From positions 11,039 through 75,038 of the forward strand of contig DYOB01000002.1 in NCBI GenBank assembly GCA_020720765.1: a stretch of DNA of 64,000 nucleotides. The letters run 5' to 3'. The notes under the pieces are model-generated. The model did no database searches and was not told the origin of the DNA. It saw only the letters and a list, made by a program, of their open reading frames with translations. The translations under genes and the position numbers were made by a program. This DNA is from Borreliella garinii (GTDB lineage: Bacteria > Spirochaetota > Spirochaetia > JABEVK01). Within the stretch, counting starts at the first letter, position 1, and the number at the start of each line of letters is the position of its first letter. Shown here piece by piece: positions 1 through 64,000 of this stretch.

Positions 1-933
1 GCCTTGCTTCCATTCAGGAATAGCCGCCGAACAAAGCTCTTCAGCAAGGGGACAACGGCTGGCAAAAGGACAACCCAGAGGCAGTCTGAGCGGGTCGGGA
101 GCATACCCCTGGGATTCTGGAAATACCTTATTTCCAGGTCTGTCACCCGGACGGATCAGCGAGTCTAAAAGCAAATTTGTATAAGGGTGGAGCGGAGTTT
201 TGAGAATAGTATCTGTTCGAGCTTCCTCCATCTGTAAACCACCGTACATAACGGTGATTCGGTCTGCGAACCGGTCCAAAAGTGCGAGGTTATGGGTAAT
301 AAATAAAACCGAAAGTTTCCTGGATTTTTGAAGGGATTTGATAAGATCGATAATCTGGGCTTGGATGGTGACATCGAGCGCTGTCGTCGGCTCGTCAGCT
401 ATCAGGACTTGGGGGGAATTCGCTAAGGCGAGGGCAATCATCACGCGCTGGAGCATGCCTCCGCTGAATTGGTGCGGGTAATTCCCCAGCCTGTTTTCAG
501 GGTCCGGAATTCTCACTTCTCCAAGGAGCTGCAAGGTCCTCTGGTGGATTTCGTTTTTCGGTACATGGGGGTGGTGGGCTAGTAGGGTTTCTTTAAAATT
601 GGCACCGATAGTAGCCAACGGATCAAAACTTCTTCCAGGTTCCTGGAATATCATAGCGACTTCCAAACCGCGGAAGGAACGCCATCTGTGGGCATCCCAA
701 CCTGCCTGATCTTCGCCCTTCCAAAGAATTTTTCCCGAACTCAGCCGCGCCGAAGCGGGTAAGAGTCCGAGAACTGCCGTGGCACTGACGCTCTTCCCCG
801 AACCGCTTTCCCCTACCAGGCCCAGGCATTCACCTTCGCTAAGGCTGAGATTAAACTGGCGCACTGCAGATAAGTTCCCCTGTGAAGTAGTAAAGTCGAC
901 AGAAAGATTTTCTATGCGCAAGAGCTCCTTCAC
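1..933 (-). CDS. oppD: Oligopeptide/dipeptide ABC transporter ATP-binding protein, OppD/DppD-like. The 3' end lies beyond the window start. It is absent from the ORF track because the stop codon is off-window.
   Basis: Manual translation of the minus strand gives a Walker A site ([12 protein letters not shown]), the ABC signature ([19 protein letters not shown]), Walker B ([12 protein letters not shown]) and an Opp-type C-terminal extension ([14 protein letters not shown]...CPFASRCP). A GTG start at 933 overlaps the oppC stop in a GTGA arrangement. The frame is continuous from 933 to position 1 with no stop. Confidence 0.85.
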
Positions 934-1991
934 GAGCGCCTCCCCAGAGTGTGCCACGGGTCCAACCAATCGCGGAGCCATTCACCCAAAAAGGTGAATG
1001 CAATACTCGTGACAATCAGGAAAAATCCAGGCCATAAAATCCATGGGTGGCGCTGAAGGTTGGAAAGTGTCGTCAGATCTCGGCTGATCATGCTGCCCCA
1101 GCTTACGGAAGGGTCGGCGATTCCCAGACCCAGGTAGCTTAAAACGGTTTCACTGAGGATAAAACCTGGTACACCCAGGGCGAAACTGACTATAAGTAGT
1201 GAACTCATCTGCGGAATAATGAGCTTCCACAAAATAGCTAAAACCGGGACACCGGAGAGTTTAGCCTCAAGTACAAATTCTTCTGCCTTAATGCTGTGCA
1301 CCATACCACGGATCATACGAGCTGTACCCGGCCACCCCACGAAGCTGAGAACCAGGGTAATTAAAATGTAACTTTGTCCCGAGTCGAGGTCACGGCTGAT
1401 GACGGACCGCAGAAAAAGGATAAGGTACAAACCAGGTATAAGAATCAGAAACTCGCTTAAACGCATCATCAGCGAATCGAGAATCCCTCCGAAATACCCC
1501 GCCAAGCCTCCCAAGGTCAGGGCAATTCCCAAGGAAATGAAGCTTGCGAAAAACCCCACAGTGAGGCTGATGCGGCTTCCCAAAAGGATGCGGCTGAAAA
1601 TATCGCGGCCGAGGCCGTCCCCCCCCATCAGGAAAATCGGTTCACTTCCTGATGAACCAAAGAGTTTATGCCGCATCGGGATAACACCCCACAGCCTATA
1701 TTCAGGAACTTCGGGAAACCACACTAGGAGTTCTTGGGTACCGCGGACTCGGACATAGTTCCAGGTGAGAGGATCACTGAGCGCCTGCTTCTGGACCTGG
1801 GGACCAAATCCCAATTTTTCCGAGGACCAGCTCAGGTTTGGTGGTAAAAAAACATGTTTACTGAAAAGCTGGTTGGCCTCGTAGGGGGCGAGGAAATCTG
1901 CAGAGATAAGAAGAAAATAGAGAAATGCCAGGATGAGAAAACTCAAAAAAGCTACAGGGCTGCGTCGGAGCGAGGACCAGAAGAGTTTCAT
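930..1991 (-). CDS. oppC: Oligopeptide ABC transporter permease, OppC/DppC-like.
   Basis: 353-aa polytopic membrane protein with a binding-protein-dependent transport signature region (LGSRISLTVGFFASFISLGIALTLGGLAGYFGG). Its position between OppB-like and OppD-like genes fits, and it overlaps its neighbours by 4 nt. Confidence 0.85.
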   Translation of the reverse strand: MKLFWSSLRRSPVAFLSFLILAFLYFLLISADFLAPYEANQLFSKHVFLPPNLSWSSEKLGFGPQVQKQALSDPLTWNYVRVRGTQELLVWFPEVPEYRLWGVIPMRHKLFGSSGSEPIFLMGGDGLGRDIFSRILLGSRISLTVGFFASFISLGIALTLGGLAGYFGGILDSLMMRLSEFLILIPGLYLILFLRSVISRDLDSGQSYILITLVLSFVGWPGTARMIRGMVHSIKAEEFVLEAKLSGVPVLAILWKLIIPQMSSLLIVSFALGVPGFILSETVLSYLGLGIADPSVSWGSMISRDLTTLSNLQRHPWILWPGFFLIVTSIAFTFLGEWLRDWLDPWHTLGRRS

Positions 1992-3067
1992 TCGGATGGC
2001 CTCGAAGAATACCTGATCCGTGGATCGACAAGGGCGAGCAGGATGTCCGAGATAAGCATGCCAACAAGGATTAGAACGCTCGTGAACATGAGATTGGTCA
2101 CTACCAAATTGATATCTTCCTGGCGGACGGCTTCGTACATGAGGCGACCTAATCCGGGGTAGGAGAAAATGATTTCCAAAATGAGACTTCCCGAGAAAAG
2201 CCCGGCCAGGAGGTTGGAACTCGATGTAATAAAAGGGTTCATCGTGTTGCGGAAAGCGTGCGCGTACGTGATGCGTTTTTCAGAAACCCCCCTGGACCGA
2301 AGAGCTGTGATATAGGGCTGACCGAGCTGGTCCAGCATCGTGGCCCGAACCATGCGCATGGTGCCGCCGATACCGCCGATAAACGCTGCAAACAAGGGCA
2401 GAAATATATGGTGGAGGTAGCTGAAGGAAAAACCTACAGGGTTTTCGTTAAAGGGAAAAGAAGGGTAAGCGGTCACGGGGAAAAGTCCCGACCAGGAAGC
2501 GAAGAGCTGCAGCAGGATCAGCAGGAGCAGGGACGGGAATGCGTGAAAAAAGAGGCCGAAAAAACCAGCCACCATATCGACCCGGGTTCCAGCTTTTCTG
2601 GAAAGGGAAATGGCGACGGCAAAACTCGCCAGGGTAAGTATCACGAGACTAATTAGATTCAGAATAAGGCTATTGCGCATCCTGTCGGCCATCAGAAAAG
2701 CGACAGGAGCACGGTTGATAAGAGAACGGCCTAAGTCTCCCTGAATGACTCTCCCCAACCAGGCACCGTACTGTACCCAAAATGGTTTATCAAGTAAGAG
2801 AATAGCTTTATAGGAGGCTATAGCCTCCTCCGTATACTGGTTATCAGCCCTTCTGAAGTTGGAATCGGAGAACATTTGGCTCTTAACGTACGAATCCACG
2901 ATGTCTCCCGGCGCAAGGCTCATCAGGCCGAAGACCGCCAGCCCCAGCACAAGAAGCATGGTTACGATACCGAAGGAACGCTGCACCACAAAGGAAGCCA
3001 AGGGGTGCTTTTGCTTCCAGTGTAAAAGTAATCGGATGGGTTTTAAGAAAGTATCCTTTAGTGACAT
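1988..3067 (-). CDS. oppB: Oligopeptide ABC transporter permease, OppB/DppB-like.
   Basis: 359 aa with an N-terminal TM segment, a periplasmic loop and the conserved permease region. It sits between the substrate-binding protein gene and the OppC-like gene. Confidence 0.85.
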   Translation of the reverse strand: MSLKDTFLKPIRLLLHWKQKHPLASFVVQRSFGIVTMLLVLGLAVFGLMSLAPGDIVDSYVKSQMFSDSNFRRADNQYTEEAIASYKAILLLDKPFWVQYGAWLGRVIQGDLGRSLINRAPVAFLMADRMRNSLILNLISLVILTLASFAVAISLSRKAGTRVDMVAGFFGLFFHAFPSLLLLILLQLFASWSGLFPVTAYPSFPFNENPVGFSFSYLHHIFLPLFAAFIGGIGGTMRMVRATMLDQLGQPYITALRSRGVSEKRITYAHAFRNTMNPFITSSSNLLAGLFSGSLILEIIFSYPGLGRLMYEAVRQEDINLVVTNLMFTSVLILVGMLISDILLALVDPRIRYSSRPSE

Positions 3068-3068
3068 A

Positions 3069-4865
3069 TCACTCTTTTTGAAAAAGATACAATAAGTTTA
3101 AACCACCCAAATTATCATGAACAACATTGCCCCAAATATTACGTACTGCGATGAGGCTAAGCGGATGAACAGTGTAAGTGAGCGGAACTTGTTCTAATAT
3201 TAACTTCTGATATTCATCGTATATAAGTTTTCTTTTGGTTTGGTCCAAGGTATATCTACCTTGGTTAAATAATTCATCAAGCCTTGTTTCCCATTCAGTA
3301 GCTGGTTCTTCCTGAAGGGGATGCCATAAGTGGAAATTACCGCTTGAGAGCCAAACATTCGGGCCGCCTTCCGGCCAATAATTCGATCCCAACGCTACTG
3401 TTACTAAATGCCAATCGAATGTTTTAGTTAATTGTTCGACCAATTTTTGAAAATCGATGGGTCGAACTCTGCCGTTGATCCCAATCTGTTTGAGCTCGTC
3501 GCTGAAAATATTCATCATATCGACGCCCACGTTATATTCTGACCCTACAATAATATCAAAAACCACAGGGCGTCCTTCAGGGTCAAGCATAGTACCGTCT
3601 TCGCCACGAAGGAAGCCTTCCTCAGCCAATAAGGCAAGGGCACGTTCCGGATTGTAGGTATAAGGAAGGGTTATATCGGGGTCAAACATGGGGTTGGCTA
3701 CCGCAAAGAAGTGATGCGCTGGCACCGCTAATCCACGAAAAGCTTGTTGCGCAATCCTCTCTCGGTTAAGTAGGCAGGAAAGGGCTTGTCGGAACTTGAT
3801 CCGCTTCATCCAACTATATACAACAGGGTCCATATTGGTAGGGTGTTGATTAAAGGCAACTAGGGCTGAACCAAGGCTTCGATTCCCAAAGTAGATAGTA
3901 AAATCTTTGTTTTCAATATCCTTTAACTGAGCTAAATCTTCAGGACGTAAGGAAAATGCGTCTTTCTCCCCCTGTAGGAATACAAGAAGTTCAGTTTGGG
4001 TGTCCGGAATGATACGATAGATTATCCTGTCAATATAAGGAAGTCGGTTTCCTTCTTTATCCTTCTTCCAATAGTTTGGGTTCTTTTGGGCTACAACTCT
4101 AACACCGGGTTCATAGCTGATGATATGAAACGCTCCGATCGAGGGCAAAAGCTGTGGATCGGTATCGATACTTTGAAGGTCGAGCATGGCTGTCGCTCCT
4201 AAACTTCTCTTAACAGGTTCAAAAATGTGCTTAGGACCAAATTCAGTCCAACCGTAGAGCAAAGGATTAGCAATAATACGAGGAAATACCATCCGGAAAG
4301 TTTTTTCATCAATTTTTTCTATGGTGATTGCTTTTTCAGAACCGTCAGGCATAGCAATAAAACGTCCACTATAGCCGGGTTGTTGCAGCGACACATCGCC
4401 TTCCACTTCATCGTACCAGAAAATAACGTCATCGCTTGTAACTTTGACCCCTTGTTCTTGAGATTGGCCAGGGAGTGTCCAATAAAGATCGTCTCTTAAA
4501 GTGTAGACTACAGAGAGTTTGTCTTTTTCTTCATCAGCCTCAACTACAAAGCTTGCCAAATTGGGCTCGAACTCCCTTGTATAGGGATTATAATCAATAA
4601 TAGTATCATAAAGCAGTGAAGTGATTTTTCCGGTATCACCATCACGGGCATTCAGGGTGTTAAAAGATTTAGGATCGTTATTGATGCTGGCTGTCCAAGT
4701 TCCGCCGTAACGCCCGATTTCCCATTCCCCGCCGCCGGGCTTGTAAACTGTGCCTTCAAGTTCGGGATTATTTTGGAATTGTGCCACATCCTCCAGACTG
4801 ACTTCCTCCTGGGCTGAACATCCGAAAAAGTTCAAAGCAGCTAAAATCAAAAAGTACCCTTTCAT
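3069..4865 (-). CDS. oppA: Oligopeptide ABC transporter substrate-binding lipoprotein, OppA family (SBP family 5).
   Basis: About 598 aa when started at MKGYFLILAALNFFGC (lipoprotein signal with a LNFFGC lipobox); the longer ORF that reaches 4964 would overlap rnb. Family-5 SBP-like sequence heads the oppBCD operon. Confidence 0.8.
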   Translation of the reverse strand: MKGYFLILAALNFFGCSAQEEVSLEDVAQFQNNPELEGTVYKPGGGEWEIGRYGGTWTASINNDPKSFNTLNARDGDTGKITSLLYDTIIDYNPYTREFEPNLASFVVEADEEKDKLSVVYTLRDDLYWTLPGQSQEQGVKVTSDDVIFWYDEVEGDVSLQQPGYSGRFIAMPDGSEKAITIEKIDEKTFRMVFPRIIANPLLYGWTEFGPKHIFEPVKRSLGATAMLDLQSIDTDPQLLPSIGAFHIISYEPGVRVVAQKNPNYWKKDKEGNRLPYIDRIIYRIIPDTQTELLVFLQGEKDAFSLRPEDLAQLKDIENKDFTIYFGNRSLGSALVAFNQHPTNMDPVVYSWMKRIKFRQALSCLLNRERIAQQAFRGLAVPAHHFFAVANPMFDPDITLPYTYNPERALALLAEEGFLRGEDGTMLDPEGRPVVFDIIVGSEYNVGVDMMNIFSDELKQIGINGRVRPIDFQKLVEQLTKTFDWHLVTVALGSNYWPEGGPNVWLSSGNFHLWHPLQEEPATEWETRLDELFNQGRYTLDQTKRKLIYDEYQKLILEQVPLTYTVHPLSLIAVRNIWGNVVHDNLGGLNLLYLFQKE

Positions 4866-4920
4866 ACAACCTCCTAGTAATACCATAGACAAAAATGTAA
4901 AAATACTGATCCTCAATATA

Positions 4921-6729
4921 ATGAATTCCGGAAACCTTGTCCTGTACAAATCAAAACCCGCCATCCTGCTTTCCGTTGGGGAAAAACTGGAAATCCAACT
5001 CCAGGATGGAACTCAGCTTAAAGTCAGGGAAAAGGACCTTCTTTGGCTCCATGACGGACCTCTTACCAATTTTTCCCAGCTTGCTGAACAAGACTATGCA
5101 CAAAGCCTCGAAGAAGCCTACAACATCCTCGAAGGAAGCAGTACTACATTGAAGGAACTGACTTCCCTTGTAGCCTCAGAAACCGGACCGGGGGAGACTT
5201 GGAATGTTTGGGTTCAAGCCCTGGGGGAATGGTACGAAGGTACCCCGGATAACCTTGTCCCCATAAACCCTGGAGTTCGGCAGAAAAAAGCCCAGGATAG
5301 GGAGGCCAAAGACGCTAAACAGAAAGAATGGGAAGAATCCCTGGGTAATCTTATACGGGGGGTTTGGACAGAGAAAGAAAAGCCGCTTCTTACAGAGGTT
5401 GAATCCTACGCCATGGGTCGAATTCCCTCCTCACGAATTTTAAAAGCTGCTGGAAAAAAAGAAACCCCCGAAAGTGCCCATTATTGGCTCCTGCAGCTGG
5501 GATTCTGGAAAAATGACAGAGATCCTGCGCCTGAAAGAATGGGATTGAAAACCTTTGCCCCTGAAATACTTCTAAAATCCCCAAGGCTTGAGGGACGGAA
5601 GGACCTTCGCGACCTTCCCGCCTTTGCCATTGACGACGAGGGAAACCAGGACCCTGACGACGCCATCAGCTGGGACGGTAACCGGTTGTGGGTTCATATC
5701 GCAGACCCGGCGTGCATCATAGAAATGGATGATGATGCAGATTTGGAAGCACGTTCCAGGGGCGCCACCCTGTATTTACCGCAATTGACATCTCCCATGC
5801 TGCCTCTTTCAGCTGTTAGGTCTTTGGGATTGGGTTTAGCAGAGGAGAGTCCTGCCTTAAGTTTTTCGTTGGGTCTCTCAAAAGAGGGGACGATCGAGGA
5901 TATCCTAGTCATCCCCTCGCTTATCCGGGTCCGCAGACTGACCTATAACGAGGCCGACGGGCTTCTCGACAGTCCTGACTTTCAAGATCTTTATAGAATA
6001 ACTCGGCTTTCTGGTGAAAACCGTAAGAAAAACGGCTCTATCCAACTCAAACTTCCCGAAGTGAAAATTCACTATACAAATCTTGCAGTAAAAATCCTCC
6101 CGGTTCTCCCCCTCGAAAGCAGGGCGATGGTGACCGAGTCCATGCTTCTGGCCGGACAGGCTGCCGCACTCTGGGCCCAGGCAGAGAGTTTGCCTTTTGC
6201 CTTTTCAAGGCAGGACGCACCCGAAAATCCTGTGCCCCCGGGAGACGACCTCGCCTCGCAATTTGCAACGCGCAAACAGTTGAAAAAAGCCTCTTTGGGT
6301 TCTTCACCGGGGCGCCACGCGGGTTTGGGGCTGGATGCTTATACCCAAGTTACAAGCCCATTGAGACGTTATCTTGATCTTACGGCGCACCAGCAAATCC
6401 GCAGGAGGCTCGCGGGGGAACAACCTATCAGTTATCAGGATATGAGCGTCAGAATCTCCATTGCTGAGGAGGCTTCGGGATTAAACCGCAAATGCGAACG
6501 CCTGAGCCGCATGCATTTTACCCTTTTGTGGCATTTGGAAAATCCCGACTGGGTTGGTGAAGGGGTGATTGTCGAAAAGAAAGAAAGCCAAGCCGTTATC
6601 TTGGTACCGGAAACAGCCCTGGAAACCCGCATACCCTGGAAAAGCGGTTACGAGCTCAACCAAATTCTCACCCTCAAGGCCACAGAGATTTCCCTTCCAC
6701 ACCAGAGTATCCGTATGACGGTTCAATAA
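4921..6729 (+). CDS. rnb: RNB-domain 3'-5' exoribonuclease of the RNase II/R family.
   Basis: RNB catalytic motifs are present (DAKDIDDAIS-like FAIDDEGNQDPDDAISW, VHIADPA, and HAGLGLDAYTQVTSPLRRYLDLTAHQQI). Started at MNSGNLV at 4921, because the longer ORF from 4750 overlaps the divergent oppA. Confidence 0.8.
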   Translation: MNSGNLVLYKSKPAILLSVGEKLEIQLQDGTQLKVREKDLLWLHDGPLTNFSQLAEQDYAQSLEEAYNILEGSSTTLKELTSLVASETGPGETWNVWVQALGEWYEGTPDNLVPINPGVRQKKAQDREAKDAKQKEWEESLGNLIRGVWTEKEKPLLTEVESYAMGRIPSSRILKAAGKKETPESAHYWLLQLGFWKNDRDPAPERMGLKTFAPEILLKSPRLEGRKDLRDLPAFAIDDEGNQDPDDAISWDGNRLWVHIADPACIIEMDDDADLEARSRGATLYLPQLTSPMLPLSAVRSLGLGLAEESPALSFSLGLSKEGTIEDILVIPSLIRVRRLTYNEADGLLDSPDFQDLYRITRLSGENRKKNGSIQLKLPEVKIHYTNLAVKILPVLPLESRAMVTESMLLAGQAAALWAQAESLPFAFSRQDAPENPVPPGDDLASQFATRKQLKKASLGSSPGRHAGLGLDAYTQVTSPLRRYLDLTAHQQIRRRLAGEQPISYQDMSVRISIAEEASGLNRKCERLSRMHFTLLWHLENPDWVGEGVIVEKKESQAVILVPETALETRIPWKSGYELNQILTLKATEISLPHQSIRMTVQ

Positions 6730-7316
6730 GTATCTCGGTTCATCGCTTCAAAATCAGCCCTGACGCGTTCGAGCCTGGTTAAGTGGCGTTGGATGATGGC
6801 CTCATAGTTGAGTTCGCCTGATTGGATTTTATCGGACTGGTCTATCCAGAAACGGATTTCCTCAAGCTGAATAAGAGGTGAGGCGGCTGCCTTTTCAGAC
6901 CATAACTTAGCCTGGTCCCAGTAGGCGAGGGCTGCCTTGTACCATTCCTCCGCTTTTTTCAGGGATTCGAGGTTTTCCCGCTGCCATGGGGCGTTATAGA
7001 AAAACGCCGTTTGTTTGTCGAAAGCATTTGCCATTATCAAATAATTTTCGATCATCCTCAGACAGACTTGGGTGTAAAACAGGTTTCTGTACCTTTCCCA
7101 CTGAACCGCAGTTTGAATCCGGGCAAGCGCATTCAGGGGATTGGCAAAATCGGCCCGCATGGCCTGTTCAAGAAAATGGATATTTTCGGCAGCTTGGACA
7201 GGGTCCATATAGAGCTGTCTATGCACCATTTTATAGTACTGTTCTGCAAAAAAGAGTTTATAGCTGAAGGCCGGGAGTGCAAGAAAAAGAAAAATTACTG
7301 GAAAGAGCTTCTTCAT
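6723..7316 (-). CDS. Hypothetical secreted alpha-helical protein.
   Basis: 197 aa with an N-terminal signal peptide (MKKLFPVIFLFLALPAFS). It lies 6 bp downstream of tmk on the same strand. I recognise no family. Confidence 0.5.
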   Translation of the reverse strand: MKKLFPVIFLFLALPAFSYKLFFAEQYYKMVHRQLYMDPVQAAENIHFLEQAMRADFANPLNALARIQTAVQWERYRNLFYTQVCLRMIENYLIMANAFDKQTAFFYNAPWQRENLESLKKAEEWYKAALAYWDQAKLWSEKAAASPLIQLEEIRFWIDQSDKIQSGELNYEAIIQRHLTRLERVRADFEAMNRDTY

Positions 7317-7322
7317 ACTCTA

Positions 7323-7949
7323 TTATCGGATGGATGTGAGAATACTCAAAATCCCCTCGAAGATTTCATCCGGACTTTTTTCAGCGTCAAGTGCGAAGAC
7401 CTGTGAACCGCGGGTTTCGGCCCACTGGAAGGCTTTTAAATAGTTTTCCCGAACCAACCTCTGTTTCTCAACTTCCTCGAAAATCTCCCTCGTTCCTCCC
7501 CGGTGTTCCACCCTCTTCATCCCCGATTCAGGTTGGATGTCGAGAAAAATTACCTTTTCCGGGAGTGGAATCCCGAAGTTGAAGAGCTGCACAGTTTCCC
7601 AGTCGAGATCGAGCGTCTGGTAAGCTAAACTCGATAAAACACAACGGTCTGAGAGAACTAGGTTCCTTTCCAGGGTTTTTGAATAGGTACCAGTACCGGG
7701 AGAAAATAATTGTTCCCTACGGTCCGCAGCGAAGAGTTGGGCAAGTGTTGCTGGCGTGCAGGATTCCTTTCCCTGGAGAAATGACCTCAAAAGAAGCCCG
7801 ATGGGATTTCGGGTGGGTTCCCTAACAAAAATCCAAGGCTTATGATTTTGCAGCGCCCATTCGGAAAATTTGTTCCATTGGGTGGTTGTCCCGCAGCCAT
7901 CTAGCCCTTCGAGGGCGAAATAACCCGGCAAAAAGGTAGTTTCATTCAT
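7323..7949 (-). CDS. tmk: Thymidylate kinase.
   Basis: P-loop FALEGLDGCGTTTQ and the dTMP-kinase fold pattern. The likely start is MNETTF rather than the longer ORF start at 7976. Confidence 0.85.
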   Translation of the reverse strand: MNETTFLPGYFALEGLDGCGTTTQWNKFSEWALQNHKPWIFVREPTRNPIGLLLRSFLQGKESCTPATLAQLFAADRREQLFSPGTGTYSKTLERNLVLSDRCVLSSLAYQTLDLDWETVQLFNFGIPLPEKVIFLDIQPESGMKRVEHRGGTREIFEEVEKQRLVRENYLKAFQWAETRGSQVFALDAEKSPDEIFEGILSILTSIR

Positions 7950-7963
7950 GGACCCTGAGTATA

Positions 7964-9082
7964 ATGAAAAACTCAATGCAAAAAAAGAGAATTCTTATCT
8001 TTTTATTCATTCTCTTATGTCTGAAGATCTTCCCCCAAGAGGTGAGAACCATCGATATTCTTTCCGAAGGCACAGGTTTCTTCAGCCTCCCTGTACCACC
8101 GGAACTGGTCTTTCCCACAGTGATATTAATACCTGAAAATGAGCTGTCTTTTATCGATGCAAAGGAAGTAAAAAATTCTTTGCATCAAGTTGCAACTTTT
8201 TATCCTCCGGAAAACCCAGACGGTCCGACTCTACGTTATTCGTGGGAATACCTCGCTTCACTATCAAATCAAGATTTGGCTCTAAGCGGCACAGTCTACG
8301 CAAGCCAGGGACTTTTGCTTTTTGGAGTTGGGGCAAATTACCGTCATTTCGAGGAACAAAAAATTTCGTACAGTTTTCTTGCAGATCCCATCCTTTTATG
8401 GGGCGATTTTCAACCCCTAAACGAACCTTCTCTGTTAGGTGCGAACTTACACTATGATTTCGACTTGGAAAGTCTCATTTTTAAAGCAGATGCTGGATTG
8501 GTTAAGGTTTTCCCTTCAAGCCAGCTCGATTGGAACTACTCGGGACAGTTCGTGTATGTTTTTCAAAATATGGAATTTCACGGAGGTATCGGAGGAAAGA
8601 CAGGCCGGGAGCTTTTGCCGATTGTCGGTTATTCCTATTCTTCTTCAATTTGGAGTATGTTTATCCAGTACGGTTTGGATTCGATGAAGGATTATGATGA
8701 TTATTTCCCTGGTCCTCTGGGACAATTTTATTTAAGGTTCGGAGAAGGAATTTCTGCTGAAATCCACCTTGAAATCCCCTTCGATACTTGGGAAAAATCG
8801 CATTTACAGGTTTTCTATTCCCAAGACCTATCTGTAAGTTTTAATGCATTCGCAAGATTGTATTTGGAGGGGTTTTCTGCCGACGCTGAAAAAAAAGCTG
8901 TTTTTGGTATAGAATGGAAAAATGATGGTTTCTTGTCAGTTGGCGCAGGTCCCAGATTTCTTGGAACCGAACCCGGTATTTCTTTTCGAAGCACCTGGGA
9001 TTTTCTATTTGGAAGGCTAAGTGCCGATGTTACCGGCTGGAATACCTGGACATTTTCTTTAGAAGGAGCATTGCAACTCTGA
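7964..9082 (+). CDS. Hypothetical secreted protein with amphipathic beta-strand periodicity. It is a candidate outer-membrane beta-barrel and the first gene of the Tol/Ton-TamB-BamA operon.
   Basis: Signal peptide MKNSMQKKRILIFLFILLCLKIF. The C-terminal two-thirds show alternating aromatic/hydrophobic patterns (GQFVYVFQNMEF, LQVFYSQDLSVSFNAFARLYLEGF, WNTWTFSLEGALQL). Its stop overlaps the exbB start in a TGATG arrangement. Confidence 0.55.
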   Translation: MKNSMQKKRILIFLFILLCLKIFPQEVRTIDILSEGTGFFSLPVPPELVFPTVILIPENELSFIDAKEVKNSLHQVATFYPPENPDGPTLRYSWEYLASLSNQDLALSGTVYASQGLLLFGVGANYRHFEEQKISYSFLADPILLWGDFQPLNEPSLLGANLHYDFDLESLIFKADAGLVKVFPSSQLDWNYSGQFVYVFQNMEFHGGIGGKTGRELLPIVGYSYSSSIWSMFIQYGLDSMKDYDDYFPGPLGQFYLRFGEGISAEIHLEIPFDTWEKSHLQVFYSQDLSVSFNAFARLYLEGFSADAEKKAVFGIEWKNDGFLSVGAGPRFLGTEPGISFRSTWDFLFGRLSADVTGWNTWTFSLEGALQL

Positions 9083-9714
9083 TGGATATTTGGAACCCGC
9101 TAAATTGGTTTTTTTACATTCCCCTTCTTCTCTTGTCAACAACTTCGATCGCCATAATTCTCGAAAGGGCCCACCTCTACTATAAAACCCCCCTTCTTAA
9201 AACAGGGCAATATCAAAACCTCCTGACGGCTCTTAGAAAGAGGGATCTTAACCCGATTTCAGATTTTTTGAACTCGAACAAATCCAGTGAAATAGAACTG
9301 GTAAAAGATTTTCTGCTCTTCCGAAAAGTCCCTAACGCTAATCTGGATCTTCAGGTTGAACTAAGAGCCAGAGAAATCATCCAGAATAAGGAAGAACGCC
9401 TAGATATTCTGGGTTCGATCAGCGGAATAGCCACACTTATCGGGTTATTTGGAACGGTAACGGGTATGATCTGGAGTTTTTCGGCGATGAGCAGTCTAGG
9501 CAGGGCGGATCCCGCTGTGCTATCCGGCGGTATCGCCCAGGCTCTAATCACCACGGCAGCCGGTCTCACGGTAGCCATTCCAAGTTTAGCGGCCACCAGC
9601 ATTTTCAGATTCTTTTTGCGTACGCTAACACTGCGCCTCGAGTTTTTATCCGAGGAAATGATTGCACTGCCTGTTCGAAAAGAGGTGAATGAACATGGCT
9701 CGACGCAGAGTTAA
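9082..9714 (+). CDS. exbB: MotA/TolQ/ExbB family proton-channel protein.
   Basis: 210 aa with three TM segments and the conserved GLFGTVTGMIWSF / ITTAAGLTVAIP motifs of TolQ/ExbB. Confidence 0.85.
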   Translation: MDIWNPLNWFFYIPLLLLSTTSIAIILERAHLYYKTPLLKTGQYQNLLTALRKRDLNPISDFLNSNKSSEIELVKDFLLFRKVPNANLDLQVELRAREIIQNKEERLDILGSISGIATLIGLFGTVTGMIWSFSAMSSLGRADPAVLSGGIAQALITTAAGLTVAIPSLAATSIFRFFLRTLTLRLEFLSEEMIALPVRKEVNEHGSTQS

Positions 9715-10123
9715 ACTCACTCAGGACAGTCAAAACCTTGAAAGTCTGCCGCTAACGCCTCTTATGGATATTATCTTTCTTGTGACGATATTTTTTGTCC
9801 TCACAGCTGGTGCCTCGTTAAATACCGCACTGGATTTGGATTTACCAAAAGCAGAAACAGGAACGAGCTCCCTTGAAACCTCCCTGCGTATTATTGTGCG
9901 TTCACCGCAGTCAATGACCATTAACGAAAAGGAAACCTCGCTCGATGGATTTCCAGATCTACTTTCTCAAGTTATTCAAGAATCGAATATAGAAAATACC
10001 TCCGAAGTGACACTGTTGGGTTCGGAAGACATTTCCTACGGACTCCTTGTGCGCGTTATGGACAATTTACGGTCCCTGGGTTTTTACCGTATTTCCTTAA
10101 TTACCCAGGCTACATCGCAATGA
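9689..10123 (+). CDS. exbD: ExbD/TolR family biopolymer transport protein.
   Basis: 144 aa with a single N-terminal TM segment (LTPLMDIIFLVTIFFVLTAG) and the LDLDLPKA motif typical of ExbD/TolR. An alternative ATG lies at 9695. Confidence 0.85.
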   Translation: MNMARRRVKLTQDSQNLESLPLTPLMDIIFLVTIFFVLTAGASLNTALDLDLPKAETGTSSLETSLRIIVRSPQSMTINEKETSLDGFPDLLSQVIQESNIENTSEVTLLGSEDISYGLLVRVMDNLRSLGFYRISLITQATSQ

Positions 10124-10782
10124 ACGCAGTTTTTGAGTCAGGGTATGCAAAAGTTTCACTTATCGCCCACACCTGTTTACTAATTTTACTCGTGATTCTT
10201 CTTCCACGCCAGGTTCAATATCAAGAGTTTCAGGTTTCCCTCGTTGCAGATACACCTCTTCAAACAGGAGCAGGCAACCAAAGCAGTCCTTATAATTATG
10301 ACTCTGAGAAACTCCGGGTTCCTGGACTTAGGGAATCCCTACCGTCGATGATTATTCCGGAACCCGAACGGCTTGACTATAAATCAGCAGCCTTGCCCAA
10401 CGACTCAACACCAACCTCAACAAACGAAACCGTTAATTTTGAATTTTCTGCCGATGAAATTCTTTTTGAAAACGAAAACACCGCTGAAATTTCAAAACTA
10501 TCAAACACCCAAGCTGAATGGGAATCTGGCGGCGGAATGCTTAGAGACTCCCTTGATTATTCTGATCTAAGTAAGTTGACCCTGACACAAAGTATACGTC
10601 TTAGAGTAATTCTCAACGTGTCCAAAGAAGGTCTAATTTTAAGTTTTTCAGGCGCGCAAACAGGAAATACTGAAATTGATGAATCCCTTTCGACCTTTAT
10701 CAGGAAACTTTCTTTCAGGCCGGCAGACCAAGATTATTCAGCTATTCTACTACTTACTCTTCAACCTGGAGATGCCTTTTGA
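10120..10782 (+). CDS. TonB/TolA-like energy-transducer protein.
   Basis: 220 aa. The N-terminal TM anchor contains an S-x3-H motif (SLIAH), as in TonB/TolA. A Pro/Thr-containing linker is followed by a C-terminal domain matching the TonB-C pattern (IRLRVILNVSKEGLILSFSGAQTGNTEIDESLSTFIRKLSFRP). ATGA overlaps join it to both exbD and tamB. Confidence 0.65.
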   Translation: MNAVFESGYAKVSLIAHTCLLILLVILLPRQVQYQEFQVSLVADTPLQTGAGNQSSPYNYDSEKLRVPGLRESLPSMIIPEPERLDYKSAALPNDSTPTSTNETVNFEFSADEILFENENTAEISKLSNTQAEWESGGGMLRDSLDYSDLSKLTLTQSIRLRVILNVSKEGLILSFSGAQTGNTEIDESLSTFIRKLSFRPADQDYSAILLLTLQPGDAF

Positions 10783-13700
10783 AAATTCCCTGGAAGAAGT
10801 TGAATCCAGTTTTAGGAATAGCGGGTTTAATCTTCATTCTTCTCGGATACTTTCCGCTAACAGCATTTGTTGACGCTCAACTGTTAAAATTGAAAGATGG
10901 ACTGATTACCCAGTTAGAAACCCTTATAGCAAGGAAAATATCTTATGATAGTATTTCCCCGGCAATCTTTAATGGGATAGAAATTCGTGGATTGGTTTTG
11001 GAAGGTGGCAATTCTAAAAGCAGGATAGAACTATCAAAAATAGTCCTGTCCTACGATATTTTTGATTTTTTTCTCCGCGGTGAATCGCTTCTCAGCGAAA
11101 TCCGCATCGTTTCAAGCGATATCCAACTCGATACCCAAAGGGACAAAGATATCCTCGAACTGATTGAAGTACTTGTGAAACAAAAGGACGGGATTCCCCC
11201 GATTACTGTTATCGGAGAAGATCTTGCCTTATCCATTTCTGATAAAGGAAACAGTTACTCCGTCGAAAACATCTTCTTTAGATTTGAAAACTTAGGCGAA
11301 TCCTATACTTTTTCTTTGGATGCTGAAGTCAATGGAGAATTTACGGAAGATTTTTTTAGTATCGAGGATTTTCAATCTACACTTTCTGTGAGAGGACGTT
11401 TTGATAAGCCATTTCGCGATGCCTTAGTCGAATTGCGTATCGATACTTTGAAAACAAATTTATTTTCAGTTAATGCTCAATCCGTTCGCATAGGGGTTTT
11501 GGGCGATATAGTAACTGTAAGAAATATCCAGAATTCCCAGCCCATGGACTTGCTTTTCAGCCTTGATCAAAGAGATGATTCCTGGCGCTTAGATTTTATG
11601 GGTGAATCCATTTCTCCATCTGATATCATTACCATTAATCAAAATGCCGAACTTTTAACACCTTGGTTATATTCGTCCTTCTCCGGCAATGGTTTTATTC
11701 AACAGAATAGCCAAGATACTTTTTTCTCTTTCGACGGCAAGATATCAGTAGATCCCAGGCTTTTTGGCGACAGACTGAATGTGAGTACAAGTTTTCATGG
11801 TGATGATAAAATTTTTATTTTCGACACTTTAAATATTCAGAAATCCGGGTTGAACATCTCTTACCAGGGGGATGTCGAATTCCTACACCGAAGTCTGAGC
11901 GGAAAACTTGAGATCTCCGAATGGACTCTCCCCAATTCCGAAGTTATCAAAGGCAGGTTGTATTTTTCCAAAACCACAGAGGGTTTAACGGCGGGAAGGG
12001 CTGAATATTTCTCAGTGGGAAACCGGCAAGCAGAAAGCTTGACAATCCAAGGGGATTTTAGTTCTGAAAACGGTTACCTGAATATTAACCTTGATATGCT
12101 CGATTCGCTTTTTGCAAATGATGGAATCCAAGTTCAGTTTACAGCGAATTGGATCCGTGATTATTTTCAAGGGTTTAAGTCGAATTTGGTTTTCAGTGAA
12201 CTTCCCCTTTCTTTGATAGTTGATCAATTCGAAAAAGTTCCATCGACCTTTGTTGATTTTTCTGACCCATGGAGGGTGTCAGGAAATATTGGAATACTTT
12301 GGTCAAATAATTTTCCCCAGATAAATATAGACAGTCTTGCCTTCAATGATATTCAAGCTAATTCACGCCGACTTCAGGTTATAGGTTCGTTTAATCCCTG
12401 GTCCCTCAAACTCAAGCAGGCAACCTTGGATTGGGACGATGTAACGATGAACATAACAGCGGATGCTCAAAGAATACGCAATGAATGGACTATCAAAATG
12501 TCCATAGATTCTGGGGAGATTTCCTATCAAGCGGATATTGCTTTCCAGGTGAACAGCCGAAGTTTTATTCTTAATGGGAATTACGGTACCAGGCTCTCGT
12601 TTAAGGAGAATAATAATATTACGACCATCGATTGGAGTGCTGAGAATTTACCTGTTCCTTTTTATGGTTCGCCCATCCTTTTATCGACTCAAGGAACCTT
12701 TTTTTCTTCACAGAACGAATGGAGCGTTACAGACGGTTTTATTAAAATAACGAAGGAGTCCTGGGGAAGTATTCAGTCCCTCGAGTTTCAAACAAAAATC
12801 AATTCTTACGGCTCCTTGATATACCTCACTCAGACATCGTATTCAGACTCGCTATCCGAACTCAAAGGTTACGGCATGGTCCCTGTAACTCAAAATGGAT
12901 TATGGTCTGCATCGCTTCTTTTATCTAATAATCAAAGTGAATCCTTAGGCTTGCTTTTCGAGCAAAGTGTGACAGAGAACCGGCTTAACCTTCAAATCAA
13001 CAGGATGCCGTTGGAACGTTTAGGTCTGACAGATATAAAAGGACGGTTTTCAACAAATACACTTTTTCTACAAAAAGATGAAGTGTGGAGTGGGGAGGTC
13101 TACATTGATATTTCTGAAGGACGGATGGGACAGGACGCCTTTTCACTTCAAGGTTTGGCAAGGTTTGAGGATCAAAACATTTTGATTGAAACCGGAAAGA
13201 TTGATTACCTCCAGCAAAGTCTTTCAAATATTAGGGGGCAATTAAACCTAAAGGAGGGGGTTGCCAAACTTGGAGCGGTTTTTCAGGGAACGGTACAGGG
13301 AGCGCCCTTGAATTTTGATGTAAATTCAGATATTTCCCTTGGAGAACAGATTCGTTTCAGCGGAAATGACTTCAGCGTTGATAGGATCACCGGAAGGGTG
13401 GCATTAACAAAAATTACATATAACAAAGAATCCCAAAATGATTTCGTTATGACTTTAAGCAAAATCCGTTCTGTGACAACTATTAGGGGTGGAGAGGGGA
13501 ATTCCTTTTTAGGACGAATCACAGACGACGGAAATTTTAGGTTTCAATTAAATTCTCCTTCTCCTGTCCAATTCAGGTTTGACGGGAGGTTGGATAATGG
13601 AAATTTATCCTCAAATATCACTGGAATTCAATTTGATGCACAAGCACTTTCGTTTTTTATTGGTGAAGGAATCGCTAAAATCCGAAGAGGGGAAATCATA

Positions 13701-15005
13701 GGCGATATTTCTATCAACGGCCCAATTAGCAACCCCAATATTCTAGGAACCCTCCTTGTTAACCAGATCAGCGGAAAAAGCACCCTGGTGGGAGGAGATT
13801 TCGGACCCATCAACACCCAGCTGATTTTTTCAGAGCAAGGCTTGGAAATCGCGGAAACCCGTTTCCGTATAGGGTCGGGCTCAGTCTCACTGCGTGGTGT
13901 ATTTTTATTGGATAGATGGATACCCGAACGATATATCTTTTCTGTTGATGTCAAGGTTGGTGAAGAAATAACGCTGACTTATAACGTTAATCCTTTACAG
14001 ATGATAGGAAATATAGCGGGAACCTTCGAAATCCAGGGGAATTCTTTTGGAGCAAATATTAAAGGAAACCTTATACTCAGCGAGACTTTGATAAATATTG
14101 TCCCTGTAGCCCCTGAACCCGCTACAGTCAGCAATTTTAATATCAACACAGATTTGGTCATTACTTCGGGAAACAGGGTAGAATTTGTATGGCCCTTTGC
14201 CAACTATCCCATAATAAGAGCTTATATTGCCCCCAAACAGCAAATTATTTTTCAAAGTGAAGGATTCACCGGAAATTATAAACTTATAGGAAGTCTGAAT
14301 ATACGCGGCGGTGAAATCTTTTATTTAAATCAGATTTTCTTTTTACGTGAAGGGGAAATGCGTTTTAACGAAAACCAGAATAAGTTCGATCCCTTCCTTA
14401 CTCTGAGAGCGGAATTAAGGCGCAGAGAACCAGAAGGAGCGGTGATCATAGTCCTTTTGGTTCAAGATTTTCTGAGCAAGTTCAGCCCCAGGTTTGAATC
14501 AATTCCCCCTAAGTCCCCTGAAGAAATCGCCCTTTATATAGGAAATACCATACTTTCTCCCGATCAGTACACAAGGATCGGGTTCGAGGGCGCTATCAAC
14601 TTTGCGACGGATATAGGCTCTTCGTTTGTTCTCAGGCCTTTTGAACAACTCGTCAAGGACACATTTCAGCTCGATTTATTTACAGTTCGGACACAAATTC
14701 TCCAGCGATTTGTAACAGGGGGACTAGACAATAAGGCTGCAACATTGGAGGATTATCTCGACAACACGAGTCTTTTCCTTGGAAAGTACTTGGGTGAGGA
14801 CCTTTTTGTAGAAGGTTTGTTAAGTTTGAATGCGGATAAGGATATTAATAGTCTAACTTACGGGGAAATAAGCGGTGAAGTCGAGCTTGGTTTGGAATTG
14901 CAAACTCCTTTTTTTCTTTTAAACTGGAAACTTGTACCTCAAACGCCTTCTCAGTTGTTTATACCGGATAATACCCTTTCCTTCAGTTGGAGATGGACGT
15001 ACTAA
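10779..15005 (+). CDS. tamB: Translocation and assembly module protein TamB (AsmA-like, DUF490 C-terminus).
   Basis: 1408 aa with an N-terminal TM anchor and a long beta-rich periplasm-spanning body. It sits immediately upstream of bamA and skp, as in spirochete TamB loci. Confidence 0.8.
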   Translation: MKIPWKKLNPVLGIAGLIFILLGYFPLTAFVDAQLLKLKDGLITQLETLIARKISYDSISPAIFNGIEIRGLVLEGGNSKSRIELSKIVLSYDIFDFFLRGESLLSEIRIVSSDIQLDTQRDKDILELIEVLVKQKDGIPPITVIGEDLALSISDKGNSYSVENIFFRFENLGESYTFSLDAEVNGEFTEDFFSIEDFQSTLSVRGRFDKPFRDALVELRIDTLKTNLFSVNAQSVRIGVLGDIVTVRNIQNSQPMDLLFSLDQRDDSWRLDFMGESISPSDIITINQNAELLTPWLYSSFSGNGFIQQNSQDTFFSFDGKISVDPRLFGDRLNVSTSFHGDDKIFIFDTLNIQKSGLNISYQGDVEFLHRSLSGKLEISEWTLPNSEVIKGRLYFSKTTEGLTAGRAEYFSVGNRQAESLTIQGDFSSENGYLNINLDMLDSLFANDGIQVQFTANWIRDYFQGFKSNLVFSELPLSLIVDQFEKVPSTFVDFSDPWRVSGNIGILWSNNFPQINIDSLAFNDIQANSRRLQVIGSFNPWSLKLKQATLDWDDVTMNITADAQRIRNEWTIKMSIDSGEISYQADIAFQVNSRSFILNGNYGTRLSFKENNNITTIDWSAENLPVPFYGSPILLSTQGTFFSSQNEWSVTDGFIKITKESWGSIQSLEFQTKINSYGSLIYLTQTSYSDSLSELKGYGMVPVTQNGLWSASLLLSNNQSESLGLLFEQSVTENRLNLQINRMPLERLGLTDIKGRFSTNTLFLQKDEVWSGEVYIDISEGRMGQDAFSLQGLARFEDQNILIETGKIDYLQQSLSNIRGQLNLKEGVAKLGAVFQGTVQGAPLNFDVNSDISLGEQIRFSGNDFSVDRITGRVALTKITYNKESQNDFVMTLSKIRSVTTIRGGEGNSFLGRITDDGNFRFQLNSPSPVQFRFDGRLDNGNLSSNITGIQFDAQALSFFIGEGIAKIRRGEIIGDISINGPISNPNILGTLLVNQISGKSTLVGGDFGPINTQLIFSEQGLEIAETRFRIGSGSVSLRGVFLLDRWIPERYIFSVDVKVGEEITLTYNVNPLQMIGNIAGTFEIQGNSFGANIKGNLILSETLINIVPVAPEPATVSNFNINTDLVITSGNRVEFVWPFANYPIIRAYIAPKQQIIFQSEGFTGNYKLIGSLNIRGGEIFYLNQIFFLREGEMRFNENQNKFDPFLTLRAELRRREPEGAVIIVLLVQDFLSKFSPRFESIPPKSPEEIALYIGNTILSPDQYTRIGFEGAINFATDIGSSFVLRPFEQLVKDTFQLDLFTVRTQILQRFVTGGLDNKAATLEDYLDNTSLFLGKYLGEDLFVEGLLSLNADKDINSLTYGEISGEVELGLELQTPFFLLNWKLVPQTPSQLFIPDNTLSFSWRWTY

Positions 15006-15020
15006 ATTAGAGGAGTGTGA

Positions 15021-17633
15021 ATGAAAAAATTACTTTGGACCCTGGGCTTTTTCTTGGCAACCATGGTTTCGGGATATTCCCAGGAAGAGCCTGAAGCATC
15101 GACGTGGTATTTGGAAAAACCTATACGTGAAATTAAGTTTGACGGTCTCCGTTCGGTGAGCGGAACAGAACTTGATTCCCTGGTTAAACCCTACATTGGA
15201 CAAAAATTTAACGACGTTCTTTTCCGCGAGCTTCAAACCACACTTTATGGTCTTGATTACTTTGAAGGCTTTATTAGGCCGGAAGTGCAGAAAGCAGATC
15301 CCGAGGGGAATTCAATAGTTTTGATTTTTTACGTCCAGGAGAAACCTTCTATCAAGGAAATCCGTTTTATCGGAAACACCAGATTATCGACACAAGAATT
15401 GAGAGAAAAAATCAGTATAAAAGCCGACGATCTTTTAAGCAGTCCGAAAATTCGCCTCGATGAGCGGGCTTTAAGGGATTTTTATATCGAGAAGGGCTAT
15501 ACAACGGCAAGGATAGGCAGCGAAGTCGAAACCCTCGAGAATGTCAACAAAGTCATTCTTACTTTTAAAGTTGAGGAAGGAAATCAAACCCTTGTTAAAT
15601 CCATCACCTTTGAAGGGATCTCTTTTGCAACTGAAGGTAGCCTTCGAGGAGTCTTAGCCAGCAAACAACAGGCCTTTTTTGATTCTGGAATCTTTAAGGA
15701 AATCAACCTGGTTCAGGATAAAAATAATATACACGCCTATTACTGGGATAGAGGATACGTTGATGCAAAAGTTTTGGAAATACGGCGCCCTACGACGCTC
15801 AATCCTGAAACCCAGCGAGTGGAAATGGACTTGGTCTTCGTTATTAGCGAGGGTGACCTCTTTACTTATGGAAATACAACCTTTGAAGGGAACGGTATAT
15901 TTTCGGATGAAGAGCTTGGTCTCCTTGTAAAACACGTTCCTGATACGATTCTCAGCAAACAAAAAACCGACCTTGATTACCAGAGGATTCTCGACCTGTA
16001 TTATGAAAATGGATATATTTTTAATACGATAGAGCGCGAAGAAATCCGTGATGGCTCCATCGTCAACTTCGTGATTAAAATTATTGAACGACCTCGGGCA
16101 CATATTGAAAATATTATTGTCCGGGGAAATACTAAAACCCATGAAAATGTCATACTCCGTGAAATCCCCCTTGAGCCGGGTGACGTTTTCAGCAAATCAA
16201 AGATTATCGAAGGTATACGAAACCTCTACAACCTTCAGTATTTTTCAACTGTAAATCCTGAAACCCCCCAGGGCAGCGCGGATGGATTAATGGATGTTGT
16301 TATTTCTTTAGAAGAGGCAAATACCGCCGAGATCCTTTTCGGTTTGGCCTTTAGCGGTTCTACAGATTTCCCTGTATCAGGCCAATTGAAATGGCAGGAT
16401 AGAAACTTCCTTGGCCGAGGTCAGACATTAGGTGTTGAGGCCAATGTTTCTCCGGTTCAACAAAGCCTTTCTGCAAACTTTTCCGACAGTTGGGCTTTTG
16501 ACCAAAGACTTACATTGGGTGGATCGTTTTCTATAGGCCACTATTATCGAACTGGGATAGACCAGGACGTTGCCTTTCCTTTTTACACAGACGACTATAT
16601 CCCAGATCCTTACGACAACCATACCTATGTTTTTACTACTCCGACAACATATGGTCCAATAACGTATCAACCCGGCCAAGTATTTCCGGGTGTACCCGAT
16701 GCAACAGAGATCAGTACCTATAACCTTAAACTACAATACCAGTACGACCAGGAAAACGGCATTTTAAAAAGCGGTAAGAACTCAATGACCCTGGATGAAT
16801 GGTCTTTTTCCTTGGGTCTTAATACTGGCTATTCGCTTTTTACATGGCTTGGAAGGTTTATTTTCGGGACAGGTTTAAACTCAACCTTACAATTTGTGAC
16901 CTACGATTCGACAATTTACCGCCCTGCCAACGAATCCTTAAGGGAAAACCTTAACGCATGGATTTTTGAGAACTCCTGGTCTTCAAGGGCTTTTTGGGAT
17001 ACAAGGGATTTTATCTATAACCCTGAAATGGGAACGCTTTTAGGTTTTTCTTATACTGTTATGGGTGGATTCCTCGGTGGTTCAGCGCACTTTACCCGTT
17101 TTCAGATCAAAGGTGAGGCCAACTATAAGCTCGTTAATATCGAACTTACCGACTGGTATACCTATAAACTCATAGCCAGGGTCCGTTCGGTTATGTCCTT
17201 TATTTCTGAACCTCTTGGTGGCCCCGGTGAAATAGTTGCTCAGCCAAAACATTTGCTCTATGTTGATGGAATGACTGCTGGACGCGGTTGGAGGCCTACG
17301 AGTTCATTACAAAACGGTACCAGTTCTTGGTCTATAAACTTCGAATTCCGAATGCCAGTTGTAGAATCATTACTTTGGTTCGATACCTTTTTTGATATCT
17401 TCAGTATTAAACATGAGAGTACGCCCTTACTCCCGCTAAGCCTGCAAGACCTCTATTTAAGTTATGGTTTTGGGCTAAGGGTCACAAACCCCCAGTTACC
17501 CATTGGTCTGTATTTGGCTAAAACTTTCCGAGTAGACGAGGCAAACTCCGTTGTTTGGCAATCTGGAGATGGTATCTTTGGTTCGGATATTGATATGCGC
17601 TTAATTTTAACGTTTGGGTTTGATCTATATTAG
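15021..17633 (+). CDS. bamA: Outer membrane protein assembly factor BamA (Omp85).
   Basis: 870 aa with a signal peptide, POTRA-like repeats (IREIKFDGLRSVSGTEL..., IKEIRFIGNTRLS..., IENIIVRGNTKTHENVILREIPLEPGDVFS) and a C-terminal beta-barrel domain. Confidence 0.9.
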   Translation: MKKLLWTLGFFLATMVSGYSQEEPEASTWYLEKPIREIKFDGLRSVSGTELDSLVKPYIGQKFNDVLFRELQTTLYGLDYFEGFIRPEVQKADPEGNSIVLIFYVQEKPSIKEIRFIGNTRLSTQELREKISIKADDLLSSPKIRLDERALRDFYIEKGYTTARIGSEVETLENVNKVILTFKVEEGNQTLVKSITFEGISFATEGSLRGVLASKQQAFFDSGIFKEINLVQDKNNIHAYYWDRGYVDAKVLEIRRPTTLNPETQRVEMDLVFVISEGDLFTYGNTTFEGNGIFSDEELGLLVKHVPDTILSKQKTDLDYQRILDLYYENGYIFNTIEREEIRDGSIVNFVIKIIERPRAHIENIIVRGNTKTHENVILREIPLEPGDVFSKSKIIEGIRNLYNLQYFSTVNPETPQGSADGLMDVVISLEEANTAEILFGLAFSGSTDFPVSGQLKWQDRNFLGRGQTLGVEANVSPVQQSLSANFSDSWAFDQRLTLGGSFSIGHYYRTGIDQDVAFPFYTDDYIPDPYDNHTYVFTTPTTYGPITYQPGQVFPGVPDATEISTYNLKLQYQYDQENGILKSGKNSMTLDEWSFSLGLNTGYSLFTWLGRFIFGTGLNSTLQFVTYDSTIYRPANESLRENLNAWIFENSWSSRAFWDTRDFIYNPEMGTLLGFSYTVMGGFLGGSAHFTRFQIKGEANYKLVNIELTDWYTYKLIARVRSVMSFISEPLGGPGEIVAQPKHLLYVDGMTAGRGWRPTSSLQNGTSSWSINFEFRMPVVESLLWFDTFFDIFSIKHESTPLLPLSLQDLYLSYGFGLRVTNPQLPIGLYLAKTFRVDEANSVVWQSGDGIFGSDIDMRLILTFGFDLY

Positions 17634-17644
17634 AGGAGTAAGAC

Positions 17645-18157
17645 ATGAAGAAATTTATGAGTGTCCTGGGGATTTTGCTTATTGGGGCAAGTTTGGGAGC
17701 CCAACAATTCACCAGGATCGGCGTTGTTGATCTCAACAGGGTATATTCCCAATTCTTCCGTGAATCGGAGCCTGTAAAACGTCTGGAAGAATTGAGAAAT
17801 ACGATTCAGAGGGAAGTAGCCCGGATGAATGAAGAGATTAACGGGCTTGAAAAAAATAGGTTGGATGCTCAAGCAGCAAACGATAGCCGGACGGTACTAA
17901 CTTTGGATCAATCAATTCAAACAAAAAAAGATTATCTGAGGGAATTTGTGCGTGTCCGACAAGCTCAGTTGAATTCCGAACGTGAAGCCCTGACGAGAAA
18001 TACATCATTTCTAACAAGAATCACTGCGGAAATCCGGTTCGTTGCTGAGTCGAAAGGGTATACTATGGTATTTAGGACTGACGACCCTAATCTCCTCTAT
18101 TACAACGTTGAATCAGATTTGACGGAAGATGTGATTAAAAGGCTGATAACCCCCTGA
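17645..18157 (+). CDS. skp: Periplasmic chaperone Skp/OmpH.
   Basis: 170 aa with a signal peptide, a coiled-coil-rich middle and the OmpH-like motif IGVVDLNRVY. Immediately downstream of bamA. Confidence 0.8.
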   Translation: MKKFMSVLGILLIGASLGAQQFTRIGVVDLNRVYSQFFRESEPVKRLEELRNTIQREVARMNEEINGLEKNRLDAQAANDSRTVLTLDQSIQTKKDYLREFVRVRQAQLNSEREALTRNTSFLTRITAEIRFVAESKGYTMVFRTDDPNLLYYNVESDLTEDVIKRLITP

Positions 18158-18170
18158 ACGTAAGTGGGGT

Positions 18171-18662
18171 TTAGGATTCTTTTTGAATCTGGCTTTTTAG
18201 AACTTTTTCTAAAAGCGAAAATTTGTTTTTATTTTCTTCGGATACATCCATCAGGTCCTGGTGGGTGTTAAGGAGAAACTCTGCGGAAGGAAGCCTTTCC
18301 CTTAAAGCCTTAACCATAGGTGAGGGAAGGCTTCTTTTTTCATTGATAATATTCAGCAAACGAAAAATTCCTAAACCTTTTAGAAGCAGTATGCTTTCCT
18401 CAGAAGGGTTTAAAATATCGAGAATTTTGCCCTTTTGTTCCTTAAGGATTTTATTAAACCCTAAAATAAGACCCATAAAGGTAGAATCCATATATTCACA
18501 TTCTCCCAGGTCTACAAGAACCCCGCTTAAAACCTTGTGGGACTCAAGGAGGGTTTGCATTTGGAGTTTAAGATCAGGACACAAAGCAGCAGTAATATGT
18601 CCAACCGCTTTAATATAAAATTCACCGTCCTGATAGAGGTAATAGAGAGCTTCATCGGCCAT
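18171..18662 (-). CDS. STAS-domain protein, similar to the anti-sigma-factor antagonist SpoIIAA.
   Basis: 163 aa with a STAS-like core (YIKAVGHITAALCPDLKLQ...VLVDLGECEYMDSTFMGLILGF). A monocistronic minus-strand gene between skp and mutS. Confidence 0.55.
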   Translation of the reverse strand: MADEALYYLYQDGEFYIKAVGHITAALCPDLKLQMQTLLESHKVLSGVLVDLGECEYMDSTFMGLILGFNKILKEQKGKILDILNPSEESILLLKGLGIFRLLNIINEKRSLPSPMVKALRERLPSAEFLLNTHQDLMDVSEENKNKFSLLEKVLKSQIQKES

Positions 18663-18715
18663 TAATGAAATCTTAATACCTTTTACCCGTTTTGTAAATA
18701 CTTTATACTCAACCT

Positions 18716-21244
18716 ATGTCCGAGCTTACCCCCATGATGAAACAGTACTGGAATCTCAAAGATGCACACCCTGGTACAATACTTTTTTTCAGGTTGGGTG
18801 ATTTTTATGAAATGTTTGATGAAGACGCCAGGGAGGTCAGTGGTCTTCTTCAACTTACACTGACCCAACGCTCCGGTATACCAATGTGTGGAATTCCCCA
18901 TCATGCAGCCACTACGTATTTAAAAAAGTTACTGTCGTTCGGAAAAAAAATTGCCATTTGCGAGCAGATTTCCTCGTCCTACGGTCCTGGAAAGGGACTA
19001 TTTGAAAGGAGGGTTACGGAAATTCATACCCCGGGAACCCTAACCTCCGAAGACCTTTTGGACAATTCCGCATCATCCTACGCTATAGCACTCTACCCTG
19101 AGGCCGATCATTGGGCATTGGCAGGTTGGGATGTATCAACGGGAACATTGACATCGGGATGTTTTCAGGATACGGGAGACTATCCGAATCTTAGAAGAGA
19201 GTTTTTACGTTTGGATCCAAAGGAAGTCTTGCTTCCCGAAGGCACGCTGGAAAAATACCCTTATTTAGAAAACGTGCTTAACGGACTTAAACCGGAATTT
19301 TTACCTTTATCGTGGTTCCAGACCGATTCAGATCCAGGTTTATTTCTCAGTATTTCCCAGGTTACGGGTATTTCAACGTCCGCTCAGGAATCTCATTCTT
19401 TATTTGCTCTCTACAGGTATCTCTCCAGGGTAACGGGGAATTCACGTCCTCCTATCCACAGATTCGACAGAATACTCCCTTCGTCCAATTTGATTATGGA
19501 CGAGTCAACGATGTGGAACCTTGAGCTTGTTCAAGCCATAAGAGGTGATGGAATAAAGTCCACTCTGCTTTCAGTAATTCAAGCAACTAAAACCTCTGCG
19601 GGTTCGAGGATGCTGAGAAAGGAGATTCTTTCGCCTCCCTCGGATATCCATGTCTGCAACGTCCGTATAGATAAAACTACCTGGTACTATGAGAGATGGG
19701 AATTGATGAAGAAAGTCAGAAGTTTGATATCTGGTTTACCCGACATGGAAAGAATCTTGTCGAGATTGAGTCTTGACAGAACTACTCCGCACGATTTGCT
19801 TTCACTTGGTTGGATTTTAAAGAATATCATACTAATTCTGAGTATGCCGGAAATGGATTCAACCCTGCCTTTTCAGAAACAAAGAGCAGAGGTTATCCAG
19901 GAGCGGATCCAACAAACCCTTCACGAATCAGCGCCTCGTCAAGTACATGAAGGTCCTAGAATGCGGGAAGGTTGGGATCCTGAATTAGATGAACTGAGAA
20001 ATTTGAGTGATAACAGTCTAGCTATACTTGAAGCCTATAAGGAAGAGGAAACTAAAGTAACGGGGCTACCGTTGAAACTCAAAGAAAATCGGGTAGCTGG
20101 TTACTTCTTTGAATTAACGAAAATCAAAGCCTCGCAGATTCCCGCACATTTCATGAGAAAACAGAGTCTGGCCGGTGTCGAACGTTTTACAACACAAACG
20201 TTATTGGAGTTGGAATTAAAAATTAAACTCAGCCTTGAAAGAGCTGAACTCAGGGACCTGGAACTGTTTTATCTCATTCGCAACGAAATTCAAAACTATT
20301 TGCCTTTTCTCTTGGAAGTTTCCAATTGGTTGACCGAGGTCGATTATCATAGTTCCCTAGCCTGGGTAGCATGGGAAAAACACTATGTCCGCCCCATTCT
20401 CGTTGAAGAGCCTTTTTTGGAAATTAGAAATGGACGTCATCCTGTTGTTGAAGTCTTTCTACCCCAGGGTTCATTTGTTCCCAACGATACTGTCTTCGAT
20501 TCAGAGATACGGTTTGACATGGTAACGGGTCCCAATATGGCCGGGAAGAGCACCTATTTACGGCAAACTGCTCTGATCATACTTTTAGCGCATTTGGGTA
20601 GTTATGTTCCCGCCGAAAAAGCAGTTATAGGTTTAGCCGATAAACTTTATTGCCGGGTGGGTGCCAGCGACAACCTTTCGAGGGGAGAGTCAACCTTTCT
20701 CTTGGAAATGACGGAAACTGCCCACATTCTCCGATCAGCAACTTCCCGGAGCGTCGTCATTATGGATGAGGTAGGTAGGGGAACGGGAACCCGTGATGGT
20801 CAGTCCTTAGCGTGGGCCGTGAGTGAATATGTACTTGAAGTCATCCGCTGCCGTACGGCTTTTTCCACCCACTACCACGAACTGACCGAACTCAAGCACC
20901 CGGCCCTGAAAAACATTCACTTAGAAGTTGAAGAAAACGGAGGTGAGGTGATTTTTCTGAAAAAAGCCATTGAAGGATGCGCACGGTCAAGCTATGGAAT
21001 TCATGCAGCGAAACTCGGTGGTATCCCTGAAACGGTTCTAGCACGTGCCCAATTTTTATTACAGAATTGGTTCAAAAAAGAAGACGAGAAAAAAACCGAC
21101 TTTTCTATTACCGAATTATTTTCCCCTTTAGAGATGGCAGGTTCTGAAGTATTGGGATGGGACCTTGACTCTTTGAGTCCTCGAGAGGCTTTGAACAAAT
21201 TATTTGATTTTAAAAAGCGGTTTCAAGTACAAGCGAAAACATAA
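18716..21244 (+). CDS. mutS: DNA mismatch repair protein MutS.
   Basis: 842 aa. N-terminal mismatch-binding motif (TPMMKQYWNLK, FFRLGDFYEMF), Walker A site GPNMAGKSTYLRQ and the ABC-ATPase region DEVGRGTGTRDG. Confidence 0.95.
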   Translation: MSELTPMMKQYWNLKDAHPGTILFFRLGDFYEMFDEDAREVSGLLQLTLTQRSGIPMCGIPHHAATTYLKKLLSFGKKIAICEQISSSYGPGKGLFERRVTEIHTPGTLTSEDLLDNSASSYAIALYPEADHWALAGWDVSTGTLTSGCFQDTGDYPNLRREFLRLDPKEVLLPEGTLEKYPYLENVLNGLKPEFLPLSWFQTDSDPGLFLSISQVTGISTSAQESHSLFALYRYLSRVTGNSRPPIHRFDRILPSSNLIMDESTMWNLELVQAIRGDGIKSTLLSVIQATKTSAGSRMLRKEILSPPSDIHVCNVRIDKTTWYYERWELMKKVRSLISGLPDMERILSRLSLDRTTPHDLLSLGWILKNIILILSMPEMDSTLPFQKQRAEVIQERIQQTLHESAPRQVHEGPRMREGWDPELDELRNLSDNSLAILEAYKEEETKVTGLPLKLKENRVAGYFFELTKIKASQIPAHFMRKQSLAGVERFTTQTLLELELKIKLSLERAELRDLELFYLIRNEIQNYLPFLLEVSNWLTEVDYHSSLAWVAWEKHYVRPILVEEPFLEIRNGRHPVVEVFLPQGSFVPNDTVFDSEIRFDMVTGPNMAGKSTYLRQTALIILLAHLGSYVPAEKAVIGLADKLYCRVGASDNLSRGESTFLLEMTETAHILRSATSRSVVIMDEVGRGTGTRDGQSLAWAVSEYVLEVIRCRTAFSTHYHELTELKHPALKNIHLEVEENGGEVIFLKKAIEGCARSSYGIHAAKLGGIPETVLARAQFLLQNWFKKEDEKKTDFSITELFSPLEMAGSEVLGWDLDSLSPREALNKLFDFKKRFQVQAKT

Positions 21245-21264
21245 GTCTCCGGATTATTATAAGT

Positions 21265-21906
21265 ATGAGAATATGTCACAATGCATGCCTCGTCTGCGGC
21301 AAACTTAGTTCCGAAGCACTATGTCCTGACTGTCAAAAAGGATTAAAGAGAAGGAACAGTTCAGGATGTAAAATTTGCGGACGTATCCTTCTGGCTGAAA
21401 TAGATACTTGCTGGCCTTGCAGAAGCGCGGGGCTGGTTCTAGAAAAATTATCAGCCCCCTTTTTCTACCGAGGCTTGGGAAAGGTTTTAATGCAGGAGTA
21501 TAAATTCCATCATGGCTGGAATTTAGCAGGGTTTTGGGCTCGGGCAATGTCCTCATTTATTCCCAATACTGACTGGATAATCGTTCCTGTACCGCCCCGC
21601 AAGGTAAGCCTTGAACAACGCGGATGGGATCCCGTGGAGCGAATTTGGAAAGAACTGAAGAAGATAGGTTATAAAGGCGAGAAACTTCTCTTCAGGGGGG
21701 AAGGAAAAACCCAGAAAGGTTTGAACCGAAAAGAGCGTATGGAAAATTTGAGCGAACAATTATTCCTTCGCACTTTTGATCTCCATGATAAAATCATCCT
21801 TATCGACGACACTTTTACAACTGGGTCGACCTTAAATGCCTGTGCTGAAATCCTCGGTAAGGAGCGTCTTCTACGTATTCATGGGCTGTGCGCCACCGGG
21901 TCTTAA
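21265..21906 (+). CDS. comFC: ComF family protein (ComFC-like phosphoribosyltransferase domain).
   Basis: 213 aa. N-terminal Cys4 zinc finger (CLVCG...CPDC, CKICG...CWPC) and a C-terminal PRTase motif ILIDDTFTTGSTL. Confidence 0.8.
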   Translation: MRICHNACLVCGKLSSEALCPDCQKGLKRRNSSGCKICGRILLAEIDTCWPCRSAGLVLEKLSAPFFYRGLGKVLMQEYKFHHGWNLAGFWARAMSSFIPNTDWIIVPVPPRKVSLEQRGWDPVERIWKELKKIGYKGEKLLFRGEGKTQKGLNRKERMENLSEQLFLRTFDLHDKIILIDDTFTTGSTLNACAEILGKERLLRIHGLCATGS

Positions 21907-21909
21907 CCC

Positions 21910-21938
21910 TTGACAGAGGACAGTAGAGTTACTAAAAT
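21910..21938 (+). promoter_or_regulatory. Candidate sigma70-type promoter for the rimP-nusA-infB-rbfA-truB operon.
   Basis: TTGACA at 21910-21915, a 17-bp spacer, then TAAAAT at 21933-21938, in the 44-bp gap after comFC. Confidence 0.4.
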
Positions 21939-21950
21939 TAAATTACATTA

Positions 21951-22424
21951 TTGAAGGAAGTACAGAAGAGTCCTCGAGACTCTTTTTTCATTCTAGGAGA
22001 GGAAGTGATCGTTGATTTTGAAGAAACGCCCCTGTTTTTAGCGCTTCAAGATACCATAAAAGGCTTGGGATTCGAGATAGTGGAAGTTTCAAGCCGAGTT
22101 AAAGACACTCGAGCCCAAGTGCATCTGGTCATTTATCGTGCTGAGGGTGTCGATCACCAGGGTTGCGCTATGGTGGGTAGGGGAGTTACCACGACTTTAG
22201 AAGATTTTTTTGAGTCCAGGGACGTGCATTTGGAAGTTTCAAGCCCGGGTTTGGAAAGACAAATAAAAACCTGGCGTGAGTTTGCCGTGTTTTCAGGGCT
22301 ACCCGCTAAAATTTTCAGGCGGGGTGGAGATTGGGAATCTGTTACAATAGGGCAGGATCTTGTCAAAACAGATATCATTAAAGCAAGACTCGATAGATTG
22401 GGAGAGGGCATATTGAATGACTGA
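21951..22424 (+). CDS. rimP: Ribosome maturation factor RimP.
   Basis: 157 aa with the RimP signature LEVSSPGLER and a C-terminal Sm-like region. The TTG start at 21951 is uncertain; an in-frame GTG after the AGGAGAGG at about 22002 is an alternative. Confidence 0.8.
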   Translation: MKEVQKSPRDSFFILGEEVIVDFEETPLFLALQDTIKGLGFEIVEVSSRVKDTRAQVHLVIYRAEGVDHQGCAMVGRGVTTTLEDFFESRDVHLEVSSPGLERQIKTWREFAVFSGLPAKIFRRGGDWESVTIGQDLVKTDIIKARLDRLGEGILND

Positions 22425-23883
22425 AATTATGGAAGCCGTGCGTGGGATAGCTCAGGAAAAGGGAATTTCACTTGAATTGGTTCGACAAGTTATCAACGAA
22501 TTCATGAAAGCAGCGTATAAAAAAAGATTCGGCACAGATGAAAATGCAGAAGTTGAAGTTGATGACCTTACAGGTTCGGTGAAAATTCTTTCAAGAAAAG
22601 TCGTTGTCGATGACGATGACCTTTATGATCCGGTTTCGGAAATCGAGCTCAGTCAGGCTAAACTTACAAATGAAAATTCGAAGATCGGGGACTTTGTACT
22701 TATAGAAGTTGATACCAATGATTTTGACCGTATGGCGGTTTTCAGCGCCAAACAAAAGGCTAAACAGTTTCTCCGTGATATTCAAAAAGATACCTTGTAC
22801 TCAGAATTTAAAGACAAGGTGAATGAAATCATCATCGGTTACCACCGCAGGGAAAAAAATGGTACAATTTTTATCGATCTAGGAAAGACGGAAGGGGTTT
22901 TGCCTAAAAAGAACCAAAGTCCAAGGGAAGTTTACAGAGCTGGAGACAGGATTAAGACCCTCGTTCAGGAAGTTAAGAAAACCCCGCTTGGACTTCAGAT
23001 ACTTTTAACCCGCAGGGATCCTGAATTTGTAAAAAAACTTTTTGAGCTTGAAGTACCTGAAATCAATGAAGGGGTAGTACTCATTCAGAAAATTGTTCGG
23101 GAAGCGGGCTACAGGACTAAAATTGCTGTAAAATCTACAAAAGAAGACGTCGATCCCGTGGGTGCCTGCGTTGGGCTCAAAGGATCGCGAATTCAAAATA
23201 TCATGAAAGAACTCGAAGGAGAAAGGATTGATATTCTCCGCTATGATCCGGATCCCAAAAGCTATATCCAAAATGCGCTTTCTCCAGCTAAGGTTCTTCA
23301 AGTTATAGTACTGGATCAATCGAAAAAGAACGCACTCGCCATAGTCAGCGAATCAGATTTGAGTTTGGCCATCGGTAAAATGGGATCCAATGTTAAACTT
23401 GCCAATAGGCTTGTTGATTGGAACATCGATGTACGTACAGAGGAACAGTTCGCTGAAATGGACGTCGGACAAGAGTACCGGGCCGCTGCGGAAGGGTTGT
23501 TTATGGAAAATGAGGAAGAAAACCTTATTTCCAAGATTTCAGAACTCGAAGGAATCCCGGAGAGAGTAGTAGACATTCTTACGCAGAATGGTATTGTTCT
23601 TATTGAGAGCCTTATTAATGTTACTAAGGAAGACCTTGAAAAGATCAACGGTTTAACAGCCCAGGATGTTCAAGGCCTTATGCAGGTGCTTGAGGAGAAT
23701 GTAGAAATCAGCTACGAGGAAGGTGCGAACGAGGCGGCCGGCCTTGAGGAAGAAGCTGAGGAAGAAGACGAGTATCAGTGTCCCGAGTGTAATCACGCAG
23801 TTACTATCGGTATGACAAATTGTCCTAATTGCGGTGTTGGTTTGAGTTTTGAGTTTGGAGAAGAGGAAGAAGTCGAGGAATAA
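22417..23883 (+). CDS. nusA: Transcription termination/antitermination factor NusA, with an unusual acidic tail plus C-terminal Cys4 zinc ribbon.
   Basis: 488 aa. S1 and two KH domains (VDPVGACVGLKGSRIQNIMKEL), one HhH/AR-like repeat, then an acidic stretch and CPECNH...CPNCG. Confidence 0.9.
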   Translation: MTEIMEAVRGIAQEKGISLELVRQVINEFMKAAYKKRFGTDENAEVEVDDLTGSVKILSRKVVVDDDDLYDPVSEIELSQAKLTNENSKIGDFVLIEVDTNDFDRMAVFSAKQKAKQFLRDIQKDTLYSEFKDKVNEIIIGYHRREKNGTIFIDLGKTEGVLPKKNQSPREVYRAGDRIKTLVQEVKKTPLGLQILLTRRDPEFVKKLFELEVPEINEGVVLIQKIVREAGYRTKIAVKSTKEDVDPVGACVGLKGSRIQNIMKELEGERIDILRYDPDPKSYIQNALSPAKVLQVIVLDQSKKNALAIVSESDLSLAIGKMGSNVKLANRLVDWNIDVRTEEQFAEMDVGQEYRAAAEGLFMENEEENLISKISELEGIPERVVDILTQNGIVLIESLINVTKEDLEKINGLTAQDVQGLMQVLEENVEISYEEGANEAAGLEEEAEEEDEYQCPECNHAVTIGMTNCPNCGVGLSFEFGEEEEVEE

Positions 23884-23890
23884 TTCAATA

Positions 23891-26533
23891 ATGTCAGATA
23901 AAACAAATGCAGAACAGCCGACGTTAAACAACGACCCAGAGAAAAAAAAGGTCGTAGTTGTAAAGCCCAAGGTTGTTAAAAAAAAGGTTGTCGTTCATTC
24001 GCGGCCTACAGAAACTAAAGAGTCACCTCCGCAAGAAAAAGCACCTCAGGTTCATGCTCCTGAAACTCAAGAAAAGGAAGCAGTTGTCCAAGCCCTGCGT
24101 CCAGAATCTAAAACCATAAGGCCGTCACCGAGGGAGCCCAATCCTTTCGGCCCACCTGGAGGTCAGGAAAGCGGACCTCGTCCCATAAGGCCGTCACCGA
24201 GAGAAAACTACCAAAGGCCCGAATACGGCAGACCTCCCCAACAGGGCACTACAGGTGACAGCCGTTACCCACCCAGGGACAGGGGAGCGCCACCAAAACA
24301 AGGCGCTTACAGACCTGGCCCAGGTGGCCCCCGTCCTGCCGGTGATAGTGGTCACCCAAACCGCTATCCACCGCGTCAGGGTGATAGCGGCCCTGCATCT
24401 TTTAATAGAGCGAACCCAGGAGCATATAATAGGTCGGGACCTCCTTCCGGCCCCGGTGGATACAATCGTTCCGGTCCTGGTGCAGGCGGCGGGTACAATA
24501 GATCGGGACCTCCTTCAGGCCCTGGCGGGTACAATCGTTCCGGGCCTCCATCCGGACCGGGTTCACGGCCTTACGGTCCTAGACCGCCCCGTCCTAACGG
24601 TCCTGCTCCCACAGCACCTGGTGCGGATCAACCCAAAAAGTTCCGATCAAAGAAGAACAAATCGGTAGATAAAGAAAGAGCACTCACGAAAGAGAAGTAT
24701 GAAGAGAAAGAGAGAGTTGAAAAACTCAGTCATTTCCGGAGACAACAGGCACAGAAGGCAAACCCCATACCCAAGGAAATTGAAATCCTCGAGGTGATCA
24801 CCGTCGCCGAGCTCGCAAGAAAAATGAACCTCAAAGTCACCGATCTCATTACAAAACTCATGAAGATGGGGCTTATGGTCAGCATTAACCAACAGATTGA
24901 CCACGAAACCGCTGCGATTCTTGCTGCTGAATTCGGAACCGAAGTTAGGGTCATATCACTCTATGACGAAACTTTGATCGAAAGCGACGTTGAGAATCCC
25001 GACCGCGTCGTGCATCGTCCACCTATTGTTACAATTATGGGGCACGTAGACCATGGTAAAACCAAACTCCTCGATGCGATACGCAGTGCAAATGTTGCCG
25101 GCGGTGAACACGGGGGAATCACCCAGCATATCGGTGCTTACCAAGTCCGACACGCAAAAGGTTCCATAACGTTCCTGGATACACCGGGTCACGAGGCTTT
25201 TTCCATGATGAGGGCCCGTGGTGCACAAATCACGGATATTGTAGTACTCGTCGTGGCTGCAAACGATGGAGTTATGCCGCAAACTGTTGAAGCTATTCGT
25301 CACGCCCAGGACGCAAAGGTCCCCATCATTGTCGCTATTAATAAAATCGACCTTCCGGATTCTAACGTGGACCGTATCAAACAACAGCTCGCAGAGTTTA
25401 ATCTTTCACCAGAAGACTGGGGCGGTTCCACTCTTTATGTGGAAATCTCGGCACTTAAACGCACAGGTCTTGATACCCTTATCGATGTCATCCTTCTACA
25501 AGCCGAAGTCATGGAACTGACAGCCGATCCTGGAAGGCGCGCAGAGGGCAAGGTCCTCGAAAGCCGGATAGACCAGGGCAGGGGGACAATTTCTACGGTA
25601 CTTATCGAACACGGTACACTTAAAATCGGCGATCCCTTTGTGGGAGGTATTTTCCCTGGAAGGGTTCGAGCAATGTTTAATGACCTAGGACAGGCTATTA
25701 CCGAAGCCGGACCTTCTACACCCGTGGAAATCATGGGCTGTGAAGGTATTCCTAATGCCGGCGACCCGTTCCAAGTAACCGACTCCGATAAAGAGGCCCA
25801 TGAATACGCAGATAAGCGTCAGGAATTAAAACGTCAAGAAGAGGGGAAGAATGTGAAAAAAATCACCCTCTCCAACCTTTATGACACGATCCATGACGGA
25901 AATATCCAGGAGCTTAAGGTTATTATCAAAGGCGATACCCACGGGTCTGTTGAAGCCCTCAAGGGAGCTCTTACTAAACTCAGTACCTCTGAAATTCGCC
26001 TGAACGTGCTCCATTCGGCCGCAGGACCCATAGTGAGAGACGACGTTTACCTTGCGGCCGCTTCCCAAGCCATTATTATTGGATTTCACGTGAGACCCAG
26101 TACTGAAGCCCAGCAAGCTGCGGATCAGGAGAAGGTCGAGATAAGAAAGTACAATATTATCTACGACGCTGTTGAAGATATCCGGACAGCTATGGAAGGA
26201 CTATTAGCCCCGGACCTGAAAGAGGAAGCTACGGGAACCGCCGAGGTGCGTGAAACCTATAAAGTACCCAAAATTGGACTAATAGCAGGTTGCCACATCA
26301 CACGCGGTAAGGTGAAGAAAACTTCACAAGTACACGTTGTCCGTGACGGTATACAGATTCACACCGGTAAGCTGAGTTCCCTTCGACGTTTCAAAGACGA
26401 CGCGAAGGAAGTAGCTGAAGGTTACGACTGCGGTATCGGAATCGAAGATTTTCAAGATATTCAAAACGGAGATATCATCGAGGCTTTCGATGTGATAAAA
26501 ATCGCTAAGAAGTTAGAAAAGAGTGCTCCATGA
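23891..26533 (+). CDS. infB: Translation initiation factor IF-2.
   Basis: GTPase motifs ([21 protein letters not shown]) and a C-terminal IF2 beta-barrel. The N-terminus is a Pro/Gly/Arg-rich low-complexity region with tandem repeats. Started at MSDKTN at 23891; the ORF from 23849 overlaps the nusA tail. Confidence 0.95.
24425..24565 (+). repeat. Imperfect tandem repeat of about 33-36 bp, four copies, inside the infB 5' region. It encodes [12 protein letters not shown] units.
   Basis: The unit tacaatcgttccgg(g/t)cct...ggcgg(g/t) recurs head-to-tail. Separately, an 18-bp exact direct repeat cataaggccgtcaccgag occurs at 24115-24132 and again at 24184-24201, encoding IRPSPRE twice. Confidence 0.7.
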
Positions 26534-26880
26534 CGGAAGTTCGTCAGCACAAATTGGAGAGCGTGATCCAACACGAGGTTTCCCAGATGATTATGTCAGA
26601 AATCATCAAAGACCCTCGTGTCGGAAACCATCTTGGAATTAAACAGGTCGAATTGAGCAAGGACGGCAGTTTAGCCAAACTATGGATCAGCACCTACCTG
26701 GATCCTGAAAATTTGACCCAGGGAGTGGAGGGACTGAACCACGCTTCTGGTTTCCTTACACACCAGCTTGCTAAAAAACTTGATCTAAAAATCCTGCCTA
26801 AGCTCTTTTTTATTCCTGATGAGAGCATAAAAAAAGGGATGGAACTCAACCGAAAAATAGACGAACTTCTGAGTTCATGA
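26530..26880 (+). CDS. rbfA: Ribosome-binding factor A.
   Basis: 116 aa with an RbfA KH-like fold pattern (RVGNHLGIKQVELSKDGSLAKLWIS). Overlaps the infB stop by 4 nt. Confidence 0.85.
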   Translation: MTEVRQHKLESVIQHEVSQMIMSEIIKDPRVGNHLGIKQVELSKDGSLAKLWISTYLDPENLTQGVEGLNHASGFLTHQLAKKLDLKILPKLFFIPDESIKKGMELNRKIDELLSS

Positions 26881-27734
26881 TACCACAGAGGCTCATCCTC
26901 TACCCCAAGCCGCTCGGGGTTACCAGCTTTGAAAGTCTATATCTCTGGAAAAAAAAGCTTCAAACCAAAAAACTCGGGCATACTGGTACTTTGGATAAAT
27001 TTGCAAGCGGACTTCTAATTCTCCTCACCGGTTCGATGACCAGATTGACAGATGAAATTCATCTTTTGGAAAAAGAATATATTGCTAAAATGAAACTTGG
27101 CGAAGAAACCGACACTCTCGATACGGAGGGCACTGTAATCAGGACGGCTCCAGTGCCGACAAGGTCAGATTTAGAAAAATCTATACCAGGATTTCTTGGT
27201 GTCAGGCAACAAAAACCACCCGAGTATTCAGCGATTAAAATTGATGGCAAACGTGCAAGCGATAGAGTGAGAGACGGAGAAGATGCTATAATTAAATCAA
27301 GGGAAGTCCGCCTTGATTCAATGGAAATCCTTGATCATCACAAAGATTCAATTACTTTTCGAATAGTTTGCGGCTCAGGTTACTATGTTAGATCGCTTGC
27401 GAGGGATTGGGCTGCTGCATCAGGAAGCGCTGGATACCTTACAGAGCTTATCAGAACACGAATCGGACCCTTTTCACTTAAGCACGCATTCGAGCACGAT
27501 AGCCAAGGTTTTCCGATGGAGAGCTGGGAGGCATTTCAATATCTACCTGGATGGGACCGTTTAATACTCGATACCGAAGGAGTTAGAGATACAGGTCTAG
27601 GAAGGATTCCTCAAGATGTTTACCGGGTTCGGGGCGATAAAGCCGCGGTTTTTAATGCCGACCATGTTTGGCTTGGTGCGTTTCATCGCATAGAAGATAC
27701 TTGGAGTTTTATCTGCTCAGTGCCCGTACATTGA
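26877..27734 (+). CDS. truB: tRNA pseudouridine(55) synthase TruB.
   Basis: TruB catalytic motif GHTGTLDKFASGLLILLTG with the catalytic Asp, followed by a PUA-like C-terminus. Confidence 0.9.
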   Translation: MIPQRLILYPKPLGVTSFESLYLWKKKLQTKKLGHTGTLDKFASGLLILLTGSMTRLTDEIHLLEKEYIAKMKLGEETDTLDTEGTVIRTAPVPTRSDLEKSIPGFLGVRQQKPPEYSAIKIDGKRASDRVRDGEDAIIKSREVRLDSMEILDHHKDSITFRIVCGSGYYVRSLARDWAAASGSAGYLTELIRTRIGPFSLKHAFEHDSQGFPMESWEAFQYLPGWDRLILDTEGVRDTGLGRIPQDVYRVRGDKAAVFNADHVWLGAFHRIEDTWSFICSVPVH

Positions 27735-27759
27735 CTTTTATCTCCTGATAAGTATTATA
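27731..27759 (+). promoter_or_regulatory. Candidate sigma70-type promoter for rpsO-pnp.
   Basis: TTGACT at 27731-27736, a 17-bp spacer, then TATTAT at 27754-27759. An AGGAGAA ribosome-binding site sits about 10 nt before the rpsO ATG at 27794. Confidence 0.45.
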
Positions 27760-27793
27760 ACTTGTTCAAACAAAGAGAGGAGAATTAAGCAAT

Positions 27794-28063
27794 ATGGCCA
27801 TCACACAGGACCAGAAGAAGGGAATAATACTTGAATATGGCGGGTCGGCGCTGAACACTGGAACAACGGAAGTTCAAGTAGCGCTTTTAACCGCAAGGAT
27901 CAATGATCTACAAGGTCATTTTAAAGAACACAAACACGATCACCACAGCAGAAGAGGCCTTTTAAAGTTAGTTGGTCAGAGACGCAGGCTTTTACGCTAT
28001 TTCAGTAAAATGAACCTGGAAGGATATCGTTCGTTGATCGGAAAGCTCGGCATCCGCAAATAA
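27794..28063 (+). CDS. rpsO: 30S ribosomal protein S15.
   Basis: 89 aa, a typical S15 ([51 protein letters not shown]). Confidence 0.95.
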
Positions 28064-28076
28064 TATAAGGAAAAAC

Positions 28077-30191
28077 ATGTCTATACATTCTGTAAAAATT
28101 TCCCTCGGCTCCGAGGTCATGGTACTCGAGACGGGAAAAGTAGCCAAACAAGCCAATGGTTCCATTTATGCTACTCTGGGTGGGTCCGTTGTCCTGGCTA
28201 CTGTTTGTTGCGCAAGCTCGCCGACAGAGGGTCTGGACTTTGTTCCTTTATCCGTCGAGTATAATGAAAAATATTATGCTGCCGGAAAGATACCGGGTGG
28301 GTTCCTTAAAAGGGAAGGACGTCCCCGGGATAAGGAAATTCTTGTAAGCAGGCTGATTGACCGTCCGATGCGGCCTCTTTTCAGTAAGAAGTTCGCCCGC
28401 GAGATTCAAGTCGTACCTACGACAATTTCCACAGACCAAATTAATCCTCCGGATATACTTGGCATGAATGCAGCTTTTGCTTCGGTATTTATTTCTGATA
28501 TCCCTTTTAACGGTCCAGTCGGTGCGGTTAGGGTAGCAAGCCTCAAAGGTGAATTTATCATCAACCCCACTTTCGAAGAAATCGAAAACTCGGAAATGGA
28601 AATCGTTGTTGCAGGAAGCGAAGCCGGTATAACAATGGTTGAAGGCGGTGCAAAAGAAGTACCCGAAGAAATGCTGATTGCTGCCATCGAAAAAGCAGAA
28701 CCTTTTATTCGTGAGATCTGTAAAGCACAACGTGAACTTGCTTCTCTTGCCGGAAAGGCCAAACTCCCTTTACCAAATTTCGAAGAAACAGTTCTTGAAA
28801 ATGAGTCCTCGATTATTGAAGCGCTTCGTGGTCCCCTTGGGGAGGCGTGTTTCGTAATAGGTAAGTTTGAGCGTGTGAAAGCCATCGACCAGGTTAAGGC
28901 AAAGATCCATGAACAATTCAAGTCTAACATCGAAGGGAAAGAAGCGCGTTTTTCAAAACTCGTGGATAATCTCGAAAAAGAAATAGTCAGGGAATCCATC
29001 CTGAGTAAATCCCTTCGAACCGACGGTCGGACAACGACCCAAATACGTCCTATCACTTGCGAGATCGGACTTCTTCCCCGTACCCATGGTTCTGCACTTT
29101 TCACAAGGGGTGAAACCCAAGCGTTAGCCATCACCACACTCGGAACGGTATTTGATGAACAAATCATGGATGATATAGACGGTGACCGTCGTGAAAATTT
29201 TATGCTCCACTACAACTTCCCCCCCTTTTCTGTCGGTGAAACAGGAAGGTTAAGTACCGGACGGCGCGAGATAGGACACGGACACCTTGCCCAACGTTCA
29301 CTTGCCAACGTTCTTCCGAAAAAGGACGCCTTTCCATACACTATACGGGTAGTTTCAGAAGTTCTTGAAAGCAACGGTTCTAGTTCCATGGCCACAATCT
29401 GCGGCGGAAGTCTTTCACTTCAGGCGGCTGGTGTTCCCATGGGTGCTCCGGTTGCAGGTATTGCTATGGGACTGATAAGCGATGGAACCCGGTATCAGGT
29501 TTTAAGCGATATTTTGGGTGAAGAAGATCATCTCGGTGATATGGATTTTAAAGTTGCAGGCACAGAGAAGGGGATCACCGGGTTCCAGATGGATATCAAA
29601 ATATCTAATGTTACCAGGGAAATCATGACGAAAGCCCTTCAACAGGCGCGCGATGGTCGGCTCCATATTCTGGGAATTATGAGTCAGGTGATCAATGTCC
29701 ATGCTGCCAATATTTCCGCCTACGCTCCGCGCATTATTAAATTTCATATCGATCCAGATAAGATCGGTCTTGTGATCGGACCCGGTGGTAAAAACATCAA
29801 GGCTATAGCAGAAGAGTCCGGAGCAACTGTCAACATCGATAATGACGGTACAGTGACGGTTTATTGTTCAGAGATGAGCGGGGCGGAAATGGCCATTAAC
29901 AAGATTAAAGGCATGGTTGAGGACCCCGAAGTGGGTTTGGTTTACCAGGGAACTGTAAAGCGTCTCATGGATTTTGGCGCATTTATCGAAATTCTTCCAG
30001 GGAAAGAAGGACTTTGCCATATTTCAAAACTTTCCAAGGACAGGGTGAATAATGTTTCAGATATTCTCAAAGAGGGCCAGAGCGTTAAGGTTCGGCTTGC
30101 AGAAATCGATAAAATGGGGCGCCTGAACCTCAGCATCGTCGATGTCGATGAAGAAATCTGGAATTCCAATAAAGACACGCGGAGGAATTAA
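28077..30191 (+). CDS. pnp: Polyribonucleotide nucleotidyltransferase (PNPase).
   Basis: 704 aa with two RNase PH domains, then KH and S1 domains ([12 protein letters not shown]...; [20 protein letters not shown]). Confidence 0.95.
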
Positions 30192-31406
30192 TTGCTTCTG
30201 TCCCATAGGACGGAAAATGGTCTGACTATACTTATGGAACCCCTGCCAGATAGGGCAGGGGTATCTATGGGTTTCTTTTTCTTGACATCAGGGATTCGAG
30301 AAACTCCTGAAACTTTAGGCTGGGTTCATTTGATTGAACACTTAATATTTCGTAAAACTCAAGATTTTTCAAGTATAGAAATAGCAACATTATCAGACGA
30401 ACTCGGCAGTGAGATCAACGGTTACACTGAAAAAGAGGAAATGGCCCTGACAATGACCATACCATCCGGGGCTTTGGGGCAAGGTCTTTCACTTCTTATG
30501 AATCTTGCATCCCGCGCTGAATTTTCGGAAGATGATTTAAAGCGTGAAAAGAAAATTATCTTACAAGAAATTAAAATGAATAGGGATGATACCGAAGACT
30601 TCCTTTGGGAAAAGTCCTTGCAGTATTTTTTTCCCGGTGAATTCGGGAAACCTATTCTTGGAACAATGGAAAGTCTTCGTAAAGCCGAATACTTAAAGGT
30701 TAGATCTTTTTATAAAGATTTTATCCGGAATACTCCTAAAGTCCTCATCTTGGCTGGAAACTTTCAACCGAATTTTGTGCTTGCGTTCATTAACAAATTT
30801 CCCCTCACTTCGGCTCCCTACCAACCCTTATTAACTCCGGATTTTTCTCGTCCGATAAAGAAGATTATTAAAAAAACTTCGGGGCAAGTGCATATTTTGA
30901 TTTTGGTTCCTATCAGGAAAACTCTGTCCTATGAAGATACGCTTTATTATTCCTTGTTAAATTATGCTTTTGGTGAGGGGAACTCTTCCAGGCTCTTTCA
31001 AAATATTCGTGAAAAATGGGGATTGAGTTATCAAGTTTACTCTAGTTTCCACCATGTAGGCGCTCATGGGGCGATTTCTTTTTATGGCGCGACTTCACCA
31101 CAGCGGGCAAAATTTCTCGAAAAACTTTTACTAAAGGAATGGAAAGCCTTTTGTTCCGATTTTTCCGAACAGGAATGGAACATTGCGTTTAGGGCCATGA
31201 ATTCACAGATTACCCTTCAGGTAGACCGCCTCGAATCCCGTGTAGATCGGATTTTTAATTCCTGGCATAAATTTCAAACAGTCATGTCGATCGAGGACCA
31301 AGTTAAAACATATGAAACATTAAGTTTTTCCCGGTGTGGAAGATACCTTGAATCGTTATTCGTTACTCCTTTCTCTGTCTTTATTCTCGAGGATGGTAAA
31401 GGATGA
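30192..31406 (+). CDS. M16 family (insulinase/pitrilysin-like) zinc peptidase.
   Basis: 404 aa with the inverted zinc motif HxxEH (GWVHLIEHLIF) and an M16 N-/C-domain architecture. The TTG start abuts the pnp stop. Confidence 0.7.
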   Translation: MLLSHRTENGLTILMEPLPDRAGVSMGFFFLTSGIRETPETLGWVHLIEHLIFRKTQDFSSIEIATLSDELGSEINGYTEKEEMALTMTIPSGALGQGLSLLMNLASRAEFSEDDLKREKKIILQEIKMNRDDTEDFLWEKSLQYFFPGEFGKPILGTMESLRKAEYLKVRSFYKDFIRNTPKVLILAGNFQPNFVLAFINKFPLTSAPYQPLLTPDFSRPIKKIIKKTSGQVHILILVPIRKTLSYEDTLYYSLLNYAFGEGNSSRLFQNIREKWGLSYQVYSSFHHVGAHGAISFYGATSPQRAKFLEKLLLKEWKAFCSDFSEQEWNIAFRAMNSQITLQVDRLESRVDRIFNSWHKFQTVMSIEDQVKTYETLSFSRCGRYLESLFVTPFSVFILEDGKG

Positions 31407-32860
31407 AGAATAGTTTTTGGTTTCTCCTCTTTATCTCTACATGGAATCTTTTCGCAACTGGAGAGAAGGAAGGCTCCTCTTTACCTCAAGTTAACACTCC
31501 TGGGAGCACCTTGATTCCCCTACCATCTGAGTTGTCTTCAGAAAGTTTTAAGATTCGTATCGAAACACAAGAATTAAACTTTTCTCCAGGTGAAGTGAAT
31601 CTTGAAAAATGGAAGAGATTGGAACAATCGGAAGAAAGCCTGAAGGTAGCGCTACTCGAACTCATTTTACATAGTCATGATATTTCCCCCCAGGAAAAAG
31701 CAGGAGCGCAGTATTTGCTCGCCAATCTTTTTTATGAGAATGGTTTATTTCTTCGAAGTATGGATTTGTTCATTCAGTGTCTTTCTTTGATTCAATCACC
31801 GCTCATCCGGCTGAGGATAGTTGAAATAGGAACCTTTTATAAAGATTGGAACCGTGATCAAATTCTTACAGGGCTTTCAGGATTAAGAAATTCTGATTTT
31901 AAACTTGAAAGAGATAATGATATCTTTCGGCTTCTCAGAGCAAAAACACTTTGGACCCGCTATGATGTTGGTTCTTGGGGAATGACGGAAAACAGCCTAA
32001 GCGCCTTGGCGCTCGACGGTGATGACCTATGGGCCGGTACGTGGAACGGTGGGATCTTTAGGTTTAGCAGAAGTACATTAACAGCAAAGGTCTTCCAACC
32101 AGGTCAATATAAACTAACCCCTAACTCAATTAAATCTATTCAGGTTGATCCATTTGCCGTCTGGTTTGCAGGACTTGATGGAATCCATCGGTATAATAAA
32201 GTCAATGAACAATGGCGCACTTATCCCCTTCCTCCTGAAGTACAAGCTGAAAGGGTTCAGGGGATGTATCGTATACATTCACGCCTTTACCTTGTAACCC
32301 TTGGTCATGGAATCTGGCGGCTTGATAGAACAGAATGGGAAAAAATGAATACAGGGAATGCCTCAGAAATGGTAACCATCCTTAAAGAAACATCAAATGG
32401 AAATGTTTTTTTGGGTACCATGGACCGGGGACTTTTCCTTTGGAATCCTGAAAGAAATACCCTGAATTCTTTTTTTAATTCTCAAACCCGATTACCAAGG
32501 AATATCACTGCGCTGGAAGAGGATGCCGAATACTTATGGATTGGCACGTATGGGGAAGGGTTGTTCCGTTTCAATAAAAACTCAAATACTATGACCCATT
32601 ACACCAAAAGATCGGGTGAACTGCCTGATGATTGGATTATGAGTTCCACGAGTTATCAGAAATTTTTATATTTCGGAACATTCGGCGGCGGACTCATCAG
32701 GGTTATTCCAGACCCGACTCCGGTCTTTACTCCTTTAGAGCCTTTTGGTTCCCCATCAGACATTCTTTCCATAGCGGTTCAAAGGGATTGGGTTTGGCTC
32801 GGTACACTAAAAGAAGGACTCGTTATTCTTCACCCGGAGGGTTTGGATGAAAATCGCTAA
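31403..32860 (+). CDS. Secreted beta-propeller repeat protein (two-component-regulator-propeller-like repeats), with a helical TPR-like N-terminus.
   Basis: Signal peptide MKNSFWFLLFISTWNLFA. Repeated W-x-GT-x-GG-hydrophobic blades (LWAGTWNGGIFRF, LWIGTYGEGLFRF, LYFGTFGGGLIRV, VWLGTLKEGLVIL). Confidence 0.55.
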   Translation: MKNSFWFLLFISTWNLFATGEKEGSSLPQVNTPGSTLIPLPSELSSESFKIRIETQELNFSPGEVNLEKWKRLEQSEESLKVALLELILHSHDISPQEKAGAQYLLANLFYENGLFLRSMDLFIQCLSLIQSPLIRLRIVEIGTFYKDWNRDQILTGLSGLRNSDFKLERDNDIFRLLRAKTLWTRYDVGSWGMTENSLSALALDGDDLWAGTWNGGIFRFSRSTLTAKVFQPGQYKLTPNSIKSIQVDPFAVWFAGLDGIHRYNKVNEQWRTYPLPPEVQAERVQGMYRIHSRLYLVTLGHGIWRLDRTEWEKMNTGNASEMVTILKETSNGNVFLGTMDRGLFLWNPERNTLNSFFNSQTRLPRNITALEEDAEYLWIGTYGEGLFRFNKNSNTMTHYTKRSGELPDDWIMSSTSYQKFLYFGTFGGGLIRVIPDPTPVFTPLEPFGSPSDILSIAVQRDWVWLGTLKEGLVILHPEGLDENR

Positions 32861-34136
32861 ACCCTCAATTTTAAATATGTACATATCGAAAGAAATCCTC
32901 TTTTCTTTTCTAGTCAGCTTCCTTCTATTTTTTGTTTTATTTTTGGTCAATCAATTTCTCGTCATGGCTGAACAAATACTCTCCCGCAGAGTGCCCTTCG
33001 TCGAGGTCGGGCTTTTAATCCTTTTTGCTATGCCCTCTGTTATAGCCTTGACCGCCCCATTTGCAACTCTCATAGCTACACTTATGGCTTCCAACCGTTT
33101 GAACGCTGACAATGAAATACTAGCCATGGAATCCTTGGGAATTAAAAAACGAAAAATCCTTATTCCATTTATTTTTTGGGGTGTGATTTTTACCTTAACG
33201 AGTTTCTTTGTCAATGATATCCTGATGCCAGTAGGGCATATCAACTACGTTCGACTTCTGAGATCTCTTATTTTCCGTGTGCCCGAACTGGAACTCAGCC
33301 CGTATACAGTGAGAGATTACCGGGACCTTATCCTTGTAACAGGCGACGTAAAAGATGGAGTTGTCCACGATCTCTTGATTTTCGACAGAACTACGGATAA
33401 TAAATTCCGCTCTATCAGCGCCCAATTTGCGAGACTGAAAGAATCCGATGAAAAAGCAGGCATCATTTCTATTGAACTCTATGGAAATGTCATGGGCATC
33501 ATCCCTGATCAAAGGATTAAGGAGAATTTTGAATATTTCCTTGCTGAAAAAATGGTCTATAATATTCTCCTTAAGGATGTCATAGCCTCAGCAAGTAATC
33601 CAACTGCGGCGGATATGAGCAGTTACGATGTTTGGTTGGAAATACAGAACAAACAACGGCTTCTCGACGACCTAAAAAATCAGAGAAAAATGAATCTAGA
33701 AGCTTTAAAGAGGGAACTAGCACAAAGTTACCAGGATGTTGGAAGTCAACTGAAAAAAGGGGTTTATGAGCTAACCACATTAGAATTGCCCCTTGTGCCG
33801 ATCTTGCAAAGAATCCATTCAGAAACAGCTGCACCCATCCAAGACAACACCCTTGTTGCTTGGAAATATGAATTCTATCAGAAGTTTTCAATTCCTATCA
33901 GCTGTATTCTTTTTAGCCTAATAGGTTTTCCTTTAGGTCTATTTAGCCGAAAAAGCGGAAGGATGATCGGCTTCGGTATTGGGCTTATCGTTTCTTTTTT
34001 ATATTGGGCTTTATTGTTGGGTGCGAGAAGGTTGAGCGGACAAATAGATTTCGACCCCTGGCTTATTATGTTCACACCTAACATTTTACTGATTATCAGT
34101 GGTATAATTCTGGTGAAACTGATGTTAAAACGATGA
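32847..34136 (+). CDS. lptF: LptF/LptG family permease (YjgP/YjgQ).
   Basis: 429 aa with N-terminal TM helices, a large periplasmic domain and C-terminal TM helices. Paired with a paralogous permease gene immediately downstream. Confidence 0.75.
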   Translation: MKIAKPSILNMYISKEILFSFLVSFLLFFVLFLVNQFLVMAEQILSRRVPFVEVGLLILFAMPSVIALTAPFATLIATLMASNRLNADNEILAMESLGIKKRKILIPFIFWGVIFTLTSFFVNDILMPVGHINYVRLLRSLIFRVPELELSPYTVRDYRDLILVTGDVKDGVVHDLLIFDRTTDNKFRSISAQFARLKESDEKAGIISIELYGNVMGIIPDQRIKENFEYFLAEKMVYNILLKDVIASASNPTAADMSSYDVWLEIQNKQRLLDDLKNQRKMNLEALKRELAQSYQDVGSQLKKGVYELTTLELPLVPILQRIHSETAAPIQDNTLVAWKYEFYQKFSIPISCILFSLIGFPLGLFSRKSGRMIGFGIGLIVSFLYWALLLGARRLSGQIDFDPWLIMFTPNILLIISGIILVKLMLKR

Positions 34137-35215
34137 AAATACTCGATAGGATGCTCTTGAATACCTTTCTACCGGTTCTGCTCGGGAGTTTGCTTTTTTC
34201 CATGTTGATGCTTGAGCTCGTTGATCTCTTTCAAAACCTCAACAAGTTTATCAACGCAGGTGTCTCCTGGTCTGATATTATCCTTGTTCAGTTCTACCAA
34301 CTTCCTAAAACCATGGGGTGGTCTCTTCCCATAGCCTTGCTCTTTGCGACAAGTTTCAGCATGGGCAGTCTTTACGCTAGGAACGAGCTAGTGGCGGTTT
34401 TTTCTGCAGGTATTTCCATAAAAAGGTTTACTTTGCCCCTCCTCGTGGCAGGAGCAATTCTCAGTGTAGGTTTTTTGTTTTTCGAAGACGCCGTAACGAT
34501 TCCTGCGAATAAGGACAAACGTGTTTTAACCGCGTCACTTCTCGGACAATATGAAAGCTTTAGTCAATCCAATGTAAGTTTTATCAGTGCAAAGGGTCGA
34601 ATTGTGTATAATGTTGTCTTTTTTAACTTTGAAACGAAAACCCTGAACTCGGTTACAGTGATCTTTCGGGATGAGGAAGGCAATTTGATCAAAAGGGTGG
34701 ATGCAGAATCAGCTGACTGGGCGGATGAGGTTCTAACGTTACGGAAGACTAGAATATTCAACTATAACAGAGAAACAAAAACACTCTTCGAATCGTGGGA
34801 AGAAAACTTCCACGACCCGGAAATGACCGAAGGATCAGAGATCTTCGAACAGCGTATGACCAAACTCGAAGACCTATCCTTAGCCCAGGCTATACCTTTT
34901 CTTCAAGGTCTTGAACAAAGCGGATTGCCATCATATAGGGATGCACTTACAGATTATTACCGAAGGTTGAGTTTTGCTTTCACACCTTTTATCGTAGTCC
35001 TAATTTCCTCCGCTGTCGGCGGAAGGATGAAGAAGAACATCCTTCTCATGTCGCTCCTTGTAAGTTTGGGAATTTCAGTAGCCTACTACGTCCTCCAAAT
35101 GATTTCCGGACTTCTCGGTCGTTTTGGATATATCCATCCCTTTTTTGGATCTTTTTTCGGAGTCCTGGTCGCCGGTGGCGTAGGCGTATACCTCTATCAT
35201 AAGGCCCGCACATGA
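34133..35215 (+). CDS. lptG: LptF/LptG family permease (YjgP/YjgQ), second paralog.
   Basis: 360 aa with the same architecture; overlaps its neighbours by 4 nt. Confidence 0.75.
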   Translation: MKILDRMLLNTFLPVLLGSLLFSMLMLELVDLFQNLNKFINAGVSWSDIILVQFYQLPKTMGWSLPIALLFATSFSMGSLYARNELVAVFSAGISIKRFTLPLLVAGAILSVGFLFFEDAVTIPANKDKRVLTASLLGQYESFSQSNVSFISAKGRIVYNVVFFNFETKTLNSVTVIFRDEEGNLIKRVDAESADWADEVLTLRKTRIFNYNRETKTLFESWEENFHDPEMTEGSEIFEQRMTKLEDLSLAQAIPFLQGLEQSGLPSYRDALTDYYRRLSFAFTPFIVVLISSAVGGRMKKNILLMSLLVSLGISVAYYVLQMISGLLGRFGYIHPFFGSFFGVLVAGGVGVYLYHKART

Positions 35216-36324
35216 TAGAGATATTCCATAAAAGTCAAGACGGTTCGAGAACCGGAAATCTGATTCTCTCAAAGGGAAAGGTTGAAACCCCGGTCTTTAT
35301 GCCGGTAGGTACGAACGGCACTGTTAAAGCCGTACTTCATGAAAACCTCCACAAATGGGGATACAGACTGATCCTTGGAAATACCTACCATCTGTTTTTA
35401 AGACCAGGAGCCGAAGTTCTGAGCAGGGCGGGTGGACTTCATCAATTTTCTTCCTGGCAGGATAATATTCTCACCGACAGTGGGGGATACCAAGTCTTTT
35501 CCTTACCGGGTCTTAGAAAAATCACCGATGAAGGAATTAAGTTTCAGAGTCATATTGACGGTTCTAGACATATGTTTTCGCCTCAGAGTGTCATAGATTT
35601 CCAAGCTTTAATGGGTAGCGATATTGCAATGCAGCTCGATGTCTGTACTGCTCCGGGTGTTACCTGGAAAGAAGCAGATAAGGCACTGGGTTTGACGACA
35701 AGCTGGTTGGATCAAAGTCTAAAACAGAGACTGCACCATCCTGGCTGGTCTGGAGAAGTTTTTGGAATTATCCAGGGCAATTTTTTTAAAGATCTCCGCG
35801 AAAGAAGTGCCTTAGAAATATTGTCCCTAAACCCCGATGGAGTCGCAATCGGCGGTTTAAGTGTAGGTGAAAGTCCCGACCAATTTGAAGAAACATTAAG
35901 TTGGGTCTCGCCGCTTCTTCCTCCTGATAAGGCGCGGTATGTTATGGGAATTGGAACACCGGATTTGATACTTTCCTCCGTTGCCCAAGGTATCGATATG
36001 TTTGATTGTGTTTATCCCACCCGAATAGCAAGGAACGGCACAGTGATGACTGGAAACGGACAACTTGACTTGGTTAAGAGCAGGTTTGTCCAAGATCATA
36101 GTCCTATAGATCAAAATTGTTCCTGCTCGGCGTGCAGAAACTATTCAAGGGCATTTATACGGCACCTTTTCAAGGCAAAAGAAATCTTAGGACCTATGCT
36201 TGCTACCGAACATAACCTCGTTTTCATGCAGGATTTTCTAGGAAAAATACGTTTATCCATACTAGAGAACCGTTTTCCTTCCTTTAGAAAATCTTTTCTC
36301 GAGGCTTACTATTCAAAAGAGTAA
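35212..36324 (+). CDS. tgt: Queuine tRNA-ribosyltransferase.
   Basis: 370 aa with Tgt motifs (TPVFMPVGTNGTVK, LGNTYHL, DSGGYQV) and the zinc site CSCSACRNYSRAFIRHL. Confidence 0.9.
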   Translation: MIEIFHKSQDGSRTGNLILSKGKVETPVFMPVGTNGTVKAVLHENLHKWGYRLILGNTYHLFLRPGAEVLSRAGGLHQFSSWQDNILTDSGGYQVFSLPGLRKITDEGIKFQSHIDGSRHMFSPQSVIDFQALMGSDIAMQLDVCTAPGVTWKEADKALGLTTSWLDQSLKQRLHHPGWSGEVFGIIQGNFFKDLRERSALEILSLNPDGVAIGGLSVGESPDQFEETLSWVSPLLPPDKARYVMGIGTPDLILSSVAQGIDMFDCVYPTRIARNGTVMTGNGQLDLVKSRFVQDHSPIDQNCSCSACRNYSRAFIRHLFKAKEILGPMLATEHNLVFMQDFLGKIRLSILENRFPSFRKSFLEAYYSKE

Positions 36325-36349
36325 ATGGAATATTCCTACGATTTATCTT

Positions 36350-37801
36350 ATGGTACTCACTGGAATTTCAAGGATCCTCGGGTTTCTCCGAAACGCGGTC
36401 ACCGTGTGGATTTTTGGAGGTGGGAAAACCGCAGACGTTATAAATGGGGTGTTTTCTCTTCCTAATGGAATTCGGAAATTTCTAGCCGAAGGAAATCTCA
36501 GCCTCAGTTATTCTGCACTTTTCGCCAGACTGACGGAAGAAGAAAAAAATAAAAAAGCCGGGAACTTGGTTCTCCAGCAACTTCGTTGGGTTTTACCCTT
36601 AGCCTTTATTTTGCTCTTATTCGGCGGGTTTATTTCCTCTATTCTTCTTCCTTTCACCGACACGGCTCAAAGAAACCTATCTTCTATGATGTTGGGGCCA
36701 GCTTTACTCTATATCCCTTTTGCTGTAATCTCAAGTGTTCCAGCAGGCATCCTTACCGCCCAGGGAAAGAACCATCTACTCACTCTGGGTTCTCTAGTTT
36801 TTTCAGCAACTGTTATTGTTTCACTTTTTTTCGTAAAGGACGGCACACTGATTTACTGGGCTTGGTCTATCTCCTTTGGAGGTTTTCTACAGCTCGTTCT
36901 CCTATTAATCTTTACAAAAGCTTGGAAATGGAGGTTTTCCCTTCAAAGGAAAATGTCCTCCAAATCTGATCTTCCCGAATGGATTACCACTCTGCTTTTC
37001 CATCTTTCAGGTGTAATATTCTTTCAGATTTTCATAGCAATCCTCACCCAGGAAAAACCCGGTGATCTCGCTGCATTCACCAATGCTTTTACACTTCTTC
37101 AATTCCCCCTTGGGATATTTATAAATTCCTTGGTGATGGAAAGGTATTCACACCTTACTCAATCCCATACGTCTGAGAGAATTTTGGGTCTAACTATCAA
37201 CGGTTCTCTAACAATAATTAACTTCTCCATTGCCTTAATTATTTTTATTGTTTTCTTATCCCAAGATATCGTTCGATTACTTTTCGAACACGGAGAATTC
37301 AATATGTTACAAAGCACGAATACAGGCCAGGTTCTTTTTTGGCTTTCCTTGGGTATCCCGGGCTATGGTCTTACTTTACTTTTTCATCGGGTCTACACTT
37401 TGTGGGGAAAACCCAGGAAAGCCCTAGTTCTTGGATCTATCGGACAAGCGGTTCCAATGTTCCTGCTCTTTTTCCGTAACCCAGCGATAGTTTCGCTTAT
37501 TTGGGTAACAGGAGTTTCACTGACAGCTCTATTATTATTCTTCTTTGATAGAAAATTATTCCTACTATTTCAAGACAATATTAAGTTCTCACTTTTTTCT
37601 CTCGCAAAAAGGTTTATCTTCCACATCAGCTTGTTTGCTGTGCTTTTGATATTTTCACAATTCTTTCCACAGGATATCAACATTTTACCCCGTTTTTTAG
37701 CCGGAGCCGGGGTTTGGGCAGTCAGTTGGGTGATTATGAGTTATATTTTGAATGTAAGGGAGATTCGTTTTTGGGAAAAATCCGATATATCTTTTTCTTA
37801 A
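36350..37801 (+). CDS. murJ: Lipid II flippase MurJ (MviN).
   Basis: 483-aa polytopic membrane protein whose N-terminus matches the MurJ consensus (SRILGFLRNAV...ADVINGVFSLPNGIRKFLAEGNLSLSYSALFARL). Confidence 0.8.
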   Translation: MVLTGISRILGFLRNAVTVWIFGGGKTADVINGVFSLPNGIRKFLAEGNLSLSYSALFARLTEEEKNKKAGNLVLQQLRWVLPLAFILLLFGGFISSILLPFTDTAQRNLSSMMLGPALLYIPFAVISSVPAGILTAQGKNHLLTLGSLVFSATVIVSLFFVKDGTLIYWAWSISFGGFLQLVLLLIFTKAWKWRFSLQRKMSSKSDLPEWITTLLFHLSGVIFFQIFIAILTQEKPGDLAAFTNAFTLLQFPLGIFINSLVMERYSHLTQSHTSERILGLTINGSLTIINFSIALIIFIVFLSQDIVRLLFEHGEFNMLQSTNTGQVLFWLSLGIPGYGLTLLFHRVYTLWGKPRKALVLGSIGQAVPMFLLFFRNPAIVSLIWVTGVSLTALLLFFFDRKLFLLFQDNIKFSLFSLAKRFIFHISLFAVLLIFSQFFPQDINILPRFLAGAGVWAVSWVIMSYILNVREIRFWEKSDISFS

Positions 37802-39087
37802 TTTCAATAACAACATTTGCTCAAACTCGTGAAAAAACACTCGAAGTCTTGCAGTTTGGACTCGAACCACAAATCCTGGAAACTTTAAACTCACTTGCTC
37901 AAATGAAGGACGACAGTTTTCAGGACCAGGTTTTTTTACTCTTATCCCAAGACTACCACAGAAACATTCAAGAGGCCGCTCTAAGGTATTTTTCGGAAAT
38001 CCGTTCACCCAGGGCAGCCGAGGCCTTGCCGGGAATGATTGAAGACCTTGAAACATGGCAAATAGGTCAACTTCTTACCTTTACCAATTATCTCGGGGAA
38101 TTGAAAATTGTGACGCTGAACCAGGAACTCGTCAAGAAGCTTGATTCCGATAACCTTGCCATGAATGCAGCCATCATCCGCCTCTTCGGAAAGCTGAATG
38201 CCGTCGAATTTTCTGATAAACTTTTAGCTTTACTAGCTGACCCTTTAGAACCTCCCGAATTGACACCCGATTTAATAACCTCCTTGGGTCAATTGCACCA
38301 TACACCTGCGTCCGAAGAAATTATTCGAATCATGGAAGACAGCGCAACGTCTTACGCCTTAAAAGCTTTATGTCTAACCGCTCTTGCTGAAATTGGTGGA
38401 ACCAATGCAGAAACAGCAGTTAGGGAAAGACTGAGCGATGATAACGCTTTGGTTAAGGCTTCTGCCATCAGAGCTGCTGCCAAGATTCCTTCCTTATCCT
38501 CCAACGCTGATATCTTTATACGTGCCTTGCGAGATTCTACAGTGGGTGTAAGGATAGCTGCAGCGGAAGCTCTAGCGGAAAAACCTTCGGCTTCGGCCTT
38601 GCCCATGCTTCTTTTTAGAGCCCAGAATGATCCTGACGCAAAAGTTCAGGCTGCGGCACTCAAAGCGATTCTCGCTCAGGACCGGGGTGAATGGGAAAAA
38701 CTAATTCTTAATACTATTGAAAACCAGAAAAGTAATTCAGAGCTTTGGCACTCTTCGGTTAAACTTGCCCTGGATAACAGGTTAGGTTCGGCTATTCCAA
38801 AGTTCAGGGCCTTCTTAATATCTGAGGCGTCCATGACCAACTCGCCCCTTGTAGGGTATCTAGCAGGACAAATTTCTTTAACTACCTGGGAAGGTCCCGA
38901 TGAGTTGTATCCCGAGTTTTTTACGATGAACAACCCGTCGGCTCAAATACTTATTTTAAGAATAATTCAAAGAAGGCGGCTAGTAGGTATGAGTGACCAG
39001 ATGAAAGAGTGGGCAAGGGGGACTAGGTCCTCGCAAGTCCGGATCTTTATCGATAACCTTCTAAAGGAATGGACACCAGTCCCTTAA
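37771..39087 (+). CDS. Secreted HEAT-repeat protein (PBS-lyase-type HEAT repeats).
   Basis: Multiple HEAT-like repeats (VRIAAAEALAEKPSASALPMLL..., VKASAIRAAAKIP, VQAAALKAIL). It most likely starts at TTG 37771, giving the signal peptide MGKIRYIFFLISITTFAQT. The longer ORF from 37714 overlaps murJ. Confidence 0.6.
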   Translation: MGKIRYIFFLISITTFAQTREKTLEVLQFGLEPQILETLNSLAQMKDDSFQDQVFLLLSQDYHRNIQEAALRYFSEIRSPRAAEALPGMIEDLETWQIGQLLTFTNYLGELKIVTLNQELVKKLDSDNLAMNAAIIRLFGKLNAVEFSDKLLALLADPLEPPELTPDLITSLGQLHHTPASEEIIRIMEDSATSYALKALCLTALAEIGGTNAETAVRERLSDDNALVKASAIRAAAKIPSLSSNADIFIRALRDSTVGVRIAAAEALAEKPSASALPMLLFRAQNDPDAKVQAAALKAILAQDRGEWEKLILNTIENQKSNSELWHSSVKLALDNRLGSAIPKFRAFLISEASMTNSPLVGYLAGQISLTTWEGPDELYPEFFTMNNPSAQILILRIIQRRRLVGMSDQMKEWARGTRSSQVRIFIDNLLKEWTPVP

Positions 39088-40682
39088 ACTCGGGTTTTAC
39101 CAAGTTTTTGAAGGAAGAGTTTGAACTTATCAGCTTCTGAAACGTATCTCTTCATTAAGATGTGAAGAGATTTTTTCTGGTGTTGGTTCCAAATGATCTC
39201 TTCTCCTTCGCAGATGAAAGCTTGGTCGCCAAAAGAACAGCCTTCTACCAAGGGCTTAAACCAAAGTTTACCGTTTTCAAAATAGAATTCTCCCAGTGCA
39301 GGAGTATTTTGGATCCGTATGGGTACACCTTTTATATCACCTAAAACTTTCCTTTCCTGGTCATGAAATTTAAACAGGCCACGTCCGCCGGCTGTGTTTT
39401 GAAAGAGAAAATCATCCGTCCATAGTTCTAAATAATAAACATTCTCTTCGGATCCCAGGTTCGCAGGTGCAGAACGTGAGACAGGTGCGACTGTCTGTCT
39501 TTTTTCTATTCGTGCTGATGGTTGTTTTGAAATCGAGGTTGCTACACTTGAGGTTCTTGTCGCGTTGGTTGTGCTCGCATTTCTTGCTGTACTTGCCGTT
39601 CTTTGGTTTTCTATTCGTTTTCTTGCTAGGGCTGGAGATACATAATGACCGGGTTGGGCACGGTGTTGAACAAGGCGGACAAAGAGGAAGATCATCAACG
39701 CAACTAAGAGAATTGCGACAATAATTAAAATGACAATCTGTGGAGAAATCGAGCCACCGTCTTCTCCAGTATAATTCAAAGGAAGTCTCACTTTATCTGG
39801 GAAAGCTCTGAAATTATCCTCAAAACCCAGCTCCACAAGCAAATCTAGATTTCCAGGTACTGCAGGTGCGTTTTTCCAGTATAAGGAAAGTGTGACGCTT
39901 TTAGAGGAATTCGGCGAAACAGAAATAGTTGTCGGATTATCGAGGACGGAATCACCGTTAATCTTCACAGAATTGAGTTTAAGCACCATTCCATCACCGT
40001 TGAAATTTTCCACCTTTATGGGAAAAGTTATATTTCGGCCCTGTATACCCAAGTCAGAAGGGAAGGTAATTCTAGGGCTACCGAGAAACCTGTTCGCAAA
40101 CTCGGGAGAATTTTCGAAAGCGGTTACAGGAAGTCGGGAAGACCAAAGTTGATTGAGGTCAAACTCAGGTTGTGCACCATCAAAAGGAATAAGAGCAATT
40201 TTAAAACTCCAACGATTTCTGTTGGCTTGCGTTAGAAAACGTTCAAGGGAATCCTTCCATTTTTTCTCTTCAGAACCTCCTGGACTCTTGCCATCCATAA
40301 TAAGAACGATGACCTTACTTTTATCATTTGCAAGCGATTGTATATAATCGAAGGTAAAGTTCATCGTTTTGGGTAGATCGGGAAGTACCGTTTCTGCTGG
40401 AACGCGGTTTAAATTGATAAGAAAATTTTCTATTTCATTCTTATCAAAAACTATCTGACGGTACATCTGGCGCGGATCATTTGCCATCCCGATAAGGTGA
40501 AACTCATCAAGTTTTTGACTCTTTAGATAATCTTTCAAAATAACGTTCAGAAAGACACTCATAATATTATTTCTTGAACTTTCAAGAATCGGCCCGAGGT
40601 CAAGAACCACGATAAAATCTTTAGGTTCCGCAAAAGCTGGGAGAACGTTGAGTAGTGCCAGTAACAGAAATCCCTTTTTCAT
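39084..40682 (-). CDS. Bitopic membrane protein with a signal peptide, a periplasmic degenerate VWA-like domain, one TM helix, a Ser/Thr/Ala-rich linker and a cytoplasmic C-terminal domain that weakly resembles FHA.
   Basis: 532 aa. Signal MKKGFLLLALLNVLPAFA; DFIVVLDLGPILESS...KVIVLIMDGKSPGG (a VWA-like beta-alpha pattern without a canonical MIDAS site); TM helix IVILIIVAILLVALMIFLFVRLV; low-complexity linker RTASTARNASTTNATRTSSVATS. Its start overlaps the greA stop by 4 nt. Confidence 0.55.
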   Translation of the reverse strand: MKKGFLLLALLNVLPAFAEPKDFIVVLDLGPILESSRNNIMSVFLNVILKDYLKSQKLDEFHLIGMANDPRQMYRQIVFDKNEIENFLINLNRVPAETVLPDLPKTMNFTFDYIQSLANDKSKVIVLIMDGKSPGGSEEKKWKDSLERFLTQANRNRWSFKIALIPFDGAQPEFDLNQLWSSRLPVTAFENSPEFANRFLGSPRITFPSDLGIQGRNITFPIKVENFNGDGMVLKLNSVKINGDSVLDNPTTISVSPNSSKSVTLSLYWKNAPAVPGNLDLLVELGFEDNFRAFPDKVRLPLNYTGEDGGSISPQIVILIIVAILLVALMIFLFVRLVQHRAQPGHYVSPALARKRIENQRTASTARNASTTNATRTSSVATSISKQPSARIEKRQTVAPVSRSAPANLGSEENVYYLELWTDDFLFQNTAGGRGLFKFHDQERKVLGDIKGVPIRIQNTPALGEFYFENGKLWFKPLVEGCSFGDQAFICEGEEIIWNQHQKKSLHILMKRYVSEADKFKLFLQKLGKTRV

Positions 40683-43378
40683 AAGAATTCCGCCTTTTCA
40701 ATTTTTATAACTTGATAGTCACAAAGTCTTTCATTAATGGTAAATTTGAGTTCATCACCTTTTTTATTACCGAGAAGTTTATCGCCAAGGGGTGATAAGT
40801 AAGAAATGATATTGTCTTCAGGTTTTGATTCCCAGGGACCTAAAATGATAAATATCTCTTCCTGGTTGGTGAGTTTATTAAGTAGAACTGCACGAACTCC
40901 GAAAACTATTTTTTCCATATCAACATCTGCCGGGTCAATTACGGTTGCTGTTTCCAAATCACGGCTGAGCTGGCTGACAGTTGAATTGAGGAAACCTTGC
41001 TTTTCTTTTGCGGCGTGGTATTCAGCGTTTTCTTTAAGATCTCCCAAGGCCATAGCTTCACCGATTTCCTTGGAATTCTGTGGAATTTCAACATCCACAA
41101 GGTGTGAAAGCTCCTTGCTCTTTTTATTATACATGGCACGTGTCGTCAGTAAGCCTTTTCTGCTTGCTATGCTTCGTGTCGAACTGTCTTCACGTTGAAT
41201 AAGATGGGGGAATTTCAGACCGACTTTCTGACGGAGAAGGTTGGTTTCGTTCGCTGGTATTTCTTTAATATCCTGAACTAAGGTAAAAATACGCAAGACA
41301 CTTTCCTCGGAGGCTTCATCTAGGTAGGTTTCCATCAATTTGTCTTTCAAGAGGATGATGAGAATATTTTTATGTTGTCGTTTGGCGCTTGTCAGTTCTT
41401 TTTTATTCGCAATTTCCCTTCCAACCTGTTCAAGAATGTTTAAAAGGTTGATGATGACCTTCTCCTTTGAAATGGAGTAGGTTTCCCAGGAAACATTTTC
41501 CATTAAATACCGGGCGAGCCATATAAGTGCTTCTTTTTGTTCCCTGAACCTATCCATGATATTTCGGAAAAGTTTCACAACGAAGGTTTTCTTCCCGTTG
41601 CTCAAAAGTTCTTCGATCATACTTTTAGCGGGTGCAATCATGATTAGACGTATATAGTACTCTGGCCAATTCTCAAGTTCTTTCCTGATATTGGAAAGGA
41701 AGAGCCTTTTTATCTCGGTATTTTTCATATTTCGGTAAATGTCTTCGAGATTCTCGATTTCAGCAAAATATTCTTTAAAGGTCTTATTGATAGGAAGGTT
41801 TAAAAAGGCATATTTCTTTGAAAGCCTTTCAAGGATTAAAAAAGCACTTAAGACTTCGTCGTTAACTTTGTTGAGTTTTAGATAGCCGACAAAGCTGTTA
41901 AAAATCTCGGAAAAAAAGTCGGTTTCAACTTTATCGTCCTCAACCATCTCTTCAAGAATCTCGATGCGTTTGTAGAAATCCTTTTCAACTCTAAACTTGT
42001 TGTAGGCTTTCTCTTCAAAGGTAACAGGTTGGCTCCGCACCATAAAGAAGTCGGGTTTGTCTGGGTCAACGGCGTAATCCGGACTTTTCTTCAGAAGGGT
42101 CCTGGCGTGCGAACTCCAGTTGGTCCACTCTGAGGTCGTCAAAATTGAAGGAGTCAATGCCGCACGTATGATCTTAAAGTCGGCATTATTCCCGAAGGAG
42201 CGTATAATGGTTTTTAACGCCCAATCGTGGTCTTCCTTGATCTTCTTTTTCAAGTCATCTTTTTTTGTGACGGCAATTTTTACACGTATATCCTCGGTCG
42301 AAAGGTTCTGCAGAGCTTCAACAGCCATTTTTTGAGCCATAGTATGCCCTCGCCTTTTCTCGAAGTCGATAACGAATTCCTGTTCTTTTTCGCGTATTTC
42401 AGAAATTCTTCCGACACCCCAAGTATTATGAAATACAAAGTTACCTTTAGCAAAGGCCAGGTGCTTTTGAAAATCCCGCATAGCTTCATCCATACTTCGG
42501 AAGGACTGCGAAAGACCTGAAAGGCGGATGTAGTCTTCGATTTTAGGGTTATCATGGTATTTCTTTTTTAGGATTTCTATGATCTCCCTTCTCACAAAGG
42601 CAGTCTTCCCTTCGTGTGTCTGCATTCTCATTAAGATTTCCAGTGCGTTATCAAAAGCTTGATTTTTCAAAGCTACCGGGTAAAGCCCTTCTAATAGGAC
42701 TAAGGATCTTTCCTTATCCCACCCTAATGTTTTACTCACTTTTGTTTCTATCTGCGCAAAATATTCGTATTCGTTAGGAATAAGGTCTAGAAGTTTGTTC
42801 CAAACATCCAAGAGCCTTGCAAAGTTTTTCTTTAAAAGAAAACGATGGATAGCTTTTTTGTAAAATTCAGTGGATTTGGAAGGATCACCGGTTTTATCGT
42901 ATTTTTGGGCTAGCAGAAGAACGGTTTCGGCGTCTTCCATATCAACGCGTACAAGCCTCTCTTCAAGTTCGGTAACTTTTTCTTCATTACCTTCCTGGCG
43001 GTAAAGGTCTACAAGAGTTTTAAGGGCAAACTTATTTTCACCTGAGTCAAGAATATTTTTACACAAATGTTCAACAAGACTTGTTTTCTGGTTTTGACTG
43101 AACAGCGATACAAGTTTTATTAGCTGGGAATCGTCGAGACTCTGGCGTTTTAAACTGATCATCCCCGAAAAATACATCGCAGCTATGGTGCTTTTGTTTT
43201 CCTGGAGGTGTTCTTCACAGAGTTGAAAAACCTCGGATACATTGTCACTGTTGAGAATTTCCTGGAAGATGGATTCTAATTCTTTTAGGTGTCCCAAGTT
43301 GTAAGTGGCAATGGTGGCCCTGGTCCATTTTTCCTCGTGAAGCAGTCCGTTTATTTTATCCAACACTGAATCCGCCAT
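40679..43378 (-). CDS. greA: Long spirochete-type transcription elongation factor GreA: an N-terminal domain of about 740 aa with unknown function, followed by a canonical C-terminal GreA domain.
   Basis: 899 aa. The C-terminus carries the GreA coiled-coil and FKBP-like motifs (EAMALGDLKENAEYHAAKEKQGFLNSTVSQL...VIDP; KIVFGVRAVLL...GDELKF...YQVIKIE). The N-terminal 700+ aa is helical/TPR-like and I recognise no family in it. Confidence 0.8.
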   Translation of the reverse strand: MADSVLDKINGLLHEEKWTRATIATYNLGHLKELESIFQEILNSDNVSEVFQLCEEHLQENKSTIAAMYFSGMISLKRQSLDDSQLIKLVSLFSQNQKTSLVEHLCKNILDSGENKFALKTLVDLYRQEGNEEKVTELEERLVRVDMEDAETVLLLAQKYDKTGDPSKSTEFYKKAIHRFLLKKNFARLLDVWNKLLDLIPNEYEYFAQIETKVSKTLGWDKERSLVLLEGLYPVALKNQAFDNALEILMRMQTHEGKTAFVRREIIEILKKKYHDNPKIEDYIRLSGLSQSFRSMDEAMRDFQKHLAFAKGNFVFHNTWGVGRISEIREKEQEFVIDFEKRRGHTMAQKMAVEALQNLSTEDIRVKIAVTKKDDLKKKIKEDHDWALKTIIRSFGNNADFKIIRAALTPSILTTSEWTNWSSHARTLLKKSPDYAVDPDKPDFFMVRSQPVTFEEKAYNKFRVEKDFYKRIEILEEMVEDDKVETDFFSEIFNSFVGYLKLNKVNDEVLSAFLILERLSKKYAFLNLPINKTFKEYFAEIENLEDIYRNMKNTEIKRLFLSNIRKELENWPEYYIRLIMIAPAKSMIEELLSNGKKTFVVKLFRNIMDRFREQKEALIWLARYLMENVSWETYSISKEKVIINLLNILEQVGREIANKKELTSAKRQHKNILIILLKDKLMETYLDEASEESVLRIFTLVQDIKEIPANETNLLRQKVGLKFPHLIQREDSSTRSIASRKGLLTTRAMYNKKSKELSHLVDVEIPQNSKEIGEAMALGDLKENAEYHAAKEKQGFLNSTVSQLSRDLETATVIDPADVDMEKIVFGVRAVLLNKLTNQEEIFIILGPWESKPEDNIISYLSPLGDKLLGNKKGDELKFTINERLCDYQVIKIEKAEFL

Positions 43379-43387
43379 GTCTTTCTC

Positions 43388-44356
43388 CTAGTTTTTTGTA
43401 TAGAGCTGATAAATGTCAGGCTCAATCATTTTCATATTCAACAAAATCTCTTCCCACTTGCTCCGGTCTTCTTTTGTGTCACGATAATGATCCAGAAGCC
43501 AGAAATAACGGTTCAACAACCGTGGCAGTACTAAACTTTCGACAGATCTGTAGGCTGTCCATTCCAGTTTGAGGTTTGTGACCTCCTGTTTTAATCTGGA
43601 AATTTCCAAAGGCTTGAGGTCTCTTCGTGTTTGGAATAGCCCGAGAAGAACACCGTAAACCGGAATCCATTCCTTGAGCTGATCCTGTTTGAATTTTTTC
43701 TCCGTCAAATAATTCCTGATGGTTGAGATCATCGGTGACAGTAAAAAATCCAAAGCTATTTTTTGCGCTCCTATAAAAAAAGCTTCGCGAAAAAGCAATT
43801 TTGCCGGTTCGGTTTGAGACATCATATCGAGACAGTCCGCTGTTTCTGATAAAAATTCTGCGTCCTCCTTGAACGAGTCCTCCGTCGTACTTTCAAAAAT
43901 CTGAAGAGCCTTTTTATAGTCTCCCATCTGTTTTTGGCAACGCCCAATATTCATCAAAATCAGAAACTTTTCCTTTGGATCTGACTCGTTGGCTAAAGCC
44001 TCTTGATAATCCTCGAGGGCTTTTCCAAAAATAAAATACCTTAAGTGGTAAAGATTCTCCTCAAAATCAGCTCCCAACCTCGGAAGATAGCGGTGACGGA
44101 AACCCGCGTATTCCTGAAAGAGGAAATCCGCCCTTTCTTTCGGGCTACGAATAAGGTCCCATTCTTCCATCTTGGGTTTCCAATAGACAGCGCTATGCAG
44201 GGCTGAAAGGGCCAGGAGGTTGTCAAAATCCTGACTACGGAGTTCAGCCGCCAGACGCTCAGCCTCAGGAAAATCACCCGAACGGAACGCTTCGTAAATT
44301 GCCCTTATGTGCGGCCTCCTGACATTTTCGAGAATACCACTTTTTATTATAACCAT
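43388..44356 (-). CDS. Hypothetical TPR-like helical protein, the first gene of the greA operon.
   Basis: 322-aa helical repeat protein. It lies 10 bp upstream of greA on the same strand and diverges from rpe. Confidence 0.5.
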   Translation of the reverse strand: MVIIKSGILENVRRPHIRAIYEAFRSGDFPEAERLAAELRSQDFDNLLALSALHSAVYWKPKMEEWDLIRSPKERADFLFQEYAGFRHRYLPRLGADFEENLYHLRYFIFGKALEDYQEALANESDPKEKFLILMNIGRCQKQMGDYKKALQIFESTTEDSFKEDAEFLSETADCLDMMSQTEPAKLLFREAFFIGAQKIALDFLLSPMISTIRNYLTEKKFKQDQLKEWIPVYGVLLGLFQTRRDLKPLEISRLKQEVTNLKLEWTAYRSVESLVLPRLLNRYFWLLDHYRDTKEDRSKWEEILLNMKMIEPDIYQLYTKN

Positions 44357-44443
44357 TGATTAAATAAGGTCAATCACGGAAAAACACAGGGAACACTTGA
44401 CGAGAAGGATGATTTAACAGAATAATTTGTCCATGGTTGGCCT

Positions 44444-45088
44444 ATGCTTTTAATCGCACCTTCAGTATTATCTGCGGATTTCTCCAACGTAGAAAAAGCT
44501 ATTCAAAAAATATCGGAGTCGGGAGCGGATCTTATCCATTACGATGTGATGGATGGGGATTTTGTACCCCCCATCACATTCGGGAGTCAGTTTATTGAAC
44601 AGGCTCAAAAAAAGACCAAACTTGACGCAGATGTTCATTTGATGATCTCAAAGCCTTGGAAACATTTTGCCTCCTTTGCCAAATCCGGTGCCAAATACCT
44701 GACTTTTCATTACGAGGCGGCTGTTCATCACCACCGTCACTTGCAGGAAATCCAGGCTTTAGGAATCAAGGCTGGAATATCTATCGTTCCATCAACCCCG
44801 GTATCCGTACTTTCAGAACTCTTACCGTTTTTAGACCTCATTCTTATCATGTCGGTGAATCCAGGTTATGGTGGACAGAGTTTTCTTCCATTCTGCCTAA
44901 GAAAAATACAATATTTGGCTGAAAATAAAGAAAAAAACGGGTATTCTTATCTTATCAGCGTAGATGGTGGAATCAATGAAAAAACTGCTGTGGAGGCCCG
45001 GCTTGCCGGTGCCGATATACTAGTGACAGGGTCGAGTTTTTTTAACTCGGATCATCCGGCAGATTTAATAAGCAGGTTGAGAAAATGA
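44444..45088 (+). CDS. rpe: Ribulose-phosphate 3-epimerase.
   Basis: 214 aa with Rpe motifs (IAPSVLSADF, IHYDVMDGDFVP, VDGGIN). Confidence 0.9.
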   Translation: MLLIAPSVLSADFSNVEKAIQKISESGADLIHYDVMDGDFVPPITFGSQFIEQAQKKTKLDADVHLMISKPWKHFASFAKSGAKYLTFHYEAAVHHHRHLQEIQALGIKAGISIVPSTPVSVLSELLPFLDLILIMSVNPGYGGQSFLPFCLRKIQYLAENKEKNGYSYLISVDGGINEKTAVEARLAGADILVTGSSFFNSDHPADLISRLRK

Positions 45089-46005
45089 AATATAGACTGA
45101 GTTTAGCGGTATTTTTTTTGGGTTTCAGCACTTTTGCTCAAACAAATTCTTCCTTTGATTTGGGGCAGAGATTGTACTCCCAATCCGATTTTACCGGAGC
45201 AAGAAATGTTTTTCAAAACATACTCAATACCCCTAGCCAATCCTTGATCCATGGTTCGTCGCTCCTTTGGCTTGCAAAAACAGAAATGGCCCTTAGGTCA
45301 TTCGACCAGGCTTCGCAGGCACTCGAGACTTTTCTTAGTAAGTATCCCAGGCACCCCTCTTATAATGAAGCCCTTTATGAAAAAGGCCGTTTATTCTTTT
45401 ACCAGGATGAGTTTGAAAATTCGATCTTGATCCTCGATGAGTTCCTAAAAACCCAGCCAGGACCCGAACTGGGGTCGAATGCCCTTTTCTGGATGGGTGA
45501 AGATAGTTTCCAATTGGGCAGATGGGAAGAATCACAGGTTTTCTTCCGAAGGGTTATCGAGTTTTATCCTTCGAGCTATAAAGTGGAAGCCTCGAGGTAC
45601 AGGCTATCCATGATTGAGCTGAAAATCCGTGAAGAAGAACTCTTAAGACTCCTGAAGTGGAGTCATGAAGAAATTCTCAATGCCCTTGACGAATTCAGGA
45701 GAAGGGAGCGCGCTTATCAGCAAGCTATCCAAGCTTATCAAAAACGTATCCTGGAACTCGAGAGCGGGTCGGATCAATCCGTACGTATCAGACAGCTTGA
45801 AGAAGAACTAAGACTTGCAAGGCTCAATGCCTCCCCAAGTGGTCAAAGGATTCTGTCTCCAGCTACTCCGGCAACGACCCAGACCCAACCAACTGCTGCT
45901 CCAAATCAAACTCTGCTCAGAAGCCTTCAAGAACTCAGGGCTCAGGCGGAAGAACTGAAGAAAATATATGATGAATGGGAGGCTATCCATGCCGACGGCC
46001 GTTAA
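45085..46005 (+). CDS. Secreted TPR-repeat protein with a C-terminal coiled coil, similar to CpoB/YbgF.
   Basis: 306 aa with a signal peptide, TPR repeats (ALYEKGRLFFYQDEFENSILILDEFLK..., ALFWMGEDSFQLGRWEESQVFFRRVIEFYP) and a Gln/Glu/Arg-rich coiled-coil tail. Confidence 0.55.
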   Translation: MKYRLSLAVFFLGFSTFAQTNSSFDLGQRLYSQSDFTGARNVFQNILNTPSQSLIHGSSLLWLAKTEMALRSFDQASQALETFLSKYPRHPSYNEALYEKGRLFFYQDEFENSILILDEFLKTQPGPELGSNALFWMGEDSFQLGRWEESQVFFRRVIEFYPSSYKVEASRYRLSMIELKIREEELLRLLKWSHEEILNALDEFRRRERAYQQAIQAYQKRILELESGSDQSVRIRQLEEELRLARLNASPSGQRILSPATPATTQTQPTAAPNQTLLRSLQELRAQAEELKKIYDEWEAIHADGR

Positions 46006-47029
46006 ACTTCTGGTTTTTCTTTTACTCTCCATAAACGCTTTTTCCCTGGACTTTGTAAGGGGTAAAATGAAAGTCGCTGTAGACGAAAATAAAGGACTTT
46101 TCAGTATTTATTACACGGAGGAAATTAACCCTCCCAGATGGGTTCCGCTTATTTGGGCAAGGGACCCCAGTACAAGCCTGATTACTTTACGCATCAATAA
46201 CAGGACGATGCCCTTGGCTGTTGGTTCCCAGTTTCAAATGACGGTAAACCAGGAAACCAACGGTGTGCTTATTGCCTGGAAAAATGTCGACATCGAGGTC
46301 AATCAACGTTTTGAATTTCTCACATCCAGGAACAGTTCTGTTTCAGACGGTGTCAGACTTTCCCTTGAGTTTCGAAATCTTAAAGAAGAACCCATGAACC
46401 TCGACGTGAGGTTTCTTATGGATACCTATTTAGGCGAACAGAAGAACCATTTTATGGTGAATAATGTTCCGCAAAATAAAGAGTGGAGGATCATCGGACG
46501 TACATCAACTTCATGGATAAGCCCGAGGTCGGAAGAAAACCCCACCGTGGGTCTTATGGTTTGGCTTGGTGATGGGGCGACAACGCCGACACGGACAATA
46601 TTCGCCAACTGGAAAAGACTTAAAGATTCGCCCTGGGACCCTTCGTTTAGCGAAGGGAGGGATTTCAATAATATTCCCTATTCTAATAACGATTCTGCAG
46701 CAAGTATTTTCTATGAAGGTTTGATTATTCCTTCCAAGTCTTCACAAACCTTAATTATTGCCATGTCAAACCTCACTGCGGGAAGTCTTATCGGAGCAAA
46801 GATCGGTACTGAATCGGTCTTCCAGGATATGTTGGAAAGCACTGTCGAGGCAGGAAACAATGTTTCTGATCTTTTGATTCTCCTCAGGCGCGATAGGGAA
46901 GTGGTTTCGGACCTACTAAGAAAAATTGACCAGGGAATACTGAATATCAGGGATTTTTCGGAAGAAGATTTAAGAATGCTGAATACGATATTTCAGCAGC
47001 TCGAACAGAGAAAAGACGCCTTCCAGTGA
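45968..47029 (+). CDS. Hypothetical secreted protein.
   Basis: 353 aa with a signal peptide (MPTAVKLLVFLLLSINAFS); I recognise no family. It overlaps the upstream gene end, so the start may be the Met at 45989. Confidence 0.5.
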   Translation: MMNGRLSMPTAVKLLVFLLLSINAFSLDFVRGKMKVAVDENKGLFSIYYTEEINPPRWVPLIWARDPSTSLITLRINNRTMPLAVGSQFQMTVNQETNGVLIAWKNVDIEVNQRFEFLTSRNSSVSDGVRLSLEFRNLKEEPMNLDVRFLMDTYLGEQKNHFMVNNVPQNKEWRIIGRTSTSWISPRSEENPTVGLMVWLGDGATTPTRTIFANWKRLKDSPWDPSFSEGRDFNNIPYSNNDSAASIFYEGLIIPSKSSQTLIIAMSNLTAGSLIGAKIGTESVFQDMLESTVEAGNNVSDLLILLRRDREVVSDLLRKIDQGILNIRDFSEEDLRMLNTIFQQLEQRKDAFQ

Positions 47030-47041
47030 CCGGAAACGTCT

Positions 47042-48151
47042 ATGCCGACACCTAAAACAACCTCTCTTAAGAAAGCTCGTCTACTCTACCATAAAAAAAA
47101 ATATTCCGAAGTTATTTCCCTTTTGGAAAAAGATATCTTTCAATACTATGAAGATGTGGAGTACTTTTTAGTCCTGGGTTCTTCCTTTTTTGCTACAGGT
47201 GATTTATCCGGAGCCGACGCTTTTTTTCAGCGTATCAATAAAATTGATCAAAAAAACATAGAAGCTTTACTGGGGTTGTGTCTTATTTCCACTATTCGTG
47301 GTGACGTACCAAAGGCGGTTAAAAAAGCCTTGGAAGTCCTGGATATTTTACCTCACGAACCCAGAGCTTCTAAGATCCTGAATATTCTCAGAAAAAAAAT
47401 CTCAAAAGACGAGTTAAGGGCTTGGACCCATTCGCGTGATTTCTTAAAATTTTATCCCAAAGTTCCCGGAAAACAACCACCATATAAAGCTTTATTTTTA
47501 ACGACATTCGGTTTGATTCTTGTTTCCACTTCAATTCTTTTGTTCCCATGGGTTTCATCGACTTTTTTTTCTGGACCCAAACCGGAAAACCTCAGACCGG
47601 GAATTAAAGAACGCGGAATCGAGGGTATGACTGAACTTATAAAATTCAGCGGCGGCTTCACTGAAATTTTAAGGGTGGACGAAATCCAAGCACTTTTTAA
47701 GGAGATTCAGGATCTCTTGCAGGAGTACCGCGATAACGAGGCCAGAAAACTTATGAATAGGCTTTTGAGATCCAACGCTTCAGATTCTGTTAAGGAACAG
47801 GTTTATGCCCTTTTCGAACTCCTTCAGAAACCTGATTTTACAAGTAAGATTTTCCCTTATACACTAAAAGAGATTTCAGACGACCCCGGACTTTACCAAG
47901 GTGTTTTTGTCCGTTGGCAGGGGAGTGTTGCCAATTTGGAAGTCCTGGAAGAGAATATCATCTTTGATTTGCTCGTGGGTTATCACGAGGGGAGGATCCT
48001 CGAGGGTGTAGCTAAGGCTGAATTGGGTTTTGCAGTTCGTGTCGATAACGGTGACCCCGTCGATGTCTTGGCACAAATAAAAGTTTCCGAGACTGGTTGG
48101 AACCTAGTAGTTCAAAGTATCCACGTTATGGGCGTGCGGAGAAGTCCTTGA
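47042..48151 (+). CDS. Hypothetical TPR-containing membrane protein.
   Basis: 369 aa with N-terminal TPR-like repeats, a central TM helix (ALFLTTFGLILVSTSILLFPWV) and a C-terminal domain. The gene contains A9, A8 and T8 homopolymer tracts. Confidence 0.5.
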   Translation: MPTPKTTSLKKARLLYHKKKYSEVISLLEKDIFQYYEDVEYFLVLGSSFFATGDLSGADAFFQRINKIDQKNIEALLGLCLISTIRGDVPKAVKKALEVLDILPHEPRASKILNILRKKISKDELRAWTHSRDFLKFYPKVPGKQPPYKALFLTTFGLILVSTSILLFPWVSSTFFSGPKPENLRPGIKERGIEGMTELIKFSGGFTEILRVDEIQALFKEIQDLLQEYRDNEARKLMNRLLRSNASDSVKEQVYALFELLQKPDFTSKIFPYTLKEISDDPGLYQGVFVRWQGSVANLEVLEENIIFDLLVGYHEGRILEGVAKAELGFAVRVDNGDPVDVLAQIKVSETGWNLVVQSIHVMGVRRSP

Positions 48152-48591
48152 GAATTTTGCTTCAAAGAGTTCTTCACGCTTCTGTAGAAATCGAGAAGAC
48201 ACTTTTTTCTGCCATTGGTCATGGACTTCTCTGTTTTGTAGGTTTTAAAAAGGGAGATACTTCCGAAGTCCTTTTTAAAATGATCAACAGGGTTCGAGGA
48301 CTAAGAGTTTTTCCCGATGAAAATGGTAAAATGAATCTTTCCGTGGAAGATATCGGTGGAGAAATTCTTCTTGTAAGCCAATTCACGCTTTATGCCAACA
48401 CCCAAAAAGGCAGGAGACCTGGTTTTGATTTATGTCTCGAATCAGAGAAAGCACAGCCACTATTTCAAGAATTTTGCGAAATGTTTAAAAACATGGATTT
48501 GAAGGTTAAAACTGGTGTTTTCCAGGCTGATATGAAAATTTCCCTTACTAACGACGGACCCGTTACAATTCTTCTCGATACTGAGCCTTAA
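48097..48591 (+). CDS. dtd: D-aminoacyl-tRNA deacylase.
   Basis: Dtd motifs (ILLQRVLHASVEIE, SQFTLYANTQKGRRPGF, GPVTILLDTEP). The biological start is probably TTG at 48148, giving MRILLQRV; the longer ORF from 48097 overlaps the upstream gene. Confidence 0.85.
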   Translation: MEPSSSKYPRYGRAEKSLRILLQRVLHASVEIEKTLFSAIGHGLLCFVGFKKGDTSEVLFKMINRVRGLRVFPDENGKMNLSVEDIGGEILLVSQFTLYANTQKGRRPGFDLCLESEKAQPLFQEFCEMFKNMDLKVKTGVFQADMKISLTNDGPVTILLDTEP

Positions 48592-48639
48592 ACACAAGCA
48601 AACCTGACTTTTTTTGGTTAATGTTATATAGGAGATAGT

Positions 48640-49776
48640 ATGGCGAAAAAAGATTCGGGGACACCCCCTTTACAAATCAATACCTTGGCAGCGGACAAGG
48701 TAAAAGCTCTGGAGGCTGCTCGGCTTCAAATTGAAAAGCAATTCGGAAAGGGGTCTTTGATTAAAATGGGGGACAGTCCCCTGCAACTTGGGATAGAAGT
48801 CATTCCTAGCGGATCGATCCTTTTGGATGAAGCCCTAGGTGTCGGCGGCTACCCAAAAGGTAGGATTATTGAAATCTTTGGTCCTGAATCATCGGGAAAG
48901 ACGACACTTGCTTTACACGCAATAGCCGAAAGTCAGAAGATGGGCGGCATAGCCGCGTTTATCGACGCAGAGCACGCCCTCGATCCTTCCTATGCTAAAA
49001 ACCTCGGTGTTAATATCGACGAATTATGGGTAAGCCAACCTGACACTGGAGAACAAGCCCTAGAAATAGCCGAATCGCTAGTAAGGTCCGGTAGTGTCGA
49101 TATCATCGTCGTGGACTCGGTAGCGGCATTAACCCCGCAGGCGGAGATAGACGGCGATATGGGGGATTCCCATGTAGGACTTCAAGCGAGGTTGATGAGC
49201 CAGGCTCTACGAAAACTCACTGGTATAATCTCAAAAAGCGGGTCGTGCATAGTTTTTATCAACCAAATCCGCATGAAAATCGGGGTGATGTTCGGAAGCC
49301 CCGAAACGACGACAGGGGGAAATGCCCTAAAATTTTATTCTTCATTGAGACTCGATGTTCGAAAAATTGAAACTATTTCCAAAGGTCAAGACGACGCCAT
49401 CGGGAATATGGTACGCGTTAAGGTGGTCAAAAATAAAGTTGCTCCTCCTTTCCGCAAGGCTGAAATGGAAATTTTCTTTGGAAAAGGCATTTCAAGTGTG
49501 GGAAGCCTCCTGGATGCGGCCATCAAATACGAAATCATAGCCAAAAGCGGTTCATGGTATAGTTACGGCGAAGAGAGGATAGGGCAGGGAAGGGACAACA
49601 CTAGAGACTATCTTGAAGCCCACCCGGAATTGCTTGCCGACCTAGAAAAAAAGGTAAGGACAAAAATTTTCCCGGCTAAACAAGCGAAAGAAGATTCCCT
49701 TAAGCCTGTACCTAAGCCTTCGCCTTCCCCGAAGACGGAGAAACCCCAAGAACCCGATGAACTACCCTTGGAGTAA
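48640..49776 (+). CDS. recA: Recombinase RecA.
   Basis: 378 aa with Walker A site GPESSGKTT, an L1/L2 loop region and the canonical RecA core ([11 protein letters not shown]...VDSVAAL). No intein is present. Confidence 0.95.
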
Positions 49777-49778
49777 AT

Positions 49779-50270
49779 TTGAGGGATATCTACCTAGGAT
49801 TGGGTTCGAATATTGGCGACTCGGTCCGGGAATTTTCAAAAGTTGTTCAGGAAGTTAATAATCTTTTTCACGGTATTGTAACTGCTTCTGTCTATAGGTC
49901 TCTGAGTTTCTACGACTCTTCCCAGCCTGATTATTTCAACACGTGTATTAAATTCTCAACGGATTGGCCTGCGACAGATATCTTGAGTCTTGCACAAACT
50001 TGGGAAAACCAGGCTGGAAGACCCTTTCCGCGAGGGAAGAGTCGCCTTGCACGGACTCTCGATATTGATATTCTCTTGGTCGGGGAAGAAATTCTTGATT
50101 TTCCCGACCTTAAAGTTCCCCATCCGGAAATGACTCAACGTGGATTTGTTCTTTTCCCCTTACTAGAAATTTACCCTGAAGGAAGGCACCCCTCTACAGG
50201 ACTATCTTTTAAATGTTATCTTGAAAAAATACCTGATCAAGGTGTTTACTTACTAGGACCGCTTCCATAA
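49779..50270 (+). CDS. folK: 2-amino-4-hydroxy-6-hydroxymethyldihydropteridine pyrophosphokinase (HPPK).
   Basis: 163 aa with HPPK motifs (YLGLGSNIGD, RTLDIDIL, P...HPEMTQRGFVLFPL). Confidence 0.85.
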   Translation: MRDIYLGLGSNIGDSVREFSKVVQEVNNLFHGIVTASVYRSLSFYDSSQPDYFNTCIKFSTDWPATDILSLAQTWENQAGRPFPRGKSRLARTLDIDILLVGEEILDFPDLKVPHPEMTQRGFVLFPLLEIYPEGRHPSTGLSFKCYLEKIPDQGVYLLGPLP

Positions 50271-50280
50271 AATAGAGGAC

Positions 50281-51015
50281 ATGGAAGCCGCAGGTCAAAA
50301 AACCTACCACGTAGGCGAATTCGATGGTCCTTTAGACCTATTATTATTTCTTGTAAGAAAGAACGAAGTCAATATCTACGATATACCTGTTGCTCTGATA
50401 ACCGAGCAATACCTGACATATCTAAAAAATTCTCAAAGACCGGGCCTGGATGATATGACCGAATTCTATATCATGGCTGCGACCCTGCTCTATATTAAAA
50501 GCAGAATGCTTCTACCCATCCCTGATGATGGAGACGATTCATGGGACGATCCCAGAAGAGAGCTTGTAGAAAAACTTATCGAACACCAGAAATTCAGACA
50601 ACTTGGCGAGATGTTATCCGATACGTACGAGGAATCCGAATGGACAGTGGAAAGAAAAAAACAGGAAAGATTCCTTCCATTCGAGGAAAAGGATGCTTGG
50701 GACAAAATCACCATCTGGGACCTTCTTAAAAGTTTCAACGGAATAATGAAAGGCCTGACTCCCGAAGCTGTTTTTAACCTTTATGAAGAAATTTCTGTCA
50801 ATGAAAAAATCACCCTTGTTTACGAATTTCTTGAAAAACAAAACTCCTTTCTTTTTCTCGATCTTGTCACGCGTCCACAAAGTCCTATGGACGTCGTATG
50901 CGCTTTTTTAGCTGTTCTCGAACTAGTAAAAGGAAAACGTATCGCAGTGTTTCAAAATAAACTGTTTGGCGAAATCCAAATACGCGGTCTAATAGAGGAA
51001 GGGGAAGGTGAATAA
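50281..51015 (+). CDS. scpA: Segregation and condensation protein A.
   Basis: 244 aa with the ScpA N-terminal motif (FDGPLDLLLFLVRKNEVNIYDIPVALITEQYL). Confidence 0.85.
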   Translation: MEAAGQKTYHVGEFDGPLDLLLFLVRKNEVNIYDIPVALITEQYLTYLKNSQRPGLDDMTEFYIMAATLLYIKSRMLLPIPDDGDDSWDDPRRELVEKLIEHQKFRQLGEMLSDTYEESEWTVERKKQERFLPFEEKDAWDKITIWDLLKSFNGIMKGLTPEAVFNLYEEISVNEKITLVYEFLEKQNSFLFLDLVTRPQSPMDVVCAFLAVLELVKGKRIAVFQNKLFGEIQIRGLIEEGEGE

Positions 51016-51550
51016 GGAAGCTGCTATAATCGAAGCGGTTTTATTTTTAGAAAATGAACCTATCGAGATGAAAAAACTTTCCAAAATTACCCAACTGTCC
51101 CGGGAAGTGTTAGATTCTGCCCTTCGAGTACTTCAAGAAAAATATATGTCCGAACAAAGCGGTCTGGAACTCAGTAGTATTGGTGGTGGATGGTCCCTTG
51201 TACCTAAAAAAGAACTTTGGGTCATCCTAAAAGAAACTTATGGGAAGAAAACCGACGATAAACTCAGTAAGGCCGCACTTGAAACACTTTCCATCATCGC
51301 CTACAGTCAACCGTTGACCCGCCCTGAAATGGAAAGTATCAGAGGGGTGAATGTTTCGACTGTTTTAAAAATGCTTGAAGAAAGGGATCTAATCAAGGAA
51401 GTAGGCCGCAAAGACGCACCGGGCCGTCCAGTCCAGTACGGGACGACGAAAGAATTTTTAAAAGTCTTTCATTTAAATTCTTTAGCTGAACTTCCGCGTC
51501 TGAATGAAATTGATGAAGGAAAATTTGAACTTGAAGGAAGACAGTCTTAG
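51008..51550 (+). CDS. scpB: Segregation and condensation protein B.
   Basis: 180 aa with ScpB winged-helix motifs (ALETLSIIAYSQPLTRPEMESIRGVNVSTVLKML...GRPVQYGTT). Confidence 0.85.
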   Translation: MNKEAAIIEAVLFLENEPIEMKKLSKITQLSREVLDSALRVLQEKYMSEQSGLELSSIGGGWSLVPKKELWVILKETYGKKTDDKLSKAALETLSIIAYSQPLTRPEMESIRGVNVSTVLKMLEERDLIKEVGRKDAPGRPVQYGTTKEFLKVFHLNSLAELPRLNEIDEGKFELEGRQS

Positions 51551-52256
51551 GCTCCAAACACTTCTCTCCCAGAGTGGACTCTGCTCCCGAAGGGGTGCAG
51601 TAGAAATTTTGTCCTCAGGCAGAGTCTCGGTCAATGGAATTGTTGCCAGTGAACCAGGTTTGAGAATTTTATCAACAGATAAGGTTCAAATCGATGGAAA
51701 GGATATTCAGAGGGACAATGAAAAAAAATATATAGTTTTACATAAACCCAGCGGGGTATTATCCAGCCGCTTTGACCCTGAGGGCCGGCCGCTCGTTATG
51801 GATTATATTCCCGATGCCGGGAAATGGGGACTTTACCCGGTTGGACGCTTGGATTATTATTCAGAGGGGCTGATATTTTTAACGAACGACGGTTACTGGG
51901 CTCAGACTTTTATTCGACCGCGAAACAAGGTTGAAAAAGAGTACGAGGTTACGACGACGAGGGTAGTGGATCGAAGCCAGTGGGAGCTTTATGAAAAGGG
52001 TATCACGGTCGAAGGTGTCCGTTATAAGGCTGTGAAGGTGAGTATGATTCACCCCATTAAAGTTAGAATCCTCTTGCACGAAGGGAAAAATCGAGAAATA
52101 CGCCGTGTTGTGGAAGTATTAGGCGCAAAAGTTCGTCATCTTGTGAGGATTCGAATCGGGACTTTAACGATCGAAGGTTTAAAAAAGGGGGAATGGCGAT
52201 ACCTGACAGAGCAGGAAATCATTTCTTTCGGGAGAAAACTTGATACTCACCATTGA
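51504..52256 (+). CDS. rluB: 23S rRNA pseudouridine synthase, RluB/RsuA family.
   Basis: An S4 domain (LQTLLSQSGLCSRRGAVEIL...VSVNG) plus the catalytic motif VGRLDYYSEGLIFLTNDG. A second ATG at 51513 may be the real start. Confidence 0.8.
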   Translation: MKLMKENLNLKEDSLRLQTLLSQSGLCSRRGAVEILSSGRVSVNGIVASEPGLRILSTDKVQIDGKDIQRDNEKKYIVLHKPSGVLSSRFDPEGRPLVMDYIPDAGKWGLYPVGRLDYYSEGLIFLTNDGYWAQTFIRPRNKVEKEYEVTTTRVVDRSQWELYEKGITVEGVRYKAVKVSMIHPIKVRILLHEGKNREIRRVVEVLGAKVRHLVRIRIGTLTIEGLKKGEWRYLTEQEIISFGRKLDTHH

Positions 52257-52878
52257 TGGCCCAGCTGGCAGCGGGAAGAGTACCTTGGCAAGAAAACTGG
52301 CTGAAATTCTTGGTTGGCTGCATATCAATTCAGGACTTTTTTATAGAAAAGCCGGTTCGATGCACCATGAACCAGTGCTTACAGAAGAAAGTAAAAAACT
52401 CCTGCTCCATAAATTTCAGAAATACCTCGACGAAAATATAGAAAAATTACCGCAAACCCTTGATAAAGAGGAAGAACTCAAAACAAGTTTATCCGGTAAC
52501 AAGGCGAGTTTAGTAAGTGCCATACCCGAATTGAGAGAACAGATCAATTCTTTCCTACGAAAAAAATCAGAAGGAAAAAATATCGTGGCAGAAGGACGAG
52601 ACATGAGTACCGAGGCTTTTCCAGAAGCTGAAATACAGGTTTATCTCGATGCAAAACCCGAAGAAAGGGCCCAAAGACGTTGGAAGGAAGAAGGCGGAGA
52701 CCCTGATAAAATTCTGAAAGAAATTCTAGAACGGGACGACAAGGATAAAAATAAAGCCGTAGGCGCTCTAAGGGTATCTCCTAATGCCTGGATCATTGAG
52801 AACACGTACTTGACCATCGACCAACTTTGTGAGAAAGTGTTGGTAAAACTGAATAAGATGACAGGACAAGGGGAATAA
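52240..52878 (+). CDS. cmk: Cytidylate kinase.
   Basis: P-loop ILTIDGPAGSGKSTLARKLA and the Cmk LID/NMP-binding pattern. Confidence 0.85.
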   Translation: MILTIDGPAGSGKSTLARKLAEILGWLHINSGLFYRKAGSMHHEPVLTEESKKLLLHKFQKYLDENIEKLPQTLDKEEELKTSLSGNKASLVSAIPELREQINSFLRKKSEGKNIVAEGRDMSTEAFPEAEIQVYLDAKPEERAQRRWKEEGGDPDKILKEILERDDKDKNKAVGALRVSPNAWIIENTYLTIDQLCEKVLVKLNKMTGQGE

Positions 52879-54554
52879 TGAATATGTTGGATGACCTCAG
52901 CCAGAGCCAGCTCCAAGAGGACTTTCTTAAAAACATGCCGAAACTTGAGGAAGGAAACCTTATAGACGGCATCGTAGTTGAGGTTAGAGAAAACGCTATT
53001 ATAGTGGACGTGGGATTAAAATCCGAAGGCATCATTCCTCGTGAAGAATTTGACGAACTGCCGAAAATCGGTGAAAAATTCAAGCTTAAACTTTTAAAAA
53101 GAGAAACAAACGATGGCTCTGTTCACGTTTCTAAGAGACTTGCCGACGGCCTATATTATAGAAAGGTTCTTGAAGAAGCATCGAAAGATAAAAAACCTGT
53201 GAGTGGAAAAATTACCTCCACCATTAAGGGCGGATATCAGGTAGACCTGGGTTTTGGATTCAGCGGCTTTTTACCGCAGTCCAAGGCTGACGCCGAAAGG
53301 ATTGAAAATCCTGATGACCTTTTAGGAACGAAGGGCAACTTTTATATAGAAAAACTGGAACTGGGGCGAAAAACAAACATCGTTCTTAACCGGCGGGATC
53401 TTATGATCGAAGAGATCAAGAAACGCCGAGAAGATTTTTTCACCAAGATTCAAATAGGCGACGAAGTAGAAGGAACAGTGAAGAGCTTCACAAGTTTTGG
53501 TGCCTTCGTAGACCTCGGCGGATTTGATGGTCTCCTTCATATCAACGATATGAGCTGGGGGCATATGACGAGTCCCCGGGAAATTGTGAAAAAGGGTGAC
53601 GTGATCAAACTTAAAGTCATTCGCATCGACCCGGAAACAAAACGCATCAATCTCAGCATCAAACATTTCTATGAAGATCCTTGGGCGAGTTTCGAAGATC
53701 ACTTCCATATAGATGATGTGGTTTCCGGAACTGTGACTAAACTCACCGATTTTGGTGCTTTTATTCAGATAGCTGAAGGTATAGAAGGGCTTGCTCATAT
53801 TTCTGAATTCTCGTGGGTTAAAAGGGTAAGCCATCCTAAAGAATTCCTGAAGATCGGTGATTCTGTCAATGCTAAGATCCTTAGTTACGATCTACAACAA
53901 GGGAGAATCTCCCTCGGTCTCAAGCAAGTTGAGCAAAATCCTTGGGAACAGATGGAAGACAGCTATCCCATAGGTAAAGTCCTTGCAGTACCAGTGAAAA
54001 AAATTACTTCAGCCGGTGCGTTTGTAGAATTGGGCGGGGATATGGAAGCATTCCTTCATGTCGACGATATCAGTTGGACTAAAAAAGTAAAAAATCCTTC
54101 TTCCGAGCTTACTGAAGGTCAAACTATCGAAGTAAAAATACTTGAAGTCGACCCGGAATCCAGGCGCATTAAAGTTGGCATGAAACAAGTATCGGACGAT
54201 CCATGGAATGCGCTTAAATCATCCTATCACCGAGGCAGTTCTATCACCGGTACCATCACGAGTAAAACTGAATTCGGACTTTTTGTTCGCGTACCAGGAG
54301 GCCTGGAAGGATTGATTCCTAAGTCTCAAATTACTGATAACCGTGATGAATCTGCTGATGTTGTTATGGAAAAATTTAATGTTGGTGACTCTATAACTGC
54401 CGCCATATTAGAAGTTTCCCCCGAGAAACAAAAAATGTCCTTGAGCCTGAAAGACTATATGCGTAAAAAAGAAAAAGAGGAAATTAGCCGTTTTATCCAC
54501 GAGGACGACGGTTCTTCCGGCTTCACTCTGGGTGATATGATTAAAAAGGACTAG
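52878..54554 (+). CDS. rpsA: 30S ribosomal protein S1.
   Basis: 558 aa with six S1 domain repeats (GxV...FGAFV...GLLHIS... recurring). Its start overlaps the cmk stop in a TAATG arrangement. Confidence 0.9.
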   Translation: MNMLDDLSQSQLQEDFLKNMPKLEEGNLIDGIVVEVRENAIIVDVGLKSEGIIPREEFDELPKIGEKFKLKLLKRETNDGSVHVSKRLADGLYYRKVLEEASKDKKPVSGKITSTIKGGYQVDLGFGFSGFLPQSKADAERIENPDDLLGTKGNFYIEKLELGRKTNIVLNRRDLMIEEIKKRREDFFTKIQIGDEVEGTVKSFTSFGAFVDLGGFDGLLHINDMSWGHMTSPREIVKKGDVIKLKVIRIDPETKRINLSIKHFYEDPWASFEDHFHIDDVVSGTVTKLTDFGAFIQIAEGIEGLAHISEFSWVKRVSHPKEFLKIGDSVNAKILSYDLQQGRISLGLKQVEQNPWEQMEDSYPIGKVLAVPVKKITSAGAFVELGGDMEAFLHVDDISWTKKVKNPSSELTEGQTIEVKILEVDPESRRIKVGMKQVSDDPWNALKSSYHRGSSITGTITSKTEFGLFVRVPGGLEGLIPKSQITDNRDESADVVMEKFNVGDSITAAILEVSPEKQKMSLSLKDYMRKKEKEEISRFIHEDDGSSGFTLGDMIKKD

Positions 54555-54557
54555 TTT

Positions 54558-55490
54558 TTGCCAGGTGACGAGGGAAACACTCAAGAATTATCTTTAGTGT
54601 TTCATTCTTCTACTATGAAAACTTTTTTAGTTCTTGCTGAAAAGTACGCTTTATCAGATAGTCCTGTTTTGCTTCTTGGTGAATCCGGTTCTGGTAAGGA
54701 AACACTTGCTTTTTGGATGCATAAACACAGCCGCAGAAGCAATGGGCCCTTTAAGGTACTCAATTGCGCTGCCTTACCCGAATCACTCGCCGAAAGTGAA
54801 CTTTTTGGCTATGAGAAGGGTGCTTTTTCCGATGCATACCAAGATAAAATGGGCCTTTTTGAACAAGCCGAAGGTGGAAGCCTTTACCTTGATGAAGTAG
54901 GGGAGTTGAGCCTTGCTGTCCAGGCGAAAATTCTACGGTTGGTTTCTTCGGGTGAACTCACAAAACTTGGAAGTGAAAAAACGAAAAATATTGATGTTAG
55001 AATTCTATCTTCCGCCTCTCAATTTCTCGAAGAAAAAGTCGAATCTGGAAATTTCCGAAGCGATCTTTTTTTTCGTCTTGGTGTTTTTCTTTTAAATATT
55101 CCTCCATTAAGGTCAAGGCTTGAAGACATTGTTCCTCTTGTCGAATCATTTTTCAGCTTCTATCAAGAAAAATACCAAAAAACAAAAATGGAACTGCCGG
55201 CATTTTTATGGAAAGATATTTTATCCCATTCATGGCCGGGAAATATCAGGGAACTTAAAAATTGGGCCGAACGCTGTGTGATTTTAAATCAGCCTTTAAA
55301 ACCAGGTTTCAGCCAAACAGGTGAGATATTGAATCCAAACTTGAGACAGGCAGTAGATATTTTTAAAAAAGAGTATATTCTTAAGATTCTTGAAAAACAT
55401 AGGGGAAATAAGACCCGTGCTTCAAAGGAGCTGGGAGTTCAGAGAACGTATTTGATTAAAATTTGTAAAGAAATGGGAGAGGAGAGTTAA
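54558..55490 (+). CDS. Stand-alone AAA+ protein related to sigma-54 activators (bacterial enhancer-binding proteins), with a C-terminal Fis-type HTH. It has no N-terminal sensor or receiver domain, and its GAFTGA motif is degenerate (GAFSDA).
   Basis: Walker A GESGSGKE; ESELFGYEKGAFSDA; Walker B LYLDEVGEL; R-finger/sensor II region FRSDLFFRLGVFLLNIPPLRSRLEDI...WPGNIRELKN; HTH TRASKELGVQRTYLIKICKEMG. The track start is TTG 54558; a more likely start is ATG at about 54615 (MKTFLVLAEKY). Confidence 0.8.
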   Translation: MPGDEGNTQELSLVFHSSTMKTFLVLAEKYALSDSPVLLLGESGSGKETLAFWMHKHSRRSNGPFKVLNCAALPESLAESELFGYEKGAFSDAYQDKMGLFEQAEGGSLYLDEVGELSLAVQAKILRLVSSGELTKLGSEKTKNIDVRILSSASQFLEEKVESGNFRSDLFFRLGVFLLNIPPLRSRLEDIVPLVESFFSFYQEKYQKTKMELPAFLWKDILSHSWPGNIRELKNWAERCVILNQPLKPGFSQTGEILNPNLRQAVDIFKKEYILKILEKHRGNKTRASKELGVQRTYLIKICKEMGEES

Positions 55491-56168
55491 ATGGAAAAAG
55501 AAGAGAATGGTTCTTTAATGACGGGTGTCACGAATTTTATACAAAAAAATCGTATACCCATTTTTGCTCTGGCAGGAATCATCGTTGTTGGACTAGTAGG
55601 TTTAGCAGTGTTTGGAATTCTTAAGACTACCGGTGATATGCAAGCTACCGAGATCGTGGACAGGGCATCCTTGAGGTTGGAAAAGTGGAAATCCCTTGAA
55701 GATACCGACCCGGTTAAAGCCGAGCATGAAACCGAAGCCATGGCTATCCTTAAACCTTTTCTAGATAATCCGTCTTCAGCCGCAGCTGGTGATAAGGCCT
55801 TATTCCTTGCGTCTCAGATTCAAGAAGAGAAAGGGAATATCGAGGAACAGGTTAACCTCCTCAATAAGATTCTGGAATTATTTCCGTCCTCTTTCCGCAA
55901 AATCGAGGTAAGTCTTAAACTGGTGAGCATCTATCAAAAACAGGGTAAAGTGTCAGAGGCCTTTATCATATTAGATAAACTTTTAGCTGATACCACAGTA
56001 CCGGGCTTTTTTAAAGAAGAAATCCTTTTTCAAAAGGGCAGTATGGTTGAAACAAGCGATAAAACAAAGGCTTTGGAATATTATAAAGAACTTGTTGACC
56101 TTTACCCTCTCAGCGATTGGACAAAATTGGCAAGGTCCCGTATAATTTACCTGGAACTCACGACCTAA
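55491..56168 (+). CDS. Membrane-anchored TPR-like protein.
   Basis: 225 aa with one N-terminal TM helix (IPIFALAGIIVVGLVGLAVFGIL) followed by helical TPR-like repeats. It directly abuts the upstream gene. Confidence 0.5.
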   Translation: MEKEENGSLMTGVTNFIQKNRIPIFALAGIIVVGLVGLAVFGILKTTGDMQATEIVDRASLRLEKWKSLEDTDPVKAEHETEAMAILKPFLDNPSSAAAGDKALFLASQIQEEKGNIEEQVNLLNKILELFPSSFRKIEVSLKLVSIYQKQGKVSEAFIILDKLLADTTVPGFFKEEILFQKGSMVETSDKTKALEYYKELVDLYPLSDWTKLARSRIIYLELTT

Positions 56169-56180
56169 ATAGGAGAAAAA

Positions 56181-58598
56181 ATGACCGCTAAAGGTGTTAT
56201 TCGTTATATTAATCAAAAAAAAATTTACGGATTTATTCTTGGCGGTCTTATTTTCACCTTTATCACTATCACTTACCTTAATCCGAATACACCCTTCCTT
56301 TTTCAAATTGACCAGCGTCTGAGCGATATTTATTTCGGATTCAGGTCTCTGACAGAGACTCGGACTACCCAAGAAAACGTAAGCATGACGAGTCTTAGAA
56401 ACGATGTCTCAAGAGACTTGATTCTCGTAGGTATCGACGATTACAGCCTTGAAACCTTCGGCAGGTGGCCTTTTCCTCGTTCTGTCCACGGGAAATTTCT
56501 TACAAACCTAGCACGCATTCGAGATCAAAACCAAAGGGAAAATTCGGTTCTACTCGATATATTTTTCAGTGAACCAACACAAGACGCTGTTCAGGACGCT
56601 CTTCTTGAAGCTGGAATGTCTGAAAATAAACGGACTTTCCTTGAAACCGTTTTACATACGGGAGAAGGTCCTCAAGATTATAACAATAAAATGTTTGAGC
56701 GTTTGAATTCCCTTATCGAAGCTTCAGGCGAACTCCACCGTGTTCAAGGGGATCATGAGTTGATGACGCCATTCTATTCTTTAGAGGCACCTCTTTCAGC
56801 GTTTGGAAGGCAGGTTAAAGGGTTCGGGCATGCTATTTTCTTACCGGATTCGGACGGTGTTTTTAGACGTCAGAAACTCATCCTCAAGGCGTCACGCCTG
56901 GTTGATGAAGTGCCATTAGAGGCATTTCAGCCGGGTGAAAAACTTGAAAATCTCCAACGGTACGCTTATGTCAATAAAAATGGTGTACTAGTTTCCATAT
57001 TTGACGATTTAGACGCACAAAGACTTGAACAACTAAAAACACAGCTTCCGGAGTTGGCCTTATACCGTTTTGAAGACACAGATGGCGATGGGACCCCTGA
57101 AACTGAAAATATCTATATTAAAAAATTCCAGGATTACTTTATTCCATCCATCACCCTTTCTTTAGCTGCACAATACTTCCATAAACAACTCGATGATTTG
57201 GAAATAATTATCGGGGACGCAATCATCATTAAAGAACCACAAACAATTAACCCGGATTCAGGTGAATTGATTCCCTACCAAATTCCGCGCACCACCTACG
57301 GAAAAGACGAAGAGGGAAACGAAATAGCATTTGTAGAGTATGAGCCTGTTCCTGAAATCCGAATTCCTATAGACGAAGAAGGTCAAATGTTGATCAACTT
57401 TATCGGTGCCAGAAGTTCTCCAAGGGACAATGAATACCGGACCTACGATTATAAATCCTATGCCCAATACGCTGGCCGAAATGTTTCCAAGGATCCTTCT
57501 ACATGGGGTCCTACTCTGGTACTAGGGAACAAAATCCTAATGGTTGGACCTTTCAGTTCGGGTATGGCCGATGATGAGAAGACAACACCGTTTGGTTTAA
57601 TGTATGGAGTGGAAATTCATACAAATGCTTTGAATACGATCCTCATGAATAATTTTATCCAAAATATGCCTGTGGGTTTTACCCTTGTTTTAGCGGCAGT
57701 ACTCATTTTTATCATGGCTTTTTTAGCGAGCCGTTTGCCGACCTTTATTTCTCTTCCAGCCGGGATAATAATGATTTTTATTTATTTTATGACGGCAGTT
57801 TTAATCTTTGATTATTCTTCTTATTATGTGCCCTTTGCAGCCGGTGCACTCGGTATCAGTATGACTTTTCTTTCGATCCTCGCTTATAGGGTTATCACCG
57901 AAGAATCGGACAAAAAAAGAATTCGTGGAATGTTTTCAAAATATGTAAGCGCTGAAGTTGTCAATCAAATGATGGATCACCCTCCTGAGTTGGGAGGGGT
58001 GGATAAAGAATTAACCGTACTTTTCTCGGATATTCGTGGTTTTACCACTCTAAGTGAAAGTATGTCCGCGCAAGAGCTTGTGAACCACCTCAATGTTTAC
58101 CTTTCTGCCATGACAGATATTATCATGGAGTACAGGGGGACACTCGATAAATATGTTGGTGATGAAATCATGTGTTTCTGGGGAGCCCCATTGGACGAAA
58201 AGGAACACGCCTTGCTTTCCGCACAGTGTGCCTTAAGGCAGATGGAAGTTCTAGGTCAACTCAATTCACAGTGGCCTGAAAACAGAAAAATAAATATAGG
58301 CATCGGTCTTAATAGCGGGATCATGACAGTGGGTAATATGGGATCAAAAGGTCGAATGAACTATACCCTCATGGGGGATAACGTCAACCTTGGGGCGCGG
58401 CTGGAAGGTACAAATAAGGAATATAAAACCAACGTTATTATCAGTGAAAATACCTATGCGCTTATAGCAGACCAAGGTCCTATTGTGCGGGAACTCGATA
58501 ATATTAGGGTGAAAGGCAAAAATAAACCCGTGGTCATCTATGAACTTCTGGATTTTAAACAGGGATTCTATCCTCCAGGAAAATTACCCCGTCAATGA
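56181..58598 (+). CDS. Class III adenylate/guanylate cyclase with an N-terminal CHASE2 extracytoplasmic sensor domain.
   Basis: 805 aa. N-terminal TM helix plus periplasmic CHASE2-like region, then three to four TM helices. C-terminal CYCc catalytic domain (LTVLFSDIRGFTTLSE...YVGDEIMCFWGAP...GIGLNSGIMTVGNMGS...YTLMGDNVNLGARLE). Confidence 0.85.
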   Translation: MTAKGVIRYINQKKIYGFILGGLIFTFITITYLNPNTPFLFQIDQRLSDIYFGFRSLTETRTTQENVSMTSLRNDVSRDLILVGIDDYSLETFGRWPFPRSVHGKFLTNLARIRDQNQRENSVLLDIFFSEPTQDAVQDALLEAGMSENKRTFLETVLHTGEGPQDYNNKMFERLNSLIEASGELHRVQGDHELMTPFYSLEAPLSAFGRQVKGFGHAIFLPDSDGVFRRQKLILKASRLVDEVPLEAFQPGEKLENLQRYAYVNKNGVLVSIFDDLDAQRLEQLKTQLPELALYRFEDTDGDGTPETENIYIKKFQDYFIPSITLSLAAQYFHKQLDDLEIIIGDAIIIKEPQTINPDSGELIPYQIPRTTYGKDEEGNEIAFVEYEPVPEIRIPIDEEGQMLINFIGARSSPRDNEYRTYDYKSYAQYAGRNVSKDPSTWGPTLVLGNKILMVGPFSSGMADDEKTTPFGLMYGVEIHTNALNTILMNNFIQNMPVGFTLVLAAVLIFIMAFLASRLPTFISLPAGIIMIFIYFMTAVLIFDYSSYYVPFAAGALGISMTFLSILAYRVITEESDKKRIRGMFSKYVSAEVVNQMMDHPPELGGVDKELTVLFSDIRGFTTLSESMSAQELVNHLNVYLSAMTDIIMEYRGTLDKYVGDEIMCFWGAPLDEKEHALLSAQCALRQMEVLGQLNSQWPENRKINIGIGLNSGIMTVGNMGSKGRMNYTLMGDNVNLGARLEGTNKEYKTNVIISENTYALIADQGPIVRELDNIRVKGKNKPVVIYELLDFKQGFYPPGKLPRQ

Positions 58599-59335
58599 AA
58601 AGTTTAGTTTTCACACCGATCTTGTTTTTCCTTTTCTCCTGCGGGCTGGATTCAGTGAACTATTTAAATAATCCAACTGTTATTTCACAAACAGAAAATT
58701 CTATCCTTAAATGGCAGTATATTCCCGGCAACTATTCTGGAACAAACTTTCAGGGTTACGAACTTTTTTATAAATTTTATGTGGAAAATGTCAGTATCAA
58801 TTATGGACTGAACGATGAAAATTCTTTAAGCACTAATAACGGGGTAGAAGTTGTACCGACACCTGAAAGACTCCTTTCCCTTGGGTACCAGAGGCTCAAT
58901 CTCAGTCAGTACACTATGAATATTGAACCGTTGGTTTCTATAAACGTTTCTGATTTAGGAACAACCATCAACTATGAACTAACGTTTTCCAACCTTATCA
59001 ATGCTACTATCGACGTAAAAGTAGACAATCCTCCTTTCTTAATAGGTACAGAAAATGGGACTGGAATTATTCTGACAAATTTAGAAATCCGAAGAGGAGC
59101 TAGGAACTCCGCAGGAACCGAGTTCAGAAGATTCTGGGAAGTTTACGATTCTGTGCTCAGAGGTACACAGCCCAATCTGGAACCGAGTTTGACCACTGCG
59201 TTAACCTCGTCACCTCCAGCAATTTGGGTCGTTGCCTTTATCATGGCCTACGGCTGGAGCCCTGAGAACGGACGTGAAATCTCTGAACCCGTTCTCTTGG
59301 GTACAGTGAAAACTATGACTCTGAACTGGCCTTAA
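58595..59335 (+). CDS. Hypothetical lipoprotein.
   Basis: 246 aa with a lipoprotein signal peptide and lipobox (MKSLVFTPILFFLFSCG). I recognise no family. Confidence 0.55.
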   Translation: MKSLVFTPILFFLFSCGLDSVNYLNNPTVISQTENSILKWQYIPGNYSGTNFQGYELFYKFYVENVSINYGLNDENSLSTNNGVEVVPTPERLLSLGYQRLNLSQYTMNIEPLVSINVSDLGTTINYELTFSNLINATIDVKVDNPPFLIGTENGTGIILTNLEIRRGARNSAGTEFRRFWEVYDSVLRGTQPNLEPSLTTALTSSPPAIWVVAFIMAYGWSPENGREISEPVLLGTVKTMTLNWP

Positions 59336-59336
59336 A

Positions 59337-59579
59337 ATGAATATAGTTTGGATCATTTTAGAGTTTATCCTAACGGCTTGGATTAGTGGAATTCTCTTTT
59401 TTTATCTCAGCAGATCTTCAAATAAAATTTTTTTTTCTTATATAGTCACCGGGGTTGTTGGATCGTCTTTAGGTTCGATAATTGGTATTTATCTTTTTAA
59501 TATCAACACGCCTTTTGTTTTTACCGGTATTGGAGCCCTTTTAAGTTGTTTTTTATGGTACACCTTTAATCACGAATAA
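59337..59579 (+). CDS. Small integral membrane protein, possibly of the GlsB/YeaQ/YmgE transglycosylase-associated family.
   Basis: 80 aa with two to three TM helices and Gly-rich helix motifs (GVVGSSLGSIIG, FTGIGALLS). Confidence 0.45.
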   Translation: MNIVWIILEFILTAWISGILFFYLSRSSNKIFFSYIVTGVVGSSLGSIIGIYLFNINTPFVFTGIGALLSCFLWYTFNHE

Positions 59580-59628
59580 TGTCTATTCGGTCTACTAATA
59601 ATTCAATGTTTTTATTGACAATAACAGA

Positions 59629-60942
59629 TTAGAACAGGAAACGCCTTCTTTGAACGCTGAGAATAAACCCCATGGCCATTGCAGCTGAGAGCATCGAACT
59701 TCCTCCATAACTGATAAACAAAAGAGGTATCCCTGTTATGGGCATGATTCCGATATTCATACCTATGTTTAGGATAAGGTGAAAGAAGAACATCATTAAA
59801 AATCCGGCGGCTATAAGTGTGCCGAAATTGTCCCGTGATCTTATGATAGAAAGCGTTCCCCTCCATAGAATAACGATATAGAGACCTATAATAAAAAGAC
59901 CACCGATAAAACCCCATTCTTCTGCGACGATAGAAAAAATAAAATCCGTACTTTGCATGGGGATATAACGCAACTGGGATTGTGTGCCCTGTAAAAAACC
60001 TTTTCCGGAGAATCCCCCCGAGCCTACAGCATTTAAGGACTGTATAATATTCCATCCAGCACCTTGTGGATCGATATTGGGATTAAGGAAGGTTACCAAT
60101 CGCATTATTTGGTATTCTTTTAAAAAACCACGGAAAGCATAGCCGCCCCAGAGTCCTAAAAGGAGAATGGCCGAACTATATAGAGTCCAAAAATACATTT
60201 TTCTTTTTAACATTAAAAACCCAACCAAAGACAAAACAAAAACACCAAGAAGGATACCAGAAATAGTTAACATGTATTCTTGTGTAGATATCATGGGTAC
60301 AATGAAACTTAATGTTTGTGTGATCCTCTCAAAATAAATAGGTAGGACACCAAAGAGAACCGATAACGCCCCCACTGCAGTAAAGAAAAACAAATAGATA
60401 CCTGGAACTCCTGCTAAGAAGGAGATGGCTATAAAAATAGGAAAAAACACTAGGGCGGTTCCTAAGTCCGGTTGCCTTAAGATTAATAGTACAGGTACAA
60501 TCGTTAAAACCAAACCCTGCAGGAAAATGCTGGGTTTGTGTATTTCACCGGACCTTGTTGAAAAAAAAGATGATAAAAAAAGAACATAGGCTATTTTCAT
60601 AAATTCGGAAGGTTGTATCCCTAGCCCAAAAAATCCCAACCAACTTTTACTATTATTGACAACCCTTCCGAAAAACAATGTAAAGATAAGAAGTAGGAGA
60701 AAGAAAAGATAAAAAAATATGGACATTTCCCTAATGACTGTGTAATTTAAAAAAGCTAGGGAAAAAATAAGAATAATGCCCAAGGCAGCCCAAGCTATTT
60801 GGCGTACATATTCGTACGTTACCTGAGTACCAAAAGAATTGATACCGCTGCTGTAGACAAAGAGAATTCCCACGGAAATGAGTAAAATACTTACTATAAT
60901 GAGGCCAAGGTCGATGTTCAGCAGTGACTTACTGTTATTCAT
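59629..60942 (-). CDS. rodA: SEDS-family peptidoglycan glycosyltransferase RodA (FtsW/RodA/SpoVE).
   Basis: 437-aa polytopic protein with SEDS conserved regions (PSEFMKIAYVLFLSSFF, GGSSMLSAAMAMGFILSV). Directly downstream of the PBP2 gene. Confidence 0.85.
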   Translation of the reverse strand: MNNSKSLLNIDLGLIIVSILLISVGILFVYSSGINSFGTQVTYEYVRQIAWAALGIILIFSLAFLNYTVIREMSIFFYLFFLLLLIFTLFFGRVVNNSKSWLGFFGLGIQPSEFMKIAYVLFLSSFFSTRSGEIHKPSIFLQGLVLTIVPVLLILRQPDLGTALVFFPIFIAISFLAGVPGIYLFFFTAVGALSVLFGVLPIYFERITQTLSFIVPMISTQEYMLTISGILLGVFVLSLVGFLMLKRKMYFWTLYSSAILLLGLWGGYAFRGFLKEYQIMRLVTFLNPNIDPQGAGWNIIQSLNAVGSGGFSGKGFLQGTQSQLRYIPMQSTDFIFSIVAEEWGFIGGLFIIGLYIVILWRGTLSIIRSRDNFGTLIAAGFLMMFFFHLILNIGMNIGIMPITGIPLLFISYGGSSMLSAAMAMGFILSVQRRRFLF

Positions 60943-62816
60943 AAACCTCTCGTGTAATAGACATTCAGAGTTTGAATGGCTTGTTCGTACGTTTCATCAG
61001 CGAAGATTCCCTGGAAAATTATATTTGCTGCCTTTGGAGCCCAATAATCCACGTTTTCCTGAGCCTCAACCTGGACTACGACTACGAGTTTATCCTTTGG
61101 ATCCTCAGCATCGTAAGGACCAAAAGCCGTAAACCAGTTGTGATAATCTGTGCCGTATCCGGTCTCACCGCTGCCTGTTTTTCCACCGACCTGCACAGCT
61201 CGTGTTGTGATAAGGTGGGCATTTCCCTGGGTCACTGTATTGCGTAAATACCACTGTACTTTCTTAAATACTTCCGGATCGAGTTTGGATTCAAAAATGA
61301 TTTCTGGATTAATGCTTTCCACCAAATCTTTCGTTGTAGGATCCCTCACTTCCCGCACAAGATGCGGACGGTAAAGTTTCCCTTCATTGACAACGACAGC
61401 CATCATATTTGCCATTTGAAGGGGTGTGACACTTGTAAAACCTTGCCCGATGCTCATGTTCACAGTGTCGCCGCCTACCCAAGGGGAATTCAGGATGCGC
61501 TGTTTCCACCGCGGATTTGGCAGGATTCCAGTTATTTCACCAGGAAGGTCTATACCGCTTATCTCGCCATATCCAAACTCCCTAGCATAGTTGTAGAGGT
61601 TATCCACACCGAGATAATCTTTTCCTAGAGTATAAAAATAGACGTTACAGCTGTTCGCTAGACCATCAGCAAGGTTTTGAGGTCCATGACCCGAAAGTTT
61701 CCAGCAGTTAAAATACCTGTCCCCTACCCTTAAAGAACCTCCGCAGTAGATTTTTTTAAGGGGATCAATAAGTTTTGTATCCAATGCCGCAGTGGTTAGA
61801 ATAATTTTAAATGTTGAAGCTGGAGGATAGGAAGCTTGGATGGCTCTATTGAGAAAGGGGAAATTGGGATCACGGATCAACCCTTGGTAGATTGCTGCGC
61901 TGTTTTCCTGGTAGAAGATATTAGGGTCAAAATATGGAAGCGAGACCATTGCCAGAACTTCACCAGTAGCCGGGCGTAAGACAACGACGGAACCCCGCCG
62001 TCCCCCCAGACTCTTTTCTGCTAACAGTTGGATTCTGTTATCGATAGATAAAACAATATCGTTTCCTAAGGCTGGAGGCTGCTCTTTCTGGGTTTCGATA
62101 TCTACTCTTCTCCCCCTGACGTCCACGACCTGGTATCGGATACCGTCTATTCCTCTCAGGGTTTGATCATACCTCTTCTCTAAACCACTTTTACCCAGGA
62201 CGCTGCCGAAACCGTACCCTGCGTTGTAGAGAACCTGGAGCTCTTCCTGGGTTATTGTTCCCACATAGCCTATAACGTGGCTCAAGGATCCAACATTGGT
62301 GTAATTTCGTACTGGTTTGCTGGACCAAGAAATACCTGGAAATTCCTCAAGACGTTCGGCTATTTGGTAAATTTGTTCAATAGGGACGTTCGATTTGATT
62401 TCACGTGTCTGAAAAATATTATAGGTTTCGGGAGGAACCGATTCTTCCAACTGGGAAACTGGAATTTTTAAAACAAGGCTCAAACGGCCGAAAATCTCGT
62501 TGATTTCTTCGGAGGGAATCTCCGCAGGGTTTATTTCAATTGAAAAGCTATCAACATTTATAGCTAGCGGGTAAGTATAGTGGGTATCATAGATTTCACC
62601 GCGCTTTGCCGGAATGCTGATGGGTCTCTGGATTGTACGGCTTGCCCGTGATTGATAAAGAGAATTCTGGGCTATTTGAAGTTGGTAGAGTCGTACTATG
62701 AGAGGAAGAAGCAAAACACTTAATATTACTGTAAATAATACTGCGCGCCTCTTACGCAACATTCCCTGACTGAGTGAAAAATCAGCCATTTTCAAAACCA
62801 CCATACGATCGAACAA
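60939..62816 (-). CDS. mrdA: Penicillin-binding protein 2 (peptidoglycan D,D-transpeptidase MrdA).
   Basis: 625 aa with an N-terminal TM anchor, a PBP dimerisation domain (IPAKRGEIYD) and transpeptidase motifs STFK (ASTFKII), SCN and KTG (GGKTGSGE). Confidence 0.9.
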   Translation of the reverse strand: MFDRMVVLKMADFSLSQGMLRKRRAVLFTVILSVLLLPLIVRLYQLQIAQNSLYQSRASRTIQRPISIPAKRGEIYDTHYTYPLAINVDSFSIEINPAEIPSEEINEIFGRLSLVLKIPVSQLEESVPPETYNIFQTREIKSNVPIEQIYQIAERLEEFPGISWSSKPVRNYTNVGSLSHVIGYVGTITQEELQVLYNAGYGFGSVLGKSGLEKRYDQTLRGIDGIRYQVVDVRGRRVDIETQKEQPPALGNDIVLSIDNRIQLLAEKSLGGRRGSVVVLRPATGEVLAMVSLPYFDPNIFYQENSAAIYQGLIRDPNFPFLNRAIQASYPPASTFKIILTTAALDTKLIDPLKKIYCGGSLRVGDRYFNCWKLSGHGPQNLADGLANSCNVYFYTLGKDYLGVDNLYNYAREFGYGEISGIDLPGEITGILPNPRWKQRILNSPWVGGDTVNMSIGQGFTSVTPLQMANMMAVVVNEGKLYRPHLVREVRDPTTKDLVESINPEIIFESKLDPEVFKKVQWYLRNTVTQGNAHLITTRAVQVGGKTGSGETGYGTDYHNWFTAFGPYDAEDPKDKLVVVVQVEAQENVDYWAPKAANIIFQGIFADETYEQAIQTLNVYYTRGL

Positions 62817-63297
62817 ACCGATTGCGTACTTTTGTAAAAATGAGGAAAAAGAGAGGTGCTAGAACCGCAGTATAAAGAATTTCAATGAGCACTTTAAGGT
62901 TGAAAATACTCGATTCGATGATCCTGAGCGCGAAAATATTACCCAGGATATAAAGCAGAATATATTTTAGAAGCACAGATAGAAATGCCATCAACATAGG
63001 AACAAAAACCGGATCGTAAAATACTTTTCCTTTACCAAGACCAAAAAGAAAACCTGTGAGTGCTAAAATAAAACTACTTAAACCAACTGGTAAACCCGAA
63101 AAAAGATCTAAAAATATCCCCGCGATAAATCCAGTTAATTGGGCCGTTTGGGTCCCTTCGACGTGTGCAAGCCAAACAAGGTAAACCAGGCTTAATTGCG
63201 GAACAACATCCCATAAAGCAACCATCCGGAGCCAGGAGGCTTGGAGAAATATAAGCAGGCCTAAAACTAGAACATAGACAAAATACCGCAGTCTCAT
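62782..63297 (-). CDS. mreD: Rod shape-determining protein MreD.
   Basis: 171 aa, small and polytopic, lying between mreC and mrdA. Confidence 0.7.
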   Translation of the reverse strand: MRLRYFVYVLVLGLLIFLQASWLRMVALWDVVPQLSLVYLVWLAHVEGTQTAQLTGFIAGIFLDLFSGLPVGLSSFILALTGFLFGLGKGKVFYDPVFVPMLMAFLSVLLKYILLYILGNIFALRIIESSIFNLKVLIEILYTAVLAPLFFLIFTKVRNRFVRSYGGFENG

Positions 63298-64000
63298 GGA
63301 TTGGCCCCTTCTGAAACAACGATAAAAACGAATTCGAGTTTTGAAAAATTCACAACAGGTTCAAGTTCGATTTCCAATGTAGTTTCGTAATCCCTGCTGT
63401 AAATCTGCGAGACCCTTCCTATTCCTATGCCGCGCGGGTAGAGGGAATTATTCCCGCTTGTTACAACGATGTCTCCGAACCTTATCTCTTCCCTCGCCCT
63501 TTTACGGACAAACTGAAGCATCACATTATCGGATGCACCCCCCTGACCTACCGCAATACCTTCATATCGGTTGTTGAGAAACCGTGCCGCAACAAAATTC
63601 CCGGAATCTGTAATCGTTTGAACTTGCGCACCCGTAAACCCAGCATCTATCACCCTGCCCACCAAACCATAATCATCACCCTGATAGGCAATAACCGGAG
63701 CATCTTTTCTCACTCCATCTAAAAACCCTTTATTGATAAGGAGTACCTTTGTGACATTTGAAGGGTCGCTAGAAAGGATTTGTGCAGGAATAAGTTTGAC
63801 TGTCGATCTTTCTTGAAATTGAAGTTGGTCACGAAGGAGTTTGTTTTCCTGTCTAAGTTCGACTAGTGTTCTTTCCAAACCATGGTATCTTTCCAACCTC
63901 GAAGCCATATCGTCGTATTTCTTTTGAAGTTCACCAAGTTCATGGATTGAATTCAGTGTTCCGCTAACGGTATCACCGATACCTGTAAAGATATTCTGGA
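63294..64000 (-). CDS. mreC: Rod shape-determining protein MreC. The 5' end lies beyond the window end.
   Basis: The N-terminal coiled coil (LGELQKKYDDMASRLERYHGLERTLVELRQENKLLRDQL) and the C-terminal beta domain (GDIVVTSGNNSLYPRGIGIGRV) match MreC. The reading frame continues upstream past 63908 with no stop, so the gene is truncated by the window edge. Confidence 0.8.
   Translation of the reverse strand, partial: QNIFTGIGDTVSGTLNSIHELGELQKKYDDMASRLERYHGLERTLVELRQENKLLRDQLQFQERSTVKLIPAQILSSDPSNVTKVLLINKGFLDGVRKDAPVIAYQGDDYGLVGRVIDAGFTGAQVQTITDSGNFVAARFLNNRYEGIAVGQGGASDNVMLQFVRKRAREEIRFGDIVVTSGNNSLYPRGIGIGRVSQIYSRDYETTLEIELEPVVNFSKLEFVFIVVSEGANP

Follow-up and report, generated by a model that had tools for sequence, protein, structure and literature searches.

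In Ton/Tol stators the proton is accepted by the transmembrane (TM) aspartate of ExbD, and the S-x3-H motif of TonB and TolA couples these proteins to ExbB/ExbD. Such parts also operate outside nutrient uptake: in Myxococcus Agl-Glt gliding a TolQR/ExbBD-type stator and TonB-like proteins power an envelope-spanning machine rather than a nutrient receptor. Phospholipid transfer between the inner membrane (IM) and the outer membrane (OM) has been known since 1980 to depend on the proton-motive force (PMF). For the cause of this dependence a review gives only early postulates (PMC10345924), and the lipid-binding partner of a Tol-type motor has been termed 'yet-to-be-identified' (PMC11889096). TamB is an AsmA-family lipid-transport candidate for which an interaction with BamA has been documented in Borrelia (Iqbal 2016, cited in PMC5491611), and a TamB-BamA-Skp cluster has been described (Selkrig 2012, Heinz 2015 and Iqbal 2016, cited in PMC5007114 and PMC5491611). 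Motor genes beside tamB are not mentioned in these papers.

Here, a 64-kb window of spirochete DNA (the whole stretch analysed, 64,000 nucleotides) was found to carry genes of a Ton/Tol-type motor directly upstream of tamB, bamA and skp. Seven plus-strand ORFs were confirmed at 7964-18157, encoding X, ExbB/TolQ, ExbD/TolR, a divergent TonB-family protein, TamB, BamA and Skp:

7323-7949, minus strand: tmk (dTMP kinase; TIGR00041, E 1.5e-36), divergent, the upstream boundary
7964-9082, plus strand: gene X, first gene of the operon, 372 aa, with a signal peptide
8048-8101, plus strand: N-terminal motif of X, TIDILSEGTGFFSLPVPP, directly after the signal peptide and TonB-box-like
9082-9714, plus strand: ExbB/TolQ-type stator subunit, 210 aa
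9689-10123, plus strand: ExbD/TolR-type stator subunit, 142-144 aa
9767-9769, plus strand: codon of D27 in LTPLMDIIFL, the conserved TM aspartate of ExbD
10120-10782, plus strand: divergent TonB-family transducer, 220 aa
10156-10170, plus strand: S-x3-H motif (S13-L-I-A-H17) in the TM helix of the TonB-like protein
10779-15005, plus strand: TamB ortholog, AsmA-like, 1408 aa, TTG start, inner-membrane anchor
15021-17633, plus strand: BamA, 870 aa, five POTRA domains and an Omp85 barrel
17645-18157, plus strand: Skp/OmpH periplasmic chaperone, 170 aa

Only ~14 bp separate the starts of tmk and X. The X stop overlaps the exbB start in TGATG (9080-9084), exbB and exbD overlap by 20-26 nt, exbD meets the tonB-like gene in ATGA at 10120, and the latter meets tamB in TTGA at 10779; gaps of 15 bp before bamA and 11 bp before skp each hold an AGGAG motif. 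An initial annotation of this DNA had described seven co-oriented genes, all of whose ORFs were present, and had read the TGATG, the ATGA at 10120 and both gaps correctly; the ATGA that it placed at 10779 is TTGA, with TTG as the tamB start codon, and the exbB/exbD overlap was not among its junctions. It had also called the motor 'translationally fused' to, and 'in-frame' with, TamB. Instead, each gene is an ORF of its own; the frames differ and the stop/start overlaps measure 1-26 nt, which indicates translational coupling, not fusion. Co-transcription of all seven genes is indirectly suggested by these overlaps and by gaps of no more than 15 bp. Scans for promoter consensus sites (24 promoter-like sites against 20.5 expected from shuffled sequence) and for terminators (9 terminator-like sites against 14.5) did no better than shuffled sequence, and the GC content of the module (0.430, with 0.433 for the window) showed no compositional anomaly.

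The ExbB protein matched PF01618 (E 2.9e-25; 88.9 bits, cutoff 22.9) and fell below both NCBIfam equivalog cutoffs, scoring 50.9 bits for ExbB (cutoff 206) and 69.5 bits for TolQ (TIGR02796, cutoff 221). Its nearest solved protein was TolQ (8odt) at 52 bits, compared with 38-41 bits for ExbB. The ExbD protein matched PF02472 (E 5.4e-20) and among NCBIfam models scored higher for TolR (TIGR02801, 56.5 bits, below its cutoff of 127) than for ExbD (34.6 bits), while its nearest solved protein was ExbD (7ajq_F, 36 bits) rather than TolR (28.5 bits). The GLxGTVxGM motif of ExbB TM2 was kept in 24/24 family members, a [TS]P[LF][ILM]D motif was present in all 24 TamB-linked ExbD proteins, and the TM3 Glu of E. 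coli TolQ was replaced by Gln in the window protein and in 21/21 scorable members. The stator residues are intact and the stator looks functional.

The 220-aa TonB-like protein had no direct Pfam match and only six relatives among 1.84e9 representatives. A profile built from its clade aligned across the whole domain with syntenic TonB_C proteins (hhalign 97.5%, E 6.4e-12); these syntenic TonB proteins carry Pfam TonB_C (PF03544) in 15/15 cases, and their family profile matched 11 solved TonB chains (9ddz at 1e-7) and no TolA. Transitive rather than direct profile homology assigns the window protein to the TonB family, with a predicted TonB_C-like C-terminal domain, and S13 and H17 are present, in agreement with the initial identification of the fourth gene as a TonB/TolA-like transducer with S-x3-H. 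This motif was kept in every motor-linked TonB-like ortholog. The AF2 model (pLDDT 43) was confident only for a helix at residues 2-31. The linker (residues 32-130) contains only 8% Pro and is rich in Ser, Thr and acidic residues, unlike a proline-rich spacer, and was predicted in this low-confidence model to be disordered, not helical; Pro-rich linkers do occur in some orthologs (L010 and D-type loci).

Window TamB alone gave no match in our own Pfam scan. It has a precomputed PF27414 match and an N-terminal TM segment, its orthologs carry PF04357 (TamB), and its family profile matched solved TamB (9xdc_B, E 7e-6); full-length tblastn matches were obtained at 80 spirochaetal loci. BamA scored 439.4 bits for TIGR03303 (cutoff 297), with five PF07244 domains and PF01103, and Skp matched PF03938 (E 2.1e-21; 77 bits, cutoff 32.4). 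Domain or profile matches thus agree with the identities originally given to ExbB, ExbD, TamB, BamA and Skp. Comparison of TamB between motor-linked and unlinked loci revealed no motor-specific feature.

For the product of gene X there was no Pfam, NCBIfam or PDB match, the AF2 model had a pLDDT of 27 and only two relatives were found among 5.8e9 proteins, so that its first description as a candidate beta-barrel OMP is unproven. Neither a Plug or TonB_dep_Rec domain nor a 22-strand barrel signature was found in X. Positional equivalents sit upstream of exbB in motor loci and range from about 110 to 545 aa, in two size classes without detectable homology. Their sole conserved part is the N-terminal TonB-box-like motif, LxLP(D/E)(V/I)(T/I)(L/V)x(G/A/T)E(D/Y)..PxP, seen in X proteins of any length with a readable N-terminus and compared here with the E. 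coli TonB boxes DTITVTA and DTLVVTA. The C-terminus of window-clade X proteins is beta-signal-like (…W). Gain or loss affects X, exbB and exbD jointly, with X beside exbB in motor loci and absent from tonB-only loci. X is considered a secreted 372-aa protein and a candidate OM or periplasmic partner.

Conservation was surveyed across 73 informative species-level Spirochaetia loci, a sample biased to relatives of motor-bearing queries. An X-exbB-(CNNM x2)-exbD-tonB array lay directly upstream of tamB in 20 loci and tonB-tamB alone, without exbBD or X, in six, while tmk directly adjoined tamB with no adjacent motor in 46; the tmk/tamB junction is unbroken in 45 related species. The adjacency is found in at least 20 species-level genomes; the initial annotation had named its absence from every relative as a finding that would weaken a functional link, and this is not what was seen. 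A stop/start overlap joins tonB to tamB in 27/31 loci (of the 4-nt type in 24), and exbD overlaps tonB in 24/24; the tamB-bamA junction is looser than that of tonB-tamB, with a median gap of +20 nt. The linkage spans several deep clades, in which TamB is only 23-32% and ExbB 35-56% identical, and the ExbB and TamB trees agree within clades. The module accompanies tamB despite a changed upstream neighbour, which is tmk in some loci and PPDK/sigma-70 in L006, L008 and L009, and 10/12 sampled ExbB-homolog contexts were TamB-linked. Recurring in dozens of genomes that are only distantly related, the arrangement lies far beyond chance, and the tonB-tamB pair is deeply conserved and co-inherited. 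Its retention without exbBD or X in six species suggests that the constant partner is TamB rather than X; at the tonB-only loci L023 and L066 the stator-coupling Ser and His are lost, while TonB_C is strongly conserved and the gene overlaps tamB. As for the proposal that the module was inserted between tmk and tamB, its site is exactly the tmk/tamB junction, which fits insertion; it could equally well have been present ancestrally and been lost repeatedly. Since 46 of the 73 species have no adjacent motor, the motor is either dispensable for core TamB/BamA function or encoded elsewhere.

The reading that we favour, and to which we give about an even chance, is that of a conserved envelope-biogenesis operon in which a complete Ton/Tol-type PMF transducer would share expression and translational coupling with TamB-BamA-Skp and would drive TamB/BamA traffic. 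The transducer would consist of the ExbB-ExbD stator, the TonB-family protein and secreted X with its TonB-box-like N-terminus. Anchored in the IM by an S-x3-H helix that sits within the ExbB/ExbD stator, the TonB-like protein would span the periplasm and exert PMF-driven force on a strand of its partner, which would be the N-terminal motif of X or else an edge strand belonging to TamB or BamA. This force would energise or gate TamB/BamA-dependent phospholipid and/or OMP traffic between the membranes. Physical contact, energy coupling and the nature of the cargo we infer only from the conserved translational coupling. The more specific proposal that the TonB-like protein and ExbB/ExbD stator form a PMF-based energiser or gate devoted to the TamB bridge is put forward tentatively, as something less than probable; given the TonB-box-like motif of X, the direct target of TonB could be X alone.

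That motif, making a classical TonB-to-OM-protein interaction plausible, also suits a general-purpose Ton system that powers X and receptors encoded elsewhere, its adjacency to tamB reflecting envelope co-regulation or spirochete genome compaction. The syntenic orthologs have a bona fide TonB_C domain, the module is absent at tamB in most relatives, and Leptospira spirochetes are reported to take up iron and heme with Ton systems. We nevertheless regard this account as unlikely, as the tonB-tamB overlap holds in most loci across deep divergence and outlasts loss of exbBD, X and even the Ser and His coupling residues, X has no Plug or TonB_dep_Rec domain, and no TonB-dependent receptor or second Ton set was found within the 64-kb window. 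The closest non-spirochete stator relatives, moreover, lie in OM-lipid clusters and not in nutrient-uptake loci: they are exbB-exbD-msbA-lpxK-kdsB clusters (L094 and 27 metagenome loci), and in a metagenome sample ascertained by ExbD, OM-lipid clusters made up 35 of 45 informative contexts (8 tamB, 27 msbA-lpxK-kdsB).

An equally improbable alternative is a Tol-Pal-like system that stabilises the OM or serves constriction or retrograde lipid homeostasis in parallel with TamB, without directly contacting or powering it, in which X would take a TolB-like role via an N-terminal 'TolA-box'. OM lipid homeostasis has been argued to be the primary role of Tol-Pal (PMC11889096), operons often group related, non-interacting envelope genes, and both the NCBIfam and PDB scores of ExbB and the NCBIfam scores of ExbD lean towards TolQ and TolR. 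Every Tol equivalog score is, however, far under its cutoff, ExbD is nearer ExbD than TolR among solved proteins, and genes for TolB, Pal and CpoB are absent from the operon. The third component matches solved TonB, not TolA, and at 220 aa is too short for the TolA helical domain II; tonB-only loci still welded to tamB would also be left unexplained. A dedicated X system, with the motor driving X export, surface exposure or gating and tamB-bamA-skp downstream since BamA/TamB assemble X, would account for X, exbB and exbD being gained and lost as a set, for the TonB-box-like motif as the only conserved part of X and for the beta-signal-like C-terminus in the window clade, but is very improbable given the size range of X and its two size classes without detectable homology, which would be unusual in the main cargo of a conserved machine, and the persistence of tonB-tamB without X.

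Full-text literature searches found no publication linking Ton to TamB, as the initial annotation had supposed; its observation is confirmed and its interpretation partly supported, and a conserved link between a Ton motor and tamB in this spirochete and many uncultured relatives appears undescribed. Two envelope questions meet at this locus, namely the driver of bulk phospholipid movement via AsmA-like bridges (TamB, YhdP, YdbH) and the lipid-handling partner of the motor, and the tonB stop/tamB start overlap in dozens of divergent spirochete genomes, surviving stator gene loss, offers a concrete candidate pairing. An energiser or gate devoted to TamB, if real, would be a hard-wired natural coupling of an AsmA-like intermembrane lipid transporter to a 5:2 ion-driven motor and would provide a mechanistic basis for the dependence of IM-OM phospholipid transfer on the PMF. 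The msbA-lpxK-kdsB-linked stator relatives extend this lead beyond spirochetes, and together the two arrangements would then define a widespread unrecognised class of Ton/Tol-type stators for OM lipid biogenesis. Were the linkage to reflect co-regulation only, it would still be a useful synteny marker that sorts the tamB loci of Spirochaetia into five or more configurations.

Compared with the Ton system of Gram-negative bacteria such as E. coli (solved complexes 9ddo and 6tyi), the locus shares an ExbB of PF01618, an ExbD of PF02472 with the TM Asp, a transducer with a single N-terminal TM helix bearing S-x3-H and a TonB_C-type C-domain, the exbB-exbD-tonB neighbourhood and, in X, a candidate partner whose N-terminal strand resembles a TonB box. 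The Ton partner is a TonB-dependent transporter with a Plug and 22-strand barrel, which X lacks; the window TonB lacks a Pro-rich linker and its C-domain has diverged too far to be recognised by Pfam, ExbB lies nearer to TolQ and has Gln in place of the TM3 Glu, and tonB is translationally coupled to tamB, a coupling for which full-text literature searches found no description in any Ton system. Tol-Pal likewise has a 5:2-type PMF stator and an IM-anchored transducer with an SHLS-type motif, its TolQ is the solved protein most similar to window ExbB, and through OM lipid homeostasis it acts in the same physiological area as TamB (PMC11889096). It differs in that the window transducer matches TonB, not TolA, and at its length has no long helical domain II, and the TolQ/TolR NCBIfam scores are far under the equivalog cutoffs; no tolB, pal or cpoB was found in the operon or in the scanned parts of the window. 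The ancestral TamB-BamA-Skp cluster of Spirochaetes and other phyla, which in Borrelia we take to be BB0794-0796, has these three genes in an identical order, with tmk before and mutS after in most relatives, whereas the window adds X, exbB, exbD and the tonB-like gene between tmk and tamB, with tonB overlapping tamB. Agl-Glt gliding involves other partner proteins and another function, and the likeness is one of concept only. The exbB-exbD-(msbA)-lpxK-kdsB clusters, presumably comparable to the PA2983-PA2979 arrangement of Pseudomonas aeruginosa and for which a literature search found no functional study, resemble the window in the LTPLID…FL TM motif and in an operon-like array with OM-lipid genes. 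They contain neither a TonB-like gene nor X, and the stator is partnered there by enzymes of lipid A/LPS and by the flippase MsbA, where the window has TamB and BamA.

Seven open reading frames on the same strand were found at 7964-18157, as proposed in the initial annotation. The first encodes a secreted protein of 372 aa, here called X, and the fourth a TonB-like protein of 220 aa; the other five were assigned as follows.

Family assignments within the predicted operon
9082-9714, + strand: gene 2, ExbB/TolQ (PF01618, E 2.9e-25)
9689-10123, + strand: gene 3, ExbD/TolR (PF02472, E 5.4e-20)
10779-15005, + strand: gene 5, TamB (precomputed PF27414, TP_0324_N; full-length alignment with orthologs bearing PF04357 TamB)
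15021-17633, + strand: gene 6, BamA (TIGR03303, 439 bits, cutoff 297; Omp85 and five POTRA domains)
17645-18157, + strand: gene 7, Skp/OmpH (PF03938, E 2.1e-21)

Gene 5 (1408 aa) gave no match in our own Pfam scan; the TamB family profile matches the solved TamB 9xdc_B (E 7e-6). Most of the junctions claimed from the sequence alone were present, namely a TGATG (at 9080-9084), an ATGA at 10120 and gaps of 15 bp before bamA and 11 bp before skp, each gap containing AGGAG. The supposed ATGA at 10779, between the tonB-like gene and tamB, is TTGA with a TTG start, and an exbB/exbD overlap of 20-26 nt was absent from the list of junctions. The description of the motor as translationally fused to, and in-frame with, TamB was mistaken: these are separate ORFs with stop/start overlaps, an arrangement that, as predicted from the reading frames, is translational coupling and not fusion. 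A divergent tmk lies upstream, approximately 14 bp from the start of X (7949-7964), so that both units would have to have their promoters within the adjacent coding sequence, unless transcription of the operon begins further upstream. Scanning for promoter and terminator consensus sequences gave counts at or below shuffled expectation. The next genes 3' of skp are a minus-strand STAS gene and mutS, in that order. Downstream of tmk, the product of 6723-7316 (- strand) is 197 aa long, has a signal peptide and matches no family; distant relatives (L003, L005, L093 and the P0017 contig) have an equally long gene there, on the same strand.

To assess conservation of the linkage with tamB, 12 ExbB homologs at 35-56% identity were examined in their contig context. 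Ten of the 12 showed the arrangement X-exbB-exbD-tonB-tamB-bamA(-skp), in most cases with a divergent tmk upstream; the two contexts without TamB were TPR-TPR-exbB-exbD and exbB-exbD-msbA-lpxK-kdsB. Scanning one genome per species with TamB as the anchor yielded 80 loci, 73 of them informative after annotation with locally built HMMs. All 80 derive from Spirochaetales, Spirochaetaceae, Sediminispirochaeta or Marispirochaeta-type genomes, the window's own genome being absent, and the sample is biased to relatives of motor-bearing queries, so that the fractions below are not to be equated with prevalence.

Configurations upstream of tamB in the 73 informative loci
X-exbB-exbD-tonB-tamB (window type): 5 loci
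X-exbB-CNNM-CNNM-exbD-tonB-tamB: 15 loci
tmk, then tonB-tamB only: 6 loci
CNNM-CNNM-tamB: 1 locus
no motor: 46 loci, with tmk directly abutting tamB in 45

The adjacency of exbBD-tonB to tamB, for which the initial annotation had proposed a synteny survey, is conserved in relatives (20/73 informative loci); tmk lies directly beside tamB, the arrangement given for Borreliaceae in that annotation, in 45/73. The exbD and tonB genes overlap in 24/24 loci and tonB and tamB in 27/31, with an overlap of the 4-nt type in 24, and median gaps are +20 nt for tamB-bamA and +12 nt for bamA-skp. The tonB-tamB junction is thus one of the tightest in the locus, and only exbD-tonB equals it. No difference was seen in TamB N-termini or lengths between motor-linked and unlinked loci. 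The CNNM genes are two CNNM/CorC-family paralogs (DUF21-CBS-CorC_HlyC) located between exbB and exbD in 15 species (L006:10157-12654, L008:10617-13135, L022, L030 and others). At L049:7541-9903 the CNNM pair alone precedes tamB, and a check of this locus for motor-gene remnants found none. The E. coli K-12 CNNM homolog paeA/ytfL (L095:3873-5216, BLASTP E 1e-17) is encoded on the other strand, two genes away from tamA-tamB, a proximity that may be coincidence.

The 220-aa protein was without match in Pfam, NCBIfam and PDB, retrieved only itself from 5.8e9 indexed proteins and gave six matches in 1.84e9 representatives by exhaustive phmmer. In more distant genomes, the gene that separates exbD from tamB carries PF03544 TonB_C. 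A first, shallower hhalign comparison of the 220-aa family with these syntenic proteins gave 85%, and that of a window-clade profile (10 sequences) with the syntenic TonB_C profile (15 sequences) gave 97.5% with E 6.4e-12 over the whole C-terminal domain. Pfam TonB_C is matched by 15/15 of the syntenic proteins, and among solved structures their profile matches 11 TonB chains but no TolA. Synteny-guided profile comparison therefore identified a protein for which direct searches were without match, and on this evidence it is a divergent TonB. The S-x3-H TM motif noted initially is indeed present, as S13-x3-H17 in the N-terminal TM helix, and is kept in every motor-linked ortholog. Six species have a tonB-like gene overlapping tamB and no exbB, exbD or X. 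S-x3-H is kept in three of them (L067, L070 and L074); in L023 (9168-9902) and L066 (9126-9902) the Ser and His of this stator-coupling motif are both replaced, with TonB_C strongly conserved and the tamB overlap kept, and the gene of L077 (9087-9905) is N-terminally degraded in appearance. Retention of TonB_C and of the tamB overlap in this clade argues that the TonB-like protein would have TamB (or BamA) as its constant partner, and not X or the stator.

We give an even chance to the best-supported reading, that a Ton-type PMF transducer is functionally dedicated to the TamB-BamA module and that X, with its TonB box, would be an accessory partner. The conserved translational coupling would then reflect a physical interaction, and this interaction would serve energised lipid or OMP traffic. 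Weaknesses of this reading are that most related species are without the module at tamB, that TamB is without a motor-specific feature, and that the AlphaFold2 models of the TonB-like protein (single sequence, pLDDT 43, too poor for use) and of X (3-row alignment, pLDDT 27, unusable) are of low confidence. A general Ton system, co-located with tamB for co-regulation, appears unlikely: the TonB_C domain of the syntenic orthologs speaks for it, but the 64-kb window contains no TonB-dependent receptor and the overlap with tamB is kept in the species having neither stator nor X. The 64-kb window contains no TonB paralog either.

The ExbD TM aspartate (D27 in LTPLMDIIFL) and the ExbB TM2 motif GLxGTVxGM are each conserved in 24/24 linked loci, and judged by these residues the stator looks functional. 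Among solved proteins, ExbB scores higher with TolQ (52 bits) than with ExbB (38-41 bits), whereas ExbD scores higher with ExbD (36 bits) than with TolR (28.5 bits), and NCBIfam equivalog scores are all far under cutoff; by these scores the stator belongs clearly to neither the Ton nor the Tol type. Where E. coli TolQ has a TM3 Glu (GIAEAL), the window ExbB (residues ~155-170) has Gln (GIAQAL), as do all 21 scorable TamB-linked family members. That the module is a Tol-like system for envelope integrity, working alongside TamB, we regard as about as improbable as a general Ton system, the resemblance of ExbB to TolQ speaking for it and the match of the syntenic transducers to TonB and not TolA speaking against it.

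The wider stator family was sampled in a metagenome scan by TM pattern, anchored on ExbD in place of TonB since TonB alignments were too divergent for pattern generation. The pattern turned out to be generic and returned 80 loci, 45 with at least 2.5 kb downstream. Eight of these 45 informative contexts were TamB-linked (spirochete type), 27 were exbB-exbD-(msbA)-lpxK-(kdsB) and 10 were other, and on many short contigs msbA or lpxK lay directly 3' of exbD. Stators most similar to that of the window thus occur mostly within OM-lipid biogenesis clusters and not nutrient-uptake loci. The closest non-spirochete relatives of the window ExbB/ExbD lie in exbB-exbD-(msbA)-lpxK-(trm112)-kdsB arrays with no TonB gene (L094:9001-13801; L101, L102, L104, L109-L112, L120, L129, L131, L135, L137, L138 and others). 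The exbBD-lpxK-kdsB linkage is a second, apparently unstudied link of a Ton/Tol-type stator to OM lipid biogenesis; no discussion of it was found in the literature searched, a partial coverage that is no proof of absence. Pseudomonas aeruginosa PA2983-PA2979 presumably has the same exbB-exbD-lipid-gene arrangement.

X carries a signal peptide and has no Pfam or NCBIfam match, nor a PDB match using three different profiles, and a word-indexed protein search gave only two relatives. A positional equivalent of ~110-545 aa is found upstream of exbB in motor-bearing loci (the region is truncated or masked in two), and hhalign profile comparison detected no homology between the two main size classes, window-type and C-type. 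C-termini in the window clade are beta-signal-like (…EVTKQW, …SMEW). On these searches and a model of pLDDT 27, the beta-barrel OMP of the initial annotation stays a candidate assignment for X. A few residues past the signal-peptide cleavage site is a conserved motif, LxLP(D/E)(V/I)(T/I)(L/V)x(G/A/T)E(D/Y)…PxP, found in the window as TIDILSEGTGFFSLPVPP, which by resemblance is TonB-box-like. The metagenome locus L128, missed by the TonB HMM, has a motif-bearing X and a 227-aa S-x3-H/TonB_C-like gene overlapping both exbD and tamB. A system dedicated to X, for which this motif would speak, is very improbable given the tonB-tamB pairs that occur without X.

Motor-bearing loci occupy at least three places on a TamB NJ tree with unreliable deep nodes: the deep clade of the window, L014 amid motor-less loci, and a large clade in which L010 groups with the loci of tonB-only, CNNM-only and CNNM-motor type. 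Within clades the ExbB and TamB trees agree, indicating co-inheritance. A 200-aa NJ tree with unreliable deep nodes did not show TamB-linked ExbBs as a single clade, generic ExbB/TolQ falling between two linked groups, and with such nodes a single insertion plus losses is not separable from several transfers. The module is always directly upstream of tamB, including where PPDK/sigma-70 replaces tmk as upstream neighbour, and its GC content (0.430) matches that of the window (0.433), giving no sign of recent acquisition.

Further envelope genes of the window, at 32847-35215, 36350-37801 and 45085-46005, encode LptF and LptG, MurJ and a TPR lipoprotein. The TPR lipoprotein passes the Pfam YfiO/BamD threshold (29.2 bits vs 25), and presence of LptF and LptG indicates that the organism probably exports LPS. 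An 899-aa protein (40679-43378, - strand) has a complete GreA/GreB in its last ~155 residues and no family match in its first ~740; GreA with a long N-terminal extension is typical of spirochetes. A plain ORF scan shows the GC-rich and skewed region at 22-28 kb to be protein-coding, with putative nusA-infB-rbfA-truB-pnp genes from reading of N-terminal sequences. Rfam and tRNA scans of the whole 64 kb (1-64000) detected no tRNA, rRNA or Rfam RNA. A CHASE2-sensor adenylate/guanylate cyclase of 805 aa (56181-58598) adjoins a sigma-54 activator without a receiver domain (54558-55490).

The tamB-bamA-skp cluster is established in Spirochaetes and other phyla (PMC5007114, PMC5491611, PMC13018214), as is TamB-BamA interaction in Borrelia (PMC5491611). 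IM-OM phospholipid transfer has been known to be PMF-dependent since 1980, a review recording only early postulates for the cause (PMC10345924), and the primary role of Tol-Pal has been argued to be OM lipid homeostasis, with a 'yet-to-be-identified' lipid-binding partner (PMC11889096). No paper describing a Ton-TamB linkage was found in literature on TamB with Ton/Tol motors and on spirochetes, a partial coverage that leaves absence unproven. The linkage first noticed in this window stands with minor corrections, its interpretation as energised transport being partly supported, and it opens a long-standing question to concrete tests, on evidence obtained entirely by comparative genomics of mostly uncultured lineages. 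The linker of classical TonB is Pro-rich, whereas that of the window protein is not (8% Pro). The X motif is like the E. coli K-12 TonB boxes of FhuA (DTITVTA) and BtuB (DTLVVTA) in position and in its acidic/beta-branched/hydrophobic alternation, a likeness of resemblance only. Both tamB-bamA-skp and Ton-type motors are already known; what is new is their conserved, overlapping genetic coupling.

Follow-up and report, generated by a model that had tools for sequence, protein, structure and literature searches.

A spirochetal long GreA with a predicted RNA polymerase-docking barrel, a recurrent TPR partner, and a clade-specific envelope protein encoded downstream

Canonical GreA and GreB are proteins of approximately 160 aa, composed of a coiled coil with an acidic tip and a C-terminal globular domain. 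The GreA of Borrelia is far larger, at approximately 900 aa, and the long GreA proteins of spirochetes are represented by a curated NCBIfam equivalog model, NF011309 (PRK14720; 906 positions). A further type, the Chlamydia-type “transcript cleavage factor/unknown domain fusion protein” (NF004969; 718 positions), has representatives of approximately 730 aa in which a GRAD region, beginning near residue 95, is followed by the Gre domains.

The window analyzed here, a 64,000-nt stretch of a Borreliella garinii assembly (contig DYOB01000002.1), encodes a long GreA among three minus-strand open reading frames (ORFs), present as claimed by the first-pass annotation of this DNA; all features given below with coordinates lie on that strand. 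These ORFs specify a TPR protein of 322 aa (positions 43388 to 44356), representing a conserved companion of GRAD-module proteins; the 899-aa GreA (40679 to 43378); and a bitopic envelope protein of 532 aa (39084 to 40682), termed the VWA/TM protein, whose description draws on the ORF, an AF2 model, Foldseek, and an orthologue alignment. The TPR gene lies just upstream of greA, as had been noted, with 9 nt (43379 to 43387) rather than 10 bp separating its stop codon from the greA ATG, and an AGGAG Shine-Dalgarno motif ahead of this ATG overlaps the TPR stop. At the other junction, the stop codon of greA and the start codon of the next gene share the 4-nt overlap previously reported, ATGA (40679 to 40682), which suggests translational coupling; at the level of sequence, an operon-like unit of the three genes is supported.

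NF011309 matches the 899-aa protein across residues 5 to 898 with 870.6 bits (cut-off, 714), and PF27167 (HTH_GRAD), PF27371 (GRAD_C), PF03449, and PF01272 are precomputed for an identical protein, P0001. Because the curated model is passed and the newer Pfam families already divide the region into HTH_GRAD and GRAD_C, the protein falls into a known family rather than forming a new kind; it is, judged by these profile matches, a typical example of the spirochetal long GreA family as already catalogued, with the same length and domain order and no structural difference. Its closest relative in the comparison, from an uncultured Spirochaetia MAG, shares 60% identity. The earlier description of the N-terminal part as uncharacterized is, therefore, only partly true, since NF011309 and PF27167/PF27371 span it; a literature search found no publications on the GRAD module. 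Residues 241 to 880 also match positions 72 to 703 of NF004969, at 179 bits far under the cut-off of 697. The GRAD middle and Gre domains are common to both types, whereas the Chlamydia-type proteins lack the N-terminal TPR-like region (approximately 170 to 250 aa) of the 899-aa GreA, and the one Chlamydia-type locus sampled (L015) has neither the TPR partner nor the VWA neighbor.

The GreA identity of the C-terminal part is confirmed for the last 155 aa, in which the Gre coiled-coil domain (residues 745 to 813; 40940 to 41146) matches PF03449 (GreA_GreB_N; E value, 7.4e-23), the C-terminal globular domain (residues 822 to 894; 40697 to 40915) matches PF01272 (GreA_GreB; E value, 2.5e-16), and TIGR01462 is matched above its cut-off (149.5 bits; cut-off, 139). 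Both domains are common to canonical GreA and GreB, from which the 899-aa protein is distinguished by an additional N-terminal scaffold of 740 aa; the short-GreA equivalog models all score under their cut-offs. The tip motif GDLKENAEY occupies residues 779 to 787, with D780 and E783 as the acidic tip residues, and GDLxENAEY is almost invariant across 47 homologues. These 155 residues probably represent a catalytically competent Gre factor, which would enter the RNA polymerase (RNAP) secondary channel and stimulate the cleavage of backtracked RNA. The long GreA is a true fusion: a missed stop is ruled out as its source by the unbroken ORF and by the abundance of full-length homologues (738 at an E value of ≤1e-5).

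Structure prediction, which the first-pass annotation had proposed for the N-terminal region, returned a confident AF2 model of residues 255 to 745 (mean pLDDT, 87.9) comprising a barrel, a winged helix, and an alpha-solenoid. Ahead of these, residues 1 to 260 (42599 to 43378) form a putative TPR-like alpha-helical region, suggested by weak TPR-type matches at residues 42 to 261 and 126 to 178, where TPR families are matched in 24 to 37 of 48 homologues. The Tudor-like beta-barrel, a putative RNAP-interaction domain recognized by AF2 and Foldseek, spans residues 309 to 359 (42302 to 42454), its strands corresponding to residues 60 to 105 of the AF2 fragment. It is followed by a winged-helix segment of helices and a beta-hairpin in the AF2 model (residues 364 to 447; 42038 to 42289), which probably equates to Pfam HTH_GRAD and at which TFA2_Winged_2 is matched in 38 of 48 homologues (best E value, 2e-5). 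The all-alpha repeat at residues 454 to 731 (41186 to 42019; pLDDT mostly >90 in the AF2 model) is probably Pfam GRAD_C, and its Foldseek comparison with the PDB yielded only nonsignificant alpha-solenoid matches. The C-terminal stretch of the model has a pLDDT of <50, and residues 732 to 744 are read as a flexible linker between the scaffold and the Gre part.

In predicted fold, the barrel resembles the Tudor domains of PcrA and UvrD (PF21196; 5dma, 7egt, and 9dqs) and the RID of CarD and Mfd (PF02559), with which it shares the signature G-x-x-V-x-H-x-x-W-G-x-G-x-I. Small SH3/Tudor barrels are common folds. Foldseek aligned the barrel with the UvrD1 Tudor domain (9dqs) at a probability of 1.00, a TM score of 0.67 to 0.74, an rmsd of 2.3 to 2.7 Å, and 29 to 30% identity across 52 to 53 residues, with E values of only 0.2 to 0.3, and CarD_TRCF_RID and PcrA_UvrD_tudor were matched at the barrel in 31 and 25 of 48 homologues, respectively, in each case under the gathering threshold (15.6 bits versus 23 and 12.5 bits versus 23.9). 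Such subthreshold scores and nonsignificant E values, coupled with the generic alpha-solenoid matches across most of the N-terminal region, would also fit a scaffold for protein-protein contacts, such as a chaperone-like combination of TPR and solenoid, that serves other clients with no RNAP contact, the barrel being a generic SH3/Tudor fold that binds something else, perhaps nucleic acid or a peptide. This is considered unlikely in view of the enrichment of UvrD or PcrA Tudor domains among PDB sequence matches in a profile search (4 of 7, the best being UvrD Tudor 7egt_B, with an E value of 0.013 over 43 columns), the repeated fusion of the module to an RNAP secondary-channel factor, and the conservation of the residues which PcrA requires. 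RNAP binding by PcrA depends on each of H681, W684, K712, and L714 (PMC5397179), and the aligned GRAD positions are H317, W320, H345, and M347, the K712 equivalent thus being His rather than Lys. H317 and W320 do not vary among 48 long GreAs; of 126 superfamily representatives, 117 retain the His and 104 an aromatic residue, and all 126 have a hydrophobic residue aligned with L714. In PcrA, the site on which the Tudor domain docks is a lineage-specific RNAP beta insert (PMC8318588) which may be absent from spirochete RNAP, and the docking site is, therefore, not transferable. Unlike these counterparts, the GreA barrel lies internally, flanked by TPR and winged-helix parts, and its fusion partner is a Gre factor, not a helicase or translocase. 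As modeled, the N-terminal part of the long GreA most likely carries a second RNAP-docking domain.

We consider it probable, with some reserve, that the long GreA is a Gre cleavage factor with a two-point RNAP tether and a TPR partner, accompanied by a clade-specific envelope protein encoded downstream. The 740 residues preceding the Gre part would constitute a nonenzymatic scaffold, of which the Tudor-like barrel, as a presumed homologue of the RNAP-interaction domains of PcrA, UvrD, CarD, and Mfd, would dock on the RNAP beta subunit in the manner of its helicase and CarD counterparts, keeping the Gre domain tethered near the secondary channel by contacts at two points. The TPR partner, encoded separately, may be bound by the surfaces of the solenoid and the TPR-like region, and its gene would be cotranscribed with greA and the downstream envelope protein gene.

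The GRAD module also exists without a Gre domain: among representatives of at least 600 aa, the Tudor segment is present in 109 of 110 and the Gre domain in 93 of 110, and approximately 10 proteins of 721 to 740 aa consist of TPR and GRAD without Gre. A homologous TPR partner of approximately 320 aa adjoins the module across phyla. The TPR identity assigned to the 322-aa protein stands, but on a single TPR_1 repeat barely at threshold (27.9 bits; cut-off, 27.8). A profile of its orthologues detected homologues upstream of GRAD genes at L012, L014, L016, and L019 (E values, 8e-39 to 2.5e-64), positioned directly upstream and on the same strand of a Gre-less GRAD gene at L012 (17-nt gap) and L016 (4-nt overlap) and of a long GreA at L019 (1-nt gap), with one intervening gene at L014. 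An adjacent partner is absent at some long GreA loci (L011, L013, L015, L020, and L021), and the linkage is thus not obligatory. Across phyla, the gene that accompanies the N-terminal module is that of the upstream TPR protein, seen also in every locus of the three-gene arrangement with enough flank, and not that of the VWA protein.

The VWA/TM protein is predicted (AF2 pLDDT, 70.8) to comprise a signal peptide, a MIDAS-less VWA fold, an Ig-like sandwich, a transmembrane helix, a disordered linker, and a small C-terminal beta domain, in this order. The periplasmic VWA-like domain envisaged earlier (residues 21 to 206; 40065 to 40622) is confirmed as to fold by AF2, by alignment, and by a Foldseek match to the VWA and Ig-like domains of ANTXR2 (E value, 3e-11; probability, 1.0), though Pfam VWA_2 is subthreshold (E value, 0.053); the MIDAS DxSxS motif is replaced by DLGPI, and the orthologue alignment indicates its loss in the sub-clade of the window. 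The Ig-like beta-sandwich (residues 217 to 304; 39771 to 40034) is indicated by AF2 strands and by the ANTXR2 match, which spans it. The bitopic topology also agrees with the first-pass annotation, a signal peptide being combined with a single transmembrane helix (residues 314 to 341; 39660 to 39743), where AF2 predicts a helix and the hydrophobic run IVILIIVAILLVALMIFLF is followed by basic residues. Beyond it, a predicted cytoplasmic beta-rich domain with a terminal helix (residues 414 to 526; 39105 to 39443; AF2 strands) is kept in 10 of 10 orthologues. Its former description as FHA-like is not supported: none of the 10 orthologous tails matched FHA families in a Pfam search at an E value of ≤10, the tail matched no solved FHA structure by sequence, hhalign against a verified FHA domain returned a probability of 0.4%, and no conserved residues take the place of the canonical pThr-binding ones. 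No signal of any other family was seen in this domain.

These findings bear on the suggestion that the VWA/TM protein senses the periplasm while its tail binds or sequesters the long GreA, either on its own or through the TPR partner, as an anti-sigma-like tether coupling envelope state to transcript cleavage and anti-arrest. Through an FHA-like tail such signaling is unsupported, and in any form the membrane-signaling link to GreA is speculative and, in our estimation, quite improbable, given a tail with no detectable FHA or other signaling-domain signal, the lost MIDAS, and a protein which evolves much faster than GreA (37% versus 60% identity in the same relative). The conserved tail speaks for it, as does the gene order. 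Conservation of the latter in other spirochetes, which the first-pass annotation had wished to see checked, is evident in 12 of 12 loci of one clade (the window and 11 others; 34 to 66% GC), with TPR, GreA, and VWA/TM genes on the same strand and junctions of −4 to approximately 70 nt, ATGA overlaps included, the 4-nt greA overlap being identical at L001. All eight placeable homologues from the VWA/TM protein search lie in this arrangement, two distant ones at 23 to 25% identity among them, and this word-limited search, which returned only 8 proteins, placed the family nowhere else. At L013, L020, and L021, the rpe, GreA, and TGT backbone is kept and the TPR, VWA, and HEAT genes are missing together, indicating that the accessory genes covary in presence and absence.

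Against such a tether, rpe, HEAT, MurJ, and TGT around the three genes are syntenic throughout the clade, making adjacency alone weak evidence of a functional tie, and none of the nine more distant GRAD or long GreA loci sampled (L011 to L016 and L019 to L021) has a VWA/TM gene next to the GRAD or greA gene. The widely conserved housekeeping flanks and the absence outside the clade in the sampled loci would also suit a gene order that is inherited synteny only, the VWA/TM protein having an envelope role unrelated to transcription and merely sharing the greA transcript; its partner in that role might be the periplasmic HEAT-repeat protein, whose convergent gene follows in nine loci. Its VWA, Ig-like, and transmembrane arrangement, which resembles extracellular adhesion or receptor proteins such as ANTXR2, fits this explanation, which we nonetheless find unlikely, as the tight or overlapping junctions hold over wide divergence, the family appeared in no other context in the word-limited search, and the gene is lost along with the TPR partner at L013, L020, and L021. 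In the two-point tether model favored here, the VWA/TM protein would be coexpressed with GreA in this clade.

ANTXR2/CMG2 is the best structural match to the VWA/TM protein and likewise has a VWA domain, then an Ig-like domain, then one transmembrane helix ahead of a cytoplasmic tail, whereas the MIDAS is absent from the VWA/TM protein and the tails are unrelated; at just 17% identity, the likeness is one of architectural analogy only. Upstream, a sigma-70-like promoter match (TTGACC/16 nt/TATAAT; 44346 to 44373), a consensus match only at 11 of 12 positions, is located in the divergent region between rpe and the TPR gene, its −10 hexamer overlapping the predicted TPR start.

The three minus-strand open reading frames of the operon, specifying a 322-aa TPR protein (43388-44356), the 899-aa long GreA (40679-43378) and a 532-aa VWA/TM protein (39084-40682), lie exactly where the first-pass annotation had placed them, as does the 4-nt overlap between the greA stop codon and the VWA/TM start codon (ATGA at 40679-40682). 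The junction between the TPR gene and greA is likewise close, although 9 nt, rather than the 10 bp originally given, separate the TPR stop codon from the greA ATG, and the sequence AGGAG spans the TPR stop codon upstream of that ATG. The best sigma-70-like match of the region (44346-44373, minus strand; TTGACC and TATAAT with a 16-nt spacing, 11/12) has its -10 hexamer within the opening codons of the TPR ORF as predicted (ATG at 44356), and either this match is due to chance or translation of the TPR gene actually begins further downstream. No second Gre factor, tRNA, rRNA or Rfam RNA was found within the 64-kb window.

The assignment of the C terminus of the 899-aa protein to GreA was upheld, the last 155 residues representing a Gre factor with both the N-terminal coiled-coil (PF03449, residues 745-813, E 7.4e-23, 81 bits against a cut-off of 24.5) and the C-terminal globular FKBP-like domain (PF01272, residues 822-894, E 2.5e-16, 59.9 bits against 26.9), a TIGR01462 score above the cut-off, and a GDLKENAEY tip motif at residues 779-787 which is near-invariant among 47 homologues. 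The acidic residues D780 and E783 of this motif are the counterparts of D41 and E44 at the coiled-coil tip of Escherichia coli GreA.

The protein as a whole almost certainly belongs to the long GreA family, as residues 5-898 match positions 5-905 of the 906-position NCBIfam long-GreA equivalog NF011309 (PRK14720) with 870.6 bits against a cut-off of 714. Residues 241-880 further correspond, below the cut-off, to NF004969, which models the "transcript cleavage factor/unknown domain fusion" of chlamydiae. A search of a large protein collection returned 738 homologues, and all of the 120 that were listed are approximately 880-917 aa in length with precomputed matches to PF27167 (HTH_GRAD), PF27371 (GRAD_C), PF03449 and PF01272; named sources among them include Spirochaeta, Gracilinema, Breznakiella, Treponema and uncultured Spirochaetia. 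PF27167 and PF27371 are also precomputed on P0001, a database protein 100% identical to the window GreA. Long GreA is, therefore, a genuine and already catalogued fusion, and the locus is an ordinary member of a curated family; a missed stop codon or a fusion arising from annotation error is ruled out by the continuous ORF and by conservation in hundreds of homologues. The description of the N-terminal part as uncharacterised holds for the literature, where no relevant paper was retrieved on the GRAD region, on long GreA, on the GreA of spirochaetes or chlamydiae, or under the locus tags BB0132/BB0133; it does not hold for the databases, where curated models exist. Conflict systems combining TPR, GreA/B-C and PIN domains have been described (PMC8195603), whose architecture differs from that of long GreA. 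In L011, a comparison locus on a clearly non-spirochaete contig of 69% GC, the long GreA encoded at approximately 2890-5554 has its Tudor, GRAD and Gre parts arranged in the same way, with neither a TPR partner nor a VWA neighbour, indicating that the fusion also occurs outside spirochaetes and chlamydiae.

The fold of the 740 residues preceding the Gre domain was approached by matching TPR-type families to residues 1-260 and by AlphaFold2 modelling of residues 255-745 from 48 sequences (mean pLDDT of 87.9). The model comprises a small beta-barrel (residues ~314-359), a helical segment which closes in a beta-hairpin (residues 364-447) and which weakly matches a winged-helix family in 38 of the 48 homologues, and an all-alpha repeat (residues 454-731); the stretch directly before the Gre domain is modelled with low confidence and is read as a flexible linker. 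For the bulk of this model, Foldseek comparison with the PDB yielded non-significant solenoid matches only, and phmmer searches of PDB sequences with the GRAD region and the VWA protein returned spurious apolipoprotein matches or none.

The beta-barrel is, on the basis of the model, predicted to be a five-stranded Tudor-like barrel, and it aligns by Foldseek with the Tudor domain of Mycobacterium smegmatis UvrD1 (9dqs; probability 1.00, TM 0.67-0.74, rmsd 2.3-2.7 A), with 29-30% identity over the 52-53 residues of the local match. Two sub-threshold Pfam matches recur at the same position, namely CarD_TRCF_RID (PF02559; 15.6 bits against a gathering score of 23; 31/48 homologues) and PcrA_UvrD_tudor (PF21196; 12.5 bits against 23.9; 25/48 homologues). 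When a 71-position profile of the barrel was compared with all PDB sequences, the top match was the isolated UvrD Tudor domain 7egt_B (E 0.013, 43 columns), and PcrA (5dma, 1qhh) and UvrD1 (9dqs) were among just seven matches obtained. The barrel is thus very probably homologous to the RNAP-interaction Tudor domains of PcrA, UvrD, CarD and Mfd. Sanders et al. identified the PcrA Tudor domain as an Mfd-like RNAP-interaction domain, and each of the substitutions H681A, W684A, K712A and L714A severely reduces RNAP binding by PcrA (PMC5397179). In a marginal alignment, these four residues correspond to H317, W320, H345 and M347 of the window GreA, the first two being invariant among the 48 long GreAs while the latter two differ from PcrA in replacing lysine with histidine and leucine with methionine. 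Of 126 representatives of the superfamily, counted by HMM, 117 retain the histidine, 104 have an aromatic residue at the tryptophan position, and all 126 are hydrophobic at the position equivalent to L714. From these similarities, we infer that the GreA Tudor barrel may bind RNAP; the docking site of PcrA is a lineage-specific insert of the beta subunit (PMC8318588) and is, therefore, not simply transferable to long GreA.

The GRAD module, the scaffold formed by the TPR-like region, Tudor barrel, winged helix and alpha-solenoid, is also encoded independently of Gre. GreA residues 255-745 were compared exhaustively with 1.84 billion representatives, and the 747 clusters obtained include a class of approximately 900 aa in which a TPR-like region and GRAD precede Gre, a chlamydia-like class of approximately 730 aa (GRAD from about residue 95, followed by Gre), and a group with TPR and GRAD but no Gre domain, made up of about ten proteins of 721-740 aa (among them P0192, P0211, P0241, P0253 and P0266) and a single one of 877 aa (P0136). 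Among the representatives of at least 600 aa, the Tudor segment is present in 109/110 and Gre in 93/110. The neighbourhoods of two Gre-less genes were examined (L012:4001-6220 and L016:2175-4397), and in both a TPR gene of approximately 330 aa is located directly upstream on the same strand, with a 17-nt gap in L012, whose neighbours are of planctomycete type (PSCyt2, PSD1 and DUF1501), and a 4-nt overlap in L016. The L012 TPR protein is a full-length homologue of that of the window (BLASTP E 1e-16), and the TPR partner profile matches the proteins of L012, L014, L016 and L019 with E-values of 8e-39 to 2.5e-64; in L019 and L014 the partner lies upstream of a long GreA, following a 1-nt gap and with one intervening gene, respectively. 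Taken together, these neighbourhoods indicate that the pairing of the TPR partner with a GRAD protein, with or without Gre, has been kept across phyla. The designation of the 322-aa protein as a TPR protein is retained, its TPR_1 match at residues 133-155 being barely above the cut-off (27.9 against 27.8 bits). The partner was also considered as a paralogue of the N-terminal TPR region of GreA, a proposal that is not supported, the hhalign match (probability of 49%, 62 columns) reflecting generic TPR similarity.

As the likeliest mechanism, it is proposed that the Gre domains would be seated in the RNAP secondary channel, that the Tudor barrel would dock on the RNAP beta subunit, and that the TPR/solenoid scaffold would engage the dedicated TPR partner, a two-point attachment which would hold the Gre cleavage factor on RNAP; as a whole, this tethering mechanism appears moderately probable. 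Gre factors are usually small, exchange freely and compete for the RNAP secondary channel. If the proposal is correct, a Gre factor permanently tethered by a Tudor anchor would alter this competition in spirochaetes and chlamydiae, major pathogens included, and Tudor anchoring would offer a function, open to experimental testing, for 740 residues undescribed in the literature searched. The Gre-less occurrence of GRAD and the retention of its TPR partner across phyla provide concrete handles for experiment.

The product of the downstream gene was modelled with a pLDDT of 70.8 and, from model and sequence, is predicted to contain an N-terminal signal peptide, a VWA fold (residues 21-206), an Ig-like sandwich (residues 217-304), a single transmembrane helix (residues 314-341) followed by basic residues, and a tail in which about 70 residues of disordered linker lead to a conserved beta-rich domain (about 100 residues) with a terminal helix. 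The VWA-like fold noted at first pass was confirmed by 246 Foldseek matches in the PDB at E <= 0.001, the best being ANTXR2 (3e-11), with which the protein shares a VWA-Ig-TM order, and the BFVD matches of the model are also VWA proteins. The window protein misses the Pfam gathering score for VWA (VWA_2, 14.6 bits against 27); VWA or VWA_2 is carried by its distant positional orthologues. In the window protein, as in those closely related to it, DLGPI stands in place of the MIDAS motif DxSxS (window 40607-40621, in the region of residues 21-25), and intact motifs (DSSRS, DNSVS and DTSSS) occur in distant orthologues (L002, L003, P0127 and P0128 compared), which suggests that metal-dependent ligand binding has been lost from the VWA domain in the sub-clade of the window.

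The cytoplasmic tail had been described as FHA-like, a description unsupported by sequence and profile comparisons. No FHA-type Pfam family (e.g., PF00498 or PF16697) matched any of 10 orthologous tails at E <= 10, no FHA structure was recovered by sequence among PDB entries, and hhalign comparison with the verified FHA domain of GarA (2kfu_A 55-149) gave a probability of 0.4% (E 0.14), with none of the pThr-binding Arg, Ser and His residues conserved at the aligned positions. Foldseek searches with the full model against PDB and BFVD are uninformative on the tail because VWA matches dominate.

The order TPR, long GreA, VWA/TM is conserved in the window and 11 other loci of one clade (L001-L009, L017 and L018), at GC contents of 34-66%, GreA identities to the window protein of 37-60% and GreA-to-VWA junctions of -4 to approximately 70 nt; for two of these loci, the starting point was a VWA/TM homologue of 23-25% identity. 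A metagenome scan, in which matches to the generic ENAEY motif predominated, yielded 8 loci. At none of the nine more distant loci compared is a VWA/TM gene adjacent to the GRAD or long-GreA gene. The VWA/TM family was seen in this context only, in a word-limited search that returned 8 proteins, and a profile search, limited by its word index, added no further homologues. The membrane signalling to GreA that had been suggested has this clade-restricted operon linkage as its sole positive basis, and is weighed against by the synteny of the entire clade neighbourhood (divergent rpe, convergent HEAT-repeat gene, MurJ and TGT), by the far faster divergence of the VWA/TM protein relative to GreA and by its absence from the nine distant loci; functional coupling of the two proteins is considered unlikely. 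In L013, L020 and L021 the recA-rpe/GreA/MurJ/TGT-LptFG backbone is kept and the TPR, VWA/TM and HEAT genes are missing together, a joint absence which favours these three as a module.

The HEAT-repeat protein itself (approximately 450 aa; window 37714-39087, plus strand) has a signal-peptide-like N terminus, its gene ending 4 nt inside the 3' end of the VWA/TM gene, and such a convergent HEAT-repeat gene is found with the triad in 9 loci (the window, L001-L003, L005, L006, L009, L017 and L018). It may belong with the VWA protein to one envelope module.

A broader scenario, which we regard as quite improbable, would make GRAD an autonomous RNAP docking platform with a dedicated TPR partner in several phyla, which captured Gre in spirochaetes and, in one clade, was also connected to a VWA/TM receptor of the envelope; the cytoplasmic tail of this receptor would retain the GreA-TPR complex at the membrane or let it go. 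Were this true, such retention and release would couple envelope state to the rescue of arrested transcription.

Beyond rpe and divergent from the operon, three successive plus-strand genes (45085-48151) specify a TPR lipoprotein resembling YfiO/BamD, a protein of 353 aa that has no Pfam match and a 369-aa TPR protein, and this trio is conserved alongside the locus in L001, L002 and L006. Elsewhere in the window, positions 1-2000 and 24001-26000 have a GC content of 0.51-0.52, relative to a window mean of 0.43, with a strongly positive AT skew, and a large ORF of 894 aa extends across 23849-26533.

Follow-up and report, generated by a model that had tools for sequence, protein, structure and literature searches.

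The reading frame that directly follows rpsA in the 64-kb stretch of DNA analysed here (the window) encodes a protein with the AAA+ domain and helix-turn-helix (HTH) of a bEBP-type sigma-54 activator, devoid of a sensor domain and with a GAFSDA version of the L1 loop. The question raised by this locus is whether such a protein still acts together with sigma-54 RNA polymerase and what might control its activity. The initial annotation considered it to be an orphan that may have become independent of sigma-54, with the protein encoded next to it as a candidate partner for control in trans. Its observation on the reading frame is correct, and its interpretation is in part supported.

A sensor-less AAA+ protein encoded behind rpsA

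The reading frame is genuine and the same 310-aa product is present in the NCBI and Logan gene calls, whereas the JGI call starts from an ATG codon at position 54615 and yields 291 aa. Since the alignment to the AAA+ domain begins at residue 8–14, the TTG start used in the longer version is favoured. This start codon is separated from the rpsA stop codon by three nucleotides, in agreement with the previously noted position of the gene. No terminator-like site was found between rpsA and the reading frame, and the Shine–Dalgarno-like site that lies within the 3'-terminal part of rpsA (Table 1) implies that the two genes are co-transcribed and translationally coupled. A scan of the 64-kb window against Rfam gave no match.

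Pfam searches recognized the Sigma54_activat domain (residues 14–178; E=7e-58; 195.5 bits, cut-off 20.2), AAA_lid_14 (residues 185–245; 50.3 bits) and HTH_8 (residues 271–298; 29.9 bits, cut-off 22). No N-terminal sensor or receiver domain was detected in the protein by Pfam and there is no room for one, so that the domain content is AAA+ plus HTH only, as had been proposed. The AlphaFold2 model of the protein (pLDDT 91.7) matched NtrC1 in Foldseek and could be superimposed on the AAA+ domain of the latter over 231 residues at 1.1–1.2 Å.

With the exception of sensor I, all ATP-binding and catalytic residues of the window protein are kept (Table 1). The Walker A residues G41, G44, G46 and K47 are invariant across all six GAF-less proteins described below, and the switch Asn was assigned following the glutamate-switch model (PMC7175178). 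In sensor I, the A-A-T-N consensus of the family and of bEBPs is replaced by S-S-A-S, owing to a T-to-A change at residue 153 and an N-to-S change at residue 154; this combination is unique among the ∼240 homologues sampled.

Table 1. Features of the rpsA-linked locus, with positions given relative to the first nucleotide of the window.
Feature	Position	Strand	Basis
rpsA (ribosomal protein S1, five S1 domains), conserved upstream neighbour	52878..54554	+	Pfam; synteny
Shine–Dalgarno-like AAGGA within rpsA 3' end, 7 nt before TTG	54546..54550	+	sequence
bEBP-homologue gene, 310 aa, GAF-less: AAA+ sigma-54-interaction domain, lid, Fis-type HTH	54558..55490	+	ORF, Pfam, AlphaFold2, Foldseek
Walker A GESGSGKE, residues 41–48, intact	54678..54701	+	alignment, sequence
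LNCAA with switch Asn N69 (= PspF N64), kept	54759..54773	+	alignment
L1 loop GAFSDA, residues 88–93, full length, Phe kept	54819..54836	+	alignment, sequence
Walker B LYLDEVGEL, residues 109–117, D112 and E113 intact	54882..54908	+	alignment, sequence
Degenerate sensor I region ILSSASQ	55002..55022	+	alignment, sequence
FRSDLFFRL, both arginine fingers R167 and R173	55053..55079	+	alignment, sequence
Sensor II WPGNIRELKN, R231	55233..55262	+	alignment, sequence
Fis-type helix-turn-helix NKTRASKELGVQRTYLIKICKEM	55407..55475	+	Pfam HTH_8; conserved across clade
YfgM-like protein, one N-terminal transmembrane helix plus TPR repeats, conserved downstream neighbour	55491..56168	+	Pfam, hydropathy
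CHASE2 fused to class III nucleotide cyclase, 805 aa, conserved cluster member	56181..58598	+	Pfam, alignment

The conserved cluster and the loss of the GAF domain

The protein turned out not to be an orphan. It is a positional orthologue of a conserved spirochaetal bEBP with the GAF-AAA+-HTH architecture: rpsA is followed by the bEBP gene in each of the 20 related Spirochaetia loci examined, and genes for the TPR protein and the CHASE2 cyclase come next in all 18 for which the available sequence reaches beyond the bEBP gene. The orthologues divide into 14 GAF-bearing and six GAF-less proteins, the window protein included. The former are ∼500 aa in length, display GAFT(D/N)A in the L1 loop and possess a cNMP-type GAF domain, which is closest to the cAMP-sensing GAF domain of Lcd1 (PDB ID: 5w10).

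A search gave 120 spirochaetal homologues of the CHASE2 cyclase, and one is also found in the cultivated Gracilinema caldarium. In the alignment, the substrate-specifying positions of the cyclase encoded in the window are occupied by Lys657 and Thr729. Such a Lys/Thr pair at the class IIIb cyclase positions, which we take to be the signature of adenylate cyclases, indicates that the enzyme is an adenylate cyclase. To our knowledge, this Spirochaetia cluster, linking a CHASE2 adenylate cyclase to a bEBP with a cNMP-type GAF domain, has not been described. It represents a candidate route from cAMP to sigma-54-dependent transcription, and the cultivable relatives include Oceanispirochaeta.

The TPR protein (225 aa), the start codon of which abuts the bEBP stop codon, does have the membrane anchor ascribed to it, a single hydrophobic helix (residues 26–44) positioned after an invariant Arg, in addition to the TPR repeats. 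The YfgM-type domain PF09976 was matched in eight of the nine orthologues (best E-value 4e-12), and the protein is probably anchored with its N-terminus inside the cell, its TPR domain being periplasmic and ∼20 residues cytoplasmic. These properties bear on the proposal that the window protein is a sensor-less bEBP of the PspF/HrpS kind, controlled in trans by this neighbour. The absence of a cis sensor, the direct abutment of the two genes and their adjacency in the 18 loci mentioned above are in line with such control. However, the TPR protein occurs equally beside the GAF-bearing orthologues and therefore did not originate as a substitute for the latter's lost sensor; its YfgM-type assignment and the few residues predicted to face the cytoplasm speak against a regulatory contact as well. 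Furthermore, the window protein scores far below the cut-offs of the PspF equivalogs (TIGR02974, 226.5 versus 443.55 bits; PRK11608, 180.6 versus 529). We consequently regard trans control by the TPR protein as quite improbable.

The six GAF-less proteins form a monophyletic clade with the window protein at its base (bootstrap 100/100), and the GAF domain was lost once. Along with this loss, the clade members have in common the T-to-S change in L1, the loss of the sensor I Thr-Asn pair and a 9-residue deletion in the linker. The window protein is best explained as a domain-truncated orthologue of the bEBP that relatives possess with cNMP-type GAF, AAA+ and HTH domains, encoded within the cluster of rpsA, bEBP, YfgM-like TPR protein and CHASE2 adenylate cyclase genes, and the GAF sensor appears to have been precisely deleted in the ancestor of the window lineage. 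The clade has evolved faster, as its bEBP core shows 44% identity versus 56%, while the divergence of rpsA is similar; Pfam scores are likewise lower (195 and 166 bits versus 236–246). In the five sister proteins the Walker B Asp-Glu pair is replaced by His-His and the switch Asn by Asp, while Walker A, L1, the arginine fingers, sensor II and the HTH are all retained. The window protein preserves 85 of the 108 family-invariant positions, more than any of the sisters (63–76). A search of 5.8 billion proteins yielded none more closely related to the window protein, and an equivalent search with the L002 sister protein showed the His-His clade to comprise only 4–5 clusters.

Domain loss, a weak TTG start, the faster rate and the sisters' loss of Walker B could all be expected of a decaying remnant without function, which we nevertheless consider highly improbable. 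Six diverged genomes have kept the reading frame uninterrupted, and the Walker B replacement is a conserved His-His pair and not random drift. Moreover, the invariant columns of the clade alignment (66 of 284, or 23%) cluster at the functional motifs and within the HTH, and a pseudogene was rejected on account of this focus. The clade is under purifying selection, although this is a qualitative statement only, since dS is saturated (dN 0.25) in the closest GAF-less pair, L002/L087.

Possible sigma-54 partnership and catalytic competence

The GAFSDA reading of the L1 loop was confirmed, but its proposed meaning, independence of sigma-54, was not. Both substitutions are known individually from validated sigma-54 activators, T4-to-S from BkdR (GAFSGA) and G5-to-D from FlgR (GAFTDA), and Desulfovibrio vulgaris DVU0151 (GAFSEA) and DVU2106 (GAFTDA) possess sigma-54 regulons, as do GAYTDA EBPs of the same species. 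Asp or Asn at the fifth position of L1 is the norm in the rpsA-linked family and common among the ∼240 homologues sampled; an unrelated 501-aa receiver-type bEBP (P0295) even combines GAYSDA with normal catalytic motifs. Within the GAF-less clade the consensus GA[FY]SDA is fixed in all six members although only 23% of the columns are invariant, which argues that the loop is still under selection. Consequently, GAFSDA alone is no proof of a lost sigma-54 partnership. There are, though, other grounds for the suspicion that sigma-54 activation has been lost: the clade evolves faster, the sensor I Thr-Asn pair is gone and the sisters carry His-His in Walker B.

Neither the 64-kb window nor the ∼10 kb that follow on its right-hand side contain rpoN, and no bEBP paralogue was seen in the window or its flanks. 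Genes rpoD and dnaG are located beyond the right-hand end of the window. A search with the pattern TGGCAC-N5-TTGCW (up to two mismatches), which is uninformative about targets elsewhere, revealed no sigma-54 −24/−12 promoter in the window or in 13 related loci from a scan of genome contigs: matches were fewer than expected by chance and none was found at a conserved intergenic position.

The best explanation, for and against which the case appears to us evenly balanced, is that the window protein is a sigma-54 activator that is unregulated in cis and probably attenuated. The retained ATP-binding and catalytic residues (other than sensor I), the full-length L1 loop and the HTH suggest that the remaining protein most likely still binds enhancer DNA, forms an ATP-driven ring and remodels sigma-54 RNA polymerase. 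Without its sensor, the activator would escape gating in cis, and its amount would determine its output; this amount would follow the expression of rpsA, given the weak TTG start and the translational coupling to that gene. The GAF domain of NorR, according to PMC2941729, represses the AAA+ domain, and loss of such a domain is hence expected to de-repress the activator. On the other hand, ATPase activity and coupling are probably attenuated and the output lowered, since the sensor I Thr-Asn pair is lost and the L1 Thr is replaced by Ser. We thus infer a sigma-54-dependent protein with constitutive but attenuated activity, controlled through its expression level.

This reading as a cis-unregulated activator is favoured by the Pfam matches to Sigma54_activat, the lid and HTH_8, by the intact motifs apart from sensor I, and by the fact that the nearest relatives of solved structure are bona fide sigma-54 activators: the best is NtrC1 (1e-68), followed by NifA, ZraR, FleQ, FlrC and PspF, whereas the sigma-70-type VpsR is far weaker (2e-34). 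It is disfavoured by the change of both sensor I residues, the faster evolution and lower Pfam scores of the clade, and the lack of a −24/−12 promoter and of rpoN in the DNA inspected for each. The sisters' Walker B His-His pair and switch Asp, in addition, suggest that the lineage as a whole is moving away from catalysis.

Possible, but rather doubtful in our view, is the alternative that the window protein has already lost sigma-54 activation and stands at an early stage of a path that was completed in the sisters with inactivated Walker B. It would then be either a DNA-binding regulator that binds ATP but is not driven by it (a repressor or a sigma-70-type factor), or a protein that engages sigma-54 through L1 without catalytic turnover. 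A precedent is the hydrolysis-defective PspF variant E108Q, which has not lost the ability to engage its target and to remodel it (PMC4132715). The changes common to the clade, its accelerated evolution, the missing promoter in the window and 13 related loci, and the five sisters, which combine conserved His-His and Asn-to-Asp replacements with otherwise preserved motifs and purifying selection, would all fit this alternative. The window protein itself, however, retains D112/E113, N69, both arginine fingers and sensor II, and its lead over every sister in family-invariant positions points the other way. Similarity to canonical activators is much above that to VpsR, and in TyrR, DhaR and HupR the L1 loop contains deletions or defective motifs (Francke et al.), whereas here it is intact and strictly conserved.

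The conservation of the AAA+ ring interfaces (arginine fingers, sensor II) and of L1 even in the catalytically dead sisters would also be compatible with a structural or modulatory role, in which the protein depends on another bEBP, encoded elsewhere in the genome, to form mixed rings and modulates this partner, as in the case of HrpR/HrpS and FleQ/FleT; co-dependent EBP pairs are known (PMC3105312). Nevertheless, such a role is improbable given that the window and its flanks contain no paralogue and that the protein has an HTH of its own.

A further reading, unlikely but worth stating, concerns the six proteins together, which could be a small spirochaete clade on its way from a sigma-54 activator gated by cAMP to a new, non-catalytic type of 'pseudo-bEBP'. 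The GAF sensor would have been deleted first, changes in sensor I and the L1 Thr would have followed, and the replacement of Walker B Asp-Glu by His-His in the sisters would have come last, with the sigma-54-contacting loop, Walker A, the arginine fingers and the HTH under selection throughout. Pseudo-bEBPs would bind nucleotide as well as DNA, and perhaps also sigma-54, but would not turn over ATP; they might serve as stoichiometric activators, anti-activators or nucleotide sensors. A hydrolytic site would then survive only in the window protein.

Taken alone, the window protein is an unremarkable bEBP homologue with tolerated loop substitutions, and its value comes from the context. At one orthologous locus, evolution has produced a natural series, with the window protein as its basal member, that leads from GAF-gated proteins through a sensor-less one altered in sensor I and L1 to proteins with His-His in Walker B. 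This series could reveal which AAA+ features are dispensable for a sigma-54 activator and how the loss of a repressing sensor is compensated for.

Comparison with known bEBPs

A close counterpart of the window protein is the unnamed spirochaetal family of rpsA-linked GAF-bEBPs (for example those of Oceanispirochaeta, Treponema and Spirochaetaceae MAGs; L003–L016 and L090–L092). The two have the same position in the cluster, Asp at the fifth position of L1 and a similar HTH, but the window protein is without the ∼190-aa cNMP-type GAF domain and further differs in the L1 T-to-S change, the lost sensor I, the 9-residue linker deletion and faster evolution. Its AAA+ fold is like that of Aquifex aeolicus NtrC1 (46–48% identity), and with canonical bEBPs (NtrC1, ZraR, NifA, FleQ, FlrC and PspF) it has in common Walker A and B, the arginine fingers, sensor II, the L1 insertion and the C-terminal Fis-type HTH. 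In contrast to these proteins, it has no regulatory domain, GAFSDA instead of GAFTGA and Ala-Ser instead of Thr-Asn in sensor I.

AAA+ plus HTH without a cis sensor is also the composition of PspF from E. coli and HrpR/HrpS from P. syringae. Judging from its PspF score, the window protein is no orthologue of these, and no gene for a PspA- or HrpV-like cytoplasmic inhibitor lies near it; the only nearby candidate is the YfgM-like TPR protein, predicted to be periplasmic. The sigma-70-dependent derivatives TyrR, DhaR, HupR, VpsR and Rhodobacter NtrC are related through the AAA+ domain, but in these proteins L1 is deleted or destroyed, whereas that of the window protein is full length and conserved, with the Phe retained. 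The window protein is also much closer to NtrC1 than to VpsR. A TyrR-like identity was rejected, since L1 is intact and the NCBIfam score is below the cut-off (TyrR equivalog, 220.9 versus 576; for DhaR, 175.4 versus 551).

FlgR (Campylobacter/Helicobacter), BkdR (B. subtilis), DVU0151 and DVU2106 are sigma-54 activators that resemble the window protein in having natural L1 variants, but belong to other subfamilies and have other architectures, none being reported with the exact GAFSDA or a degenerate sensor I. FleQ of P. aeruginosa naturally has His in place of the sensor I Asn; its ATPase activity is lowered, yet the protein is still a sigma-54 activator, which shows that replacement of this Asn need not be disabling. 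FleQ, which is under the control of FleN and c-di-GMP, differs from the window protein in having the preceding Thr, the GAFTGA loop and an N-terminal domain.

The gene downstream of rpsA and its product

The open reading frame that follows rpsA is real. Its TTG start codon lies 4 nt past the rpsA stop, with an AAGGA Shine-Dalgarno-like site 7 nt upstream, within the end of rpsA. Gene callers differ on the start: the TTG at 54558 (310 aa) is the start in the NCBI and Logan calls, an internal ATG at 54615 (291 aa) in that of JGI. Since the Pfam and NtrC1 alignments begin at residues 8–14, ahead of that ATG, the TTG start is favoured. No domain was found by Pfam N-terminal of the AAA+ domain. With 50 homologues as input, AlphaFold2 gave a model (mean pLDDT 91.7) that fits the AAA+ domain of NtrC1 at 1.1–1.2 Å over 231 residues. 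The initial annotation's observation of a sensor-less AAA+ and HTH protein of 310 aa, with GAFSDA in the sigma-54-contacting L1 loop and encoded just 3' of rpsA, is thus fully confirmed.

None of the NCBIfam equivalog cut-offs was reached, those of NorR and NifA included; the protein scored 226 against a cut-off of 443 for PspF, and 221 against 576 for TyrR. The window derives from an uncultured spirochaete. The same genes are present, in identical form, on a JGI metagenome contig (3300000234), in a Logan assembly (SRR1560848) and on a 118-kb NCBI contig. Apart from the protein itself, nothing above 48% identity was found in a collection of 5.8 billion proteins, and the nearest GTDB species representative by ribosomal protein S1 (65% identity) is an uncultured Spirochaetia MAG.

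Features of the window and of related loci (bEBP, sigma-54-type enhancer-binding protein)
Feature	Sequence	Position	Strand	Remarks
bEBP gene	window	54558-55490	+	310 aa
Sigma54_activat	window protein	residues 14-178		Pfam E=7e-58
AAA_lid_14 and HTH_8	window protein			Pfam
L1 motif GAFSDA	window protein	residues 88-93
TPR gene	window	55491-56168
rpsA-bEBP-TPR-cyclase cluster	window	52878-58598
Two small genes after cyclase	window	58595-59579	+	246 aa and 80 aa; no Pfam match
TP_0324_N-domain gene	window	10779-15005	+	1408 aa; domain named from Treponema pallidum protein
Next gene	window	15021-17633	+	870 aa; no Pfam match
Gre-factor-like gene	window	40679-43378	-	899 aa
Sister bEBP gene	L002	9684-10607
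Sister bEBP gene	L086	2902-3801
Sister bEBP gene	L087	2894-3814
Sister bEBP gene	L088	2909-3802
Sister bEBP gene	L089	2872-3801
bEBP gene, independent GAF loss	L010	9667-10617		316 aa; Treponema sp. MAG TD114a_bin7

Elsewhere the window encodes a Gre-factor-like protein of unusually large size, in which the N- and C-terminal domains of GreA/GreB occur together with HTH_GRAD and GRAD_C. The TP_0324_N-domain gene and the gene next to it both lie downstream of exbB/exbD-like genes, with which they may form an envelope system.

A conserved cluster in Spirochaetia

Related loci were fetched via S1, and closer ones via the cyclase, giving 20 Spirochaetia loci. The bEBP gene lies directly 3' of rpsA in all 20, and a TPR gene and a CHASE2 cyclase gene come next in each of the 18 that reach far enough. 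The window gene therefore belongs, in derived form, to a conserved family and is not the orphan it had been taken for. Fourteen of the orthologues are 494–504 aa long and carry an N-terminal GAF domain; their L1 loop reads GAFTDA or GAFTNA in every case and GAFTGA in none. This GAF domain is nearest in sequence to cyclic-nucleotide-binding GAFs, the top match being that of Leptospira Lcd1 (PDB 5w10, 1e-22), which senses cAMP (PMC11800159, PMC8846402), followed by Anabaena CyaB2 and then PDE2, PDE5 and PDE10. In the downstream CHASE2 cyclase, Lys and Thr occupy the substrate-specifying positions. We take this pair, in class IIIb cyclases, to indicate an adenylate cyclase. Because the GAF domain resembles the cAMP-sensing type and the cyclase carries Lys and Thr, the ancestral module looks like one in which a CHASE2 cyclase signals through cAMP to a GAF-bEBP, a link for which synteny and domain type are the sole basis. 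Together with the likeness of its GAF domain to that of Lcd1, conservation of the cluster across Spirochaetia hints at an as yet undescribed path leading from cAMP to sigma-54 transcription.

The cluster of the window was also recorded in loci L003–L016 and L090–L092, as rpsA, a bEBP of cNMP-type GAF form (GAFT[D/N]A), a YfgM-like TPR protein and a CHASE2 adenylate cyclase. Two small genes follow the cyclase gene in the window and may belong to the same module; most of the closest relatives (L086–L091) have called genes of like size in the corresponding place, and sequences similar to that of the 246-aa product occur in L002, L086–L089, L091, L092 and L005.

The TPR neighbour had been put forward as a partner controlling the bEBP in trans. 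It has a single strongly hydrophobic helix (residues 26–44) preceded by an invariant Arg, and eight of nine TPR orthologues give a match to the YfgM-type TPR-like family PF09976 (best E-value 4e-12). E. coli YfgM has an N-in anchor and a periplasmic domain. Being YfgM-like and encoded beside GAF-bearing and GAF-less bEBPs alike, the protein looks like a periplasmic accessory, perhaps serving the CHASE2 sensor, and unlike a cytoplasmic inhibitor substituting for the GAF domain. Control in trans is accordingly a lesser alternative.

Divergence of the GAF-less clade

A short bEBP of 297–309 aa is encoded in all five genomes whose cyclases are closest (57–61% identity), and the GAF form in the next tier (52–54%). 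In a neighbour-joining tree from S1 plus cyclase, these five and the window are monophyletic, with the window sister to the rest (bootstrap 100/100 at both splits). All six proteins share a precise deletion of the GAF domain, GA(F/Y)SDA in L1, loss of the sensor I Thr-Asn (AATN has become SSAS in the window protein) and a 9-residue deletion past the lid. Independently, the same orthologous gene has lost its GAF domain in L010, where the motifs are canonical (GAFTNA, DE and AATN).

At comparable S1 divergence, mean identity of the bEBP core is 44% in the GAF-less clade as against 56% in GAF-bearing relatives, and the Pfam domain score falls from 236–246 bits in the latter to 195 in the window protein and 166 in L002; judged by its sequence, the GAF-less core is evolving faster. 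One could regard the window gene as a functionless relic, a lesser alternative. Yet reading frames are intact in all six genomes, the closest pair has a dN of 0.25 at saturated dS, and the invariant columns (66 of 284) cluster in Walker A, L1, the second arginine finger, sensor II and the HTH, which argues that the gene is not decaying. L1 is invariant at five of six positions, the remaining one being F/Y, and conservation as strict as this speaks for continued contact of the loop with some target.

The window protein retains Walker A (GESGSGKE), the switch Asn (LNCAA), Walker B (LYLDE), both arginine fingers (FRSDLFFRL), sensor II (PGNIRE) and the HTH. Of the 108 positions that do not vary among the other 15 family members, it keeps 85 and the sisters 63–76. 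In the five sisters, of which a search with the L002 protein recovered only four among 5.8 billion proteins, a conserved His-His replaces the Walker B Asp-Glu ([LF][YF][FL]HH[IV]E) and the switch Asn is Asp. Walker A, L1 (GAYSDA in four, GAFSDA in L086), sensor II and the HTH are retained, as are both arginine fingers except in L086. The five are probably ATPase-dead, and remain under selection. The interest of the window protein is moderate and lies chiefly in this evolutionary series.

Sigma-54 and the putative output

No rpoN was found in the window, in about 10 kb past its right-hand end or in any flank read. This region has rpoD, which lies with dnaG some 5–9 kb beyond the mreBCD genes, past the window's right-hand end (L093, the JGI contig 3300000234). 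Matches to −24/−12 promoters did not exceed chance in the window or in the 13 related loci that came from a scan of genome contigs. Spirochaetia as a class are reported to have sigma-54 regulons (PMC12316311), which gives no certainty for the window's lineage.

We see about an even chance that the window protein is a sigma-54 activator unregulated in cis. Repression of the AAA+ domain by GAF is known from NorR-type proteins (PMC2941729), so deletion of the GAF domain should de-repress the AAA+ domain and leave an ATPase that is always on. Changes in sensor I and L1 may attenuate this activity, and output would depend on how much protein is made, as governed by the weak TTG start and by the coupling of translation to that of rpsA. 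The chief competing reading, which we hold only tentatively, is a protein that no longer activates and is a nucleotide-binding, DNA-binding regulator. The His-His sisters point this way, and conservation of their L1 could be explained if a hydrolysis-defective bEBP can still engage its target, as PspF E108Q does (PMC4132715). A protein that works only in mixed rings with a second bEBP is a lesser alternative.

The initial annotation was right to present the protein as sensor-less and atypical, but its reading of GAFSDA, with Thr and the second Gly lost, as a mark of sigma-54 independence finds no support in published work. BkdR, a validated activator, has Ser in place of the Thr, and it is in TyrR, DhaR and HupR that substitutions or deletions wreck the motif (Francke et al. 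2011). The Desulfovibrio vulgaris proteins DVU0151 (GAFSEA), DVU2106 (GAFTDA) and DVU2275 (GAYTDA) all have sigma-54-dependent target operons (Kazakov et al. 2015). Among about 240 homologues retrieved, GAFTDA (53), GAFTNA (26) and GAFTSA (14) are common, and GAYSDA occurs with normal catalytic motifs in one unrelated receiver-type bEBP. More unusual than GAFSDA in the window protein is the change at sensor I; in FleQ, which naturally has His for Asn at sensor I, ATPase activity is lowered and sigma-54 activation is not stopped.
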